Part shown: one piece after another, positions 1 through 32,000 of the stretch
How positions within the stretch are numbered: the stretch's first letter is position 1
How the letters are laid out: each line of letters starts with the position of its first letter
Assembly (NCBI GenBank): GCA_965231145.1
Contig: OZ246420.1
Coordinates: forward strand, 1,075,294 to 1,107,293
Source: Candidatus Saccharimonadota bacterium
GTDB lineage: Bacteria; Patescibacteriota; Gracilibacteria; Absconditabacterales; Absconditicoccaceae
Direction of reading: 5' to 3'
Length of the DNA: 32,000 bases
Translations under genes and position numbers: made by a program
Notes under the pieces: model-generated
What the model saw: only the letters and a program-made list of their open reading frames with translations
Databases searched by the model: none
What the model was told of the DNA's origin: nothing

Positions 1-173
1 CTTACGATTACTTTTCTGGCAGCTTCTAGTTGTCTGTTAGTCACATAAGCGCTCGTAGTAGCTTTGAGTCCAAAGTCTCCGAAAGAAACCTTGTTTGCTC
101 TTGTAGCAACCCCGCTTATACGACCTCTCATTTGTTTCCTATATTTCCATCTCTTTGGCGTTAAGATAGACAT
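1..173 (-). CDS. rplP: 50S ribosomal protein L16, N-terminal part (gene runs off the left edge)
   Basis: Reverse translation from the ATG at 171-173 gives [38 protein letters not shown]..., a canonical L16 N-terminus. It lies directly downstream of rpsC, as in S10 operons. Confidence 0.85.
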
Positions 174-205
174 CGTTGCTTATTGTTGGATATAAATTAA
201 ATGAT

Positions 206-907
206 TTAGTTAGCGATCTTATTCATAGCTTGTTGCTTCTTTACCTCTTGAGTTTCCACTGGCGCAGACTTTGCCTTTACCAATATATCTCCTTTTGAAA
301 TCCATACTTTTACACCTATGATTCCATATTTTGTAAGAGCTGTTGTATAATGATAATCAATATCTGATCTTAATGTCTGGAGCGATACTCTTCCTTCTGA
401 GAATTTTTCACTTCTTGAGAGATCAACACCACCAAGACGACCTGAAACCTGAACCTTTATACCCGTTGCTCCCTTTTCCATTACTTTCTGGAGAAGAGTT
501 TTTGCAACGCGTCTAAATGGCATACGAGCTTCTATCTGACTTGCAGCAAACTCAGCCATGATCTTAGCTGAAAGCTCAGGGAGTCTTACATCTTTCAATG
601 CAACTTTAAACTCACGACCGAACTTTTTCTGCAGGAGTTTTGTGAAAGCATCAAGCTTTGCTCCGTCTTTTCCGAGAATAACAGCTGGCTTTGCAGTAAA
701 GATGATCACTTCACCTTCTTTATCGGTTTTTCTGATCACCGTCTTTGCAATACCCGCTCTCACGAAAGTAGACTCAACAAGAGCTCTTATCTTGATATCC
801 TCAACAAAGAACTGAGCGCCTTGAGACTTAGTTTTTGCAAACCACTCTGAAGACCACGCTTTCGTGATACCCGCTCTAAATCCTCCTGGATGTACTTTTT
901 GTCCCAT
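206..907 (-). CDS. rpsC: 30S ribosomal protein S3
   Basis: 233-aa ORF starting MGQKVHPGGFRAGITKAWSSEWFA..., with the KH and S3-C signature. Operon position is between rplV and rplP. Confidence 0.95.
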   Translation of the reverse strand: MGQKVHPGGFRAGITKAWSSEWFAKTKSQGAQFFVEDIKIRALVESTFVRAGIAKTVIRKTDKEGEVIIFTAKPAVILGKDGAKLDAFTKLLQKKFGREFKVALKDVRLPELSAKIMAEFAASQIEARMPFRRVAKTLLQKVMEKGATGIKVQVSGRLGGVDLSRSEKFSEGRVSLQTLRSDIDYHYTTALTKYGIIGVKVWISKGDILVKAKSAPVETQEVKKQQAMNKIAN

Positions 908-919
908 AAGAATGAAAGT

Positions 920-1258
920 TTATTTAGTATCTAAAACAACTCTAACAAATGCTCTATGTTTCACATATGCGTGTATTCTTGATCTACCAACAAATCTATT
1001 TCTTTTGATCTCCTGGCCGCGACCCACATTGATATGTGAGATATAGAGCGCCTGTGCTTGCTTCCCGGCATTGGTGATAGCATTAGATTGTGCTGATCTT
1101 ACGACCTTCCAGAGCATCTTTGCTGCTGCTTTTGGCGTATGTTCAAGAACATTGAGAGCTTCATCAACTTGTTTTCATTGGACGAGTCTCGCTAAAAGCT
1201 GCATCTTCTTGTAAGATGTTAGTGCGTATTTAAGCGTTGCTGTAAGACTTTTATTCAT
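920..1258 (-). CDS. rplV: 50S ribosomal protein L22
   Basis: The track ORF 920-1117 extends upstream through one in-frame TGA to the ATG at 1256-1258. The result, MNKSLTATLKYALTSYKKMQLLARLVQ-G-KQVDEALNVLEHTPKAAAKMLWKVV..., puts the TGA on the Gly of the conserved L22 LVRGK motif. Confidence 0.9.
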
Positions 1259-1300
1259 GATATCACTACAATAACAATCGGATAAAAACAAACGAATACT

Positions 1301-1558
1301 TTAGAATGGATGCCCTTTAAACGTTCTTGTGAGGACAAACTCACCGAGTCTATGACCTATCATTTCTTCATTGATATAGAGACTCACAAACTGCTTTCCA
1401 TTATGGACAGCAAAAGTGAAACCAACCATCTCTGGAAGAATTTGAGATGCCCTACTCCACACTTTTATCACCTTTTTATCTCCGCTCTCATTCATCTTCT
1501 GTACTTTTTTTAGAAGAGATTCAGCGACGAAAAAGCCTTTTTTGAGTGATCTTGTCAT
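1301..1558 (-). CDS. rpsS: 30S ribosomal protein S19
   Basis: 85-aa [22 protein letters not shown]...[23 protein letters not shown], a typical S19. It lies between rplB and rplV. Confidence 0.95.
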
Positions 1559-1675
1559 TACTTATAGACTATAAAGCTAAATATATTACATAATTCATAA
1601 TTCAGAGATCAAGTTCAGAATGAAATACGGAGTAGATCCTTATTTAATTTTGCTCTCTAATTTCTGCTTTTTGAA

Positions 1676-2521
1676 TTAATTTTTAGTTCTTTTAGATACA
1701 ATAAACTTGTTAGACCACTTCTTACTATTTCTTGTTTTCTTACCTGCAGGTACTGGACGCCCACTAAATGTCTTAGGGAACCTCAAACCAATCTCTGCAT
1801 GTCCTTCTCCACCTCCGTGCGGATGGTCAACCGGGTTCATTGATTTACCGAGTACGTGAGGTTTTCTACCCATCCATCTCTGTCTTCCCGCTTTTCCGAT
1901 AACAACGTTCTTGTGATCTTCGTTACCAAGCTGACCGATAGTTGCAAAACACTTCTCATCAAACTTTCTTACTTCACCAGAAGGAAGTTTTACGAATACA
2001 ACACGAAGCGCCTCATCTTTACCAACGATCTCTCCATATGAACCAGCAGACTTAATGATCTTTCCTTTCGTGAAAGGAGTAAACTCAAGATTGAATACCT
2101 GAAATCCTTCTGGAATATCCTTAAGCTGTTTTCTGTTTCCAGCACTAAGAGTAGCCTGGTCTCCTGTCATGAAGGTATCTCCTACCGAAACCCCTTTCCA
2201 CGCCAACACATATCTTTTTTCTCCGTCAGCATAGTTTACGAGAGCAATTCTTACTGTTCTATATGGATCATACTCGATCTCCGAGACTTTTGCAGGGATA
2301 TTCAACTTATCATATCCTCTGAAATCTACGATACGATAGAGTCTTTTATGACCTCCTCCCATAAACCTTGACGTAACTCTACCGTATTGATTTCTTCCGG
2401 CAGTTGCTCCAAGAGTTTTCACAAGAGACTTTTCTGGTCTCTTTTTCGTAATATCGGAAAAGTCATATCATACCATAGAACGTCTAGATGGAGTATATGC
2501 TTTATACGTTTTCACAGCCAT
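1676..2521 (-). CDS. rplB: 50S ribosomal protein L2
   Basis: The track ORF 1676-2422 extends through one TGA to the ATG at 2519-2521 (MAVKTYKAYTPSRRSMV-G-YDFSDITKKRPEKSLV...). It contains the GGGHKRLYR and NPVDHPHGGGEG motifs. Confidence 0.95.
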
Positions 2522-2557
2522 TGTTACGAGAATGCGTTGATGAAAAATAAAGAATAA

Positions 2558-2899
2558 TTATTCAGCAATAGAGAGAGTTTCTCCCTTCTTAAGAGCTACG
2601 ACAGCTTTCTTGTACGCGCGTCTTACGAGGGTTCTATTTGCTCTTCCCTTTTCCTTTACCCATGCCACATTTACTGAGACTGGAGTAACATTGTATACGA
2701 TCTGTATAGCGTTTTTCACATCTATCTTGTTAGCACCTGCATGTACTTTAAATGAGTACTTCTGAGCATCATCCGACCCCTTATACGCCTTTTCTGTAAC
2801 AATAGGCGCCAAGATAATCTGATAAGGACTAAGCTTAAGCAGAGCTTTTGGAGAAGACGACTTCTTTGCTCTCTGTCTGAGTATTTGCTTAAAGGTCAT
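2558..2899 (-). CDS. rplW: 50S ribosomal protein L23
   Basis: 113-aa ORF containing IILAPIVTEKAY...FKV. Operon position is between rplD and rplB. Confidence 0.85.
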   Translation of the reverse strand: MTFKQILRQRAKKSSSPKALLKLSPYQIILAPIVTEKAYKGSDDAQKYSFKVHAGANKIDVKNAIQIVYNVTPVSVNVAWVKEKGRANRTLVRRAYKKAVVALKKGETLSIAE

Positions 2900-2956
2900 G
2901 GTAACACATAATACGAGTAATAAATATATTCAGATGTTTCACAATCAAATGCTCTA

Positions 2957-3592
2957 TTAAGAAACCAGTGCTTCAATTTTTTCAAGAGATCCATCAAGAA
3001 GAAGAACCTTATCATACTGAAGAAGATCTACTGGGTTGATATAATCAGCGAGGATATACTTTGTGCGAGGAATGTTATTCAACGATTTCTCGATTACCTC
3101 ATTCTTTTCAGACATAACGATGAGTGTTTTCTTCTCAGCCAATCCAATCTTACCAAGCATAGTTATAGCAGACTTCGTCTTGATAGCTGCAAGAGGATTT
3201 GCCTCGAGCCCAAGAAGTTGATCGTTCTTTGCCTTAAGAGTGATGATACCACACAATGCAAGCTTCTTCATTTTCTTATTCATAGCTTTACCGTGATTGA
3301 CATCGTTTCTTGGTCCAAACGCCACACCTCCGTGCTTTCTTATAGGAGAACGGCTTGATCCAGCTCTCGCACTACCAGTACCTTTTTGTCTGAATAGCTT
3401 CTTTCCAGAACCAGCAACCTCTGCTCTCGTTTTTGTATGAGCAATAGGATTGCGGGCATTAGCCTGCTGAAGAAGGAAGAACTCATGGATAAGGTCGTCG
3501 TTGATTCTTTCATCATTGAAAAGAGTTTCATTGAGCGAAAGCTTTCCTGTTGCCTTTCCGTCTTTATTGTAGACTTGTATCGTATATGTCAT
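2957..3592 (-). CDS. rplD: 50S ribosomal protein L4
   Basis: The ORF contains KGTGSARAGSSRSPIRKHGGVAFGP. I chose the start at the internal Met (MTYTIQVYNKDGKATG, ATG 3590-3592) because the 13-aa upstream extension looks non-native. Confidence 0.9.
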   Translation of the reverse strand: MTYTIQVYNKDGKATGKLSLNETLFNDERINDDLIHEFFLLQQANARNPIAHTKTRAEVAGSGKKLFRQKGTGSARAGSSRSPIRKHGGVAFGPRNDVNHGKAMNKKMKKLALCGIITLKAKNDQLLGLEANPLAAIKTKSAITMLGKIGLAEKKTLIVMSEKNEVIEKSLNNIPRTKYILADYINPVDLLQYDKVLLLDGSLEKIEALVS

Positions 3593-3644
3593 ACTTACAC
3601 ACAAAAGTAATTTAAATAGAAAAGTGTTCAAACCATGATATCGA

Positions 3645-4250
3645 CTATGCTACATACACAGCCACGAGACTATTATATGCACCAGGAACAGACCCTCTTA
3701 TAGCAATGAACTTATCATCACCCACGGTAATAATATCTGCTATAGGTCTATGCTGCAAGGTAACAGTCTCGGTACCCATATGTCCAGCATGAGGATGTCC
3801 TTTCTGTACTCTTCTTGGCTTTCTATTACCAAGAGATCCCACGTGTCTATGAAACTTTGAACCGTGTGTTTTTGGACCTCCAGCAAGATGAAACCTCTTT
3901 ACAGCACCTTGAAATCCTTTACCCTTTGAGATTCCCGTTAGAGAGACCTCCTCAACCCCTTCGAGAAGAGAAATATCAACAAAAGAACCCTCAGAAAACT
4001 TCCCCTTGAACATATCGCTCGTAGGAAACTCCTTCATCCAAGCATAGCTTACCTTCTGCCCCTTTTCCTTTGAGAGTTCTTTTTTCCCTCCGGCAAGTAC
4101 GACAGCTTCGTAGCCATCCTTTTCTTCTGTCTTATATCTAACGACCTCCTGTGGAACAAGCTGCAAAAGCGTCACCGCTACATGCGCATCGCCGATCCAG
4201 AGCTTAGTCATTTCTTTTTTTCTGACCATAAGTCACCCTTTTTTCCCCAT
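3645..4250 (-). CDS. rplC: 50S ribosomal protein L3
   Basis: The track ORF extends 7 codons through a TGA to the ATG at 4248-4250 (MGKKG-G-LMVRKKEMTKLW...). It contains KGKGFQGAVKRFHLAGGPKTHGS. Confidence 0.9.
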
Positions 4251-4308
4251 TATAGTTAACGAGATTATTAGCGAGAATAAAATATTTCGTTCGTATTGCA
4301 CACAAAAG

Positions 4309-4629
4309 CTAGAATACTTTCACCTCTACTGAAACACCAACAGGTATTGAGAGATTTTGAAGATACTCTATCGTTTTTGCTCCAGTTTCCACAACATCAA
4401 TAAGTCTTGCGTATGTTGTTCTCTCAAATTGTTCTCTTGCGTTTTTATACACAAAATTTGACCTGAGCACCGTATAAAGCTTTCTTTGCTTAGGAAGTGG
4501 TATAGGTCCCTTCATCGTTGCTCACGATTTCACAAGGAGCCCTATAATCTTGCTCGCAGAACTTTCGAGCATCTTTACATCATAGCTTTTAAGCTTTATC
4601 CTAAGCTTTGGAGATTTTACTTCTGCCAT
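4309..4629 (-). CDS. rpsJ: 30S ribosomal protein S10
   Basis: The track ORF 4309-4515 extends through a TGA to the ATG at 4627-4629. The result, MAEVKSPKLRIKLKSYDVKMLESSASKIIGLLVKS-G-ATMKGPIPLP, puts the TGA on the Gly of the conserved TGA..GPIPLP region. Confidence 0.9.
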
Positions 4630-4685
4630 ACCAGTTCGTTGTTGTGAGGAAAACTAAATATATTTAATATGCAGCACTTAGATGC

Positions 4686-4726
4686 TAGATGTTAGATTAT
4701 GACATACTGTCAACCTCTAACATCTC
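4686..4726. repeat. Intergenic hairpin built from the TAGATGTTAG / CTAACATCT motif, just downstream of tuf
   Basis: AGATGTTAGA (4687-4696) is the exact reverse complement of TCTAACATCT (4716-4725). The same CTAACATCT motif recurs at 16141-16164. Confidence 0.5.
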
Positions 4727-4751
4727 CGATCTAAATGCTATTATTAATGAA

Positions 4752-5924
4752 TTATCCGATAATCTTAGTAATAACTCCGGCACCTACAGTTCTACCACCT
4801 TCACGGATAGCAAATCTGAGACCTTCTTCCATAGCGATCTTGTAGATAAGTTCTACTGAGATCTTAGCATTGTCACCAGGCATAATCATTTCTCTTCCCT
4901 CCATACTTACAGTTCCAGTTACGTCAGTTGTTCTTACGAAGAACTGAGGCTTGTAACCAGCCATAAATGGAGTATGTCTTCCACCTTCTTCCTTCTTCAA
5001 TACGTATACCTCAGCTTCAAATTTGCTGAAAGGCTTAACAGATCCTGGCTTAGCAAGAACTTGTCCTCTTTCTACCTGGTCTTTTTCAATACCTCTGATA
5101 AGAAGACCAACGTTCATACCTGCATCAGCAGACTGATGTTGCTTGTGAAACATTTCAACTCCTGTTACTACTGTTGGAGTTGGCTCGTCCTTAAGACCAA
5201 CGATTTCGATAGGATCATTCATATTGATAACACCTCTTTCAATTCTACCCGTAACCACAGTACCTCTACCCTTAATAGAGAATACGTCTTCAACTGGCAT
5301 AAGGAAAGGCTTAGCTGTATCACGAACTGGATCAGGAATGTAGCTATCAAGAGCAGCGAGAAGATCCCACACACACTTAGCAGCACCAGCTTCGTCAGTT
5401 GAGTTTTCAACCGCCTTAAGAGCCGAACCTCTGATGATAGGAGCGTTAGCACCATCAAATCCGTTCTTAGTAAGGAGATCTCTGATTTCCTCTTCTACGA
5501 GGTCAACCATATCTGCATCCTCCACCATATCACACTTATTGAGGAACACAACGATGTATGGAACATTTACCTGCTTAGCAAGAAGTACGTGCTCTCTTGT
5601 TTGAGGCATTGGTCCGTCTGTAGCAGCAACCACGAGGATAGCTCCGTCCATCTGAGCAGCACCAACGATCATGTTCTTGATATAGTCGGCATGTCCTGGA
5701 CAGTCGATGTGAGCGTAGTGTCTTGTGTCTGTTTCATACTCTACGTGTCTTGTGTTGATAGTAATACCTCTTGCTTTTTCTTCTGGAGCATTATCGATAT
5801 CACCATAGTTTTGCGCCTTTGCAAAACCTTTTGTAGCAGCTACTGTTGTGATAGCAGCAGTCAAAGTTGTTTTACCATGATCTACGTGACCGATGGTACC
5901 TACATTAACGTGTACTTTAGACAT
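4752..5924 (-). CDS. tuf: Elongation factor Tu
   Basis: [26 protein letters not shown]..., with DCPGHADY and NKCD motifs. The start is the ATG at 5922-5924. The 58 upstream residues in the track ORF are read-through of the tRNA-Pro gene. My frame check found no in-frame CGA or CGG codon. Confidence 0.97.
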
Positions 5925-6039
5925 GTCGGATGTATAAGTATAAAAGATAAATATAAGATCCATCGCTGAAGCGACATAACGATCAAGATTCTTCCTTATC
6001 GTCATGTCGCCCCTTCGATATCGAGTGCTGTATAGAATT

Positions 6040-6113
6040 TCGGGGATGCGGGACTCGAACTCGCGGCCTCTTGGTCCCAAACCAAGCGCTCTAGCCATCT
6101 GAGCTAATCCCCG
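6040..6113 (-). tRNA. tRNA-Pro (anticodon UGG)
   Basis: The reverse complement is CGGGGATTAGCTCAGATGGCTAGAGCGCTTGGTTTGGGACCAAGAGGCCGCGAGTTCGAGTCCCGCATCCCCGA. It folds as a cloverleaf with a C1-G72 pair typical of tRNA-Pro and anticodon loop TTTGGGA. Confidence 0.85.
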
Positions 6114-6120
6114 GTAGTAG

Positions 6121-6197
6121 TGGTGGGCATAGGTGGACTCGAACCACCGACCTCGTCCTTATCAGAGACGCGCTCTAACCAACTGAGCTATATGCCC
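6121..6197 (-). tRNA. tRNA-Ile (anticodon GAU), CCA encoded
   Basis: The reverse complement is GGGCATATAGCTCAGTTGGTTAGAGCGCGTCTCTGATAAGGACGAGGTCGGTGGTTCGAGTCCACCTATGCCCACCA, with anticodon loop CTGATAA. Confidence 0.9.
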
Positions 6198-6209
6198 ATA
6201 TAAATTTCG

Positions 6210-6284
6210 TGGTGCCGGGGGGCAGAATTGAACTGCCGACACAGGGCTTTTCAGGCCCCTGCTCTACCACTGAGCTACCCCGGC
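6210..6284 (-). tRNA. tRNA-Phe (anticodon GAA), CCA encoded
   Basis: The reverse complement is GCCGGGGTAGCTCAGTGGTAGAGCAGGGGCCTGAAAAGCCCTGTGTCGGCAGTTCAATTCTGCCCCCCGGCACCA, with anticodon loop CTGAAAA. Confidence 0.9.
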
Positions 6285-6643
6285 TCAATATAATAAGTGT
6301 TCAATTGCCAATTAACCATGTACTCTTTTTTCTGTCCATCTATTTAATAGACAAAAAAAAACAGTGTAAATGACACGTAGAGGCAGTGAGTTGTCCAATG
6401 ACAGCTTTTACCCTACACATTTACTTTAGTAAGTTTCCACCTATGGTTTTTCAAGACCTTAGGCTTGCGATAACCAACCCTTAGCGGGTAGCTCGAATTG
6501 AATTTATATCGTTTTCCTAGCCAATTGCAAGAGAAAAAGAGAGCAAAATAAGACACAAACTATCCATGGATTTTTCACCCGACATCCGTACATAGTTAAT
6601 ACAATATTTTTGATTCTCTTTTTTGTGTTACTTACCCGCAGCC

Positions 6644-7570
6644 ATGTTACACAAACTACGCTTACATGACGCACCCTTTCGCAATATAAAAAAAGGCATC
6701 AAGAACGTTGAAGCCAGACTCTTCGATGAGAAAAGACAACAGATACAGCCTTGAGATACCATTATATTTATCAATAGAAAGCATCCTGAACAGAAAATAC
6801 ACACAACTGTAATAGAACTTTTTCACTACCCAAGCTTCAATGCAATGTTCAAGGAGCTTCATGAAAAATATCGACCTCGGTCCTCACGAGAAGAGTTGGA
6901 AGATTCTATGCTACAATACTACTCTACTGAAGAAGAAAAGAAATATGGGGTGATTGGCATCAAAATACAACCATTCTCTCCACAAGAAGAGACGCTCGCT
7001 ACATACAATGAAAACATTGACGCATATATGGCAAACACCATATCTACCCCCTCAGAAATCTTAAAATATTGGATTAAACGCTCCTTACAATGAGTTCCTC
7101 ACACAGGCACTATCCTAGAAGTTGGCACATGAGGCGGAAGAGATGCTGATTATATCGAATCATTATGATTTAATATATTAAGGAGCGACGGAGCAACAGG
7201 CTTTGTGGAATACCATCGCAATATGGGAAAAAATGTTTTATTATACAATGTGCTCACCGACGAATTACACGATGAGTATGATCTTATTTTCGCTAATGCG
7301 GTACTACTCCACTTCCCTCACTCTGAAGTCGAACACATTCTCAAAAAATGGAAACAACATCTTACACCAACAGGAAAAATATCTCGATGTGTACAAGAGT
7401 GAGTTGGAGAACAATTGAAAGAAAATAAAAATATGAAGAGATATTTTTATTTCCGAAGCGAAGCTGAGGTAAAAGAAGTAATGAAAAATTTGTGATATAA
7501 AAATCTGGATGTATGGGTAGATGAACCTGAACCCGGAAAAAGATGGATACGCTGTATAGCAACTTTATAA
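6644..7570 (+). CDS. Fusion protein: N-terminal ASCH (PUA-like) domain plus C-terminal class I SAM-dependent methyltransferase
   Basis: One 308-codon frame results once six TGA codons are read as Gly. The N-terminal part (LHDAPFRNIKKGIKNVEARLFDEKRQQIQP-G-DTIIF...YYSTEEEKKYGVIGIKI) is ASCH-like. The C-terminal part carries methyltransferase motif I, ILEVGT-G-GGRDADYIESL-G-F, then YDLIFANAVLLHF. The gene holds 4 CGA and 1 CGG codons. Confidence 0.65.
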
Positions 7571-7583
7571 ATTATCAACTATT

Positions 7584-8300
7584 ATGATTAAAACACAAGC
7601 GACAATATCTCATATAGAATACTCTCCGTCTGGTGACGTCACTTTCGTAAGATTCGTTCCTGATGAGAAATTCTCATTTCAGGAAGGACAGTTTGTCATG
7701 ATCGAATCGACATTTAACCACGTCGAGCTTGGGAAGCCTCTCAAGAAACCCTATAGTATTGCAACGACAAATGACGAACTCCAGACAAAAGGAACGCTTG
7801 GCGTGATTGTCAAAAAAACAGTGGAGTGATATATGTCTGACTACCTGACAAAGGGAATACAAATAGGAACTCGCATTGTTCTGACATGACCACTCGGTCA
7901 TATGGTTGACACAAAAGAACAAAACAAATACTTACTTGTCTCTACTGGTAGCGGTGTGTCACCTATGGTCGGACTTCTTACAGAGCTGGCAAAAAATGAC
8001 AATAATACGATCGTCAATATTTTCGGCGAAAGATATCACACACACCTCCTTCCGTCAGTAGAAGAACTTTTTTGGGTGAATAATGACAAGGTAAGAAATA
8101 TTCTCTTTCTCTCACAAGACGACAAGGACGGCTATAGACGCTGACACGTCCAGCTTGCTCTCGACGAGGCGATAACATTTTTAGGCGACAAGAACATAAC
8201 CGTCTTCATCTGCGGTAGTCCTGTCATGGTTGATGATGTCAGGCAGATGTTAACAGAAAGATGATTTTCAAAAGAGCAGATGAAATTTGAAAAATACTAA
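7584..8300 (+). CDS. FNR-like oxidoreductase with FAD- and NAD(P)-binding domains
   Basis: The track fragments 7584-7829 and 7902-8144 join through four TGA codons, with two more TGA codons extending the frame past 8144 to the stop at 8300. Motifs seen are KKPYSIAT (RxYS-type), T-G-PLGH, LLVSTGSGVSPMVGL and FICGSPVM. Confidence 0.65.
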
Positions 8301-8579
8301 CAAACTCAAAATTCAGAGAGCAAAGAGCAGAATTACATATTTTGGGAACTTATGACAATAAAGCTCCGATAGATAATCAGAGCTGATTCATTTGTACTTC
8401 CAGGGACGAGCTTTTTTGGGTCGAACCTCCTTGTTATTTTGCTGCAGCCGCTCTATTAGCGGTCTAATAACCCGTTTCTCTACAGGTATAGTACCATAGC
8501 ATGCTCCGCATAAAGAAGGGCTATTTGTTCGGGGGCTTGGGTGGTTGCATTCGCATACCTTGTTTCTGTTTGAGTCCAT
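8250..8579 (-). CDS. Hypothetical small Cys-rich protein (CxC...CxxC). The extent past the TGA at 8388-8390 is uncertain.
   Basis: ORF MDSNRNKVCECNHPSP.TNSPSLCGACYGTIPVEK.VIRPLIE.LQQNNKEV.PKKARPWKYK. It lies just after the trmD terminator and a TTGACA-N16-TATAGA promoter-like element. If TGA is Gly, the frame runs on to the TAA at 8250-8252 and overlaps the 3' end of the FNR-like gene. It has 2 CGA and 2 CGG codons in 63 codons. Confidence 0.3.
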
Positions 8580-8629
8580 GATACATGTGATTTATTATAA
8601 CTCCTCTATAGTCGTTCGTGGCTCTTTGT

Positions 8630-8660
8630 CAATAAAATAAAAAGCTCGTACGAATACGAG
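8630..8660 (-). terminator. Rho-independent terminator after trmD
   Basis: The minus-strand RNA reads CTCGTA-TTCG-TACGAG followed by CTTTTTATTTTATT, starting 5 nt after the trmD stop. Confidence 0.7.
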
Positions 8661-8664
8661 ATTT

Positions 8665-9363
8665 TTATAATATATTTTTCGTCTGTTCTTTTCTCCATTT
8701 TTCAATCTCAGCATGATGGCCGCTGAGCAACACTTCTGGCACCTTATATCAAAAAATTTCCTCCGGTCTTGTATATTGTGGATATTCTAAATTACGCATG
8801 CTCTGCTCAGGACTATAACTCTCTTGGATATGGCTTTCTTCCTCCTTGATAACTCATGGTATCAGCCTTGCTATCGATTCTATAGCAACCATGGAAGGCA
8901 GCTCTCCACCTAGGGTTACAAACCTTCCCATCGACAATTTTACAAATTGTGCCGGATACTTCTCCTGCATGTATTGTTCAAATCTAAAATCTATCCCCTC
9001 ATAACGCCCACACACAAAAATAATATTTTTTAGACCATCGGCGTACTCATAGGCAATCTCCTGGTTGAATATTTTTTCCGACGGACTCATATAAATCACC
9101 TTCCAGGTGGAATTCGAAATTCAAAATTCTAAATTCTTAATTATTGATTCGACAGACTCAATGATCGGTTTTGCTTTCATGAGCATCCCCGCTCCTCCAC
9201 CATAAATCTCGTCATCGACCTGTTGTTGTTTATCCAGACAAAACTGACGCGGATTGACGAAAGAAAACGACAGCACACCTTTGTCGATCGCTTTCTTTAA
9301 AAGCGATGTTTGAAGAAAAGAATCGTATATTTCAGGGAAAAGAGAGACGATATGAAAGTGCAT
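8665..9363 (-). CDS. trmD: tRNA (guanine37-N1)-methyltransferase
   Basis: The track fragments 9121-9444 and 8854-9099 plus the tail join through three TGA codons. The start is MHFHIVSLFPE (ATG 9361-9363). Motifs are [51 protein letters not shown]. I saw no CGA or CGG codon. Confidence 0.9.
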
Positions 9364-9518
9364 GAACAATGGGTGCAATATTGTGTAAAATAGTATGGTG
9401 TAGTATAAAGCAGCAGCTAGCAAATAGCAATTAGATTTTAGCAATATCCTGAAATCTCCTTGCTATAGCGGGGCGTTTTCCGTATTTCTAAGGGTATATT
9501 TACGATTAATTACTCAGA

Positions 9519-10841
9519 ATGTCAGGAATAGTAAAGAGAACCAATAGTGAGATGTCCTTACGTGACGAACTTAATGAGCGTGGGTTTCTCTACCAGTATA
9601 CGAGTGAAAAGTTATTTGACCTCTATGACAAATGATGAGAATCATTGTATCTTGGATGCGATCCTACTGCAGACAGTCTGCACTTGGGTAATTTTGTCGC
9701 AATCATGAATACGGTGAATTTTATGAAACGCGGGAATCATCTTATCCTGATAGTCGGCGGCGAAACGGGTATGATCGGTGATCCAGGAGGAAAAGACAGC
9801 GAAAGACAAATGCTTTCTCAGGAGACGCTCGAATACAATGTCATAAAGATTACCGAGCAGGTATGAGCAATTTTGAATAACCTCAAAGAGTTGTCAGGAT
9901 ATGACTTTACGTTCGAAGTAATAAACAATCAGGAATTTTACAAGGATATGAGTTTTTCTGGATTTCTGAGAGAAGTGGGGAAATACATTACCGTCAACCA
10001 GATGATGAACAAAGAGACGGTGAAAAAGAGAATCGAAGATCCTGATAAGTCAATTTCCTTTACTGAGTTTAGTTACATGCTCCTCCAGTGATATGACTTC
10101 TTTTGGCTACATACCAACAAACGCGTCAACCTCCAAATAGCAAGTTCTGACCAATGGTGAAACATCGTGACAGGAGTAGAACTGACGGCGAAAAAATGTG
10201 GCGACGAGGTCTATGGCATGACATGACCACTGATTCTTGACTCGACAGGAAAGAAGTTTGGCAAGTCAGAGGGCAATGCAATTTGGCTCAGTCCAGACAA
10301 GAACTCGCCATATTACGTCTACCAGTATTTCATGAACACCTCTGACGAGGATGTCGAAAGATTTCTGAAGCTGTTCACACTACTCAGCATAGACGAGATA
10401 GCAGAAATTGTTACAAAGCACTCTGAAGACACTGCTGCGAGATATGGTCAGCGCACACTCGCCCACTATGTCGTCCAGACAATATTTGGCAAAAAAGCTG
10501 TCGAGGCGGCAGAGAAAATTACCGAGGTGCTTTTTGGCGCTGAAGACAAATTGACATTAATCAACGGAATGAATGAAGATGAGATAAATGCCCTAAAGCA
10601 TGAGACATGAGGAATTATTCTGGAAACCCTCCCTATGAATGTTTGTGATGCTATTATCGCGACATGACTAGAAACTTCGAAAGGAAACGCAAAAAAGGCT
10701 GTCGAGGCAGGATCAATCTATCTCAATGAAATAAAAGTAGAAAAGACCGACCATTCTATCACGAAGGCAGATATCTTAAACGGGAAAGCTGCTCTGCTCA
10801 GAAAGTGAAAAAAGAATTTTAAACTAATTATAAAGGGATAA
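9519..10841 (+). CDS. tyrS: Tyrosine--tRNA ligase
   Basis: Fragments 9645-9866, 9873-10091 and 10332-10610 join, with TGA on conserved Gly residues. Motifs are K-G-G-ESLYLGCDPTADSLHLGN, LLQ-G-YDF, SSDQW-G-NI, KFGKSEGNAIWL, and a C-terminal S4-like tail ending RK-G-KKNF. A later start at Met-12 is possible. It has no CGA or CGG codon. Confidence 0.92.
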
Positions 10842-10863
10842 GGGTTGAGGGCCAAGGGATAAA
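10833..10863. repeat. Tandem heptads GGGATAA-GGGTTGA-GGGCCAA-GGGATAA; left arm of the inverted repeat around the four-helix-bundle gene
   Basis: AAGGGATAAGGG at 10833-10844 is the exact reverse complement of CCCTTATCCCTT at 11269-11280. The tyrS stop codon lies inside the first heptad. Confidence 0.7.
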
Positions 10864-10904
10864 TTCAAATATAAAAAAATCTTTATGTTATAACAAAAAC
10901 AAAA

Positions 10905-11255
10905 ATGCTGCACTATAAGGAACTTTTGGTATGGCAAAAAAGCGTTGCCATAGCTATTCATGCATATAAAATAACACAGCCTTTCCCAAAGTCCGAACTA
11001 TTTTGACTTACAGATCAAATAAGAAGGTCTTCCGTTTCTATTGCTGCTAATATTGCAGAATGATCACAAAGAGGGACAAAAGAATATAAACACTTTCTTA
11101 AAATAGCAAGAGGTTCAATTGCAGAACTAGATACTCATTTGATTATCAGCAAAGAGGTATGATTTCTTACAGAAGATACCTATAATTTTGTTTACAATCA
11201 ATTAATGGAAGTATGAAGAATGAGCGCATCCTTGTTAAAAAAGCTTTGAGTATAG
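10905..11255 (+). CDS. Four-helix-bundle protein (23S rRNA intervening-sequence protein / Avd-like family)
   Basis: MLHYKELLVWQKSVAIAIHAYKITQPFPKSELF-G-LTDQIRRSSVSIAANIAE-G-SQRGTKEYKHFLKIARGSIAELDTHLIISKEV-G-FL matches the family signature (W.K...L......FP..E.FGL..Q.RRA..SI..NIAEG......EF..FL.IA.GS..E). TGA falls on the conserved Gly positions. Confidence 0.85.
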
Positions 11256-11263
11256 AATTCATA

Positions 11264-11300
11264 CTTATCCCTTATCCCTTTTTTATACCTTGTCCCTAGA
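11264..11300. repeat. Right arm of the inverted heptad repeat (TTATCCC-TTATCCC ... TTGTCCC)
   Basis: The reverse complement reads GGGACAA-GGTATAA-AAAA-GGGATAA-GGGATAA, mirroring the left arm. It abuts the ksgA stop codon (11301-11303). Confidence 0.7.
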
Positions 11301-12122
11301 TTATTTGCAAATAAGATCCATATCATCTCGGCTTAACTCCTCTATTCTTTTGCCGGCAAGATTTTCCGGTAACTGATACGCATAGCCGTCTAACCTCAAA
11401 ATATTTGCATTTTTTTCGTTGTCATCAACATCATTTTGGCTTTTATAAGCCATTTTCCGACTCTTACCAAGGGTTTTTCTCTTATACATCGAAATTCTCT
11501 CTAAAATCATCTTCATCTGAGGGTAGGCGCACCCTGGGGTGTCTTTTTTGCGTCTGAGAGAAATTATTGACGATTGCACCTTAGGTTTTGGTGAAAATGC
11601 CTTTGCGGGGACCGTTTTTAGGTATAGAACATCATAATGATAGTTCAGCAACCACCACAGGAACGATTTTTTTTCTGCATCATGTTTAATTTTGTCAGCA
11701 ACTTCTTTTTGGATCATAAAAATTCAAACGTCGAACACGGGAGCCTCTCCTCCAAAAAACTTTGTAAGAATCGGTGAGGTAATATAGTAGGGAAGATTTC
11801 CAGCAACCATAGTCTTTCCTGGTTTGAGTCATTTATTTTCTAATAGCGTGAGAGGATCCTGTTCAAGAACATCTCCTCGAATAATTTGAGTTTCTGATCC
11901 ATCGACGACGGATTCAATAAATTCACAGAGATCCATATCTTTCTCAAAAAGGATGACCTGCTTACCAAGATGGATAAGCTTTCTTGTCAGCGCACACTTC
12001 CCTGGTCATATCTCGATAATGGTATCAAGTCCGAGCTCCTGACAATACTGCTCTATTTTTTGAACGATAAAATTGATATACGTTCCGTCTTTCAAAAAGT
12101 TTTGTCCTAAGTAACTCGGCAT
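11301..12122 (-). CDS. rsmA: 16S rRNA (adenine1518/1519-N6)-dimethyltransferase
   Basis: The start is MPSYLGQNFLKD (ATG 12120-12122). The track ORF 11301-11717 extends through three TGA codons. Motifs are TIIEI-G-PGKCALT, VAGNLPYYITSPIL, and V-G-IFMIQKEVADKI. Confidence 0.9.
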
Positions 12123-12195
12123 GACACATATATTCGATAAATGTACCAAGTATACGACTATAGGTTTGTTTTTCTATGGTTTATAGACTTTTTAG

Positions 12196-12235
12196 AAAAT
12201 AAAAAAAGACCCCTACCGAGGTAGAGAGTCTTTTT
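12196..12235 (-). terminator. Rho-independent terminator after the S-layer gene
   Basis: The minus-strand RNA reads GACTCTCTACC-TC-GGTAGGGGTC followed by TTTTTTTATTTT, about 25 nt downstream of the stop at 12260. Confidence 0.75.
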
Positions 12236-12259
12236 CGCTAATAAGCTAGGAATAGCTGA

Positions 12260-15200
12260 TTACTGTGACCATGTGAATGGGAAAGCACCAGTATTCTTGT
12301 AAGATGAAGTGTCATTGATAACAACGTCACCATTGTCAAGCTTATCAAGGTATGATACGTTTGTAAGGTTGAGACCCATAGGGTTAGAAGTTGTACCATT
12401 CAATGTCGCGATTGGATTAACAACCTTGATAGAGAATGTTATCGTAGCCCCATTAGAGATTTCAACTGGCATACTAGCACCTGCTCCGCTGAAGTTAATA
12501 GTACCAGCTGATCCAGAGTAGATAAGATCACCTCCAAGACCATTCTTGTACACATTAACAACTGGTGCAGCAGCACCGTAACCTGTTGTATTTACTAGAT
12601 CAAATGTGAATCCAGTAACTTGAACTCTATTACCCTTAGCAGTTACATCAAATCTTGCAAACTCAGAAGTCGAAGGAGTTACGTTTACCTTAGAAACAGA
12701 TACCGCACCTCTTGCGATCTTAGTAGACTGAGAAATAGCAACTGTAGGATTAGATACAGCAGTAACAAGCTGTCCATTAGATTTAGAGATAGCTCTTACA
12801 CCACTGTAAGTACCAGCAGTCTGATCAGCAATATCGTTAGCTGTATCGAATGCAAATGTGAATCCTGTAGTTACGTCACCTGTATTAAGAACTGAACTGA
12901 TGTCAGCCTTGATAGAGTAAGTCTTAGTCTGTGAAACAGCAAGACTGTTGTTTGACATACTTTCGAATGCAATTACACCGTTTCTGATTGTACCGAACCA
13001 AGAGTTAGTACCATCAGTAAGCTGTACATTGTTGATCTTGTTAGCAAGGTTTGTTCCGAGACCACCATTTGCCTTAACGTAGAGATCAGTGAGATCAACT
13101 GCATCGTTCTTACCTTCAAGGTTGAACTGAGCGATTGTCACGTTTTGCTGACCACCGTAAAGGAGTTGTGACTGGAGTGATGAGTTAGCTGCAACTTCTA
13201 CTGTAGCAGAACCATTGATAGTGAGTGTACCACCCGCTACGTCAGTTACTGTAACAGAATTAGAAGTTACTGTATCTAGAGCATCAACGTCAGTAAGCGT
13301 AAGCTTCAATGTATCAGTTGTACCAGCAGTGAAGTTACCTCTTACAGTCCATGATACTGGAGCGTTCTTCGCTACAGTAATATTGAGGCTAGAGAATGTG
13401 ATCTTACCGTTTTGGTATGTAGCAGTCTTAACAGCATTACCTTGCGCGTCGTAAAGAGTTGCAGTAAGCTTGTTGTTGAATGCGCTTTGTGGAACTACAC
13501 CAGCTGATGTTGCACCAGAAAGAGTAATCTGATTGATTCTAATAGAGTTAGCCTGAGATGTTGAGAATGTAGCACCGTAAAGGAGCTGATCCTGAGCACC
13601 GTCAACAACTGTCTTAGAAGAGATACCGTCAGTTCTTGAAACAGCAAGTTTAGAAGCTACGATAGTGATTGTTGCACCTTCGATAGAACCAACTGAAGCT
13701 GATCCAGAAACTGCGTTTTGGTTATTCTGATACTCTGCAGTGTCAAAACTGTCGAGTGTGAGAGGACCAAATTTGATAGTAGCAGCACCAGCGTTTGACT
13801 TAATGTCAGCTGTAAGCTCTACGTCAACTGTACCATTGATAGCTACTGAACCATCAAATGATGCAGCTGTAAGACCTGTTCCGCTATCTGCAGACCAAGT
13901 GAACGTAGAACCACCGATTCTAAGTTTGTATGAGTTAGCGATGTTACTTGCTCCTGTAGAAGCAGTGAACGCTAAAGCAATATCCTCGAGGTATACTGGA
14001 CTCTTAGCAGAGATAGTACCCTTAAGAAGAACTGAACCGTTAGTACCTGGAGAAATACTGTTAGAGAGTGAGAAAGCTGAATCTCTCTTGAACATTACAT
14101 CAGCACCATTTACTGTGTAAGTCTTAAGTGTTGGAGTTCCAGATACTCTTACTCTAAATGCAGTTGTTTCTTCGATAACATTGAGATCAGAAGTGTTTCT
14201 GAGTCTGAAGATATATGTATCACCATCAACACCGTCAACATAGTTAACAGTACCTCTGATGTAGTAGTTAGCAGTCTGTCCGTCCTTGATTTCGTCACCG
14301 TTACCAAGACCGAATGTAAGATCCTTACCATTCATAACTGTTACAGTTGATACCTTAGTACCGTTTCTGTAAAGAGCTACATTTGAAAGGCTAGTAAGAT
14401 CTCCATCACCATCCTGTCTAAATGTTACTGACTTGAAGCTAAGATCTCTTTCGTCAGCACCAGTAGAAGAATCGATAACTCTGAACTGACCAATTTCAAG
14501 ATCAGTAGCATCAGTAGCAGTTGCAGTAAGTCCTGCACCAGCTTCCTGGATAGTTACCAATGAAACAAGGTAGTTAGCAGTTCTAAGTGTTGGAGTAGTA
14601 ATCATACCAACTACATTAGCAGCAGTACTGTCGATAGATGTAGACTGGAACATATGTTCACCTCCTACATTAGCAGCAGCCATGTCAGCGTAAAGGTCGA
14701 TAGATTCAGTTGTTCCTGCCTTGATCACCCATGCTGGTGCGAAGCTAAGAGTAACTGTCTGATCAGAACTTACCGAAGCTCTAGAAGACACTCTGATACC
14801 GTCTTTTTCGAAGTATACTCTAGAAATGTCAGACGCGTTACCGAGTCCTGATCTCTTAAGAGTTACTGAATTAACAGTAATGTCCTTAGAACCTGCAGCA
14901 AAGTCTACAGTAGCGAACTTCACTGAACCTGCTTGAGGAACAGAAGAAAGGTTTGCTGGAGACGCAGAGTTCATTGAGATATTGAGGTTACCTTCTCTTA
15001 CAACGATAGGACCAGTAGAACCAGTACCATTGTTATTACAAAGAGTTGGATCAATATCACAAAGACCATTGTTGTCTATTGCCAATCTGTAGAGCATGAG
15101 CATCATGTCACCTCTAAGGATTGATTGACTAAGCATAGCGTACTTCATGATCCCCTTAGAGTTAAGGAGTTCGAAGTGAGCTTGTTCAGAAGACATAGGA

Positions 15201-15628
15201 TCAATTTCACCGAGCATACGAGATACTACAGTTGCAACCTGACCTCTTGTTACTTCTTGCTTAGGCATGAACTTACCATCGTGTCCCATCATGAGACCGA
15301 GGTTACAAGCAGCTGTGATGCTGTCAGTAAGAGTGTCGTCAGCCATAGCGGTATCTGTGAAATCGCAGCTTCCTGCAACTTCTTCGAGACCGAGTACTGA
15401 CATACCAAACTGGCTAGCAAATTTAGCAAATTGCTCTCTAGTAAGATTTGCGTAAGGCATAAATGTGTCTGTTCCGCTGTACTTTGTCAAACCTGCATCG
15501 TAACCCCAAGAGATCGCGTCGATCATTTCAGGATCAGTTACTACTGGAGCTCCGTAAGCGAGACCAGTAACGAGTTGACTAGCAACAACGGCAGCAGCAG
15601 CTGATGTAGCAATAAGCTTTTTCAACAT
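12260..15628 (-). CDS. Putative S-layer / cell-surface protein: signal peptide, three SLH-like repeats, then a long Ser/Thr/Gly/Asn-rich region of repeated beta-type modules
   Basis: The start is placed at MLKKLIATSAAAAVVASQLVTGLAYGAP (ATG 15626-15628). SLH-like segments are IDAISWGYDAGLTKYSGTDTFMPYANLTREQFAKFASQF, FTDTAMADDTLTDSITAACNLGLMMGHDGKFMPKQEVTRGQVATVVSRML, and a degenerate third ending ILRGDMMLMLYRL. The remaining ~900 aa is low in charged residues and shows recurring VTL..SG... and V.L.DG motifs. It is an uninterrupted 1122-codon frame with a strong terminator. Confidence 0.75.
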   Translation of the reverse strand: MLKKLIATSAAAAVVASQLVTGLAYGAPVVTDPEMIDAISWGYDAGLTKYSGTDTFMPYANLTREQFAKFASQFGMSVLGLEEVAGSCDFTDTAMADDTLTDSITAACNLGLMMGHDGKFMPKQEVTRGQVATVVSRMLGEIDPMSSEQAHFELLNSKGIMKYAMLSQSILRGDMMLMLYRLAIDNNGLCDIDPTLCNNNGTGSTGPIVVREGNLNISMNSASPANLSSVPQAGSVKFATVDFAAGSKDITVNSVTLKRSGLGNASDISRVYFEKDGIRVSSRASVSSDQTVTLSFAPAWVIKAGTTESIDLYADMAAANVGGEHMFQSTSIDSTAANVVGMITTPTLRTANYLVSLVTIQEAGAGLTATATDATDLEIGQFRVIDSSTGADERDLSFKSVTFRQDGDGDLTSLSNVALYRNGTKVSTVTVMNGKDLTFGLGNGDEIKDGQTANYYIRGTVNYVDGVDGDTYIFRLRNTSDLNVIEETTAFRVRVSGTPTLKTYTVNGADVMFKRDSAFSLSNSISPGTNGSVLLKGTISAKSPVYLEDIALAFTASTGASNIANSYKLRIGGSTFTWSADSGTGLTAASFDGSVAINGTVDVELTADIKSNAGAATIKFGPLTLDSFDTAEYQNNQNAVSGSASVGSIEGATITIVASKLAVSRTDGISSKTVVDGAQDQLLYGATFSTSQANSIRINQITLSGATSAGVVPQSAFNNKLTATLYDAQGNAVKTATYQNGKITFSSLNITVAKNAPVSWTVRGNFTAGTTDTLKLTLTDVDALDTVTSNSVTVTDVAGGTLTINGSATVEVAANSSLQSQLLYGGQQNVTIAQFNLEGKNDAVDLTDLYVKANGGLGTNLANKINNVQLTDGTNSWFGTIRNGVIAFESMSNNSLAVSQTKTYSIKADISSVLNTGDVTTGFTFAFDTANDIADQTAGTYSGVRAISKSNGQLVTAVSNPTVAISQSTKIARGAVSVSKVNVTPSTSEFARFDVTAKGNRVQVTGFTFDLVNTTGYGAAAPVVNVYKNGLGGDLIYSGSAGTINFSGAGASMPVEISNGATITFSIKVVNPIATLNGTTSNPMGLNLTNVSYLDKLDNGDVVINDTSSYKNTGAFPFTWSQ

Positions 15629-15692
15629 GTGTCGTTGTAAAAAAGGAAATAAATAGAATGGATAAAACATCCATAAATTAAAACATCCCAAT

Positions 15693-15708
15693 CCGTGTCT
15701 CCACACGG
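15693..15708 (-). promoter_or_regulatory. 5' leader hairpin upstream of the S-layer gene
   Basis: CCGTGT-GGAG-ACACGG on the minus strand lies about 65 nt upstream of the start codon. It is preceded by TTGACA-N17-TAATGT. Assigning it a leader or stabiliser role is inference. Confidence 0.35.
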
Positions 15709-15924
15709 TTACATTAGTAATACTCATCTACCCTGTCAATGCAAGTCTTTTTTGACACAACACGACAGACATATTTTGCTAGGTAGATACTGACTTATAT
15801 GTAACACATCAGTACCCTAGATACGAGCAAATTCGGTTTTTGTGACACACATATATACATTAATATAGACATAGAATAGATTTATTTAAGACACATTAAG
15901 CCTTGACCGGTTTCATAAAATAAA

Positions 15925-15973
15925 AAATAATAAATAAAAGATAAGAAAAAAATCATCTCTTATTTATTATTTA
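15925..15973 (-). terminator. AT-rich inverted repeat downstream of tRNA(CCG); possible terminator
   Basis: AAATAATAAATAAAAGA (15925-15941) pairs with TCTCTTATTTATTATTT (15957-15973). A T-run follows on the minus strand. Confidence 0.35.
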
Positions 15974-15999
15974 TCATCTGTAGATTTATAAGTTGTACT

Positions 16000-16070
16000 C
16001 AAGAGAACCAGGGATTGAACCTGGACTATCAGCTTCGGAGGCTGATGTGCTACCACTACACCATTCTCTT
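16000..16070 (-). tRNA. tRNA with anticodon CCG (nominally Arg) but tRNA-Trp-like identity features
   Basis: The reverse complement is AAGAGAATGGTGTAGTGGTAGCACATCAGCCTCCGAAGCTGATAGTCCAGGTTCAATCCCTGGTTCTCTTG. It has an A1-U72 pair, a G5-C68 pair and discriminator G73. Anticodon loop CUCCGAA equals the Trp loop CUCCAAA with only position 36 changed, and keeps A37 rather than G37. The D-loop AGTGGTA has U at position 20, not the A20 used by ArgRS. Confidence 0.8.
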
Positions 16071-16093
16071 ACGGTAATAACAATTGGATTATA

Positions 16094-16164
16094 AATGTTA
16101 GATTTAGCATTTCGATTGTCGAAGATCGACCATCCAGCTGCTAACATCTAAAATCTAACATCTA
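16094..16164. repeat. Intergenic element with two copies of CTAACATCTA and a complementary ATGTTAGATTTAGCA arm
   Basis: CTAACATCTA occurs at 16141-16150 and 16155-16164. ATGTTAGATTTAGCA (16095-16109) can pair with TGCTAA...AATCTAACAT. The same motif forms the hairpin at 4686-4726. Both copies lie just 3' of minus-strand genes (comEC, tuf). Confidence 0.5.
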
Positions 16165-16178
16165 ATTGCTTATGTGTT

Positions 16179-17669
16179 TTATCCAGACCTGCGCGACAAT
16201 AACACAATTGCTGTTATAAGTCCAAAAGTAACAATAAGTATGACAATTCTGGCTCGTCATGTTTCTGCATGTATAATAATACTATGATCAATACTTCGTT
16301 TATTGACAGCATAGATTCGCCGTACGGACCATAGCTGCGGATAAGCAAGTCGGCGGTACGCAGTAACACTATAGAGAAGTGCCGAGAAAAATCCATAGAT
16401 CATCACGAGCGGCACAAGCGGAACGATAAGCACATTCGACAAGATAGACACAAGATTGACGCGACTGGTAAAGAACAAAAGAGGCGTAAAAATACCGAGA
16501 GCAGCAGCAATGCTAGGCAACAAATAGAGATTCCGGAAACGACTTATCAGATCCTTCAACAATGCTTTATATTCACGAAATTTTATTTTCTTTGTAGTGT
16601 CTGCTCTTCGGCGCTGCGAAAAGAAAGCAAGTCATGCTAGCGCAGTAAAGCTAAAAATAAATCACAAATCATAAAGAAGATAGTAAGGGTTTCGTAGAAG
16701 CATGGCTACATAGACATACGCCATATTGCACCATACATGCAGCGCACGACCCAAAAAAACCGCACTGATGCTCAATAACGCCATAAGTGATGCGCGCACC
16801 ACTGAACTATCCCAACCACACAATGATGCATACATAATAACAGACAGAGCAAGAATCGCAGACCTAAGATAATAGGGCAAAAAGAACAACAATGCAGACA
16901 AAAAAGAAACAAGGAGCACTATATTTCATCCGCTGACCGCAATAATGTGGACAAGTCCTGACTCTACAAAAGAGCTATACTCCTCTTTCGAAAGATGCGA
17001 ACGATCACCCATAAACATCCCGAGAGACAATCCTAATACTCTTCCATCATAGAGCCCCTGATAGAGTCATATGAGCTGCTGACGTCGTGCGAGTAATCGA
17101 GATGACGAACCTTCGCCCACCACAATACCCTGCTCCTCATATAAAAATCACACTCTCTCTTTCATTATCATCCAACGATCCATGTCAAACTCTCGCTCTA
17201 CAGCGCCTACTAACGCGGCTTTTTGGCGCAAAGACAACCAGACAGGAGCCGCCCACCAATCTCCACTGAGAGAGATTATCTTCGGTTGCGCCACAGCAAA
17301 AACAATGCTTCCGAGGGGATAATAAGCATCGCTATAATAGAGAAAATCTCTTCCCTCTCTATCGCGAAAAACATATCTCTCACTCCCCTGATTTTCTATG
17401 ATCTCTCCAGTTCCTGAATATGTGGATCACACCACTCCCACCCTCTCCTGATATGAGGAGATAAAAAAAGACACGCTGGCGACAGTCAAAAAATATGTCA
17501 ATACGACAGATCAAATTTTTATAAAAGACAACTTAACGGATCTTTTTTGTAAAAACGACTGAACCAAAATTCCTACAATGAGAAAAAATCACACTCCCGC
17601 CGCTGGCCGAAAATTTCCGAAAAAAGTATGAAGCGCCACAAAAATACTTATCGACAATATGAACAACAT
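16179..17669 (-). CDS. comEC: ComEC/Rec2-family DNA internalisation channel, short form (496 aa, no C-terminal metallo-beta-lactamase domain)
   Basis: One frame joins the track ORFs 16257-16562 and 16662-16919 and an N-terminal region when TGA is read as Gly. Motifs are GLVHIIAVSG-G-NIVLL, CGWDSSVVRASLMAL and YDL-G-FIFSFTALA-G-L. The N-terminus has TM helices and an OB-like region (EFDMDRWMIMKERV-G-FLYE). The stop is the TAA at 16179-16181. Confidence 0.8.
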
Positions 17670-17803
17670 TTTTTGTTTTGGTTTGCACAATTAAATATGA
17701 CATTTTAGACAGAAGATTGACAAACAACCTTGCACAATTTTATTTACTTTTTTGATCCTCATTAGTTTACTTCAATTTTTGTTTTTAATCTTTTATTTTT
17801 CAT

Positions 17804-18763
17804 TTACCCGAGATTGTACTCCTCTAAAAATTTTTGTACTTTTTCCTGATAAGCGATCGATTTTGCTTTTATGCCCAACAAATGAAGGATAAAAAGGAAA
17901 TGAAGACGAGAGCCGACAGCAGTAGACGACCTAGACATAAATGTCAACGTCGTGTCAATATCGTTAAACCATCGTTCGTAACTTATTATTTCAGGAATGA
18001 TAACTTTTAGTTGTCATAGCATGTCGACATCTTCTTGTCAACATGGAAAGAACACACATTGACAATGTCACCAGAGATCGACAGACAGCTTAATCGTTTC
18101 TAAGTCTGTCAAAGAGTGGCGATATGGTGTCAAGTTTATTAATCCATATTTATGGCTTTTAGACTGATCTTTTATGTCATTTTGACAATGTTGCCACCTA
18201 TTGACAACTTCTGTCGCAAAATCAGGGTGGTGGACAAGGTTGTCGTGATTATTTCAAAGGTATTTAGCCAATATTTCGTATGATAACCTTTCCCTAGCAA
18301 CCAGTTTTTGACACCTTTTGACTGTCAACTTGTAAAGGAGCTTCATCCGTCGACGAGTAGGAGTCCCAAATCCACCCAACATGACAACATTTTTTCTTAT
18401 AAAATCTGTAGCAAAAAGGATATAATAATTTCGTCATCCATAAAACCATCCGCGAGCTTGAGTAAAAACTTCTCATCATCCGAAGAATTTTAATGCTTTA
18501 GGATTGCACAATCATTTCGTGATGATTTTCTTGTAATTGTTCTTTTGAATGCTTTCTAGTTTGCACAAATCTATATCTAAATAATGGCGATTTTTGTCTA
18601 TTCGGCCGTCAAATCGCTTCTTATCGCCCACCTCTATATAGAGTTTTTCTATCGTAGGGTAGTGAGCAAAAATTCGATTTATGACACCGAAAACCAGTAT
18701 CTCGTCTCCAAAATTTTTATACCCATAATAGCATTTAAGATATCCTTCTTTGGGGTCACGCAT
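17804..18763 (-). CDS. csaB: Polysaccharide pyruvyl transferase, CsaB-like
   Basis: The 319-codon frame runs through multiple TGA codons. The N-terminus YLKCYYGYKNFGDEILVFGVINRI matches the G(Y)YG..N.GDE motif. It continues FF-G-G-GEVFTQARGWFYG-G and MLGGFGTP (the GQGIGP-equivalent position). Confidence 0.6.
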
Positions 18764-18824
18764 CTTCTATTTCATCAACTAAAACATATATAATATGTGT
18801 ACTGAGTTGCGCCCAGAATACAAT

Positions 18825-21287
18825 CTATTGTTCATCCTTGGCATACCACTGATCAACCCATTTGTTTCGCTTATTTGATAATTCTCAGCTAAACAAAGCC
18901 AATCCTTTGCCGACGAAATAGTCTATAAAGACTGATGGGTCGGTCTTAAATGCAAATTGCTTTTTCAAATCTCCTATAGCAAAGGAATATCCTTCTAATG
19001 ACAAGTTCTTACCTCAAGATAGAGAGTTCATGGCCTTTATATTGGCGTCTAAAAGCTCTTGCAGAGCAACAATATCGGGATTTTGCCGTACCATAGCCCA
19101 GTTTTCCCTAAGATAGTTCTGGACAATCTTATCATAGCTTTTCCAGATCTTCGTCTCAAGTTGTGAAGCTGAAAGCTTGGTTTTATAGTCGGTGCGGACC
19201 GACTTTACCTGCTGATAGTACTTCCTCCATTTAGCCTCCAATGTTTCCTTTGTCTTCTTGTATCTTTCCTGCAGAGTCTTGTATTGAGAGGTCTTTTTAT
19301 CAAATTTCTTCTGCAGAGAATCTATTTTCTTCTGATATGACGCTTGTTTTTTTGCATCAAGAGCAGGGGAGAGATCTTGACATGAAAAAGGCGTCTCGCC
19401 AAAAAATGCACATACCTGTCCAGTCTGGACAGCGAGGCGTAGCTGCTTCATTCGTGAGAAGTCGGTTATACCTGAGAGAGTATTGTCGGAAGCAATATTG
19501 CCAGTAAGACCTATCCAGACACCTGCTTCAGGTTGTCCATAACAGAAAGTGTCCTGGACTATAGCATTGTGTTCAAGGGTAATACATGTGGGCTTGTTGG
19601 TAAAGCCAAATGTGCCTTTTACTGTCTGCTTGTCTCAGGGCATCTGGAGAAGTCATCCTAGCATCGTTTTCTTTGAGCCAACGCGAATAAGAAACGAAGA
19701 GATATCTATAGGACCGCCCGATACAAGCTCCACCGTAACCTGCTCATTATGCTCGTCCTTCCCGTCTCCATCTGCCATGACAGCGACAATCCTTACCTGA
19801 TTGGACAATCACGACACAACTTCGCCATTGAACTCTTCGGCTCAGTCGACAAGCTCTATCTCGCCTGCATTTGTCTTTTTATATGCTATTCATCCCTTGT
19901 TCACCGCAAGGCCAAAGGCTGAGATTTGGTCTTTCAGATCGTAGTAACGATCTTTCCGCTTTTTATATAACCCCTGATAATAGGAGTTGTCGACACTTGT
20001 TTTCGTTGCCAAGGAGGAGGAAGAATATGCTGAGAAATATGCCAACGCTTTCTCAGAAAATCATGGGGTTGGAAAATCTTTCTGTATTGGTTCACTCCCG
20101 CTCATATACCATGAACGACCAGAGGCTGAGCCTGTATAATGAACGTTCGCATAGACAGAACCGAAAGCATCTGTCACAACGAGACTCTCTCCTCCGTCTG
20201 TAAGAGACACTGAATCCGTGAGTAAAACCATAGAGGGGTCTACAAAACCAGATAGGGAGTCGGCAAAAACAACATATTGACCTGCGTGGACATTGAGGTG
20301 GACTGTCTTAGCTGTCGAGCTAGAACCGATTCATTGAATGATCAAACTACCGGAAAAAGACGACACAAAAAACAATTCCATGTATTCAGGCAATGTGTCA
20401 TTAGTCGGGTGTATTTCACTTATTATAATACCACTATTAAAAGAAGCCTCGCCGGTGGAAATATTGTCTCAAGTGAGAATATTGCCAGTAAGGGGAGGAG
20501 TGGTTTCACTCGCGGACGGAAGTGGAGGCATTGGTTGATATGTCATGATCTGTCCGGGATTGGCAATCCAGGTACCGGAAATATTTGTTACTCTCCCGGT
20601 GTTGGTGGAAGAAACAGCAACAACTCATCCAGACCAAATCTTTTCGAAACCATAGTTATTGGGCAGGACAGAAAGGATAGATGCCTCTACAGAGAATGTG
20701 TCCAGAAGTTGTCATGAGCTATACAAACCGACAGCAAGAGCATTTGTATCAGAAATACTGAGTCCCAATGATGATCCCTGAACGACCCCTCTGTCTATAA
20801 ACTGCGCCATTGTGTCTCACCAGACAAATGTCGAACCAACAGGAATATGTATCAATCAGAGAGAAAGATCTGATGACTTCACGCCTTTTACTACGAGTGG
20901 TCATATGAACTCTCATGATCAGATATTCGAGATCTCGAACCACTCGTCGCTCCCATCAAAAAATATTTCTGACACGATAAGCGCCGCCTCGCCAGTGAAA
21001 AGAGTCTGCCCAGTCTCTACAAGTAACGCTGACACTATGTCGTCAGCAAGAGCTGTCTCAACAAAGACACCCGACGTAGTGAATAAATCACTAGCAACTC
21101 ATGACAGCTCGACAGAAGTGGGGAGAGGTGCTTCGGAAACAAGCAACTCCGGAACTTGTTCCATAATCAGTCAGTCTGAAAGAGCCTGCAAAGAGAGAGT
21201 AGGAATCTCTATCGACTCCGCAAACAATAAGAAATAGCTATGAAGCGTCATCAACAAAATAAGGCCAAAGCATAATCATTTTTTCAT
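18825..21287 (-). CDS. Secreted protein with three lamin-tail-domain (LTD)-like modules and a C-terminal Lys/Gln-rich coiled coil
   Basis: The single 820-codon frame is visible only with TGA read as Gly (I counted about 29 in-frame TGA). The signal peptide is MKK-G-LCFGLILLMTLHSYFLLFA. LTD-like segments are ALIVSEIFFDGSDEWFEISNI-G-S-G-EFI, GIIISEIHPTNDTLPEYMELFFVSSFSGSLIIQ-G-I, and VRIVAVMADGDGKDEHNEQVTVELVSGGPIDISSFLIRV. The tail is the track ORF 19014-19451. Confidence 0.7.
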
Positions 21288-21442
21288 TTTTGTTTTTGTT
21301 CAAAGAGTAAATTTTGCATTGCCACCATAGAAAAAATGTGTCATCTTACAAGTAATTGTGTCCACCAGAATGACAAAAAAGTTGTATAATATCAATTTCC
21401 GCTACTCTACGCCAGAAATCAAATAAAAAACCCTCTAAAAAT

Positions 21443-21471
21443 TTGACAGGTTTCGATCGTTACTGTATAAT
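21443..21471 (+). promoter_or_regulatory. Consensus sigma-70-type promoter (TTGACA-N17-TATAAT)
   Basis: TTGACA at 21443-21448, a 17-nt spacer, and TATAAT at 21466-21471, 35 nt upstream of the ATG at 21506. Confidence 0.6.
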
Positions 21472-21505
21472 CATACCATAAACCTTTTATCTGGTTTTCA
21501 TACCA

Positions 21506-22906
21506 ATGGCTGATCAACAAACTCCTATCCAAGGGGACACTCAAACTACTCCTGTGCAAGCCGACCCACAGGACCTACTTGGAAACATTTCTATCGACCT
21601 TCCTCAGGCTCCTGGAGAAGAAACTGTGGTATCTCCAACGCCAGCTAACGACATGGCGAATGTTACTCCTACGAGCGATACGCTTTCTGCTGATCTTGGA
21701 AGCATTACACTTCCGGAAGATTCGGTTGCACAGGAGGCGGTGCCAACAGAGCAGGGCTCTTTGGATCTTTCTAGCATTTCTGCTGAGCCAGTAGCCTCAA
21801 CTCCTGAAATAGTTGATTCTCTTCCTACAATTGCTCCGCAAGAATCAGTGGCTGCGCCAGCTGAAGTAAATACGCTTGAGACTATCATGGCTGCGCCGTT
21901 AGAAGCTAGCGTTACTGAAACTCCTACTGTCACAGAGACGGCGCCACTTATCATGGAAACCGCTCCTACAGTTTCTCCTATAGAAGAACAAATTCCTGTT
22001 GCTCCGGCCCCAGAAGTAGTACAACCTCTACCGACAGAAGAGCCGATAGCAGAGCTTTCTCCCATCGCCACGAGCGAAACATCTGTTCCTGCGGTAACTG
22101 ATGTTATGAGCGTCAATCTTGATTCGCTTACGAATGACGTTGCTCCTGCAGCCGCCGAACCGCCTGCAGAAGTTGCGCCCGTTACAGCCTCAGTAACACT
22201 CCCTGAAATGACTGTAGTGTCATGACAACACGCCACAACATCGTCAAAGAAAAAAACCCTCGCTATGGCTGGGGCACTCATCCTGCTTCTTGCTGTAGGA
22301 GCATTCGTCTTCAAGACGATGATGCCTGATGAGTCAAGCAAGCTCTATGCAAGCGTACTGAGCATATTTGGAGCTGCGCCTGCTACGCAGGAAAGCATCC
22401 TCAAACAACCTGAAAGCGTTATGACAACAAGCGGAGCGATAGACACCCTGATTGATAGACAAACAACAGGAAGCGTAGATACATGACTCGCTACTACAGT
22501 TGCTGCTATCGAAAGCACAAGTGGAACTGATACTCTTTCTGGAATGAGTGCTACTGGTACAAGCGATATGATTACCAGCAATACGAATAGCTGAATGAAT
22601 AACTCTTCTGCAATCGCGACACTAAGTTGATCTATGAGCGCGGAAGATGCAGAGTCGGCACTTACTACCATCAACGAGAAGAGCAAGAAATCTCTCGCTC
22701 TTGCCAAAAAGAATGATGTCAAAGACGCCGCAGATCGTCTCTATAAAATATTTAAAGAGAGTACAAATCTTCTTGAAACGCTTGCAAACGGAGCAGACAT
22801 CTCTACGATACCTGATATAGAGCAGCAGATCAACACGCTGCAACAAAATTTAAATCAGGCTATCATCATCCTCAATGTCACCTCAAGCAGCAGCGCTCAG
22901 TCTTAG
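21506..22906 (+). CDS. Hypothetical single-pass membrane protein with a ~240-aa acidic Pro/Thr/Glu/Ala-rich low-complexity N-terminus
   Basis: The track ORFs 21506-22225, 22265-22486 and 22634-22906 join through four TGA codons into 466 codons. The TM segment is LAMAGALILLLAVGAFVF. The C-terminal part is Ser/Thr-rich, then helical (KKSLALAKKNDVKDAADRLYKIFKESTNLLETL). Confidence 0.6.
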
Positions 22907-22910
22907 CAGC

Positions 22911-23777
22911 ATGATTAAAAAATTTCAAACGTATCTTGAATACGAAAAAAATGTCAGTCCTAAAACATATGAAAATTATACGCTCTGGTTAGAGCGTTTT
23001 TTAAAGCACACCGGAGATATCAGCGTAAAAGATATCACGTCATTAGACGTGTTAGATTTTAGAATGAAGCTGACAGAAAGAAAATTATCGAAGAAAACCA
23101 TAAACTATCATATCGTTGCTATCAGATCATTTTTGAAGTTTTGTTTAAAGCATGATATTGATGTAATCTCTCCGGACAAGCTGGAACTTGGGAAAACACC
23201 ACCAAGAGTTGTTAACTTTCTGACGGAAGCAGAGGTGGAAAGCGTACTATGAATGCCCGCACAGCGAGAGCAGAAAAATGCCGTCAAGCGCTTAAGAGAC
23301 GAAGCAATATTGCTTGTGCTCTATGGAACGGGACTGCGCGTAACGGAGCTTATTTGATTGAAAAAAACAGACATTAAACTAGATAGCAATCAGTTTTGGG
23401 TCGTAGGAAAGTGATCGAAACTAAGGGCGGTTTTCTTTACAAAGCGCGCAAGAGAAAAACTTGAAGAGTATCTCAAAGCAAGAACCGATGAAAGTCCTTT
23501 CTTGTTTATAAATCTCAGTAACTTTAAAAGCGGTAAGTGACTCACGAGAAATTCTGTGGAAGAGCTGGTAAGACAATACGCACGCTATGCAGGCATCGAA
23601 AAGAAAGTGACGCCACATACACTTCGTCATAGCTTTGCAACATCACTTATCAAAAAAGGAGCAGACATAAGATCGGTACAAACGCTTCTCGGACATGCTT
23701 CTATTACCACAACACAAATCTATACACACGTTGATGACAAATTTCTGCAGGAAGTACATCAGCTTATGGATAACTAA
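22911..23777 (+). CDS. xerC: Tyrosine recombinase XerC/XerD family
   Basis: The start is [23 protein letters not shown]. Fragments join through TGA on conserved Gly residues ([32 protein letters not shown]). The catalytic region is [39 protein letters not shown]. Confidence 0.88.
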
Positions 23778-23789
23778 TAAACATAAAAA

Positions 23790-23809
23790 GCCTCCTTTCT
23801 CAAGGAGGC
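23790..23809. terminator. GC-rich hairpin 12 nt after the xerC stop
   Basis: GCCTCCTT-TCTC-AAGGAGGC. There is no T-run on the plus strand. An A-run precedes it, so the T-run is on the minus strand. Confidence 0.4.
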
Positions 23810-23869
23810 GTCCACCCTAAAATATGGACGGAGGATTTGAAAGAGCAGAGAGCGGAATTTAATAAGATA

Positions 23870-23900
23870 CAAAAAATCGCAGCCCAGATCGGGTTGCGAT
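23870..23900 (-). terminator. Rho-independent terminator after the 176-aa secreted-protein gene
   Basis: The minus-strand RNA reads ATCGCAACCC-GATCT-GGGCTGCGAT followed by TTTTTTG, about 25 nt after the stop at 23926. Confidence 0.75.
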
Positions 23901-23925
23901 TTCATTATATGTGCTTACTGTAGAA

Positions 23926-24456
23926 TTATTTGCTAGCATAGCCAGCCATATTGGGCTCTAATTCTTTATAGAACAGAGCTATTTCATCTTCAGTTGCTTC
24001 GCGCACCGACTGAGTAACTTTTTCATACATTACCGCAACAGAAGACGACCCATCTGAAGTGGTAATCATATAAAAGAGATTACCTTCTGGTTGTTGCCAA
24101 AGCATCTCTGTGCCTCCCGGGAACACGCCTACGAGCATTTTGTTGCATACTCTATAAACGGGGCAGAAAAGCGCATAATTTTGCACTGTCGGAATAAGAG
24201 AGTCTAACTTCTTACGAAGAGGAATTTCTTCTTCCATCTTGTACCACCACGACTCCTTGTTAGCCGAAGCATTTAAAGAGCTGAGCATTGGACTCTTTTC
24301 TTTATACGTCTTCTGGTGATAGGTCTTCTTTATGTTTACCTTATATTTGGCAAACATTTCCGGCAGGTCAAATTGAGAATAGTTAAAGAGCGGCTGCGCA
24401 TTGGTTGGCAACGCATAGCAAATGAGAATGAGGACGAGTATTTTAAACTGTTTCAT
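23926..24456 (-). CDS. Hypothetical secreted protein (176 aa)
   Basis: Intact ORF with signal peptide MKQFKILVLILICYALPTNAQ. It has its own TTGACT-N16-TATAAT promoter and its own terminator. Confidence 0.6.
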   Translation of the reverse strand: MKQFKILVLILICYALPTNAQPLFNYSQFDLPEMFAKYKVNIKKTYHQKTYKEKSPMLSSLNASANKESWWYKMEEEIPLRKKLDSLIPTVQNYALFCPVYRVCNKMLVGVFPGGTEMLWQQPEGNLFYMITTSDGSSSVAVMYEKVTQSVREATEDEIALFYKELEPNMAGYASK

Positions 24457-24488
24457 AGGCTTTATTTTTTATTTTGTTGTGAGGCTAC

Positions 24489-24516
24489 ATTATATTCCGA
24501 CAAAAAGGAAAGTCAA
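24489..24516 (-). promoter_or_regulatory. Sigma-70-type promoter (TTGACT-N16-TATAAT) for the 23926-24456 gene
   Basis: On the minus strand: TTGACT (24511-24516), a 16-nt spacer, and TATAAT (24489-24494). The surrounding ~60 nt is a near-duplicate of 24985-25045. Confidence 0.55.
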
Positions 24517-24529
24517 GAACACTCAGAAA

Positions 24530-24572
24530 ACAAAAAAAACGCCGCCGTGAGGACACGGAGACGTTATTTTTT
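24530..24572 (-). terminator. Terminator hairpin after the 24576-24980 gene, with T-runs on both strands
   Basis: ACGCCGCCGTG-AGGA-CACGGAGACGT, flanked by an A8 run upstream and TATTTTTTG downstream. The stem has one mismatch and one wobble pair. Confidence 0.6.
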
Positions 24573-24575
24573 GTG

Positions 24576-24980
24576 TTATAGCAGCTTTCAATTGAAAGCC
24601 ACAAAACCTTCTTCTGCCCACTCAGAAGCAATAGCCTCTAAGTACATACTCAGCGTCTCAGCGACAGGATCTGTACTTGCGGCAGCACCAATGCCACACC
24701 ACAGAACAGCGGGGCTGTTCAATTGAATGTAGCGATAATATGCTACCATACACTTTCCATACATTGACAGTTGTGGCGCCTGGGTAATTTTTGCTTGCTT
24801 ATAGAAAGCAATCCAGCCCATTTGCTCATCCGCTGGTGGAGGGTTAGCTACCATGGAATCAATATCGGCTTGGGTAATGCTAGCCGCAACATTTTGGAGT
24901 AGAGAGTCCTCTGACAACGCATACGCAGTATGTACACATAAGAGAGCAATCAGTAAAAATATTTTTCTCAGCTGTTTCAT
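24576..24980 (-). CDS. Hypothetical secreted protein (134 aa)
   Basis: The signal peptide is MKQLRKIFLLIALLCVHTAYAL. The track ORF extends 4 codons through a TGA to the TAA at 24576-24578. Confidence 0.55.
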
Positions 24981-25007
24981 AGGCTATAAGTTTTGTTTTG
25001 AAGCTAT

Positions 25008-25035
25008 ATAATATTCCGTGGAAAGAAGAAATCAA
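25008..25035 (-). promoter_or_regulatory. Sigma-70-type promoter (TTGATT-N16-TATTAT) for the 24576-24980 gene
   Basis: On the minus strand: TTGATT (25030-25035) and TATTAT (25008-25013). This is a paralogous copy of the 24489-24516 promoter region. Confidence 0.5.
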
Positions 25036-25040
25036 GAGAA

Positions 25041-25071
25041 CAAAAAACGTCCGCTGAAGTACAGCAGACGC
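25041..25071 (-). terminator. Rho-independent terminator after the 25093-25323 gene
   Basis: The minus-strand RNA reads CGTCTGCTG-TACTT-CAGCGGACG followed by TTTTTTG. Confidence 0.65.
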
Positions 25072-25092
25072 TTTGAAAATGAATGAATTTGA

Positions 25093-25323
25093 TTAGGAAT
25101 AGAGTTTTTTGATGGCTTTTTCCACCTTTTGACCATTGACTCGGAGCCAATATTGCAACCTTTTCCCAGTCATATTGGGAGGAACGGTTACGATAAAAGC
25201 GCCCTTGGTGCGTGTGCATTTAATTGCACCGACATTACATTCGGCAATCGGTTTTTCATGCGTGTTCATATCAACGATATTGTGGTACGTGAACAATGTG
25301 TATTCGAACGAAGATGAGATCAT
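25093..25323 (-). CDS. Hypothetical small protein (76 aa, or 58 aa from the internal Met)
   Basis: Intact ORF immediately downstream of comF and followed by its own terminator. I recognised no family. Confidence 0.4.
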   Translation of the reverse strand: MISSSFEYTLFTYHNIVDMNTHEKPIAECNVGAIKCTRTKGAFIVTVPPNMTGKRLQYWLRVNGQKVEKAIKKLYS

Positions 25324-25352
25324 AGCCTTATAGAGAAAAATTGCAAGAACTT

Positions 25353-26051
25353 CTACGAACTACTTCTTCCTATGACGACACCCCAAATCACTATGCGAGG
25401 ATAGAGCTTTTTCAACGCTTTTGCCGCAGCATTAATCGTCGATCATGTTGTCGTTACATCGTCAACAATAAGGACAAATTCATCTCATTTTAATGAGATA
25501 TTGCTACGTAATGAAAAAACGTCTTCCAGATTTTTCATCCTCTTTATACGAGAGAGGAATGCCTGTATGCGAGTATGTCTGTTTTTCATGAGCAATGGTT
25601 CATACGTCATTCATAATTTCTGTGCGACGCCAGAGGCAAGGAGGTCTGACTGGTTGTACCCTTTGATAAAATATTTTCTGTATCGATGAGAAGGGATCGA
25701 TGTGATGACGACACGCTTTGTGCGGAATCATTTTTGTAATGTCTGATTTGTTTGGATAACAAGCGAAAGACGATCAACAAGAAACGAAGCGACATCGTAG
25801 CGATGATAATATTTGAGCTGCAAGATAAGTTTTTTTAATAAATCGTGATATGCAAACCCGATAGCGATGCCCTGATAAGCGACCTCATGTCTATAGTCTA
25901 GATGTACCGCAAAATCCTGAGAGAAGCGATGGCTCACCGGACAAAGCTCCTGATGTGGTTGAAGCGTCTTTTTGCATTGCGAACACAAATAATCACCAGC
26001 ACTCTGACACCCTATACACAGCTTTGGAAATAGAAGATCGATGAGTTTCAT
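25353..26051 (-). CDS. comF: ComF-family protein (zinc finger plus phosphoribosyltransferase-like domain)
   Basis: MKLIDLLFPKLCIGCQSAGDYLCSQCKK..., extended through TGA codons past the track ORF end. Motifs are KGYNQSDLLA and EFVLIVDDVTTT-G-STINAAAKAL. An alternative start lies at 26093. Confidence 0.8.
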
Positions 26052-26177
26052 TTTATCTTTGTAATAAAAAAATATCTGCAGTGAAGCAGACATTTCATGT
26101 TCAGTAAGATAATATAAATCTATGATAGTTTTCCTTTAATTGTTCATTCGTAATTATTAATTTGTAATTGAATTACA

Positions 26178-26254
26178 TGGTGGTCGATACGGGACTCGAA
26201 CCTGTGACCCCTTGCATGTCGAGCAAGTGCTCTAGCCAACTGAGCTAATCGACC
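26178..26254 (-). tRNA. tRNA-Val (anticodon GAC), CCA encoded, with C instead of U at position 33
   Basis: The reverse complement is GGTCGATTAGCTCAGTTGGCTAGAGCACTTGCTCGACATGCAAGGGGTCACAGGTTCGAGTCCCGTATCGACCACCA. The anticodon stem is CTTGC/GCAAG, the loop is TCGACAT, and the discriminator is A73. Confidence 0.75.
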
Positions 26255-26335
26255 TTATAAACTATAGATTGGATTTAACGTGCTTTTGCTTATCATTTAT
26301 TATATATTTTATATTTTGAATTTTATATTACTTTT

Positions 26336-27451
26336 ATGCGCATAGCTTTCGCCGGAGGAGGAACATGATGACATGTTTTTCCGATTAGAGCGCTGATACA
26401 ACATATTTATTCGCATGGTGAATACAAGCGCAAAGCTGAAGCGCTCGTACGATTTGGCGAAAAGTGAAGCCTCGAAGAGCATGTCGCAAAGGAGTTTTCT
26501 GATGTGAAATTTGTGCCTATTGTTTCCGGAAAGCTCAGAAGATCTCCATCATGGAAAGAACTTGCAAAGAATATGTATGACCTGGGATCTATGACATACG
26601 GAATCATACAATGTCTCAGGTTATTGAAGAAGCATAAAATCGATGTGATCTTCTGCAAGGGAGGATATGTCTCATTGCCAGTAGTTATAGCCGGACGAAT
26701 ACTTCGCAAAAAAATCATCCTTCATGAATCAGACACCAAAGCGGGACTTTCTAACAAGATCTGCGCAAAATTTGCGAACCACATCTTTACCGGCTTCGCC
26801 GGAGTTTTTCCCCATAGAGAAGTCGTTGTCTGACAAATCTTAAGCAATGATTTGCTCAATAATTCTAAATCAAACTTGGAACCTGAAACTATAGATAGAA
26901 ATTGAGCTCCGAGAATTGAGAATTGAGAATCAACGAAGACAAGCATTTTAGTCACTTGAGGCTCTCAGGGGGCAGAATCGGTTTATAGACCTCTTGCGGC
27001 GCTTATTAAAAAAAACGGCTACAAGGGAAGCCACTTTCACATCGTTTTAGGAACGAAAAACACTGGATTGAAATCTCTTTTTGAAGGGCTGAGCAACACC
27101 ACCTGCTATGATTTTGTCAGTCAGAAGGAAATGGGTGGATTACTATCGCTGTGCGATGCGGCAATAACGCGCGCGGGAACAACATCGCTCGCCGAGGAAA
27201 AACTTTTTTGATTGAAGCTTGTTATTGTTCCTATCCCATGGACACATGATCAGCTAAGAAACGCGGAGTACTATATGAAACGTCATGGAGATCTTTTGGT
27301 AAAACAGGATGATAGTTTCTTATTGAATCTTCCTATTGCGCTTGATGTGATAACAAAGCATAAAAAAAACCGGACTCAAGACAATATTGAGACCGATATT
27401 AATAATGCTAAGGATGTTGTTTGTCAGCAGCTATTTGACTCTCTCAGCTAA
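26336..27451 (+). CDS. murG: UDP-N-acetylglucosamine--N-acetylmuramyl-(pentapeptide) pyrophosphoryl-undecaprenol GlcNAc transferase
   Basis: MRIAFAGGGT-G-G-HVFP, then KGGYVSLPVVIAG.ILRKKIILHESD, ILVT-G-GSQGA and ITRAGTTSLAEE. Six TGA codons read as Gly. CGA codons lie at 26450-26452 and 26696-26698, and a CGG at 27371-27373. Confidence 0.9.
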
Positions 27452-27549
27452 AGATAATTTATTATAGCGTGCAGGATCGTGTTTTCACTGTTTGTTTGAT
27501 TTCTTAAGTACAATGGGTAGTATGTGCTCAGACCAAACAAAAATATTTT

Positions 27550-28302
27550 ATGGAACAACATAACAAACTCCTGCATCAGGCACGGAAAGATAGTGCGTGG
27601 ATGCCAATGGTTGTTGTGGGCGTCCTTTATATAGCATTGAGCTTCTTTTACGACGTTCACTGCATCACACCAAATAGCATTTCTACGCCTTTCACGAAAG
27701 ACATCTCGTGGAGTTACACATCATCAACCTGGTTCGACGCCTGCTTCTTCTTTGTGTGTGTATTTACCTTTTACTACTTCAGGACTATCCTGAAAAAGTA
27801 TAAAGCAAACGTCCTTCGCATAAAAAACACGGCAATCATCATAGTAACAACCCTCTGTTTTTTCTCTATCATCTGTGGCGAAACTGAAGGAGGAAAACAA
27901 TTCATCATCAAGATTCTCGATGAAACCATGTTCGCCGACATGCTACTACCAGACTACTATGGAGTAGTGTTTGCTTTCTGGTTCGGAACACTTGGCGGAA
28001 TAACTATTGGCATCGTGTTTGGCATCTTAGGTGTGTTTAATATAGCCATAGAAGGCGTTATTATCTGCACACTTATGGGCGCCATGAGTGGCATAGTTGC
28101 TTTTATAGAACTATCTCTCCACAAGGGATTCTTCTATGGACTCATCTATGGAATAGTTCTTGTTGCTACAAACATTGTTATCAATGCGTGTGGCATAGCC
28201 GCAATCGGGGCTCCACTTGCGCTACTTCAGAAAACACGATCTATGGCTATGGACCGGAAGGAGAAGAGCGACGAAGCCTATCAAAAAAGACTAAAAAAAT
28301 AA
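27550..28302 (+). CDS. Hypothetical polytopic membrane protein (250 aa)
   Basis: Intact ORF with several hydrophobic segments (VVVGVLYIALSFFY, ACFFFVCVFTFYYF, IIIVTTLCFFSIIC, and a Gly-rich GVVFAFWFGTLGGITIGIVFGILGVF). It has a basic C-terminus. Confidence 0.55.
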   Translation: MEQHNKLLHQARKDSAWMPMVVVGVLYIALSFFYDVHCITPNSISTPFTKDISWSYTSSTWFDACFFFVCVFTFYYFRTILKKYKANVLRIKNTAIIIVTTLCFFSIICGETEGGKQFIIKILDETMFADMLLPDYYGVVFAFWFGTLGGITIGIVFGILGVFNIAIEGVIICTLMGAMSGIVAFIELSLHKGFFYGLIYGIVLVATNIVINACGIAAIGAPLALLQKTRSMAMDRKEKSDEAYQKRLKK

Positions 28303-28304
28303 CG

Positions 28305-28336
28305 ACACTCCTGGTTCTCCAGCGGGTGTTCTTTTA
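28305..28336 (+). terminator. Terminator hairpin between the convergent membrane-protein gene and comM
   Basis: ACACTCCTGG-TTCT-CCAGCGGGTGT (one bulge) followed by TCTTTT. An A-run precedes it, so it may work in both directions. Confidence 0.55.
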
Positions 28337-29887
28337 TTATACATTTTCTACAAACATCGTTTTGCTTCTATATTGCATAGCTTCTGCAATGTGGGGTACA
28401 CCGACAATTTCTACTCATTCGACATCTGCTATAGTACGGGCAAGCTTGAGCATACGATGGATGACGCGTCAAGACAAATGGAGTTTTTTTGCAGCTTGTT
28501 TCAGGAAATTTTCTGCTTGTTCATCGAGAACTATGTACTTTTGAATTTCCTTAGACGTTACTCATGCATTAGAAAAAATACCGGTTCCTACATATCTTTT
28601 TTGTTGTATCTCCCAGGCATGCATTACTTTTTCACGTAATAATTCAGAGCTTACTCACTGGATCTTTTCAAAGAGCGTATCGACATTTTCACGTGGTATC
28701 TCTAGAATCATATCAATCCTATCCAGCAGTGGTCATGAGATCTTCGACTGATAACGTTTAATATCAAGCAATCAACAAACACATGATTTTTCAGGATCTT
28801 TATAGTAGCCACACTTACATGGATTCATCGCAGAGATAAACATAAAATGCGCAGGATACCAGACTGATCACGCTGCACGAGAGATCGTTATCTGTTTGTC
28901 TTCTATGGGCTGACGAAGCACCTCCAAGACTTCACGTGGAAACTCAGGAAGCTCGTCGAAAAAGAGTATTCACTTATGGGCAAGCGACACTTCTCATGGT
29001 TGCAGGCTGGCTCATCATCATATGATAGACACTTTACTCGCTGTATGATGCACCGGACGAAAAGGGCGCTGCGTCACTAAGGGTTGCTCCTTGCTTAACT
29101 TTCCGACGATAGAATAAATCTGTGAGACTTCTATCATTTCATCGAAATGAAGCGGCGGTAAGATAGACTGAAGGGCATGTGAGAGCAGCGTCTTTCATGA
29201 GCCTGGAGCGCCGACCATGAGCACATTGTGTCATCCAGCGGCAGCGATAGCAAGCGCGCGCTTTGCAACAAGATGTCACTTGATGCTACTAAAATCTACT
29301 GGGAATGTTGTAGCGCTTGTAGCAAGATCACTGAGAGATTTTGTAGTAACGAACGGCTCTCTTTTCTTTCCTGCAATAAAAAATTCTATGAGTTCAGCAA
29401 AGGTAGAGAGCGGATAGATCGTAATTCATTGGATATATTCTAACTCATATATATTGTCGCTGGGGATGAAGAAGATCGTATATCCTCTTTTCATGGCTGC
29501 GATAACTGCAGGCAAAAGACCCGTAATTCTTCTGACGGATCCGTCGAGTCAAAGTTCACCAAAGAAAAGAGTTTCTGCAAGAGTTGCTTCATGATGGATA
29601 TGTTCACTAATAAGAAAAAGTATCGCTGCAGCCATGGGCAGATCAAACTGGGTTCATACTTTTTTGATATCAGACGGTGCTAAGTTGAGAATGATTTTCC
29701 TGGGCGGAAGCTCGACGCCGGCATTACGAAACGTAGCACGCAAACGTTCTTTCGACTCCTTAATAGCCGCATCGGGCAGTCATATAATTTCTATAGTTGG
29801 AATCGCCTTATTACTATCTGCCTCTATGGTGATCTCGTGACCCTCAAGTCCAAAAGTAGCAAATGTTTTGACATATGACTGTGGCAT
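28337..29887 (-). CDS. comM: ComM/YifB-family Mg-chelatase-like AAA+ ATPase
   Basis: The 516-codon frame is recovered with ~19 TGA codons read as Gly. Motifs are [53 protein letters not shown] (Walker A), [29 protein letters not shown] and [11 protein letters not shown]. It has no in-frame CGA or CGG. Confidence 0.9.
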
Positions 29888-30009
29888 CTGTTTTTGTTTT
29901 GGAAAAATAAATTGTCTCTCATCGTAGAAATTGAACCATGCGTTACAAGAGAGGAGACGAGAATAGTCTGGAGAATATTATTTTATAAAAATATGATTTT
30001 TTTCTTAAC

Positions 30010-30500
30010 AAAAAAGAGCCCGGAGAACCCGGGCCCTACTGAGGCTTTCAAACATGGTTCGCGTGTTGCGGACCTTTAGGGTAGCCGGAAAGGCCCCCAT
30101 GAAGTCTGCGTAGCACGCCTAGAAAGTAATGCATAAACAAATGCCCCTCGCACATGATCGAATTAGGCGCATTACTTATCTACTACTGAACCCCTCAGTA
30201 AAAACAGAAAGCTATCTGAAGTCAGCTGTTACGCACTGATTATAGGAATGGCTGCTTCCAAGCCAACCTCCTCCAGGTCATTGCTTTCGCACTTATGCAA
30301 TAAACATTAGTTCACCGTTTTACCGCGACATGCTGGCACGATGAAAAGGGTGGGTTCCCATTTTAAATGCAAAGTTGTAAGCCAACTACATCCCTTTTTT
30401 GCCCCTAATGTTTAGCCAAAAACTTATCGGGCTTGTCCGCGTGGTGTCGGATCAGTATTTTCATACCAATTTCGGCCTCTCTTTTTTCGCTCGCCACTAC
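30010..30500 (-). ncRNA. GC-rich structured non-coding RNA(s), identity unresolved; RNase P RNA is one weak candidate
   Basis: There is no credible ORF. Local GC is far above background: 37 of 60 bases are G or C in 30061-30120. The minus-strand terminator is GCCCGG-GTTCT-CCGGGC plus TCTTTTTTG at 30010-30034. Perfect nested helices pair 30037-30044 with 30193-30200 (8 bp), 30125-30132 with 30169-30176 (8 bp), and 30053-30057 with 30097-30101. Short matches to RNase P conserved regions (GCGGUAAAAC, AGUGCGUAACAG, GAGGGGUUCA, CGAACCAUGUUU) are present, but I could not build a convincing P4 helix or motif order. Confidence 0.45.
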
Positions 30501-30612
30501 TTAAAGAGCAATGATAGTTATTCAGCTGTAGGAAATAATAGGATTGTTTATAGTATTTGCAATATCTTGTTTTCGGCCAATAAATCAGTATGTTTTCGTA
30601 CGATTTTAATTT

Positions 30613-31563
30613 GTGAAAATGAGTGAAATGGCTGATATTATAGTATTGGGACATAAGTCTCCAGACACTGATGCAATTTGTTCTGCGCTCGTATGGGCAC
30701 AATACCTAAAGGACCAAGGAGTAGATGCACAGGCAATCAGACTTGGAGAACCAAACAATGAGACAACATATGTACTGGAAAAAGCTGGGGTAGCGCTTCC
30801 TGAGTTTCTTACTGAGCTTCCGGAAGGACAAAAAATTGTGCTTACTGACCACAATGAAGCGGGACAGAGTATCAACAACAGAGGAAGCTACAAGATCGTT
30901 GGTATTGTCGATCATCATAAGATTGCTGATCTTGAGACAAGCGAACCTATTGCTATGAGAATCGAACCCGTAGGATGTGCGTGTACTGTTATCTATGCCA
31001 TCTTCAAAGAAAAAGGATACACACCAAATGCGAATATCGCTCGTCTTATGGTCTCTGCTATTATTTCTGATACGCTCTATTTCAGATCTCCAACCACAAC
31101 AGCATTTGATCGCCAAGCAATAGAAGAGCTCAATAAGATTGCAGCCATAACGAATCTTGAAGCATATTCTATGGAGATGTTTAACGCAAAGTCAGACCTC
31201 GGAGATATCACTATCAGAGATCTTGTCATGATGGACTACAAAACATTTGAATCGGGAGGAAAGAAGTTTGGAGCTGGAACTGTTGAGACAACAAACCCAG
31301 CGTTTGCTCTTGGTAAGAAAGCGGAGATCGTAGCAAAACTCAATGAACTTAAAACAGAGCAATCTCTCGACTTTATCATGCTCTCTGTAGTAGATATCTT
31401 ACAGGAGAAAAATATTTCTATCATCGCCAATGAGCATGATGCGCACATCGTACAGGAGGTGTTTAGTGCTGAAACTCACGATGGACTTGCAGATCTCGGC
31501 AACAGACTCTCAAGAAAGAAACAAATTGCAGCCCCACTCTCAGAGTACTTTATGAATCACTAA
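30613..31563 (+). CDS. ppaC: Manganese-dependent inorganic pyrophosphatase (family II, DHH/DHHA2)
   Basis: IIVLGHKSPDTDAICSA, VLTDHNE, IVDHHKI, SAIISDTLYFRSPTTT and SRKKQIAAPL are collinear with Bacillus PpaC. The true start may be the Met at 30628 (MADIIVLGH). It has no TGA, CGA or CGG codon. Confidence 0.92.
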   Translation: MKMSEMADIIVLGHKSPDTDAICSALVWAQYLKDQGVDAQAIRLGEPNNETTYVLEKAGVALPEFLTELPEGQKIVLTDHNEAGQSINNRGSYKIVGIVDHHKIADLETSEPIAMRIEPVGCACTVIYAIFKEKGYTPNANIARLMVSAIISDTLYFRSPTTTAFDRQAIEELNKIAAITNLEAYSMEMFNAKSDLGDITIRDLVMMDYKTFESGGKKFGAGTVETTNPAFALGKKAEIVAKLNELKTEQSLDFIMLSVVDILQEKNISIIANEHDAHIVQEVFSAETHDGLADLGNRLSRKKQIAAPLSEYFMNH

Positions 31564-31570
31564 TTTCTCT

Positions 31571-31840
31571 ATGACATATTTTATCATGTATATGCTTCTT
31601 ATCAACATTGCAACATTTGCTGTGCGATGAATAGATAAGCGAAAGGCTTCTAAGGAAAAACGAAGAGTTCCAGAAAAGCATTTACTTATCCTTGCTGCGG
31701 CAGGAGGGCGGATTTGAGCAGCAATCGGCGTCCAATACTTCAGACACAAAACAGTAAAAACAAGTTTTGCATGGAGGCTATGGTGAATCGTGATTGCATG
31801 GGTTGTGCTTTCTTTCGTGCTCTTATATCAATTACAGTAA
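31571..31840 (+). CDS. DUF1294-family small membrane protein
   Basis: The 89-codon frame reads MTYFIMYMLLINIATFAV-x-G-IDK-x-KASKEK-x-RVPEKHLLILAAAGG-x-I-G-AAIGVQYFRHKTVKTSF, where x is CGA or CGG and G is TGA. It matches the family pattern (Y)G.DK..A....WR.PE..L..L...GGW.GA......RHKT.K..F. Confidence 0.8.
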
Positions 31841-31845
31841 TTAAG

Positions 31846-31872
31846 AAACCTCTCCGCCGGGAGGTTTTTATA
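31846..31872 (+). terminator. Rho-independent terminator after the DUF1294 gene
   Basis: AACCTCTCC-GCC-GGGAGGTT followed by TTTAT, starting 7 nt after the stop codon. Confidence 0.7.
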
Positions 31873-32000
31873 TTATTCTTTTTTCTTGGAAAATATTTAT
31901 TTTTTCACGTTTCACTGGGAGTTGCTTTTTGGCATATCCCCAAAAAGTAACCAAAAAGGTCTAGCCGATTTTAGTGCATACGGACTGACTTGTTATTCAT

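Follow-up and report, generated by a model that had tools for sequence, protein, structure and literature searches.

A tRNA with anticodon CCG from the SR1/Absconditabacteria lineage as a probable tryptophan decoder of CGG

A bacterial gene for a tRNA with anticodon CCG raises the question of which amino acid the ribosome receives when it meets CGG, arginine or tryptophan. The gene lies in a stretch of 32,000 nucleotides, which we call the window throughout, and ARAGORN, which takes its isotype label from the anticodon, finds it on the minus strand (15999-16071) and labels it Arg. The first-pass annotation of the same DNA had instead taken it for a Trp-type tRNA and predicted that CGG is decoded as Trp. 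Our analysis favors, with a probability of about 0.88, the reading that this tRNA is dedicated to the decoding of CGG in a bacterium of the SR1/Absconditabacteria lineage, in which UGA means glycine and both CGA and CGG mean tryptophan.

The Rfam tRNA model places the gene at 16000-16070 on the minus strand with 66.8 bits, compared to a gathering score of 29, and among the five tRNA genes that ARAGORN reports in the window it is the one with anticodon CCG. The two programs thus agree with the 71-nt tRNA of the first-pass annotation, to which we add the strand. The features of the locus are as follows.

16000..16070, minus strand: tRNA gene, anticodon CCG, 71 nt, without an encoded CCA (ARAGORN, Rfam, sequence)
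16036..16038, minus strand: anticodon CCG; the plus strand reads CGG; Watson-Crick pairing with codon CGG only
16088..16115, minus strand: promoter-like TCGAAA, 16-nt spacer, TATAAT (consensus scan, 10/12 matches)
15915..15989, no strand assigned: AT-rich inverted repeat with arms of 23-32 nt that are 75-87% complementary (repeat search)

The RNA sequence of tRNA(CCG) is AAGAGAAUGGUGUAGUGGUAGCACAUCAGCCUCCGAAGCUGAUAGUCCAGGUUCAAUCCCUGGUUCUCUUG. Read from this sequence, the acceptor stem carries A1-U72, G5-C68 and the discriminator G73, and it is unusually A-U-rich, with A-U in five of its seven pairs. The anticodon stem is 5 bp long and closes the loop CUCCGAA (C34 C35 G36 A37 A38), the 7-nt D-loop AGUGGUA places U instead of A at position 20, and the variable loop has 4 nt. 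The minimum free energy structure is a cloverleaf whose anticodon stem gains an additional pair, 26-44, and the energy of this structure lies at only z = -1.9 relative to shuffles. Upstream, the TATAAT hexamer ends about 17 nt before the 5' end of the tRNA. Promoter-like sites near the gene are no more numerous than expected from shuffles, a terminator scan likewise returned nothing beyond chance, and the TCGAAA/TATAAT pair is only suggestive of a promoter for tRNA(CCG). The inverted repeat lies directly downstream of the tRNA, before the gene for an S-layer-like protein, and could form a terminator or a regulatory hairpin.

The meaning of CGG has to be judged within a genome that departs from the standard bacterial code at another codon. 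Under that code the open reading frames of the window are fragmented, and the coverage by long frames rises from 0.39 to 0.85 once TGA is read as sense. The 26 delimited genes of the window contain 111 TGA codons, which face glycine codons of relatives in 48 of 70 aligned cells, and in MurG TGA fills the two glycines of the universal motif GGTGGH. On these alignments UGA is a glycine codon in this genome, a meaning known for Gracilibacteria and Absconditabacteria. The protein relatives point to the same part of the tree: among the best 120 homologues of MurG and the best homologues of EF-Tu, the named ones are Absconditabacteria, Absconditabacterales, Absconditicoccaceae or SR1, and EF-Tu of the nearest reference genome, JAGOPC01, is 94% identical. 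Furthermore, the window shares the block that runs from tRNA Phe/Ile/Pro through tuf into the S10 operon with the complete SR1 genome CP006913.1 and with five further genomes, and CP006913.1 is species 10 of the published list of Absconditabacterales (PMC8629427). Named best matches and synteny together support a host of the SR1/Absconditabacteria lineage (Absconditabacterales). That the contig might belong to the published Absconditabacterales clade had been raised before, and both the MurG and EF-Tu relatives and the synteny with CP006913.1 agree with it.

Pattern scans of a genome collection and of metagenomes gave at least 13 distinct 71-nt relatives of tRNA(CCG) and a few of 72 nt, and among the matches listed every member of this family comes from a locus in which UGA is sense. 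The pattern for the genome collection combined the D-loop, a CUYCRAA loop and the T-loop, and the matches listed were mostly ordinary tRNA-Trp(CCA), plus two further loci, L041 and L118. The metagenome scan admitted YCG anticodons only and gave the CCG family. Locus L041 (JAGOPC010000001.1, Patescibacteria group bacterium Gw_Eff_bin_18) encodes an identical 71-nt tRNA in the gene order of the window (large protein, pyruvyl transferase, ComEC, tRNA, S-layer-like protein), while the proteins that neighbor the tRNA are only 46-88% identical between the two, which makes L041 a relative rather than the source of the window. L118, from a genome labelled candidate division SR1, has a homologous tRNA(CCG).

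Across 13 sequences of the family, 99.6% of the stem cells of the cloverleaf are paired, far above shuffled and slid controls, and 15 of the 21 stem pairs have undergone two-sided, compensatory changes. Because pairing and two-sided changes so far exceed the controls, we take the family to be a functional tRNA under selection rather than a pseudogene. Unchanged in 13 of 13 members are A1-U72, G3-C70, G73, U20, the anticodon CCG, the loop CUCCGAA and the 5-bp anticodon stem. The A1-U72 pair, G73 and a D-loop without A20, all singled out by the first-pass annotation, are thus present in the sequence and fixed in the family. The same cannot be said of G5-C68, which had been offered as a further identity element for TrpRS: the pair is present in this copy, but only 2 of 13 members have it (pair 5-68 is A-U in six, U-A in four, G-C in two and C-G in one), and the family comparison thus lends it no support as an identity element.

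In order to weigh an Arg-type against a Trp-type identity we used rules worked out with E. coli and B. subtilis, that is, outside this phylum. The discriminator G73 fits both identities alike. Compared to the anticodon C34 C35 A36 of bacterial tRNA-Trp, tRNA(CCG) keeps C34 and C35 and has G at position 36, and where canonical tRNA-Arg has A20 it has U20. Two loci in which UGA is sense, L143 and L188, carry a tRNA(CCG) of the family and also encode a tRNA-Arg(CCU) with A20 in its D-loop AAUGGAUA and A73, on a body quite different from that of tRNA(CCG). This suggests that in such organisms ArgRS can still make use of A20 as a determinant, one that tRNA(CCG) does not offer.

The anticodon loop is a poorer guide. 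CGN-reading Arg tRNAs had been expected to carry G37 as a rule, an expectation that fails among those caught incidentally in our scans (anticodons CCG, UCG, ACG and GCG), where A37 occurs in 13 of 14; the members of this set with bacterial-type bodies have A20, and the bacterial-type Arg tRNAs of our comparison set start with G1. An ordinary tRNA-Arg(CCG), that of locus L200, has the loop CUCCGAA of the window tRNA. The loop and its A37 had been read as signs of Trp identity, and as both are also seen in ordinary Arg tRNAs, the loop is not diagnostic of identity. We regard U20, A1-U72 and G73 as the informative identity features of tRNA(CCG). In E. coli, the major tRNA-Arg(ICG) also has a modified A37, and among the Arg tRNAs m1G37 is known only from tRNA-Arg(CCG). 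TrmD requires G37 and MiaA requires A36-A37, and neither enzyme would be expected to act on tRNA(CCG) with its G36-A37. A TrmD gene is present in the window at 8665-9363.

The meaning of the codons can be read independently of the tRNA. The proteins of the window were aligned with their orthologues from loci in which UGA is sense, with CGA and CGG masked as X, and the codons that face each other were then read, for 80 gene pairs from 30 such loci. The counts of aligned cells are as follows.

CGA, 148 cells: TGG 51, CGA 46, CGG 11, other Arg codons 0, Phe/Tyr codons 14
CGG, 38 cells: TGG 13, CGA 11, CGG 0, other Arg codons 2, Phe/Tyr codons 3
CGT/CGC/AGA/AGG, 1,939 cells: TGG 0, CGA 0, CGG 2, other Arg codons 1,308, Phe/Tyr codons 33

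Taken together, CGA and CGG face TGG 64 times and CGT/CGC/AGA/AGG twice over the 80 gene pairs, and in both of the latter cells CGG has AGA as its partner. With L041 as the only partner, CGA or CGG stands opposite TGG in 17 cells and opposite another Arg codon in one. The nominal Fisher p is about 1e-108 overall and about 1e-29 for CGG alone, values that overstate independence, as the counts are symmetric and several relatives can share one site of the window. For CGG taken by itself the evidence is sparser than for CGA, with 11 codons in the window and 38 aligned cells. A few CGA or CGG codons sit in Lys/Arg-rich stretches, and some ambiguity at these is conceivable. The pattern as a whole is unambiguous, and on these alignments CGA and CGG are synonyms of TGG, that is tryptophan, in this genome. 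The decoding of CGG as Trp that the first-pass annotation had predicted is what the CGG cells favor (TGG 13, CGA 11, other Arg 2), and its own refuting test, codon columns that would align CGG with Arg, came out against Arg when run, with 2 of 38 cells. CGA, which lay beyond that prediction, is also read as Trp here (TGG 51, other Arg codons 0).

These counts bear directly on the most conventional view of the gene, as an ordinary tRNA-Arg(CCG) that ArgRS charges despite the missing A20, with CGG remaining arginine. ARAGORN's anticodon-based label of Arg accords with this view, C35, G36 and G73 are compatible with an Arg identity, the bona fide tRNA-Arg(CCG) of L200 shares the loop CUCCGAA, and two CGG cells do face AGA. 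Those two cells stand against 13 in which CGG faces TGG and 11 in which it faces CGA, and true Arg codons never face TGG. The tRNA itself argues the same way: A20 is missing in 13 of 13 family members and kept in the Arg tRNA of related loci in which UGA is sense, and A1-U72 is invariant, compared to the G1 of the bacterial-type Arg tRNAs. We find arginine at CGG barely credible on this evidence and hold to tryptophan as its meaning.

Individual genes illustrate how the tryptophan reading fares site by site. Three of the sites are as follows.

17607..17609, minus strand: CGG, ComEC residue 21; TGG in the L041 orthologue
26450..26452, plus strand: CGA, MurG residue 39; a Trp position conserved outside the clade
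25683..25685, minus strand: CGA, ComF residue 137; relatives have TGG in 7 of 9, CGA in 1 and CAT in 1

The other CGG codons of the window are at 6878, 11457, 16533, 16320, 18347, 19956, 19086, 27371, 27583 and 28255, 11 in total, and there are 29 CGA codons within genes. At MurG residue 39, the column formed by the best 120 homologues of the clade contains only W (61) and R (59), and the solved structures of MurG from P. aeruginosa and Acinetobacter align W with this residue. MurG residue 302, which is TGG in the window, has W in 84 and R in 34 of the best 120 homologues. We attribute such mixed columns of W and R to the alternation of TGG with CGA or CGG, the latter being translated as Arg by annotators. 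The invariant Arg columns of MurG (residues 68, 69 and 279) are AGA or CGC in the window. Several CGA and CGG sites in ComEC and in the pyruvyl transferase are also at conserved Trp positions, and XerC residue 131, a CGA codon, faces Phe or Tyr in relatives. ComF gave no match to solved structures, and the KsgA positions with CGA or CGG are variable among solved structures and therefore uninformative. Both codons cluster in the genes for ComEC, the pyruvyl transferase and membrane proteins; they are absent from the coding regions of ribosomal proteins and EF-Tu, and the genes that we took as highly expressed contain a single CGA, in the S-layer-like gene.

This distribution is relevant to a second alternative, in which decoding is ambiguous: TrpRS and ArgRS would both charge tRNA(CCG), or a residual Arg-type tRNA would compete with it, and CGG would yield a mixture of Trp and Arg. 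The near absence of CGA and CGG from highly expressed genes is what one would see for a somewhat costly codon, G73, C35 and G36 are common to Arg identity, and according to Shulgina & Eddy (PMC8629427) ambiguity can be excluded by experiment only. Against a mixture, CGA and CGG occupy strictly conserved Trp positions (MurG residue 39, ComF residue 137 and sites in ComEC and the pyruvyl transferase), and they essentially never swap with Arg codons, which would be unexpected if a large fraction of the product were Arg. We consider ambiguous decoding very unlikely. In a weaker, hypothetical variant some residual Arg may be inserted at CGG, and the rare CGA and CGG codons may mark genes that tolerate ambiguity.

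For tryptophan at CGG we propose the following route. The anticodon C34-C35-G36 would pair with the codon CGG. ArgRS would reject tRNA(CCG), in which its main determinant A20 is missing, and TrpRS would probably charge it by way of G73, A1-U72, C34 and C35, the last two being two of the three anticodon bases of tRNA-Trp. In doing so TrpRS would have to tolerate G36 in place of the A36 of tRNA-Trp. The charged tRNA(CCG) would then insert Trp at CGG. Because C34 cannot pair with the A of CGA, a sibling tRNA(UCG) is needed for that codon and is presumably encoded elsewhere in the genome. We found no tRNA(UCG) in the 32-kb window or in 12 related 20-kb loci, and none of the SR1 type among the metagenome matches listed, where those with anticodon UCG were mostly AT-rich, mitochondrial-looking tRNA-Arg genes.

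How TrpRS might accept G36 leads to a more speculative idea. In this lineage TrpRS could have come to read position 36 in a relaxed or altered way, or a further copy of TrpRS could serve the tRNAs with YCG anticodons. This idea is hypothetical and we rate it as quite unlikely. If it were true, either of the two, together with the A-U-rich acceptor stem, would make TrpRS and tRNA(CCG) a naturally separate pair.

From which tRNA the family descended is a separate question. An ancestral tRNA-Arg(CCG) could have lost A20 and gained A1-U72, with no duplicated tRNA-Trp and no A36G change involved, and a published precedent for such a path exists in the reassignment of AGG to Met, where a switch of this kind gave some Bacilli their Met-type tRNA(CCU) (PMC8629427). 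We compared the tRNAs at the 46 positions left unconstrained by the search patterns, in a pool that is 24% Trp. The nearest non-family neighbors of the window copy are no embarrassment to an Arg origin, with Trp in only 7 of the top 20. For most members of the family, in contrast, 14-20 of the 20 nearest non-family neighbors are Trp(CCA) and Arg is almost never among them. The D-arm and anticodon stem of one CCG tRNA from a locus in which UGA is sense (L191) are nearly identical to those of the Trp(CCA) tRNAs of other candidate-phyla bacteria (L019 and L102), and the Arg(CCU) body of L143 and L188 is quite different. An Arg ancestor is in our view unlikely, with a small but real chance. Descent from a Trp tRNA is favored by these comparisons but not established, and for the window copy the signal is weak; if a duplication of tRNA-Trp did occur, it would have been ancient. 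A plain comparison by sequence identity, of the window tRNA with 750 others, was also tried and set aside: AT-rich mitochondrial tRNAs score like Trp, and the measure does not discriminate. No tRNA-Trp(CCA) of the clade was found among the matches listed from the two collection scans, and the MurG and EF-Tu neighborhoods of SR1 genomes that we examined, including CP006913.1, contain none; the tRNAs found there are Phe/Ile/Pro, Ser, Gly, Lys, Val and CCG only. In some candidate-phyla bacteria tRNA-Trp is linked to the gene for ribosomal protein L11.

Sense-to-sense reassignments of codons are rare in bacteria, and each well-documented locus is of some value. The window is a self-contained example, in which a tRNA for CGG stands together with 11 CGG and 29 CGA codons whose Trp meaning can be read from comparative DNA. 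It also has a practical side: public protein databases translate CGA and CGG as Arg and UGA often as Trp, which leaves SR1 proteins with systematic errors at conserved Trp and Gly positions. What is known of the genetic code is unchanged by the locus, which is a tidy worked example and would not surprise a specialist.

Among known systems, bacterial tRNA-Trp(CCA) has G73, A1-U72, C34 and C35 in common with the window tRNA, and many Trp tRNAs of candidate phyla have the same 7-nt D-loop AGUGGUA and a 4-nt variable loop. Canonical bacterial tRNA-Arg(CCG) is alike in the anticodon CCG with its C35 and G36, in a discriminator G that ArgRS can accept and in the loop CUCCGAA (L200); it differs in that the window tRNA lacks A20, has A1-U72 and not G1-C72, and reads a codon that does not behave like Arg. 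The tandem tRNA-Trp(UCA) and tRNA-Trp(CCA) of Mollicutes (L067) follow the same logic, in which a Trp body with one changed anticodon base captures a codon, but here the changed base is 36 and not 34, and the window tRNA is not adjacent to a tRNA-Trp. The sequence of the window tRNA has diverged too far to reveal a recent duplication. The tRNA(CCG) of Anaerococcus/Finegoldia and of the RFN20 Bacilli (Onthovivens), seen in L211, L048, L203 and L218, likewise has G73 and A1-U72 and lacks A20. These bacteria belong to unrelated phyla, however, use UGA as a standard stop, encode CCA and have reassigned only CGG to Trp, while CGA stays Arg via a tRNA-Arg(ACG/ICG) that is present in L218. Their tRNA(CCG) is a case of independent evolution.

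The closest comparison is with the published Absconditabacteria, in which CGA and CGG were assigned to Trp in addition to UGA as Gly (Shulgina & Eddy 2021, eLife 10:e71402, PMC8629427). According to that work, tRNA(GCG) serves for Arg in these bacteria, and their tRNA(UCG) and tRNA(CCG) are consistent with a Trp identity, with G73, no A20 and A/G1:U72 (PMC8629427). A 2026 paper in NAR describes the same reassignment and finds a 5-bp anticodon stem in all tRNA(CCG) of the order (PMC13092985). Our search of the literature for an experimental confirmation of the reassignment in Absconditabacteria found none. The window matches the published tRNA(CCG) in lineage, in UGA as Gly and CGA/CGG as Trp, in G73, A1:U72 and the lack of A20, and in the 5-bp anticodon stem, and in both CGA is commoner than CGG and both codons are rarer than UGG. 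Per 10,000 codons, the ten published species of Absconditabacterales use CGA 13-37, CGG 1-24 and UGG 35-75 times at a G+C content of 0.29-0.38 (PMC8629427), and the window uses them 35, 12 and 82 times at about 0.40-0.41. The species of the window is not in the 2021 list and its G+C content is slightly above the published range, but there is no difference in kind. The first-pass annotation had anticipated that this would be a concrete locus for a known effect rather than a new code, and the publication of 2021 (PMC8629427) bears this out: a further species is seen here to carry a tRNA that has been published, within a variant code that has been published as well.

Within the clade, either the tRNA(CCG) gene or its surroundings have changed place. 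The gene adjoins comF in nine related metagenome loci (L122, L136, L137, L141, L143, L152, L188, L208 and L224), whereas the arrangement comEC, tRNA(CCG), S-layer-like gene is found in the window, in L041 (JAGOPC010000001.1, from a relative) and in the related loci L244 and L251. Two features of the window are listed here:

25353-26093: comF, which adjoins tRNA-Val(GAC) and not tRNA(CCG)
16084-16164: two overlapping inverted repeats in the spacer from the comEC end to the tRNA start

The arms of the inverted repeats are 14-18 nt long, 83-93% complementary and 39-45 nt apart, and the repeats overlap the promoter-like hexamers upstream of tRNA(CCG). Divergence from L041 is strikingly unequal in this region. 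Over its N-terminal half, the S-layer-like protein (window 12260-15727, minus strand) is 88% identical to its L041 orthologue (L041 6280-7995), with 87% identity at the DNA level, and the tRNA between this gene and ComEC is 100% identical; the adjacent ComEC shows 46% identity and the large protein about 46-51%. Such a pattern might reflect either recombination or strong constraint.

The codons CGA, CGG and TGA are also spread unequally over the window, 206-6000 and 12260-15727 standing against 16179-18763 and 28337-29887. In the first two intervals, each gene for EF-Tu, a ribosomal protein or the 1155-aa S-layer-like protein contains 0-1 TGA codons, and together these genes hold a single CGA or CGG codon, the CGA of the S-layer-like gene. 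There are 12 CGA/CGG and nine TGA codons in ComEC, seven CGA/CGG codons in the pyruvyl transferase and 19 TGA codons in the gene at 28337-29887. It looks as if reassigned codons are avoided in highly expressed genes. Two features overlap near the start of EF-Tu:

6040-6284, minus strand: tRNA-Phe, tRNA-Ile and tRNA-Pro cluster, immediately preceding tuf and the S10 operon
5925-6098, minus strand: spurious 58-residue N-terminal extension of the EF-Tu ORF

The longest ORF begins inside tRNA-Pro, and its extension holds 2 of the window's 31 CGA codons; the true start lies near 5924, at the ATG that opens [10 protein letters not shown]. The cluster before tuf is kept across SR1 genomes (loci L244-L248 and L252-L254), in the order Phe-Ile-Pro, Phe-Pro-Ile or Ile-Phe-Pro.

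Proteins of the clade are systematically mistranslated in public databases. In the alignment of MurG (window 26336-27451) with 120 clade homologues, the columns of window TGA codons hold a mixture of G and W, since UGA was read as Trp for many entries, and conserved Trp columns hold a mixture of W and R, since CGA and CGG were rendered as Arg. The GGTGGH motif of MurG even appears as 'AGWGTGGH' in the consensus.

Four metagenome contigs whose genes read TGA as sense (L125, L153, L191 and L201) carry a Trp-like tRNA(CCG) of a second type, beginning 5' AGGG or AGGA as opposed to AAGA. These contigs may belong to Gracilibacteria, for some of which CGG as Trp has been reported, and their tRNA(CCG) is much closer to the usual tRNA-Trp(CCA) of bacteria from candidate phyla.

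What the first reader, a model, noticed from the sequence alone, without database searches (positions are those of the whole stretch)
18825..21287. Hidden 820-aa secreted triple lamin-tail-domain protein heading a block with csaB and comEC
In the standard-code track this gene is visible only as a 145-aa tail plus antisense shadow ORFs. With TGA read as Gly it is one frame: a signal peptide, three LTD-like modules (ISEI...DEWFEI.N, ISEIHP...EYMELF, DEHNEQVTVEL...ISSFLI), then a Lys/Gln-rich coiled coil.
It lies upstream of csaB-like and comEC on the same strand, with short gaps (61 nt and 134 nt). LTD modules recur in secreted or surface CPR proteins and in some ComEC and nuclease architectures.
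This could be a surface DNA-capture or presentation component feeding the ComEC channel. That link is hypothesis only.
Basis: partly seen in the sequence, partly recalled or inferred. Interest (0 to 1): 0.65.

Follow-up and report, generated by a model that had tools for sequence, protein, structure and literature searches.

The report
Secreted multi-LTD protein beside comEC
A gene hidden by an alternative genetic code (TGA = glycine) encodes an 820-residue secreted protein with three lamin-tail-like modules, and it belongs to a family that nearly always sits just upstream of a cell-wall pyruvyl transferase and the DNA-uptake channel ComEC, so it is a candidate outside-the-cell helper of DNA uptake in ultra-small bacteria.

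Summary
On the minus strand, 18825-21287 is one 820-codon frame once TGA is read as Gly (20 in-frame TGA). It has an N-terminal signal-like segment, three beta-sandwich modules and a Lys/Gln-rich helix. It lies 61 nt upstream of a CsaB-like gene, which lies 134 nt upstream of comEC.

The LTD assignment is supported only indirectly. The window protein gets no Pfam LTD hit. Orthologs get sub-threshold hits, one distant member passes the threshold, and module consensus sequences hit only LTD. An AlphaFold model of the 47%-identical ortholog matches lamin tail structures best.

An exhaustive search found 579 relatives, and all those sampled come from TGA-recoded genomes. ComEC lies downstream on the same strand in 9 of 11 informative lineages. 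A CsaB-like gene is adjacent in 11 of 14. Seventeen of the 152 best relatives carry a staphylococcal-nuclease domain; the window protein does not.

The most likely function is a wall-associated extracellular accessory of DNA acquisition through a ComEC that lacks its nuclease domain. This is inferred, not shown. The LTD modules are acidic, which argues against direct DNA binding by them. A purely cell-envelope role remains a serious rival.

The parts
18825..21287 (-). Whole gene: 820-aa secreted multi-LTD-like protein (code 25; 20 TGA=Gly codons; TAG stop)
21219..21287 (-). Residues 1-23: signal-peptide-like N-terminus (MKK plus a hydrophobic core, ...LFA|ES)
   Evidence: Only TM-like segment in the protein. 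84 of 101 full-length relatives have an N-terminal hydrophobic stretch. No dedicated signal-peptide predictor was available.
20523..20996 (-). Module 1 (residues 98-255): long LTD-like beta-sandwich, pI 4.1
   Evidence: Aligns to P0008 residues 31-176 (iE 1e-8), a region that Pfam LTD covers at profile positions 6-105. The module consensus hits LTD at E 2e-4. hhalign of M1 against M2 gives 99.2% probability.
20052..20402 (-). Module 2 (residues 296-412): LTD-like beta-sandwich, pI 4.3
   Evidence: The module consensus hits LTD at profile positions 8-108, E 8e-4. It is homologous to M1, hhalign E 1.7e-19. The corresponding part of the ortholog model has pLDDT of about 90.
19830..20051 (-). Residues 413-486: linker with the conserved basic helix YYQGLYKKRKDRYYDLK...FGLA, specific to the nuclease-less subgroup
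   Evidence: helix 373-393 in the ortholog model; 23 relatives have it, none of them nuclease-bearing.
19518..19829 (-). Module 3 (residues 487-590): short LTD-like module with the conserved Cys pair C568/C582
   Evidence: Pfam LTD stretches in homologs fall on this module type: L005 500-556, L004 571-638, P0010 486-609 and P0153 851-910. The consensus hits LTD at E 0.035. It matches M1 and M2 only partially in hhalign.
19368..19517 (-). Residues 591-640: small beta unit with the second conserved Cys pair (C626/C636)
   Evidence: Cys columns are invariant or nearly invariant in alignments A1, A2 and A6. Three strands are seen in the ortholog model.
19083..19367 (-). Residues 641-735: Lys/Gln-rich long helix (predicted coiled coil), net charge +15, pI 10
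   Evidence: Residues 584-668 of the ortholog form a helix in the model.
18825..19082 (-). Residues 736-820: helical C-terminal end domain, conserved across the family including nuclease-bearing members
17804..18763 (-). CsaB-like polysaccharide pyruvyl transferase (319 aa), 61 nt downstream
   Evidence: PF04230 scores 40.3 bits, above the gathering threshold of 25.3. TIGR03609 CsaB matches over its full length but below its cut-off.
16179..17669 (-). ComEC (496 aa): Competence channel domain only, no metallo-beta-lactamase domain; 134 nt downstream of csaB-like
   Evidence: PF03772 at 2.3e-38. TIGR00360 is above its cut-off.
17670..17803 (-). csaB-comEC gap: no terminator-like fold. It holds two conserved TTGTGCAA copies and a weak promoter-like site (17723-17694).

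Best explanation
The gene encodes a Sec-exported, probably disulfide-stabilised cell-surface protein. It consists of three acidic lamin-tail-type beta-sandwich modules followed by a strongly basic long helix and a helical end domain.

It belongs to a family that, among the members sampled here, occurs only in TGA-recoded genomes. Code 25 is known, from my own knowledge, only in Gracilibacteria and Absconditabacteria.

Its members are encoded at the head of a conserved same-strand cluster: LTD protein, CsaB-like pyruvyl transferase, ComEC.

Proposed mechanism (inferred, not shown):
- The protein is held at the wall, possibly on the polymer modified by the CsaB-like enzyme. It acts as the extracellular partner of a ComEC channel that lacks its own nuclease domain.
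- In relatives that carry a thermonuclease domain, the protein would cut extracellular or host DNA for import.
- In nuclease-less versions such as this one, it would act as a scaffold or receptor. The basic helix, not the LTD modules, is the likeliest contact for DNA or for an anionic wall polymer.
For: Shown:
- Gene, code and architecture.
- LTD fold and homology at family level.
- Family size of 579 at E<=1e-3, with 19-62 in-frame TGA in every sampled member.
- ComEC downstream on the same strand in 9 of 11 lineages with enough sequence, despite differing upstream neighbours and GC of 26-44%. A CsaB-like gene is adjacent in 11 of 14.
- Gaps to the next gene (CsaB-like, or ComEC in L003) of only 3-22 nt in L012, L013 and L003.
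- No terminator-like hairpin in the window's two gaps: fold z-scores are -0.03 and +1.65.
- 17 of the 152 best relatives carry a SNase domain, with E down to 3e-23 against S. aureus nuclease. The DGDT, R, D..E and R catalytic motifs are readable in P0081.
- The same C-terminal domains occur in nuclease-bearing and nuclease-less members.
- The neighbouring ComECs carry the Competence domain only.

From papers:
- LTD plus nuclease is a known extracellular DNA-metabolism architecture, as in ExeM (PMC6085458) and Hvo_1477 (PMC5118699).

TGA codon share: 27% of Gly codons, similar to ComEC (25%) and CsaB (33%) and unlike the TGA-free SLH protein. This fits a moderately expressed machine part rather than a bulk surface layer.
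Against: - The window protein has no nuclease domain and no recognisable DNA-binding domain.
- Its three LTD modules are acidic, with net charges of -9, -9 and -4.
- The most constant neighbour is a cell-wall enzyme, and MurG recurs nearby. The cluster could therefore be about the envelope.
- Two lineages (L015, L016) lack ComEC nearby.
- Loci were sampled by availability, and no background rate of ComEC adjacency was computed.
- Fold evidence comes from the 47% ortholog, translated with TGA as Trp. Foldseek E-values are only about 1e-3.
- There are no expression or biochemical data.
Confidence: 0.45

Rival explanations
1. It is a cell-envelope protein with no role in DNA uptake. This would be a wall-associated structural, spacer or host-adhesion protein whose display depends on the CsaB-like modification of a wall polymer. 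ComEC would be a neighbour only because it is another envelope or membrane component.
For: - A CsaB-like gene is the most conserved neighbour, adjacent in 11 of 14 lineages.
- MurG, a GT2 transferase and LCP-family genes recur nearby.
- An SLH-domain 1122-aa protein lies further downstream in the window and in L005.
- Tandem LTD/Ig-like modules are typical of surface proteins, and the ExeM paper cites Mans et al. 2004 for a suggested membrane-directing role of LTD.
- The modules are acidic.
Against: - The protein has no SLH domain or any other known wall anchor.
- The SLH protein is adjacent only in the closest relative.
- Independent nuclease fusions in 17 of 152 relatives and ComEC linkage in 9 of 11 lineages are not explained by this reading.
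- Its TGA usage is unlike that of the abundant SLH protein.
Confidence: 0.3
2. The three genes are functionally unrelated. The cluster would be inherited gene order within one recoded clade, and the LTD protein would have some other extracellular job, for example binding a host surface or a polysaccharide.
For: All sampled members come from one TGA-recoded group. The closest relative is collinear over more than 15 kb, so part of the synteny is simple shared ancestry. A weak promoter-like site and a conserved TTGTGCAA pair precede comEC, so it may have its own regulation.
Against: Upstream and downstream flanks differ between lineages while the trio persists at 25-30% protein identity and GC of 26-44%. 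Very short gaps in several lineages suggest co-transcription.
Confidence: 0.2
3. It is not a real gene. The long frame would be an artefact of reading TGA as sense.
For: Under the standard code only fragments are seen.
Against: Hundreds of homologs have the same architecture. TGA positions face Gly codons in orthologs. The model is confident, with modules at pLDDT of about 90. The whole window needs code 25.
Confidence: 0.01

Closest known systems
Extracellular LTD-nuclease proteins: Shewanella ExeM (its paper says ExeM is conserved in Vibrio; from my own knowledge the V. cholerae homolog is Xds) and Haloferax volcanii Hvo_1477 (LTD + thermonuclease)
   Same: They share a secreted or membrane-associated location and N-terminal LTD module(s). 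Family relatives of the window protein (17 of 152) combine LTD modules with a staphylococcal-type nuclease, as Hvo_1477 does. All are linked to extracellular DNA metabolism.
   Different: The window protein has no nuclease domain. It has three LTD-like modules plus a family-specific Cys-containing unit, a basic coiled coil and a helical end domain. It sits in a conserved cluster with CsaB-like and ComEC genes, which is not described for ExeM or Hvo_1477 in the passages read. Pfam LTD is below threshold.
Lamin tail domain (Pfam PF00932; lamin A/C and B1 Ig-like tails, PDB 1IFR and 3JT0)
   Same: The fold matches. The ortholog model's best PDB matches are lamin B1 and A/C tails, with probability 1.0 and TM 0.5-0.64 over about 105-118 columns. 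LTD is the only Pfam family hit by the module consensus sequences.
   Different: Sequence identity is 11-15%. The window protein itself does not reach any reportable Pfam score.
Accessory extracellular competence factors of Gram-positive bacteria (ComEA DNA receptor; EndA/NucA nucleases; the metallo-beta-lactamase domain of ComEC)
   Same: The position in the proposed pathway is the same: outside the membrane, next to ComEC, where dsDNA is bound, cut and one strand degraded. The ComEC here lacks the lactamase-type nuclease domain (PMC6744442; PMC8579336 abstract).
   Different: There is no sequence or domain relationship to ComEA, EndA or NucA (no such Pfam or NCBIfam hits). The analogy is functional and inferred only.
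CsaB / SLH system of Bacillus (pyruvylated secondary cell-wall polymer anchoring SLH proteins; from my own knowledge of Mesnage et al. 2000)
   Same: A CsaB-like pyruvyl transferase is encoded next to a secreted surface protein gene, and an SLH-domain protein lies in the same block in the window.
   Different: The LTD protein has no SLH domain. The CsaB-like protein is far below the TIGR03609 equivalog cut-off, 56 against 213 bits.

Membership tests
Lamin tail domain (PF00932) | Match to the Pfam LTD model at or above the gathering score (34.3 bits) | tested here: not met
   The window protein and its three excised modules give no LTD hit, even at E<=10. Homologs retranslated with code 25 score 24.7-29.2 bits. 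The distant family member P0008 scores 44.1 bits.
Lamin tail domain (PF00932) | Profile-level similarity of each module type to LTD over the whole domain | tested here: inconclusive
   Consensus sequences of the M1, M2 and M3 module HMMs (130, 123 and 247 modules) hit LTD as the best family, over profile positions 5-107, 8-108 and 7-107. E-values are 2e-4, 8e-4 and 0.035, all below threshold. Profile searches against PDB sequences found no lamin.
Lamin tail domain (PF00932) | Ig-like beta-sandwich fold of the lamin tail type | tested here: met
   The AF2 model of ortholog P0001 (47% identical, 40-sequence alignment) has a mean pLDDT of 74.5, with modules at about 90. Among its top 14 Foldseek PDB hits, 11 are lamin B1, lamin A/C or mouse lamin tails, with probability 0.99-1.0 and TM to target 0.48-0.64. 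This was tested on the ortholog, not on the window sequence, and the output does not say which module matched.
Extracellular LTD-nuclease enzymes (ExeM / Hvo_1477 type) | A nuclease catalytic domain (SNase or EEP) in the same polypeptide | tested here: not met
   No SNase, EEP or other nuclease hit in the window protein. Only about 75 residues lie between M2 and M3, and they show no relation to SNase. A SNase domain is present in 17 of 152 relatives.
ComEC/Rec2 (the neighbour at 16179-17669) | Competence channel domain PF03772 / TIGR00360 | tested here: met
   PF03772 scores 132.5 bits (gathering threshold 23), and TIGR00360 scores 51.5 bits (cut-off 36.5). No Lactamase_B domain is found, and DUF4131 is not detected.
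CsaB polysaccharide pyruvyl transferase (the neighbour at 17804-18763) | PF04230 domain; TIGR03609 equivalog score | tested here: inconclusive
   PF04230 scores 40.3 bits, above the gathering threshold of 25.3. TIGR03609 matches positions 6-289 of 301 but scores only 56 bits against a cut-off of 213. The fold and family are met; equivalence to CsaB is not.
SLH-anchored surface proteins | SLH domain(s) in the protein | tested here: not met
   No SLH hit in the LTD protein. The separate 1122-aa protein at 12260-15628 does have SLH.
DNA-binding function of the protein | Direct binding of DNA, or contact with ComEC | not testable with these tools
   Only charge could be computed. The LTD modules have pI 4.1-4.9, and the 641-735 helix has pI 10 and net charge +15.

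The most novel reading that the evidence does not exclude
This family may be the missing extracellular half of the DNA-import machine of TGA-recoded CPR bacteria. Members with a thermonuclease domain would do the cutting and strand degradation that ComEC's lactamase domain or EndA does elsewhere. Nuclease-less members such as this one would be the DNA receptor or scaffold, standing in for ComEA. They would dock through the basic helix and be tethered to a wall polymer pyruvylated by the co-encoded CsaB-like enzyme.
Probability: 0.2. Interest if true: 0.75.

Novelty: new variant of a known kind. Interest (0 to 1): 0.5.

Why it matters
CPR bacteria cannot make nucleotides and are thought to live on imported DNA. 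Their ComEC lacks the nuclease domain that processes incoming DNA in model bacteria (PMC6744442).

A conserved, previously unannotated surface protein family encoded directly upstream of comEC, with nuclease fusions in some members, gives a concrete candidate for how DNA is captured and processed outside the cell in these organisms. It can be tested with recombinant proteins and metatranscriptomes.

The case also shows how much is lost when code-25 genomes are read with the wrong table. Many database copies of this family read as if TGA had been translated as Trp (median Trp content 4.4%), or are broken into fragments.

Tried and rejected
- **Word-indexed homolog searches.** They returned only 2-4 relatives. 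The exhaustive profile search was needed to see the family.
- **PDB sequence searches.** Searches with the protein and with module profiles found nothing relevant.
- **First AlphaFold run.** With a 4-sequence alignment it was unusable, pLDDT 38.
- **Nuclease remnant idea.** I tested whether the conserved YYQ..LYKKRKDRYY helix is a remnant of the nuclease's C-terminal helix. A profile of that region finds nothing in nuclease-bearing members, so the idea was rejected.
- **Terminators and stable RNA structure in the two intergenic gaps.** None was found, and fold energies are no better than shuffles.
- **Promoter for the LTD gene.** No site of 9/12 or better lies on the minus strand upstream of the ATG. 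By eye there is only an 8/12 candidate.
- **ATTGTGCAA motif.** With one mismatch it is not enriched window-wide. Only the exact, position-conserved copies near csaB and comEC are notable.
- **SLH protein adjacency.** It is not conserved beyond the closest relative.
Full report
**1. The observation**

Under the standard code, the region 18825-21287 shows only a 145-aa minus-strand ORF (19014-19451) and several plus-strand shadow ORFs of 110-146 aa. Under table 25 it is a single minus-strand frame. The ATG at 21287 gives 820 residues, 20 of them encoded by TGA, ending in TAG.

The recoding is real, for three reasons:
- Long ORFs in the window sum to three times more residues under table 25 than under table 11.
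- All 22 genes end in TAA or TAG.
- Where window genes are aligned with their orthologs in locus L005, TGA faces a GGN glycine codon 22 times, another TGA 11 times and Trp never.

TGA makes up 0-7% of Gly codons in ribosomal proteins, EF-Tu and the SLH protein. It makes up 17-54% in the other genes that use it. The target gene has 27%, close to CsaB-like (33%) and ComEC (25%).

**2. Anatomy of the protein**

- Residues 5-23 are the only membrane-like hydrophobic stretch. They follow MKK and end in LFA|ES, which is signal-peptide-like. No dedicated predictor was available.
- Three beta-rich modules follow: M1 at 98-255, M2 at 296-412 and M3 at 487-590.
- A conserved basic helix (YYQGLYKKRKDRYYDLK...) lies between M2 and M3.
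- After M3 comes a small beta unit. Two conserved Cys pairs (568/582 and 626/636) fit an extracellular, disulfide-bonded protein.
- Residues 641-735 form a long Lys/Gln-rich helix with net charge +15 and pI 10. The end domain is helical.
- The three modules are acidic, with pI 4.1, 4.3 and 4.9.

**3. Are the modules lamin tail domains?**

Evidence against, at the level of the window protein:
- Pfam gives no LTD hit for the window protein or for its excised modules, even at E<=10.

Evidence for, at the level of the family:
- Homologs retranslated with code 25 give sub-threshold LTD hits of 24.7-29.2 bits, against a gathering score of 34.3.
- Of 42 diverse family members, 16 hit LTD, with a best E of 3e-12.
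- P0008 scores 44.1 bits. The match spans the whole LTD profile at residues 31-129, a region that window M1 aligns to with iE 1e-8.
- LTD stretches in P0010, P0153, L004 and L005 fall on M3-type modules.
- Consensus sequences of module HMMs built from 130, 123 and 247 modules hit LTD as the best Pfam family over its full length. E-values are 2e-4, 8e-4 and 0.035.
- M1 and M2 are clearly homologous: hhalign gives 99.2% probability and E 1.7e-19. M3 shares only the C-terminal strand motif with them.
- An AlphaFold model of the 47%-identical ortholog P0001, made with a 40-sequence alignment, reached a mean pLDDT of 74.5, with the modules at about 90.
- Its best PDB matches are the Ig-like tails of lamin B1 and lamin A/C, with probability 1.0, TM to target 0.5-0.64 and E of about 1e-3.

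I conclude that the modules are divergent LTD-type beta-sandwiches. There are three caveats. The window sequence itself fails the Pfam test. The model is of an ortholog in which TGA was translated as Trp. The Foldseek output does not say which module matched.

**4. The family**

Word-indexed searches found only four relatives. The exhaustive profile search found 579 proteins at E<=1e-3 and 91 at E<=1e-30, mostly 800-1500 aa long.

Every sampled gene has 19-62 in-frame TGA codons. The median Trp content of the database translations is 4.4%, which indicates TGA read as Trp. All sampled members therefore come from TGA-recoded genomes. From my own knowledge, code 25 is known only in Gracilibacteria and Absconditabacteria.

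The shared architecture, in order, is:
- a signal-like N-terminus;
- one or two long LTD modules, then an M2-type module;
- variable inserts;
- one to five short LTD modules;
- the Cys-containing unit and the helical C-terminal domains.

Seventeen of the 152 best hits also carry a staphylococcal-nuclease domain between short LTD modules. E-values against S. aureus nuclease go down to 3e-23, and Pfam SNase down to 1.8e-22. The metal-binding and catalytic motifs are readable in P0081.

The window protein has no such domain. The 75 residues at the equivalent place are unrelated to SNase.

**5. Gene neighbourhood**

In the window, the gene is followed on the same strand by:
- a CsaB-like pyruvyl transferase, after a 61-nt gap;
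- ComEC, after a further 134-nt gap. It is 496 aa with the Competence domain only;
- tRNA-Arg;
- an SLH-domain protein of 1122 aa.

Neither gap has a terminator-like hairpin or any fold better than shuffled sequence. A weak promoter-like site (9/12) and two conserved TTGTGCAA copies precede comEC.

The arrangement in the 16 loci from relatives is as follows:

| Locus or loci | Gene order |
|---|---|
| L001, L002, L005 (47% identity) | LTD, CsaB, ComEC; collinear with the window |
| L010, L013, L014, L017 | LTD, CsaB, ComEC (L013 with two ORFs between CsaB and ComEC) |
| L011, L012 | Same trio, with small inserted ORFs or a GT2 gene |
| L003 | LTD directly followed by ComEC, 21 nt apart |
| L004, L006, L007, L009 | LTD, CsaB, then the contig ends |
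| L008 | Contig ends inside the LTD gene; not informative |
| L015, L016 | No ComEC nearby |

The tallies are:
- ComEC lies downstream on the same strand in 9 of 11 lineages with enough sequence.
- A CsaB-like gene is adjacent in 11 of 14.
- Upstream neighbours differ (XerC-like, TilS/YceD, MurG, Fic, Bro-N).
- GC ranges from 26% to 44%, and protein identity falls to 25-30%.
- Gaps to the next gene of 3-22 nt in L012, L013 and L003 suggest co-transcription.

However, the sample was chosen by availability, and no background rate was computed.

MurG recurs nearby. So do ComM/YifB and, in the window and its closest relative, a ComF-family gene.

**6. Mechanism**

Two independent lines tie the family to extracellular DNA: the nuclease fusions in relatives, and the conserved linkage to comEC.

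Papers add three points:
- The lactamase-like domain of ComEC is a nuclease important for transformation (PMC8579336 abstract).
- LTD plus nuclease is a known extracellular DNA-metabolism design: ExeM (PMC6085458) and Hvo_1477 (PMC5118699).

My best reading (confidence 0.45) is a wall-associated extracellular accessory of ComEC-dependent DNA acquisition. Nuclease-bearing members would cut DNA. Nuclease-less members such as this one would serve as a scaffold or receptor. The basic helix is the plausible contact for nucleic acid or wall polymer, and the CsaB-like enzyme would prepare the wall polymer that holds the protein. All of these steps are inferred.

Several things count against it. The LTD modules are acidic. 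This protein has no DNA-binding or nuclease domain. The more constant neighbour is a wall enzyme. Two loci are exceptions.

The main rival (0.3) is a purely envelope or adhesion role. A third possibility (0.2) is inherited gene order without functional coupling.

**7. Comparison and novelty**

The protein works most like the non-catalytic part of LTD-nuclease exoenzymes. It is not a member of that group, because the nuclease is absent. It is LTD-like by fold and by family-level evidence, but it fails the Pfam threshold.

I found no paper in the library that combines 'lamin tail domain' with any of the CPR terms I searched, and none that describes an LTD-CsaB-ComEC cluster. I rate it a new variant of a known kind, of moderate interest.

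Noticed in passing
window 17683-17691, 17730-17738 (csaB-comEC gap) and 18504-18512, 18561-18569 (inside csaB-like), minus strand: The 8-mer TTGTGCAA occurs four times, all on the minus strand, as two pairs spaced 47 and 57 nt apart. The last copy lies about 14 nt before the comEC ATG. The same four positions and spacings are kept in L005/L001/L002 and in L006, but not in more distant loci. It may be an operator or promoter element for comEC.
   Followed up: partly
window 12260-15628 (-): A 1122-aa SLH-domain protein, probably an S-layer-type surface protein, has no TGA among its 104 Gly codons. S3, L4 and EF-Tu likewise have none, while most other genes use TGA for 17-54% of Gly. TGA(Gly) seems to be avoided in highly expressed genes.
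   Followed up: partly
window 21443-21471 (+) and 21506-22906 (+): A perfect TTGACA-17-TATAAT site lies 35 nt upstream of a divergently transcribed 466-aa protein. That protein is acidic and Pro/Thr/Ala-rich, has one central membrane segment and has no Pfam hit. It is conserved next to the LTD gene in L001/L005.
   Followed up: no
window 25353-26135 (-) and 28337-29977 (-): A ComF-family protein (double zinc ribbon plus phosphoribosyltransferase) and a YifB/ComM-type Mg-chelatase-like ATPase lie within 9 kb of comEC. ComM-like genes also lie 5-6 kb upstream of the LTD gene in L009 and L010. ComM uses TGA for 54% of its Gly codons.
   Followed up: partly
L011 8963-9879; L012 14174-14545: Small GIY-YIG and '23S rRNA intervening sequence protein' ORFs are inserted between the LTD gene and csaB-like in L011, and before comEC in L012. 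They look like mobile insertions inside the conserved cluster.
   Followed up: no
window 6596-7570 (+): A fusion of an ASCH domain with a class I SAM methyltransferase domain (308 aa).
   Followed up: no
window 22854-23777 (+) and 21482-22906 (+): The open frame of the XerC/D-like recombinase overlaps the end of the 466-aa gene by about 50 nt. The true start of the recombinase was not determined.
   Followed up: no
window 23926-24468 (-): A 176-aa protein with a clear signal peptide, no Pfam hit and no TGA codons. It is conserved in L001/L005 (208 aa).
   Followed up: no

Follow-up and report, generated by a model that had tools for sequence, protein, structure and literature searches.

What does the long spacer between comM and ppaC encode? 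In the window, by which is meant the whole stretch of 32,000 nucleotides that was analysed, about 730 bp lie between the two gene starts, at 29887 on the minus strand for comM and at 30619 on the plus strand for ppaC. The neighbours were assigned as follows.

28337–29887, minus strand: comM (YifB/ComM AAA+ protein; Pfam ChlI, Mg_chelatase and Mg_chelatase_C), adjoining the RNA gene described below on its 3' side and on the same strand

30619–31563, plus strand: ppaC (Mn-dependent inorganic pyrophosphatase; Pfam DHH and DHHA2, and homologues), diverging from the RNA gene

The host uses genetic code 25, in which TGA is read as glycine (Gracilibacteria/Absconditabacteria-type Patescibacteria). 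An in-frame TGA in comM is read as Gly, and translation under code 25 yields the conserved IIGLPD motif. The first-pass annotation had described the spacer as closed in all frames, and this was borne out: no long ORF was found with table 11, and with TGA as sense, TAA or TAG stops fall in six of six frames. Coding potential is absent from the RNA itself, since indels between homologues are not multiples of three and stops occur in all frames under both codes. The spacer had also been called much more GC-rich than its surroundings. A GC content of 0.45–0.50 in 30000–30300 against 0.407 for the window agrees with the direction of this claim, but the rise is modest rather than striking.

Scanning of the minus strand located the signals of one transcription unit.

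30012–30528, minus strand: RNA gene of about 515 nt, both ends placed from the promoter and the terminator

30535–30562, minus strand: sigma-70-type promoter of the RNA (consensus scan), with -35 TTGCAA, a 16-nt spacer and -10 TATTAT

30009–30037, minus strand: intrinsic terminator with a 10-bp stem, a 3-nt loop (stem at 30037–30015) and a U-run (U6); helix 21 of the consensus structure, with compensatory changes in homologues

The TTGCAA-N16-TATTAT element and the minus-strand terminator had both been pointed out before, and the scans recovered them (the promoter at 30562–30535) and found both to be kept in the homologues. The promoters of L020, L022 and L006 have the same layout (-35 TTGMAA, 16 nt, -10 TAYTAT). 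Transcription would start about 7 nt downstream of the promoter. TTGCAA is palindromic and may double as the -35 element of the divergent ppaC promoter. The earlier idea of two adjacent RNAs found no support: a single promoter and a single terminator are present, and the parts are connected by long-range helices. It is almost certain that 30528–30012 (minus strand) encodes a real structured non-coding RNA.

Homologues of the RNA lie in the same comM–ppaC spacer of two other metagenomic lineages, and full-length copies were delimited in L020 (4478–5022), L022 (248–791) and L006 (1625–2194). The alignment of four distinct sequences from three diverged lineages gave a shared fold of 133 pairs, with 95.4% of cells paired. 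Pairs changed on both sides numbered 39, compared with 17.4 ± 2.6 in shuffles (0 of 500 reached this value) and 2–10 in slid controls, where the consensus structure was built from the same four-sequence alignment on which the covariation was counted. The single-sequence fold energy was mildly below that of shuffles (z = -2.1); the structural support comes mainly from the comparison with relatives and less from fold energy. The minus strand was taken as the RNA strand because the 15–22 G.U pairs per sequence fit only that strand.

Sequence conservation pointed in the same direction. The RNA retains an identity of 0.65–0.66 among the three lineages, against 0.45–0.54 at ppaC four-fold sites, which are near saturation, and invariant blocks of 18–22 nt persist. 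Covariation and conservation in related spacers, which the first-pass annotation had named as a check, were both found, and the RNA agrees with its fallback description, an uncharacterised structured RNA. When the 29 most conserved 12-mers were compared with E. coli rRNA at up to two mismatches, 26 matched in sense orientation against 3 in antisense; for the variable 12-mers the corresponding numbers were 61 and 64.

Known RNA families were searched with Rfam. Only tRNAs and noise were returned at gathering score on the window and, for 851 nt of the spacer, at E ≤ 10; the whole-window scan at gathering score reported no rRNA. The earlier suggestion of a divergent RNase P or 6S RNA found no support, with no match to RF00010, RF00011, RF00013, RF00023 or RF00169 (gathering score or E ≤ 10) on the spacer and three short sub-stretches of it. 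The P4 strings of RNase P RNA (RF00010/RF00011), CR-I GAGGAAAGUCC and CR-V ACAGAAxxCGGCUUA, are absent from the invariant columns of the four-sequence alignment. 6S RNA is a rod of about 180–200 nt with a large central bubble mimicking an open promoter. A multi-domain fold of about 515 nt with long-range helices is not such a rod, and RF00013 was rejected. The absence of a tmRNA-type acceptor and T-arm, already noted, was confirmed by ARAGORN, which finds no tmRNA in the window, and by the lack of an RF00023 match. SRP RNA was rejected, with no Rfam match. The large RNAs OLE, GOLLD, ROOL, HEARO and raiA gave no match at gathering score or E ≤ 10, and ribosomal protein leader families such as the L10 leader (RF00557) gave none on the spacer or its sub-stretches.

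The picture changed when Infernal was applied to stretches of 136–271 nt, the only scans in which rRNA modules surfaced. The clearest of these is a 51-bit match to 23S rRNA, missed in the whole-window and 851-nt scans and visible only on a 271-nt stretch.

30207–30288, minus strand: copy of 23S H42 (distal part), H43 and H44, the stalk base or GTPase-associated centre (Infernal, blastn, nhmmer)

Positions 30288–30207 align with 1079–1158 of LSU_rRNA_bacteria (RF02541), equivalent to E. coli 1030–1124, scoring 51.4 bits (E = 8.5e-15) against a gathering score of 50, and every helix is formed. The relatives scored 44.4 bits (L020, E = 1.2e-12) and 37.0 bits (L006, E = 3.4e-10). The nhmmer E value was 9e-12, and by blastn the module matches the 23S gene in 5426 of 5426 E. 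coli genomes. It lies in sense orientation and its stems covary between lineages. The GAAA tetraloop hairpin reported earlier was not confirmed: GCGAAAGC is the 5' strand of the H42-like stem and its partner GCUUUC lies about 75 nt downstream. GGAAGCAGCC was considered as an SRP helix-8 motif and rejected; it corresponds to 23S 1068–1076. A full 23S gene (about 2.9 kb, with the peptidyl-transferase centre) was likewise rejected, as only positions 1079–1158 of RF02541 and, weakly, 236–349 were matched.

The stalk base formed by H42–H44 of 23S rRNA is the binding site of uL11 and uL10, and an isolated 58-mer of residues 1051–1108 folds unaided and binds uL11. The bases that we take to hold the tertiary fold of this domain (U1060, A1088, G1071, C1072, G1091–C1100 and C1092–G1099) are retained in the module, as mapped by eye on the Infernal alignment. 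The position equivalent to A1067 is G, GGCUUGGAAGC in four of four sequences against the consensus GGCUUAGAAGC. The RNA very probably contains a genuine rRNA-derived H42–H44 domain.

Upstream of this domain, two further modules resemble rRNA.

30400–30507, minus strand: 5' module like 23S domain I (H13/H14), a hairpin CUCUUU/AAAGAG with AGUAGUGGCGAGCGAA followed by a covarying hairpin at 30469–30452 (Infernal, nhmmer, blastn)

30436–30451, minus strand: small conserved hairpin UCCGACACCACGCGGA (consensus CCGRCACCAYNCGG), helix 4 of the consensus structure

30281–30418, minus strand: domain with two long-range closing helices (30418–30414 with 30285–30281, and 30411–30405 with 30310–30304), helices 5–10, with compensatory changes

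30313–30343, minus strand: hairpin like 16S helix 18 (530 loop), CAUCGUGCCAGCAUGUCGCGGUAAAACGGUG, with a 1-nt loop insertion (blastn, Infernal)

The H13/H14-like module gave a modest Infernal match to LSU_rRNA_bacteria 236–349 (14.6 bits, E = 0.0069), with confident alignment limited to the first ~60 nt. An nhmmer profile placed it on E. coli 23S 225–288 (E = 0.004), and blastn on 23S 241–263 in each lineage (E = 0.02–0.36). The domain at 30281–30418 holds a covarying 11-bp hairpin (30393–30365), a GGG/CCC hairpin and the h18-like hairpin. The last of these matched E. coli 16S 498/514–538/555 by blastn in three of three lineages (E = 0.003–0.02) and SSU_rRNA_bacteria 501–530 weakly by Infernal (7.9 bits, E = 1.7 over all 4227 families). 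In this hairpin, 28 of 31 bases equal the consensus and the stem 511–516/535–540 is formed, kept by compensatory changes (CAUCGU/ACGGUG, CAUCGU/ACGAUG and ACACGU/ACGUGU). The canonical loop GUGCCAGCAGCCGCGGUAA is altered; besides the insertion, it differs between lineages (CAGCAUGUCGCGG vs CAGUAGGCCGCGG). The H13/H14-like and h18-like modules are probably both derived from rRNA. The short strings once likened to RNase P RNA turned out to be rRNA strings, namely 23S 241–256, 16S 514–538 and 23S 1032–1103.

Downstream of these modules lies a 3' domain.

30037–30200, minus strand: 3' domain, held together at its base by a long-range helix of 8 bp plus 5 bp (UACUGAGG-GGUUC with GAACC...CCUCAGUA), helices 14–20, with compensatory changes

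Both 8-bp pairings picked out by the first-pass annotation are real and carry covariation support. UACUGAGG/CCUCAGUA pairs 30200–30193 with 30044–30037, and AGUAAUGC/GCAUUACU lies inside the long covarying hairpin (30182–30120) that the domain encloses together with a second, variable arm. Infernal reported no rRNA match for this domain (30200–30037, about 40% of the RNA), and CCUUGUACA within it resembles 16S 1388–1403 at chance level (blastn E = 2.8–19). Several likenesses drawn by eye are offered as conjecture: the 3' domain as the 16S head (h28/h30/h31, with CCUUGUACA near 1388–1396) the hairpin 30393–30365 as H92/A-loop, and the domain at 30281–30418 as a miniature 16S 5'-domain junction (h3 plus h18), where Infernal reported no h3 resemblance. 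All three lack support from Infernal and from significant blastn E values. A collinear miniature 16S was rejected, since chaining local alignments of the whole RNA with E. coli 16S produced no significant score (z = 0.8); the corresponding value for 23S was z = 3.6.

The distribution of the RNA is patchy. In about seven related lineages the spacer is short or lacks the RNA, which is therefore dispensable. L016 carries an unrelated structured RNA at the same site; it includes a 22-base 23S match and has no sequence similarity to the window RNA and no Rfam match. The RNA is an accessory of one clade of code-25 Patescibacteria and not a universal housekeeping RNA. Wider searches added no relatives. 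The pattern GTGCCAGC N3-5 CGCGGT N42-72 GAAGCAGCC gave seven matches in genome contigs, all in genomes of 60–71% GC and with no nhmmer similarity, and these were attributed to chance. Related sequence patterns gave no match in metagenome and viral contigs, a ppaC-based locus search in metagenomes yielded no useful upstream DNA, and blastn against phages found no match.

What would such an RNA do? It appears to be a mosaic in which conserved rRNA-derived cores in sense orientation (23S H13/H14-like, 16S h18-like and a complete H42–H44) are linked by lineage-variable but covarying hairpins and long-range helices. Helices and tertiary-fold bases are kept while functional bases are changed, the pattern expected of a scaffold recognised by proteins; the same altered bases (A1067G and the varying 530 loop) make it unlikely that the RNA is a working part of the ribosome. 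It may offer docking sites, already folded, for proteins whose usual targets are these rRNA elements. Among the candidate partners, uL11 and uL10(bL12)n at H42–H44 are the most concrete, possibly with binders of the h18 region. By titrating or buffering such proteins, the RNA could draw them away from ribosome assembly or from regulatory targets. As a whole, the explanation that we prefer, tentatively, is a stand-alone rRNA mimic or decoy encoded by an independent gene of ~515 nt. Taken by itself, protein-binding mimicry as the function of the RNA is a reasonable possibility and is put forward from sequence and predicted structure. A bolder reading, which we consider rather doubtful, is a new RNA class: a multi-domain 'mini-rRNA' drawn from both rRNAs (23S domain I, the 16S h3/h18 junction, the stalk base and perhaps a 16S head-like 3' domain) that would stand in, in trans, for nascent rRNA and capture primary-binding or regulatory ribosomal proteins (uL11/uL10, perhaps also uS4/uS12 and others) or else translation factors.

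The position of the gene would also allow a different role. Wherever the RNA occurs, comM follows it directly on the same strand, and the L016 RNA has this position too. In relatives lacking the RNA the promoter region is conserved as well and comM begins about 110 nt after it; the RNA thus occupies the former 5' UTR of comM. It might then be a cis-acting leader or attenuator of comM, with a terminator that limits read-through and with proteins bound to the rRNA-like domains (e.g. free ribosomal proteins when rRNA synthesis falls) tuning it. Some Firmicutes ribosomal protein leaders work by terminator attenuation and provide a precedent. Nevertheless, the terminator is strong (10-bp stem, U6) and stacked on the closing helix of the 3' domain, and no alternative antiterminator pairing was seen in the consensus fold. 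A second promoter-like site at 30008–29980, with a conserved TAYTAT about 45 nt past the terminator, suggests that comM has its own promoter. We know of no link between ComM and ribosomal proteins, and a leader function is considered unlikely. Equally unlikely is a decoy for a toxin, nuclease, modification enzyme or antisense/guide RNA directed at rRNA, whether from the host, a competitor or a phage, in place of the cell's own ribosomal proteins. The cores belong to the most universally conserved parts of rRNA (23S 241–256, 16S 515–535 and 23S 1057–1103) and in sense orientation, and the patchy distribution and turnover of the locus, with another RNA in L016, resemble those of conflict-related genes. 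Cultured members of these phyla are epibionts of other microorganisms (PMC11270868), which would fit. Against this, no candidate toxin or enzyme is encoded nearby, and the classic toxin targets, the sarcin–ricin loop and the 16S 3' end, are absent from the RNA. To our knowledge there is no rRNA-attacking toxin or enzyme that would be a candidate, and A1067G is expected to weaken, not strengthen, thiopeptide binding.

A non-functional relic was also weighed, that is, a scrambled and deleted remnant of rRNA genes (a chimeric pseudogene), possibly kept rRNA-like by gene conversion. The rRNA-derived sequence is undeniable and many relatives dispense with the RNA, but at the divergence recorded by the ppaC four-fold sites the invariant blocks and the 39 compensatory pairs persist, also in hairpins with no rRNA counterpart. 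The promoter and terminator are conserved too, a module order of 23S–16S–23S is not obtainable from one 16S–23S operon by deletions alone, and conversion from normal rRNA would not readily account for G1067 and the variable 530 loop, so that a relic is quite improbable. Still less credible is a true ribosome component acting in trans, in which rRNA is fragmented and scrambled and the RNA supplies H42–H44, h18 and other missing pieces. Small transcripts with interleaved LSU and SSU rRNA pieces are known from Chlamydomonas mitochondria. The same arrangement is found in apicomplexan mitochondria, as in Toxoplasma (PMC10948144). The helices of the window RNA are maintained by covariation. The organellar fragments together make up the only rRNA and keep the universal functional bases, whereas the window RNA lies on a bacterial chromosome, is missing altogether from close relatives and has such bases changed or variable (A1067G; insertion and variation in the 530 loop). 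Neither peptidyl-transferase nor decoding-helix segments occur in it. A divergent housekeeping RNA (RNase P, 6S or tmRNA) has a negligible chance of being correct. Like these, the window RNA appears to be stable and structured, has a promoter and a terminator of its own, and falls in the RNase P/tmRNA range in size and degree of structure. Their defining motifs and folds are missing, Rfam gave no match even at E ≤ 10 on short stretches, ARAGORN found no tmRNA and the P4/CR-I/CR-V strings are not in invariant columns. Patchy occurrence, with absence from the locus in close relatives, is unlike that of an essential RNA.

The preferred reading of a stand-alone rRNA mimic has partial parallels among known systems. 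With 23S H42–H44 the module shares sequence and complete secondary structure, at or near the gathering score in a purely local match. It is nevertheless an 80-nt island in a 515-nt RNA and not part of a 2.9-kb 23S gene, has G for the near-universal A1067, and is flanked by 16S-like and unrelated hairpins. Autoregulatory leaders of ribosomal proteins (the L10 leader RF00557, L1, S15 and S8) follow the same principle, a non-ribosomal RNA offering a copied rRNA site, with binding predicted in the present case. Such leaders are short, single-site, cis-acting 5' UTRs of ribosomal protein operons, whereas the window RNA is multi-domain with its own terminator and is flanked by comM and ppaC; no ribosomal protein gene is adjacent, and the nearest such operon (S10, 206–4301) is about 26 kb from the RNA gene. 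In contrast to the loose mimicry of the leaders, the H42–H44 copy is a near-literal rRNA domain. OLE, GOLLD, ROOL, HEARO and raiA are likewise several hundred nucleotides long, highly structured, narrow and patchy in distribution, with functions not evident from context. The window RNA matches none of them in sequence or structure, and we know of none that is built from rRNA domains.

Mimicry of rRNA has so far been known only from short cis-acting leaders of ribosomal protein operons. An independently transcribed RNA with several folded rRNA domains is undescribed in Rfam 15 or in the literature searched, which covered rRNA-mimic sRNAs, rRNA pseudogenes and structured RNAs of Gracilibacteria/Absconditabacteria. 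Similar rRNA-derived RNAs may be missed routinely in annotation, because the 51-bit match surfaced only on a 271-nt stretch. If the RNA binds ribosomal proteins or factors, this would add a new means of buffering or regulating the translation apparatus, in a patescibacterial setting of reduced ribosomes and fewer biogenesis factors. Should the mini-rRNA reading be true, the L016 RNA would count as another member of this functional class, the second, with an independent evolutionary origin, and ribosomal protein homeostasis, or host interaction, would be uncoupled from real rRNA synthesis in an epibiotic, genome-reduced bacterium.

The minus-strand segment 30528-30012, about 515 nt, in the comM-ppaC spacer is almost certainly a real structured RNA gene, as judged from its sequence and that of its relatives. 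The TTGCAA-16-TATTAT element proposed in the first-pass annotation is present and sigma-70-like (30562-30535, minus strand), as is the proposed minus-strand terminator (30037-30015, a 10-bp stem plus U-run), and both are conserved in homologues. The segment, described as closed in all frames, has stops in every frame under the standard code or code 25. Its reported GC enrichment is real but only modest (0.45-0.50; window, 40.7%).

Reading TGA as sense raised the coverage of the window by ORFs (frames of at least 150 codons) from 39% under the standard bacterial code to 85%, and comM has an in-frame TGA at the glycine position of its conserved IIGLPD motif. Both observations indicate code 25, and with it a host among the Patescibacteria of the Gracilibacteria/Absconditabacteria type. 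Among named sequences, the nearest ppaC relatives carry the labels Patescibacteria and Gracilibacteria. Three competence-related genes (comEC, the comFC-like gene and comM) lie inside 14 kb of the window. The gene setting is as follows.

206-4301, minus: partial S10 operon (rpsC, rplV, rplB, rplW, rplD, rplC), assigned from translations
4752-6098, minus: tuf, after the S10 operon part, assigned from translations
6040-6284, minus: tRNA-Pro/Ile/Phe cluster, after the S10 operon part
10905-11255, plus: 116-aa member of the "23S rRNA-intervening sequence protein" family (PF05635, E 1e-35), flanked by tyrS and ksgA; weak bAvd-like match, no reverse transcriptase nearby
12260-15727, minus: very large predicted secreted/surface protein, 1155 aa
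16179-17690, minus: comEC (PF03772)
18825-21395, minus: very large predicted secreted/surface protein, 856 aa
25353-26093, minus: comFC-like phosphoribosyltransferase with a double zinc ribbon
28337-29887, minus: comM (code 25 translation)
30619-31563, plus: ppaC (code 25 translation), about 730 bp from comM

The single-sequence folding energy of the RNA was unremarkable (z = -2.1 versus shuffles), so the case rests on relatives. Related contigs (L numbers) were fetched via their ppaC homologues.

L001: identical to the window; spacer holds the RNA
L020, L022 and L021 (partial): ppaC 83% identical; full-length RNA homologue in the spacer
L006 and L007: ppaC 83% identical; full-length RNA homologue in the spacer
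L002, L023, L003-L005, L017, L019 and L028, related lineages: no match to the RNA, or a spacer that could not accommodate it (measured ones, about 150-250 bp)
L024, related lineage: 304-aa ORF in place of the RNA (1044-1958, plus), without a Pfam family on record
L016, related lineage: a different RNA in the spacer

Wider public sequence collections yielded no further family members. The three RNA-bearing lineages are about equidistant from one another. At four-fold degenerate sites of ppaC, identity has fallen to 0.45-0.54, close to saturation, while the RNA retains 0.65-0.66 identity with invariant blocks of 18-22 nt; it is therefore under purifying selection. The motif RTACTGATTT-N6-8-GAAAACAAG-N2-4-TTGMMA is also conserved in the divergent comM/ppaC promoter region (30557-30600). 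It was found in all relatives, RNA-bearing or not (L002, L003, L006, L016, L019, L020, L028), and could represent either a binding site for a regulator or the promoter of ppaC (plus strand, TTGCAA-N18-TAAATC).

RNAalifold of four distinct sequences gave 136 pairs, 40 with compensatory double changes. Removal of a spurious 3-bp helix between the 5' end and the U-run left 133 pairs, with 95.4% of cells paired. Covariation across homologous spacers had been suggested as a check: 39 of the 133 pairs were changed on both sides, versus 17.4 +/- 2.6 in column shuffles (0/500 as high), as counted across three diverged lineages only and on the alignment that yielded the structure. Sliding the partners by 1-3 columns left 2-10 double-changed pairs. 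The sequences contain 15-22 G.U pairs apiece, all of which would turn into A.C mismatches if the opposite strand were the RNA, and 124/131 pairs of the window sequence hold on the minus strand versus 110/131 on the plus.

As the blocks invariant between lineages resembled universal rRNA strings, rRNA tests were run. By blastn against complete E. coli genomes, the RNA matched the 23S gene in 5426/5426. When a single E. coli rrn operon (L008) was the target, all matches were sense on the RNA strand and were made by all three lineages: 23S 1032-1103 (E 1e-6 to 4e-10), 16S 498-555 (E 0.003-0.02) and 23S 213-263 (E 0.02-0.36). A family profile search returned 23S 1038-1103 (E 9e-12) and 225-288 (E 0.004). 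Infernal, run on short stretches, scored the following modules.

30288-30207, minus: distal H42, H43 and H44 of 23S rRNA, all helices formed; LSU_rRNA_bacteria 1079-1158, 51.4 bits (gathering score 50), E 8.5e-15
H42-H44 module in L020: LSU_rRNA_bacteria, 44.4 bits, E 1.2e-12
H42-H44 module in L006: LSU_rRNA_bacteria, 37.0 bits, E 3.4e-10
30507-30400, minus: H13/H14 region of 23S rRNA; LSU_rRNA_bacteria 236-349, 14.6 bits, E 0.0069
30343-30313, minus: h18 of 16S rRNA; SSU_rRNA_bacteria 501-530, 7.9 bits, E 1.7 over all 4227 families

The 51-bit match was found on a 271-nt stretch and was lost to Infernal filters at 32 kb or 851 nt; rRNA-derived islands inside other non-coding RNAs may thus escape routine scans. 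Among 29 conserved 12-mers (at least 11/12 invariant), 26 matched E. coli rRNA in sense at up to two mismatches and 3 in antisense; at up to one mismatch the counts were 15 and 0. Variable 12-mers had no strand bias (61 sense, 64 antisense). The blastn, profile, Infernal and 12-mer tests indicate that the conserved cores are rRNA-derived, almost certainly in the case of H42-H44 and with moderate support for H13/H14 and h18. The stems covary between lineages: h18 (CAUCGU/ACGGUG, CAUCGU/ACGAUG, ACACGU/ACGUGU), the outer helix of the stalk-base (H42-H44) domain (CUGGAG/CUUCAG versus CGAAG/CUUCG) and the H42-like stem (GAAAGC/GCUUUC versus AGGCU/AGCCU).

At the RNA 5' end, 30498-30512 (minus) reads UUGCUCUUUAAG, a 10/10 match to what we take to be the core of boxA, UGCUCUUUAA, in the rrn antiterminator of E. 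coli; 9/10 are kept in L020, and the string is not kept in L006. It overlaps the H13-like stem, so the match may be coincidence.

The first-pass annotation had considered a divergent housekeeping RNA. The Rfam scan that it proposed gave no family for the complete RNA, and a tmRNA search with ARAGORN was negative, which speaks against that idea. The RNA is very unlikely to be a working piece of the ribosome: every copy has G at the near-universal A1067 position of the H43 loop, the 530 loop has one extra base and differs between lineages although genuine 16S rRNA keeps it invariant, and the RNA is missing from close relatives. Simple decay of an rRNA operon is countered by the 23S-16S-23S order, impossible by deletions from one operon, by covariation that extends to hairpins without an rRNA counterpart, and by conservation far above the neutral level. 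Reading the RNA as a miniature 16S, in which h3 would surround h18 and an h28-like helix would close a 3' domain resembling the 16S head, is conjecture: a chained 16S alignment was not significant (z = 0.8), and Infernal reported none of these elements. For the 3' domain (30200-30037), Infernal gave no rRNA match.

The RNA of L016 lies on the same strand of a 556-bp spacer, at 3760-4200 (minus), with its own promoter (TTGACA-16-TAGAAT), about 390 nt and then a terminator. L016 (ppaC 75% identical) groups with L002 and L023, both without RNA. The L016 RNA folds far better than shuffles (MFE z = -5.7) and matches no Rfam family. It could not be aligned with the window RNA, to which no similarity was detected, and one stretch of it (GGGAACUGAAACAUCUAAGUAC) agrees with E. 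coli 23S 187-208 at 22/22 positions. In the window and related loci together, some 130 kb, rRNA-like blocks (E < 0.05) were confined to these RNA-bearing spacers. The site upstream of comM is thus empty in some lineages, whereas in others it holds structured RNAs that evolve fast and have rRNA-derived cores; the L024 ORF is another sign of an insertion hot spot.

The window RNA is a conserved, folded RNA with a terminator of its own. It reproduces the stalk-base domain faithfully, helices included, and functional-site bases of the rRNA-derived modules are free to vary. By-eye alignment mapping indicates that the copy keeps what we take to be the tertiary-fold bases (U1060, A1088, G1071, C1072, G1091-C1100, C1092-G1099). 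Since domain 1051-1108 can fold in isolation and then binds uL11, and since uL10 binds to H42, the RNA would be expected to bind both proteins and may serve as a mimic or decoy of rRNA. It could also buffer free ribosomal proteins or soak up an rRNA-directed factor. Regulation of comM in cis could be a further role: in relatives without the RNA, this conserved promoter region is followed by the comM start after about 110 nt, which places the RNA in the former comM 5' UTR; nevertheless, a promoter-like site and a conserved TAYTAT past the terminator point to separate transcription of comM today. Leaders of r-protein genes already exemplify rRNA mimicry in principle. For an RNA of the present kind, neither Rfam nor the literature that could be searched offered a counterpart, and to our knowledge no stand-alone multi-domain rRNA mosaic was known before; there is a real chance that the window RNA represents a new class.

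Follow-up and report, generated by a model that had tools for sequence, protein, structure and literature searches.

In the Absconditabacteria (SR1), Codetta has been used to predict that both CGA and CGG encode tryptophan in place of arginine, in genomes where UGA is read as glycine (Shulgina and Eddy, eLife 2021; PMC8629427). The prediction was supported by examples of conserved alignment columns and by the presence of Trp-type tRNA(UCG) and tRNA(CCG) genes, and according to its authors the decoding in vivo can be established by experiment alone (PMC8629427). In the reassigned genomes CGA is used 22-37 times, CGG 1-24 times and UGG 35-76 times per 10,000 codons, at a GC content of 0.29-0.38 (PMC8629427). 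[quoted passage not shown]

A comparable capture of an Arg codon has been described in Anaerococcus and in the RFN20 Bacilli/Onthovivens, where it also occurs through a tRNA(CCG) without Arg identity elements (PMC8629427). These lineages have in common with the locus described here a low to moderate GC content and the rarity of the codon concerned. They differ from it in that only CGG is reassigned, while CGA remains Arg through tRNA(ICG) and UGA is a stop, as opposed to the present locus, where CGA and CGG are both Trp and UGA is Gly.

The window (the whole stretch of DNA that was analysed, 32 kb in length) has a GC content of 0.407 and carries long open reading frames containing TGA throughout. 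Its 29 genes, which include the S10 ribosomal-protein operon, tuf, trmD, tyrS, ksgA, comEC, murG, comM and ppaC, hold 117 in-frame TGA codons in total, and the tyrS and comM frames, like that of a small gene for a DUF1294 protein, are intact only with TGA as a sense codon. In this window UGA encodes glycine: when the genes are aligned with those of related contigs, TGA (146) and GGN codons (267) together make up 413 of the 521 partners of TGA. CGU, CGC, AGA and AGG stay Arg, and CGA and CGG (together, CGR) behave in a Trp-like manner. The genome from which the window comes is very probably that of a member of the Patescibacteria (CPR) that uses code 25 in the manner of the Absconditabacteria (SR1), with UGA as Gly and with CGA and CGG moved from Arg to Trp, and the CGR codons of the DUF1294 gene are Trp codons on this reading.

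Further points of agreement with the Absconditabacteria code are that CGA is commoner than CGG, that a tRNA(CCG) with G73 and no A20 is present, and that codon usage (36 CGA, 13 CGG and 83 TGG per 10,000 codons) falls in or near the published ranges. The local GC content of 0.41 (0.40-0.43 in the related contigs L002, L003 and L019), in contrast, is slightly above that of the published set. The window contains 33 CGA and 45 CGR codons, and the latter constitute 45 of its 121 Trp codons. These totals retain a CGA at codon 5 of the L3 frame, which comes before the start assigned on an identical Logan contig (product 194 aa) and was left out of the expression comparison given below, and a CGA at codon 32 of a 1,155-residue protein, which may precede the true start of that protein.

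The DUF1294 (YsdA-like) gene encodes a small membrane protein and extends on the forward strand from an ATG at 31571 to a TAA ending at 31840, with 89 sense codons between them. Under table 11 it has three internal stops and no such ORF is listed. The three in-frame TGA codons are found at 31628..31630 (Gly20, GGA in L002 and L003), at 31715..31717 (Gly49, GGG in both) and at 31784..31786 (codon 72), so that the gene is intact only under code 25, in which TGA is Gly. The original prediction spelled two stretches of the protein GIDK and IGA, spellings that presuppose code 25, and made no mention of the in-frame TGA. Syntenic orthologs are found in L002 and L003, where they likewise sit downstream of ppaC, and a terminator-like hairpin with a T-run (31844..31869, forward strand) lies directly 3' of the stop codon of the gene in the window.

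It was on this gene that the original prediction centred, and the three CGA codons and one CGG codon that it reported there were confirmed in position, all on the forward strand. They comprise codon 19 (CGA, 31625..31627), in the aromatic column that precedes G-x-DK (AV-x-GIDK); codon 24 (CGA, 31640..31642), in the context DK-x-KA; codon 31 (CGA, 31661..31663), at the W position of the W-R-(V/I)-P-E motif; and codon 47 (CGG, 31709..31711), in the G-G-W-x-G-A column within a membrane segment. Four CGR in 89 codons is roughly nine times what the window shows on average (49 per 10,000), an excess that fits a Trp-rich membrane protein with three TGG and four CGR codons. In the relatives, codon 19 is CGA or CGG, codon 24 is CGG and codon 47 is CGA or CGG; at codon 31, the WRVPE column, L002 has CGG and L003 has the true Arg codon AGG.

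When its CGR codons are masked as X, the protein matches the DUF1294/YsdA family model PF06961 over profile positions 1-55 of 55, with 76.2 bits (E=2.3e-21, cutoff 25). It has the full domain in common with the family, including G-x-DK, W-R-x-P-E, GG-x-x-GA and F-R-H-K-T, and shows no structural difference from it; what sets it apart is that four residues are encoded by CGR and become R in a standard translation. With all four set to W the score rises to 85.8 bits, compared with 76.8 bits with all four set to R, an advantage for W of 9.0 bits. Single-site variants were scored with the other CGR masked as X, and the resulting bit difference gives the log-odds of the model for each column. At codon 31, W scores +4.7 and R +0.9 bits; at codon 47, W scores +3.6 and R -0.9 bits, and Ser is accepted too (+1.6 bits). 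Codon 19 prefers Y (+3.4) and F (+2.5) over W (-0.1) and R (-1.0), and codon 24 takes R (+1.7), W (+1.5) and K (+0.9) almost alike. The W-R differences at codons 19, 24, 31 and 47 are therefore +0.9, -0.2, +3.8 and +4.5 bits. Codons 31 and 47 are strong W columns, codon 19 is a Y/F column that disfavours R, and codon 24 is equivocal.

This comparison with the family model, which had been proposed as a check on the original prediction, comes out in favour of Trp, with two W columns, one aromatic column and one equivocal column. The motif alignments put forward there hold as well: EK-CGA-RVPE falls on the Trp of a WR(I/T)PE-type motif and AAGG-CGG-IGA on the Trp of a GGW motif, while AV-CGA-GIDK falls on an aromatic column, as had been said of it, where the consensus is Tyr/Phe and W is neutral. 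The further claim that an Arg reading breaks two family motifs and that a Trp reading restores them agrees with the scores (WRxPE and GGWxGA, with all-W above all-R). The protein therefore reads ...FAV-W-GIDK-W-KASKEK-W-RVPE...AAGG-W-IGA...

Database homologs of the DUF1294 protein give a similar picture. A word-indexed homolog search with the X-masked sequence as query gave no match, and the W-substituted query gave 20 database homologs. In these 20, codon 19 corresponds to Y, W, F or M and never to R or K, and codon 24 to W, R, K or S; codon 31 corresponds to W in 20 of 20, in a set biased by W-containing seed words such as WRVPE. Since the search was seeded with a W-bearing query, the homolog columns for W31 and W24 are biased, and the Pfam scores were relied on instead.

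The strongest evidence for the Trp reading comes from the exchange of codons with related contigs. Syntenic relatives L002 and L003 were obtained from a PpaC scan of genome contigs, and L019 to L023 from a TyrS scan of metagenome contigs; a further contig, L024 (GC 0.62, 36% identity), was excluded from the codon tables as a distant organism. Protein alignments were mapped back to codons, only columns with conserved flanks were kept, and partners were counted as ordered pairs, so that the tables given here cover the window and six related contigs (L002, L003, L019-L023). The 188 partners of CGR consist of 78 CGR, 70 TGG, 7 other Arg codons, 3 Lys, 13 aliphatic, 5 Phe/Tyr and 12 other codons. 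Ordinary Arg codons (n=1,485) are paired with Arg in 1,076 cases (72%) and with Lys in 175 (12%), with CGR in seven and TGG in one, the other 226 being of other kinds. TGG, in turn, has among its 219 partners 92 TGG, 70 CGR, 1 other Arg, 5 Lys and 51 other codons. The profile of CGR differs from that of ordinary Arg with p=1.7e-104 in a Fisher test, a value inflated by the ordered pairs, although the effect is very large; compared with TGG, the profile of CGR is indistinguishable (p=0.19).

Taken separately, CGA (n=107) is paired with TGG 39 times, CGA 32 times, CGG 18 times and AGA twice, and CGG (n=81) with TGG 31 times, CGA 18 times, CGG 10 times, AGG twice and AAG three times. Neither TGA nor any GGN codon is found among the 14 commonest partners of CGA. 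The column statistics for CGA and CGG that were proposed with the original prediction have thus been obtained for the window and its relatives, and the two codons are seen to trade places with TGG rather than with codons for Arg or Lys.

The same pattern is seen in individual genes. Among the relatives, CGG or CGA occurs at positions where the window has TGG in S3, L22, L2, EF-Tu, TrmD and TyrS, and L019 has CGG at such sites in EF-Tu, S3, L2, L22, TrmD and TyrS. In the E. coli and S. aureus crystal structures of TyrS, Trp occupies the columns SDQ-W-GNI and AI-W-L, and W213 and W256 of TyrS are encoded by CGA in L021 and L020. In the opposite direction, codons 447, 458 and 479 of comEC are TGG in relatives, each of the three CGR columns of ksgA/rsmA (11301..12149, reverse strand) has TGG in at least one relative, and a CGA at codon 255 of an ASCH-methyltransferase fusion protein (6623..7570, forward strand; five CGR) stands opposite TGG in L019. 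In a gene for an 857-residue protein (18825..21395, reverse strand; 4 CGR and 21 TGA), 13 aligned columns exchange TGG and CGR between the window and L002 or L003, and two more have CGA in both. For the polysaccharide pyruvyl transferase gene (17804..18763, reverse strand; seven CGR), the CGR columns in L021 contain TAT, TTT and TGG at three positions and CGT, an Arg codon, at codon 139.

The last of these belongs to a small number of true-Arg exceptions to CGR as Trp, which account for 7 of the 188 pairs and include the AGG of L003 at the WRVPE column of DUF1294; others are an AGA in L003 at codon 121 of murG and, in comF, one column that has AGA against CGG. Pairs of CGR with Arg are similar in frequency to pairs of TGG with Arg or Lys codons. 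The exceptions are one-step non-synonymous changes under the new code and do not upset the Trp reading, although a little room remains for occasional positions of Arg-like character or for decoding that is ambiguous.

The distribution of CGR among gene classes has a bearing on the same question. The original prediction had found no CGA or CGG in tuf, tyrS, trmD, ppaC and comM, and this was verified, with none in 1,926 codons and with Arg encoded by AGA, AGG, CGT and CGC. Across the ribosomal-protein, EF-Tu and housekeeping genes of the window, the ratio of CGR to TGG is 0:21, compared with 44:55 elsewhere (p=2.8e-5). The relatives show a weaker bias in the same gene classes (15:27, compared with 78:45 elsewhere; p=0.002). 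Outside housekeeping genes CGR is more frequent than TGG in these relatives (78 to 45), which resembles the most advanced published case, GCA_002791215.1.

An ambiguous or transitional decoding, in which CGR would be mostly Trp and partly Arg, or in which CGA and CGG would differ, so that the products of CGR-rich genes would be statistical mixtures, draws on these last two sets of observations, since AGR or CGY codons for Arg stand opposite CGR in a small share of the columns, and CGR is absent from the ribosomal-protein, EF-Tu and housekeeping genes of the window as if it were costly or error-prone there. The published table also contains one genome of the Absconditabacterales with CGA as Trp and CGG as Arg, and the 2021 authors leave ambiguity open (PMC8629427). 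This explanation nevertheless has to be reconciled with an exchange profile of CGR that is the same as that of TGG, and with the CGG of close relatives at conserved Trp sites of EF-Tu, S3, L2 and TyrS, where leaky decoding would be harmful; in addition, no Arg-type tRNA for CGR was seen in the loci examined. It is considered very improbable, and a complete change of both codons to Trp is the preferred reading. That this genome, unlike its relatives, has cleared CGR entirely from these genes might be due to some remaining ambiguity, to a tRNA in short supply, or to the use of these codons as slow regulatory codons.

Pfam models of other window genes provide a second line of evidence for the Trp reading. 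All CGR codons of a protein were set to one residue and the protein was rescored, with R, W, F, Y, L, G and K tried in turn; Ser and Thr were tried only at single positions of DUF1294. Four families were compared in this way: DUF1294, the Competence domain of comEC (16179..17690, reverse strand; nine CGA and three CGG, together 12 CGR, and nine TGA), the pyruvyl transferase, and MurG (26336..27451, forward strand; three CGR), which was scored over both domains. For DUF1294, W gives 85.8 bits, followed by Y (81.5), F (78.2), R (76.8), K (75.4), L (75.1) and G (72.5). For ComEC the scores are W 138.6, R 132.5, K 132.2, F 131.2, Y 130.9, L 130.6 and G 128.7 bits, and for the pyruvyl transferase W 44.8, Y 42.3, R 40.3, F 39.5, K 38.3, L 37.9 and G 37.6 bits. 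MurG gives W 145.9, Y 144.0, L 143.1, K 142.7, F 142.6, R 142.4 and G 137.5 bits. Summed over the four families, W reaches 415.1 bits, Y 398.7, R 392.0, F 391.5, K 388.6, L 386.7 and G 376.3. Because W is at the top among the seven residues in each of the four families, the signal is specific for Trp, as opposed to a general preference for hydrophobic residues.

Controls were run in both directions. When the ordinary Arg codons (AGA, AGG, CGT and CGC) are changed to W, the score falls by 25.8 bits for ComEC, 21.7 for MurG, 11.5 for KsgA and 38.5 for the XerC integrase domain. The reverse control, with TGG changed to R, is noisy (-5.6 bits in ComEC and +5.6 in the pyruvyl transferase). The W-R difference is neutral or slightly negative in KsgA, XerC and the ASCH domain, with -1.1 bits for KsgA and, within the fusion protein, -1.7 for ASCH and +2.5 for MT_23. 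The power of Pfam is limited in these divergent proteins, for which reason the codon exchange between orthologs was added.

Solved structures were also compared for MurG. In three of three structures the counterpart of codon 39 is the Trp of a (V/S/H)-W-L motif, by direct alignment in two of them and, for that of E. coli, after a gap had been moved by eye; this codon is TGG in L003. Codon 121 corresponds to W in E. coli and to R in the two other structures, and is TGG in L002. With one column plainly Trp and the other divided between W and R, this comparison is not decisive by itself.

It could be argued from such columns that CGA and CGG are still Arg, and that DUF1294 fits Trp motifs by chance or through lineage-specific substitutions of Trp by Arg: column 24 of DUF1294 takes R as well as W, codon 121 of MurG is R in two of three structures, L003 has AGG at the WRVPE column, and the scores of KsgA, XerC and ASCH are neutral. 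The exchange tables are difficult to explain on this basis, as CGR is paired with TGG in 70 of 188 cases and with Arg or Lys in 10, while real Arg codons are paired with TGG in 1 of 1,485. To this may be added the advantage of W over R by 23 bits across the four Pfam families, the CGR codons of relatives at conserved Trp columns of TyrS and at sites with TGG in the window in EF-Tu, L2 and S3, and a tRNA(CCG) that lacks A20. An unchanged Arg meaning is accordingly held to be highly unlikely. The proposal made with the original prediction, that CGA and CGG form a reassigned codon family, is supported as a change to Trp by the Pfam scores, the codon exchange and the identity of tRNA(CCG).

The gene for this tRNA lies at 16000..16070 on the reverse strand, where it adjoins comEC, and was found with ARAGORN, which labels it tRNA-Arg(CCG) and adds one extra U-G pair on top of its acceptor stem. 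The tRNA has a 7-bp acceptor stem with A1:U72, U8, a G73 discriminator, a D-loop of AGUGGUA in which position 20 is U instead of A, an anticodon stem of 5 bp and an anticodon loop of CUCCGAA. Position 36 is the only one at which its anticodon departs from CCA, the anticodon for Trp, and its 5-bp anticodon stem agrees with what has been reported in PMC13092985. A tRNA that has G73 and lacks A20 counts as a Trp acceptor under the published rule, with A/G1:U72 as a supporting feature (PMC8629427). With G73, no A20 and A1:U72, tRNA(CCG) therefore has an identity of the Trp type and not of the Arg type. In L019 and L021 the same tRNA keeps A1:U72, G73 and U20, and a compensatory change from U:A to C:G in its anticodon stem in L019 indicates that the gene is under selection. 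A blastn search with tRNA(CCG) against E. coli genomes, for likeness to trpT or argX, gave no match. A tRNA(UCG), as needed for CGA, was found neither in the window nor in the related loci examined, and no Arg-type tRNA for CGA or CGG was seen in any locus examined.

In the proposed mechanism, CGA and CGG, one half of the CGN box of Arg, would be captured by a Trp-type tRNA. The tRNA(CCG) would be charged by TrpRS and would read CGG, and a Trp-type tRNA(UCG) encoded elsewhere in the genome would read CGA, the commoner of the two codons, probably with no Arg-type tRNA to compete for either. Under the new code TGG, CGG and CGA are joined by single transitions, which allows drift among these synonyms in weakly expressed genes, and the highly expressed genes of this genome retain TGG. 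The reassignment is apparent in the codon statistics and in the identity elements of the tRNA, and it is from these that we infer it at the level of aminoacylation.

In plant organelles C-to-U editing turns CGG into UGG, and at one time CGG was wrongly taken to encode Trp there; a genomic CGG at a Trp position is common to plant organelles and the window. An editing of CGG to UGG with the code itself unchanged, which would produce CGG at Trp columns just as it does in plant mitochondria, can be rejected here with hardly any probability remaining, since CGA too acts as Trp and not as Gly, standing opposite TGG 39 times although its edited form would be UGA (Gly here), and since a dedicated and conserved tRNA(CCG) with Trp-type identity would then be needless. 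We know of no description of large-scale C-to-U editing of mRNA in bacteria.

Reassignments of sense codons are very rare in bacteria, and that of CGA and CGG to Trp is one of five reported in 2021. The present analysis brings no new biology past the published prediction, and the absence of CGR from the ribosomal-protein, EF-Tu and housekeeping genes of this genome, together with its slightly higher local GC, is only mildly new. What it adds is independent support, from codon exchange and from the conservation of the tRNA, in genomes that are not tabulated in the 2021 source data, as well as the identification of well-conserved candidate peptides for a proteomic proof.

For the annotation of such genomes the consequences are considerable. 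Under table 11 the genes of the window are broken at TGA, and a translation by table 25 still gives Arg for roughly one in three Trp codons (45 of 121). In an Arg translation, false charges appear in membrane segments and the WRxPE and GGWxGA motifs are broken, and because ARAGORN names tRNAs by their anticodon, the tRNA(CCG) responsible is labelled as a tRNA-Arg. It is possible, though rather unlikely, that this lineage has reached a late or atypical point in the known reassignment, as its local GC content of 0.40-0.43, the excess of CGR over TGG in the non-housekeeping genes of the close relatives and the complete loss of CGR from the housekeeping genes of this genome might suggest. If that is the case, these genomes would offer a natural series for how a reassigned sense codon regains frequency.

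Within the window, the use of CGA and CGG (CGR), which are read as tryptophan, differs sharply between gene classes. When the genes at 206-5939, 7584-10841 and 28337-31563, encoding ribosomal proteins, EF-Tu and housekeeping functions, were compared with all other genes of the window, the former were found to contain no CGR codons and 21 TGG codons, while CGR accounts for 44 of the 99 tryptophan codons in the latter (p=2.8e-5). In related genomes the bias is weaker, with CGR:TGG ratios of 15:27 in the same functional classes and 78:45 in the rest, and CGG is used by these relatives at conserved tryptophan positions of EF-Tu, S3, L2 and TyrS.

The distribution of TGA, which encodes glycine in this genome, is also very uneven among the genes of the window. 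Codon counts revealed no TGA in the genes for S3 (206-907), S19 (1301-1558), L4 (2957-3631), EF-Tu (4752-5939), PpaC (30613-31563), a 1,155-residue protein (12260-15727, minus strand) and a 250-residue multi-pass membrane protein (27550-28302, plus strand), while 21 were counted in the gene for an 857-residue protein (18825-21395) and 19 in comM (28337-29887). The membrane protein gene carries three CGR codons; comparison with Pfam gave no match for its product, and no ortholog was found in the otherwise syntenic loci of the related contigs L002 and L003. The 1,155-residue protein, with its high content of Ser, Thr, Ala and Gly and what appears to be a signal sequence at the N-terminus, probably belongs to the surface or S-layer-like proteins. 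Its identity is 79% in the related metagenome contig L019 but only 33% in a second such contig, L021. These two contigs (at 6348-6604 and 1481-2110, respectively) also share the tRNA-Pro(UGG), tRNA-Ile(GAU) and tRNA-Phe(GAA) cluster that adjoins tuf in the window (6040-6284, minus strand). A further contig, from a public run (Logan ERR4405440, 7,299 bp), encodes proteins 100% identical to those of the S10-operon genes of the window (206-4629). Its gene calls appear to have been made with a code lacking TGA read-through, for example in L2 (248 aa, as opposed to 281 aa in the window) and L3 (194 aa).

A true arginine codon was observed at an otherwise tryptophan column, that of the W-R-x-P-E motif of DUF1294, where the window has CGA (31661-31663) and L002 has CGG, whereas the L003 ortholog has AGG (approximately 11026-11028). 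This is either a genuine Trp-to-Arg change via one transversion or a hint of a column that tolerates arginine, for which the Pfam model scores R at +0.9 bits.

The highest CGR count of any gene in the window, 12 codons, is found in comEC, and directly upstream of it in window coordinates lies a tRNA with anticodon CCG (16000-16070, minus strand). Although labelled tRNA-Arg(CCG) by ARAGORN, this tRNA has the Trp-type identity features A1:U72, G73 and U20, and software that derives tRNA names from the anticodon will report it as tRNA-Arg.
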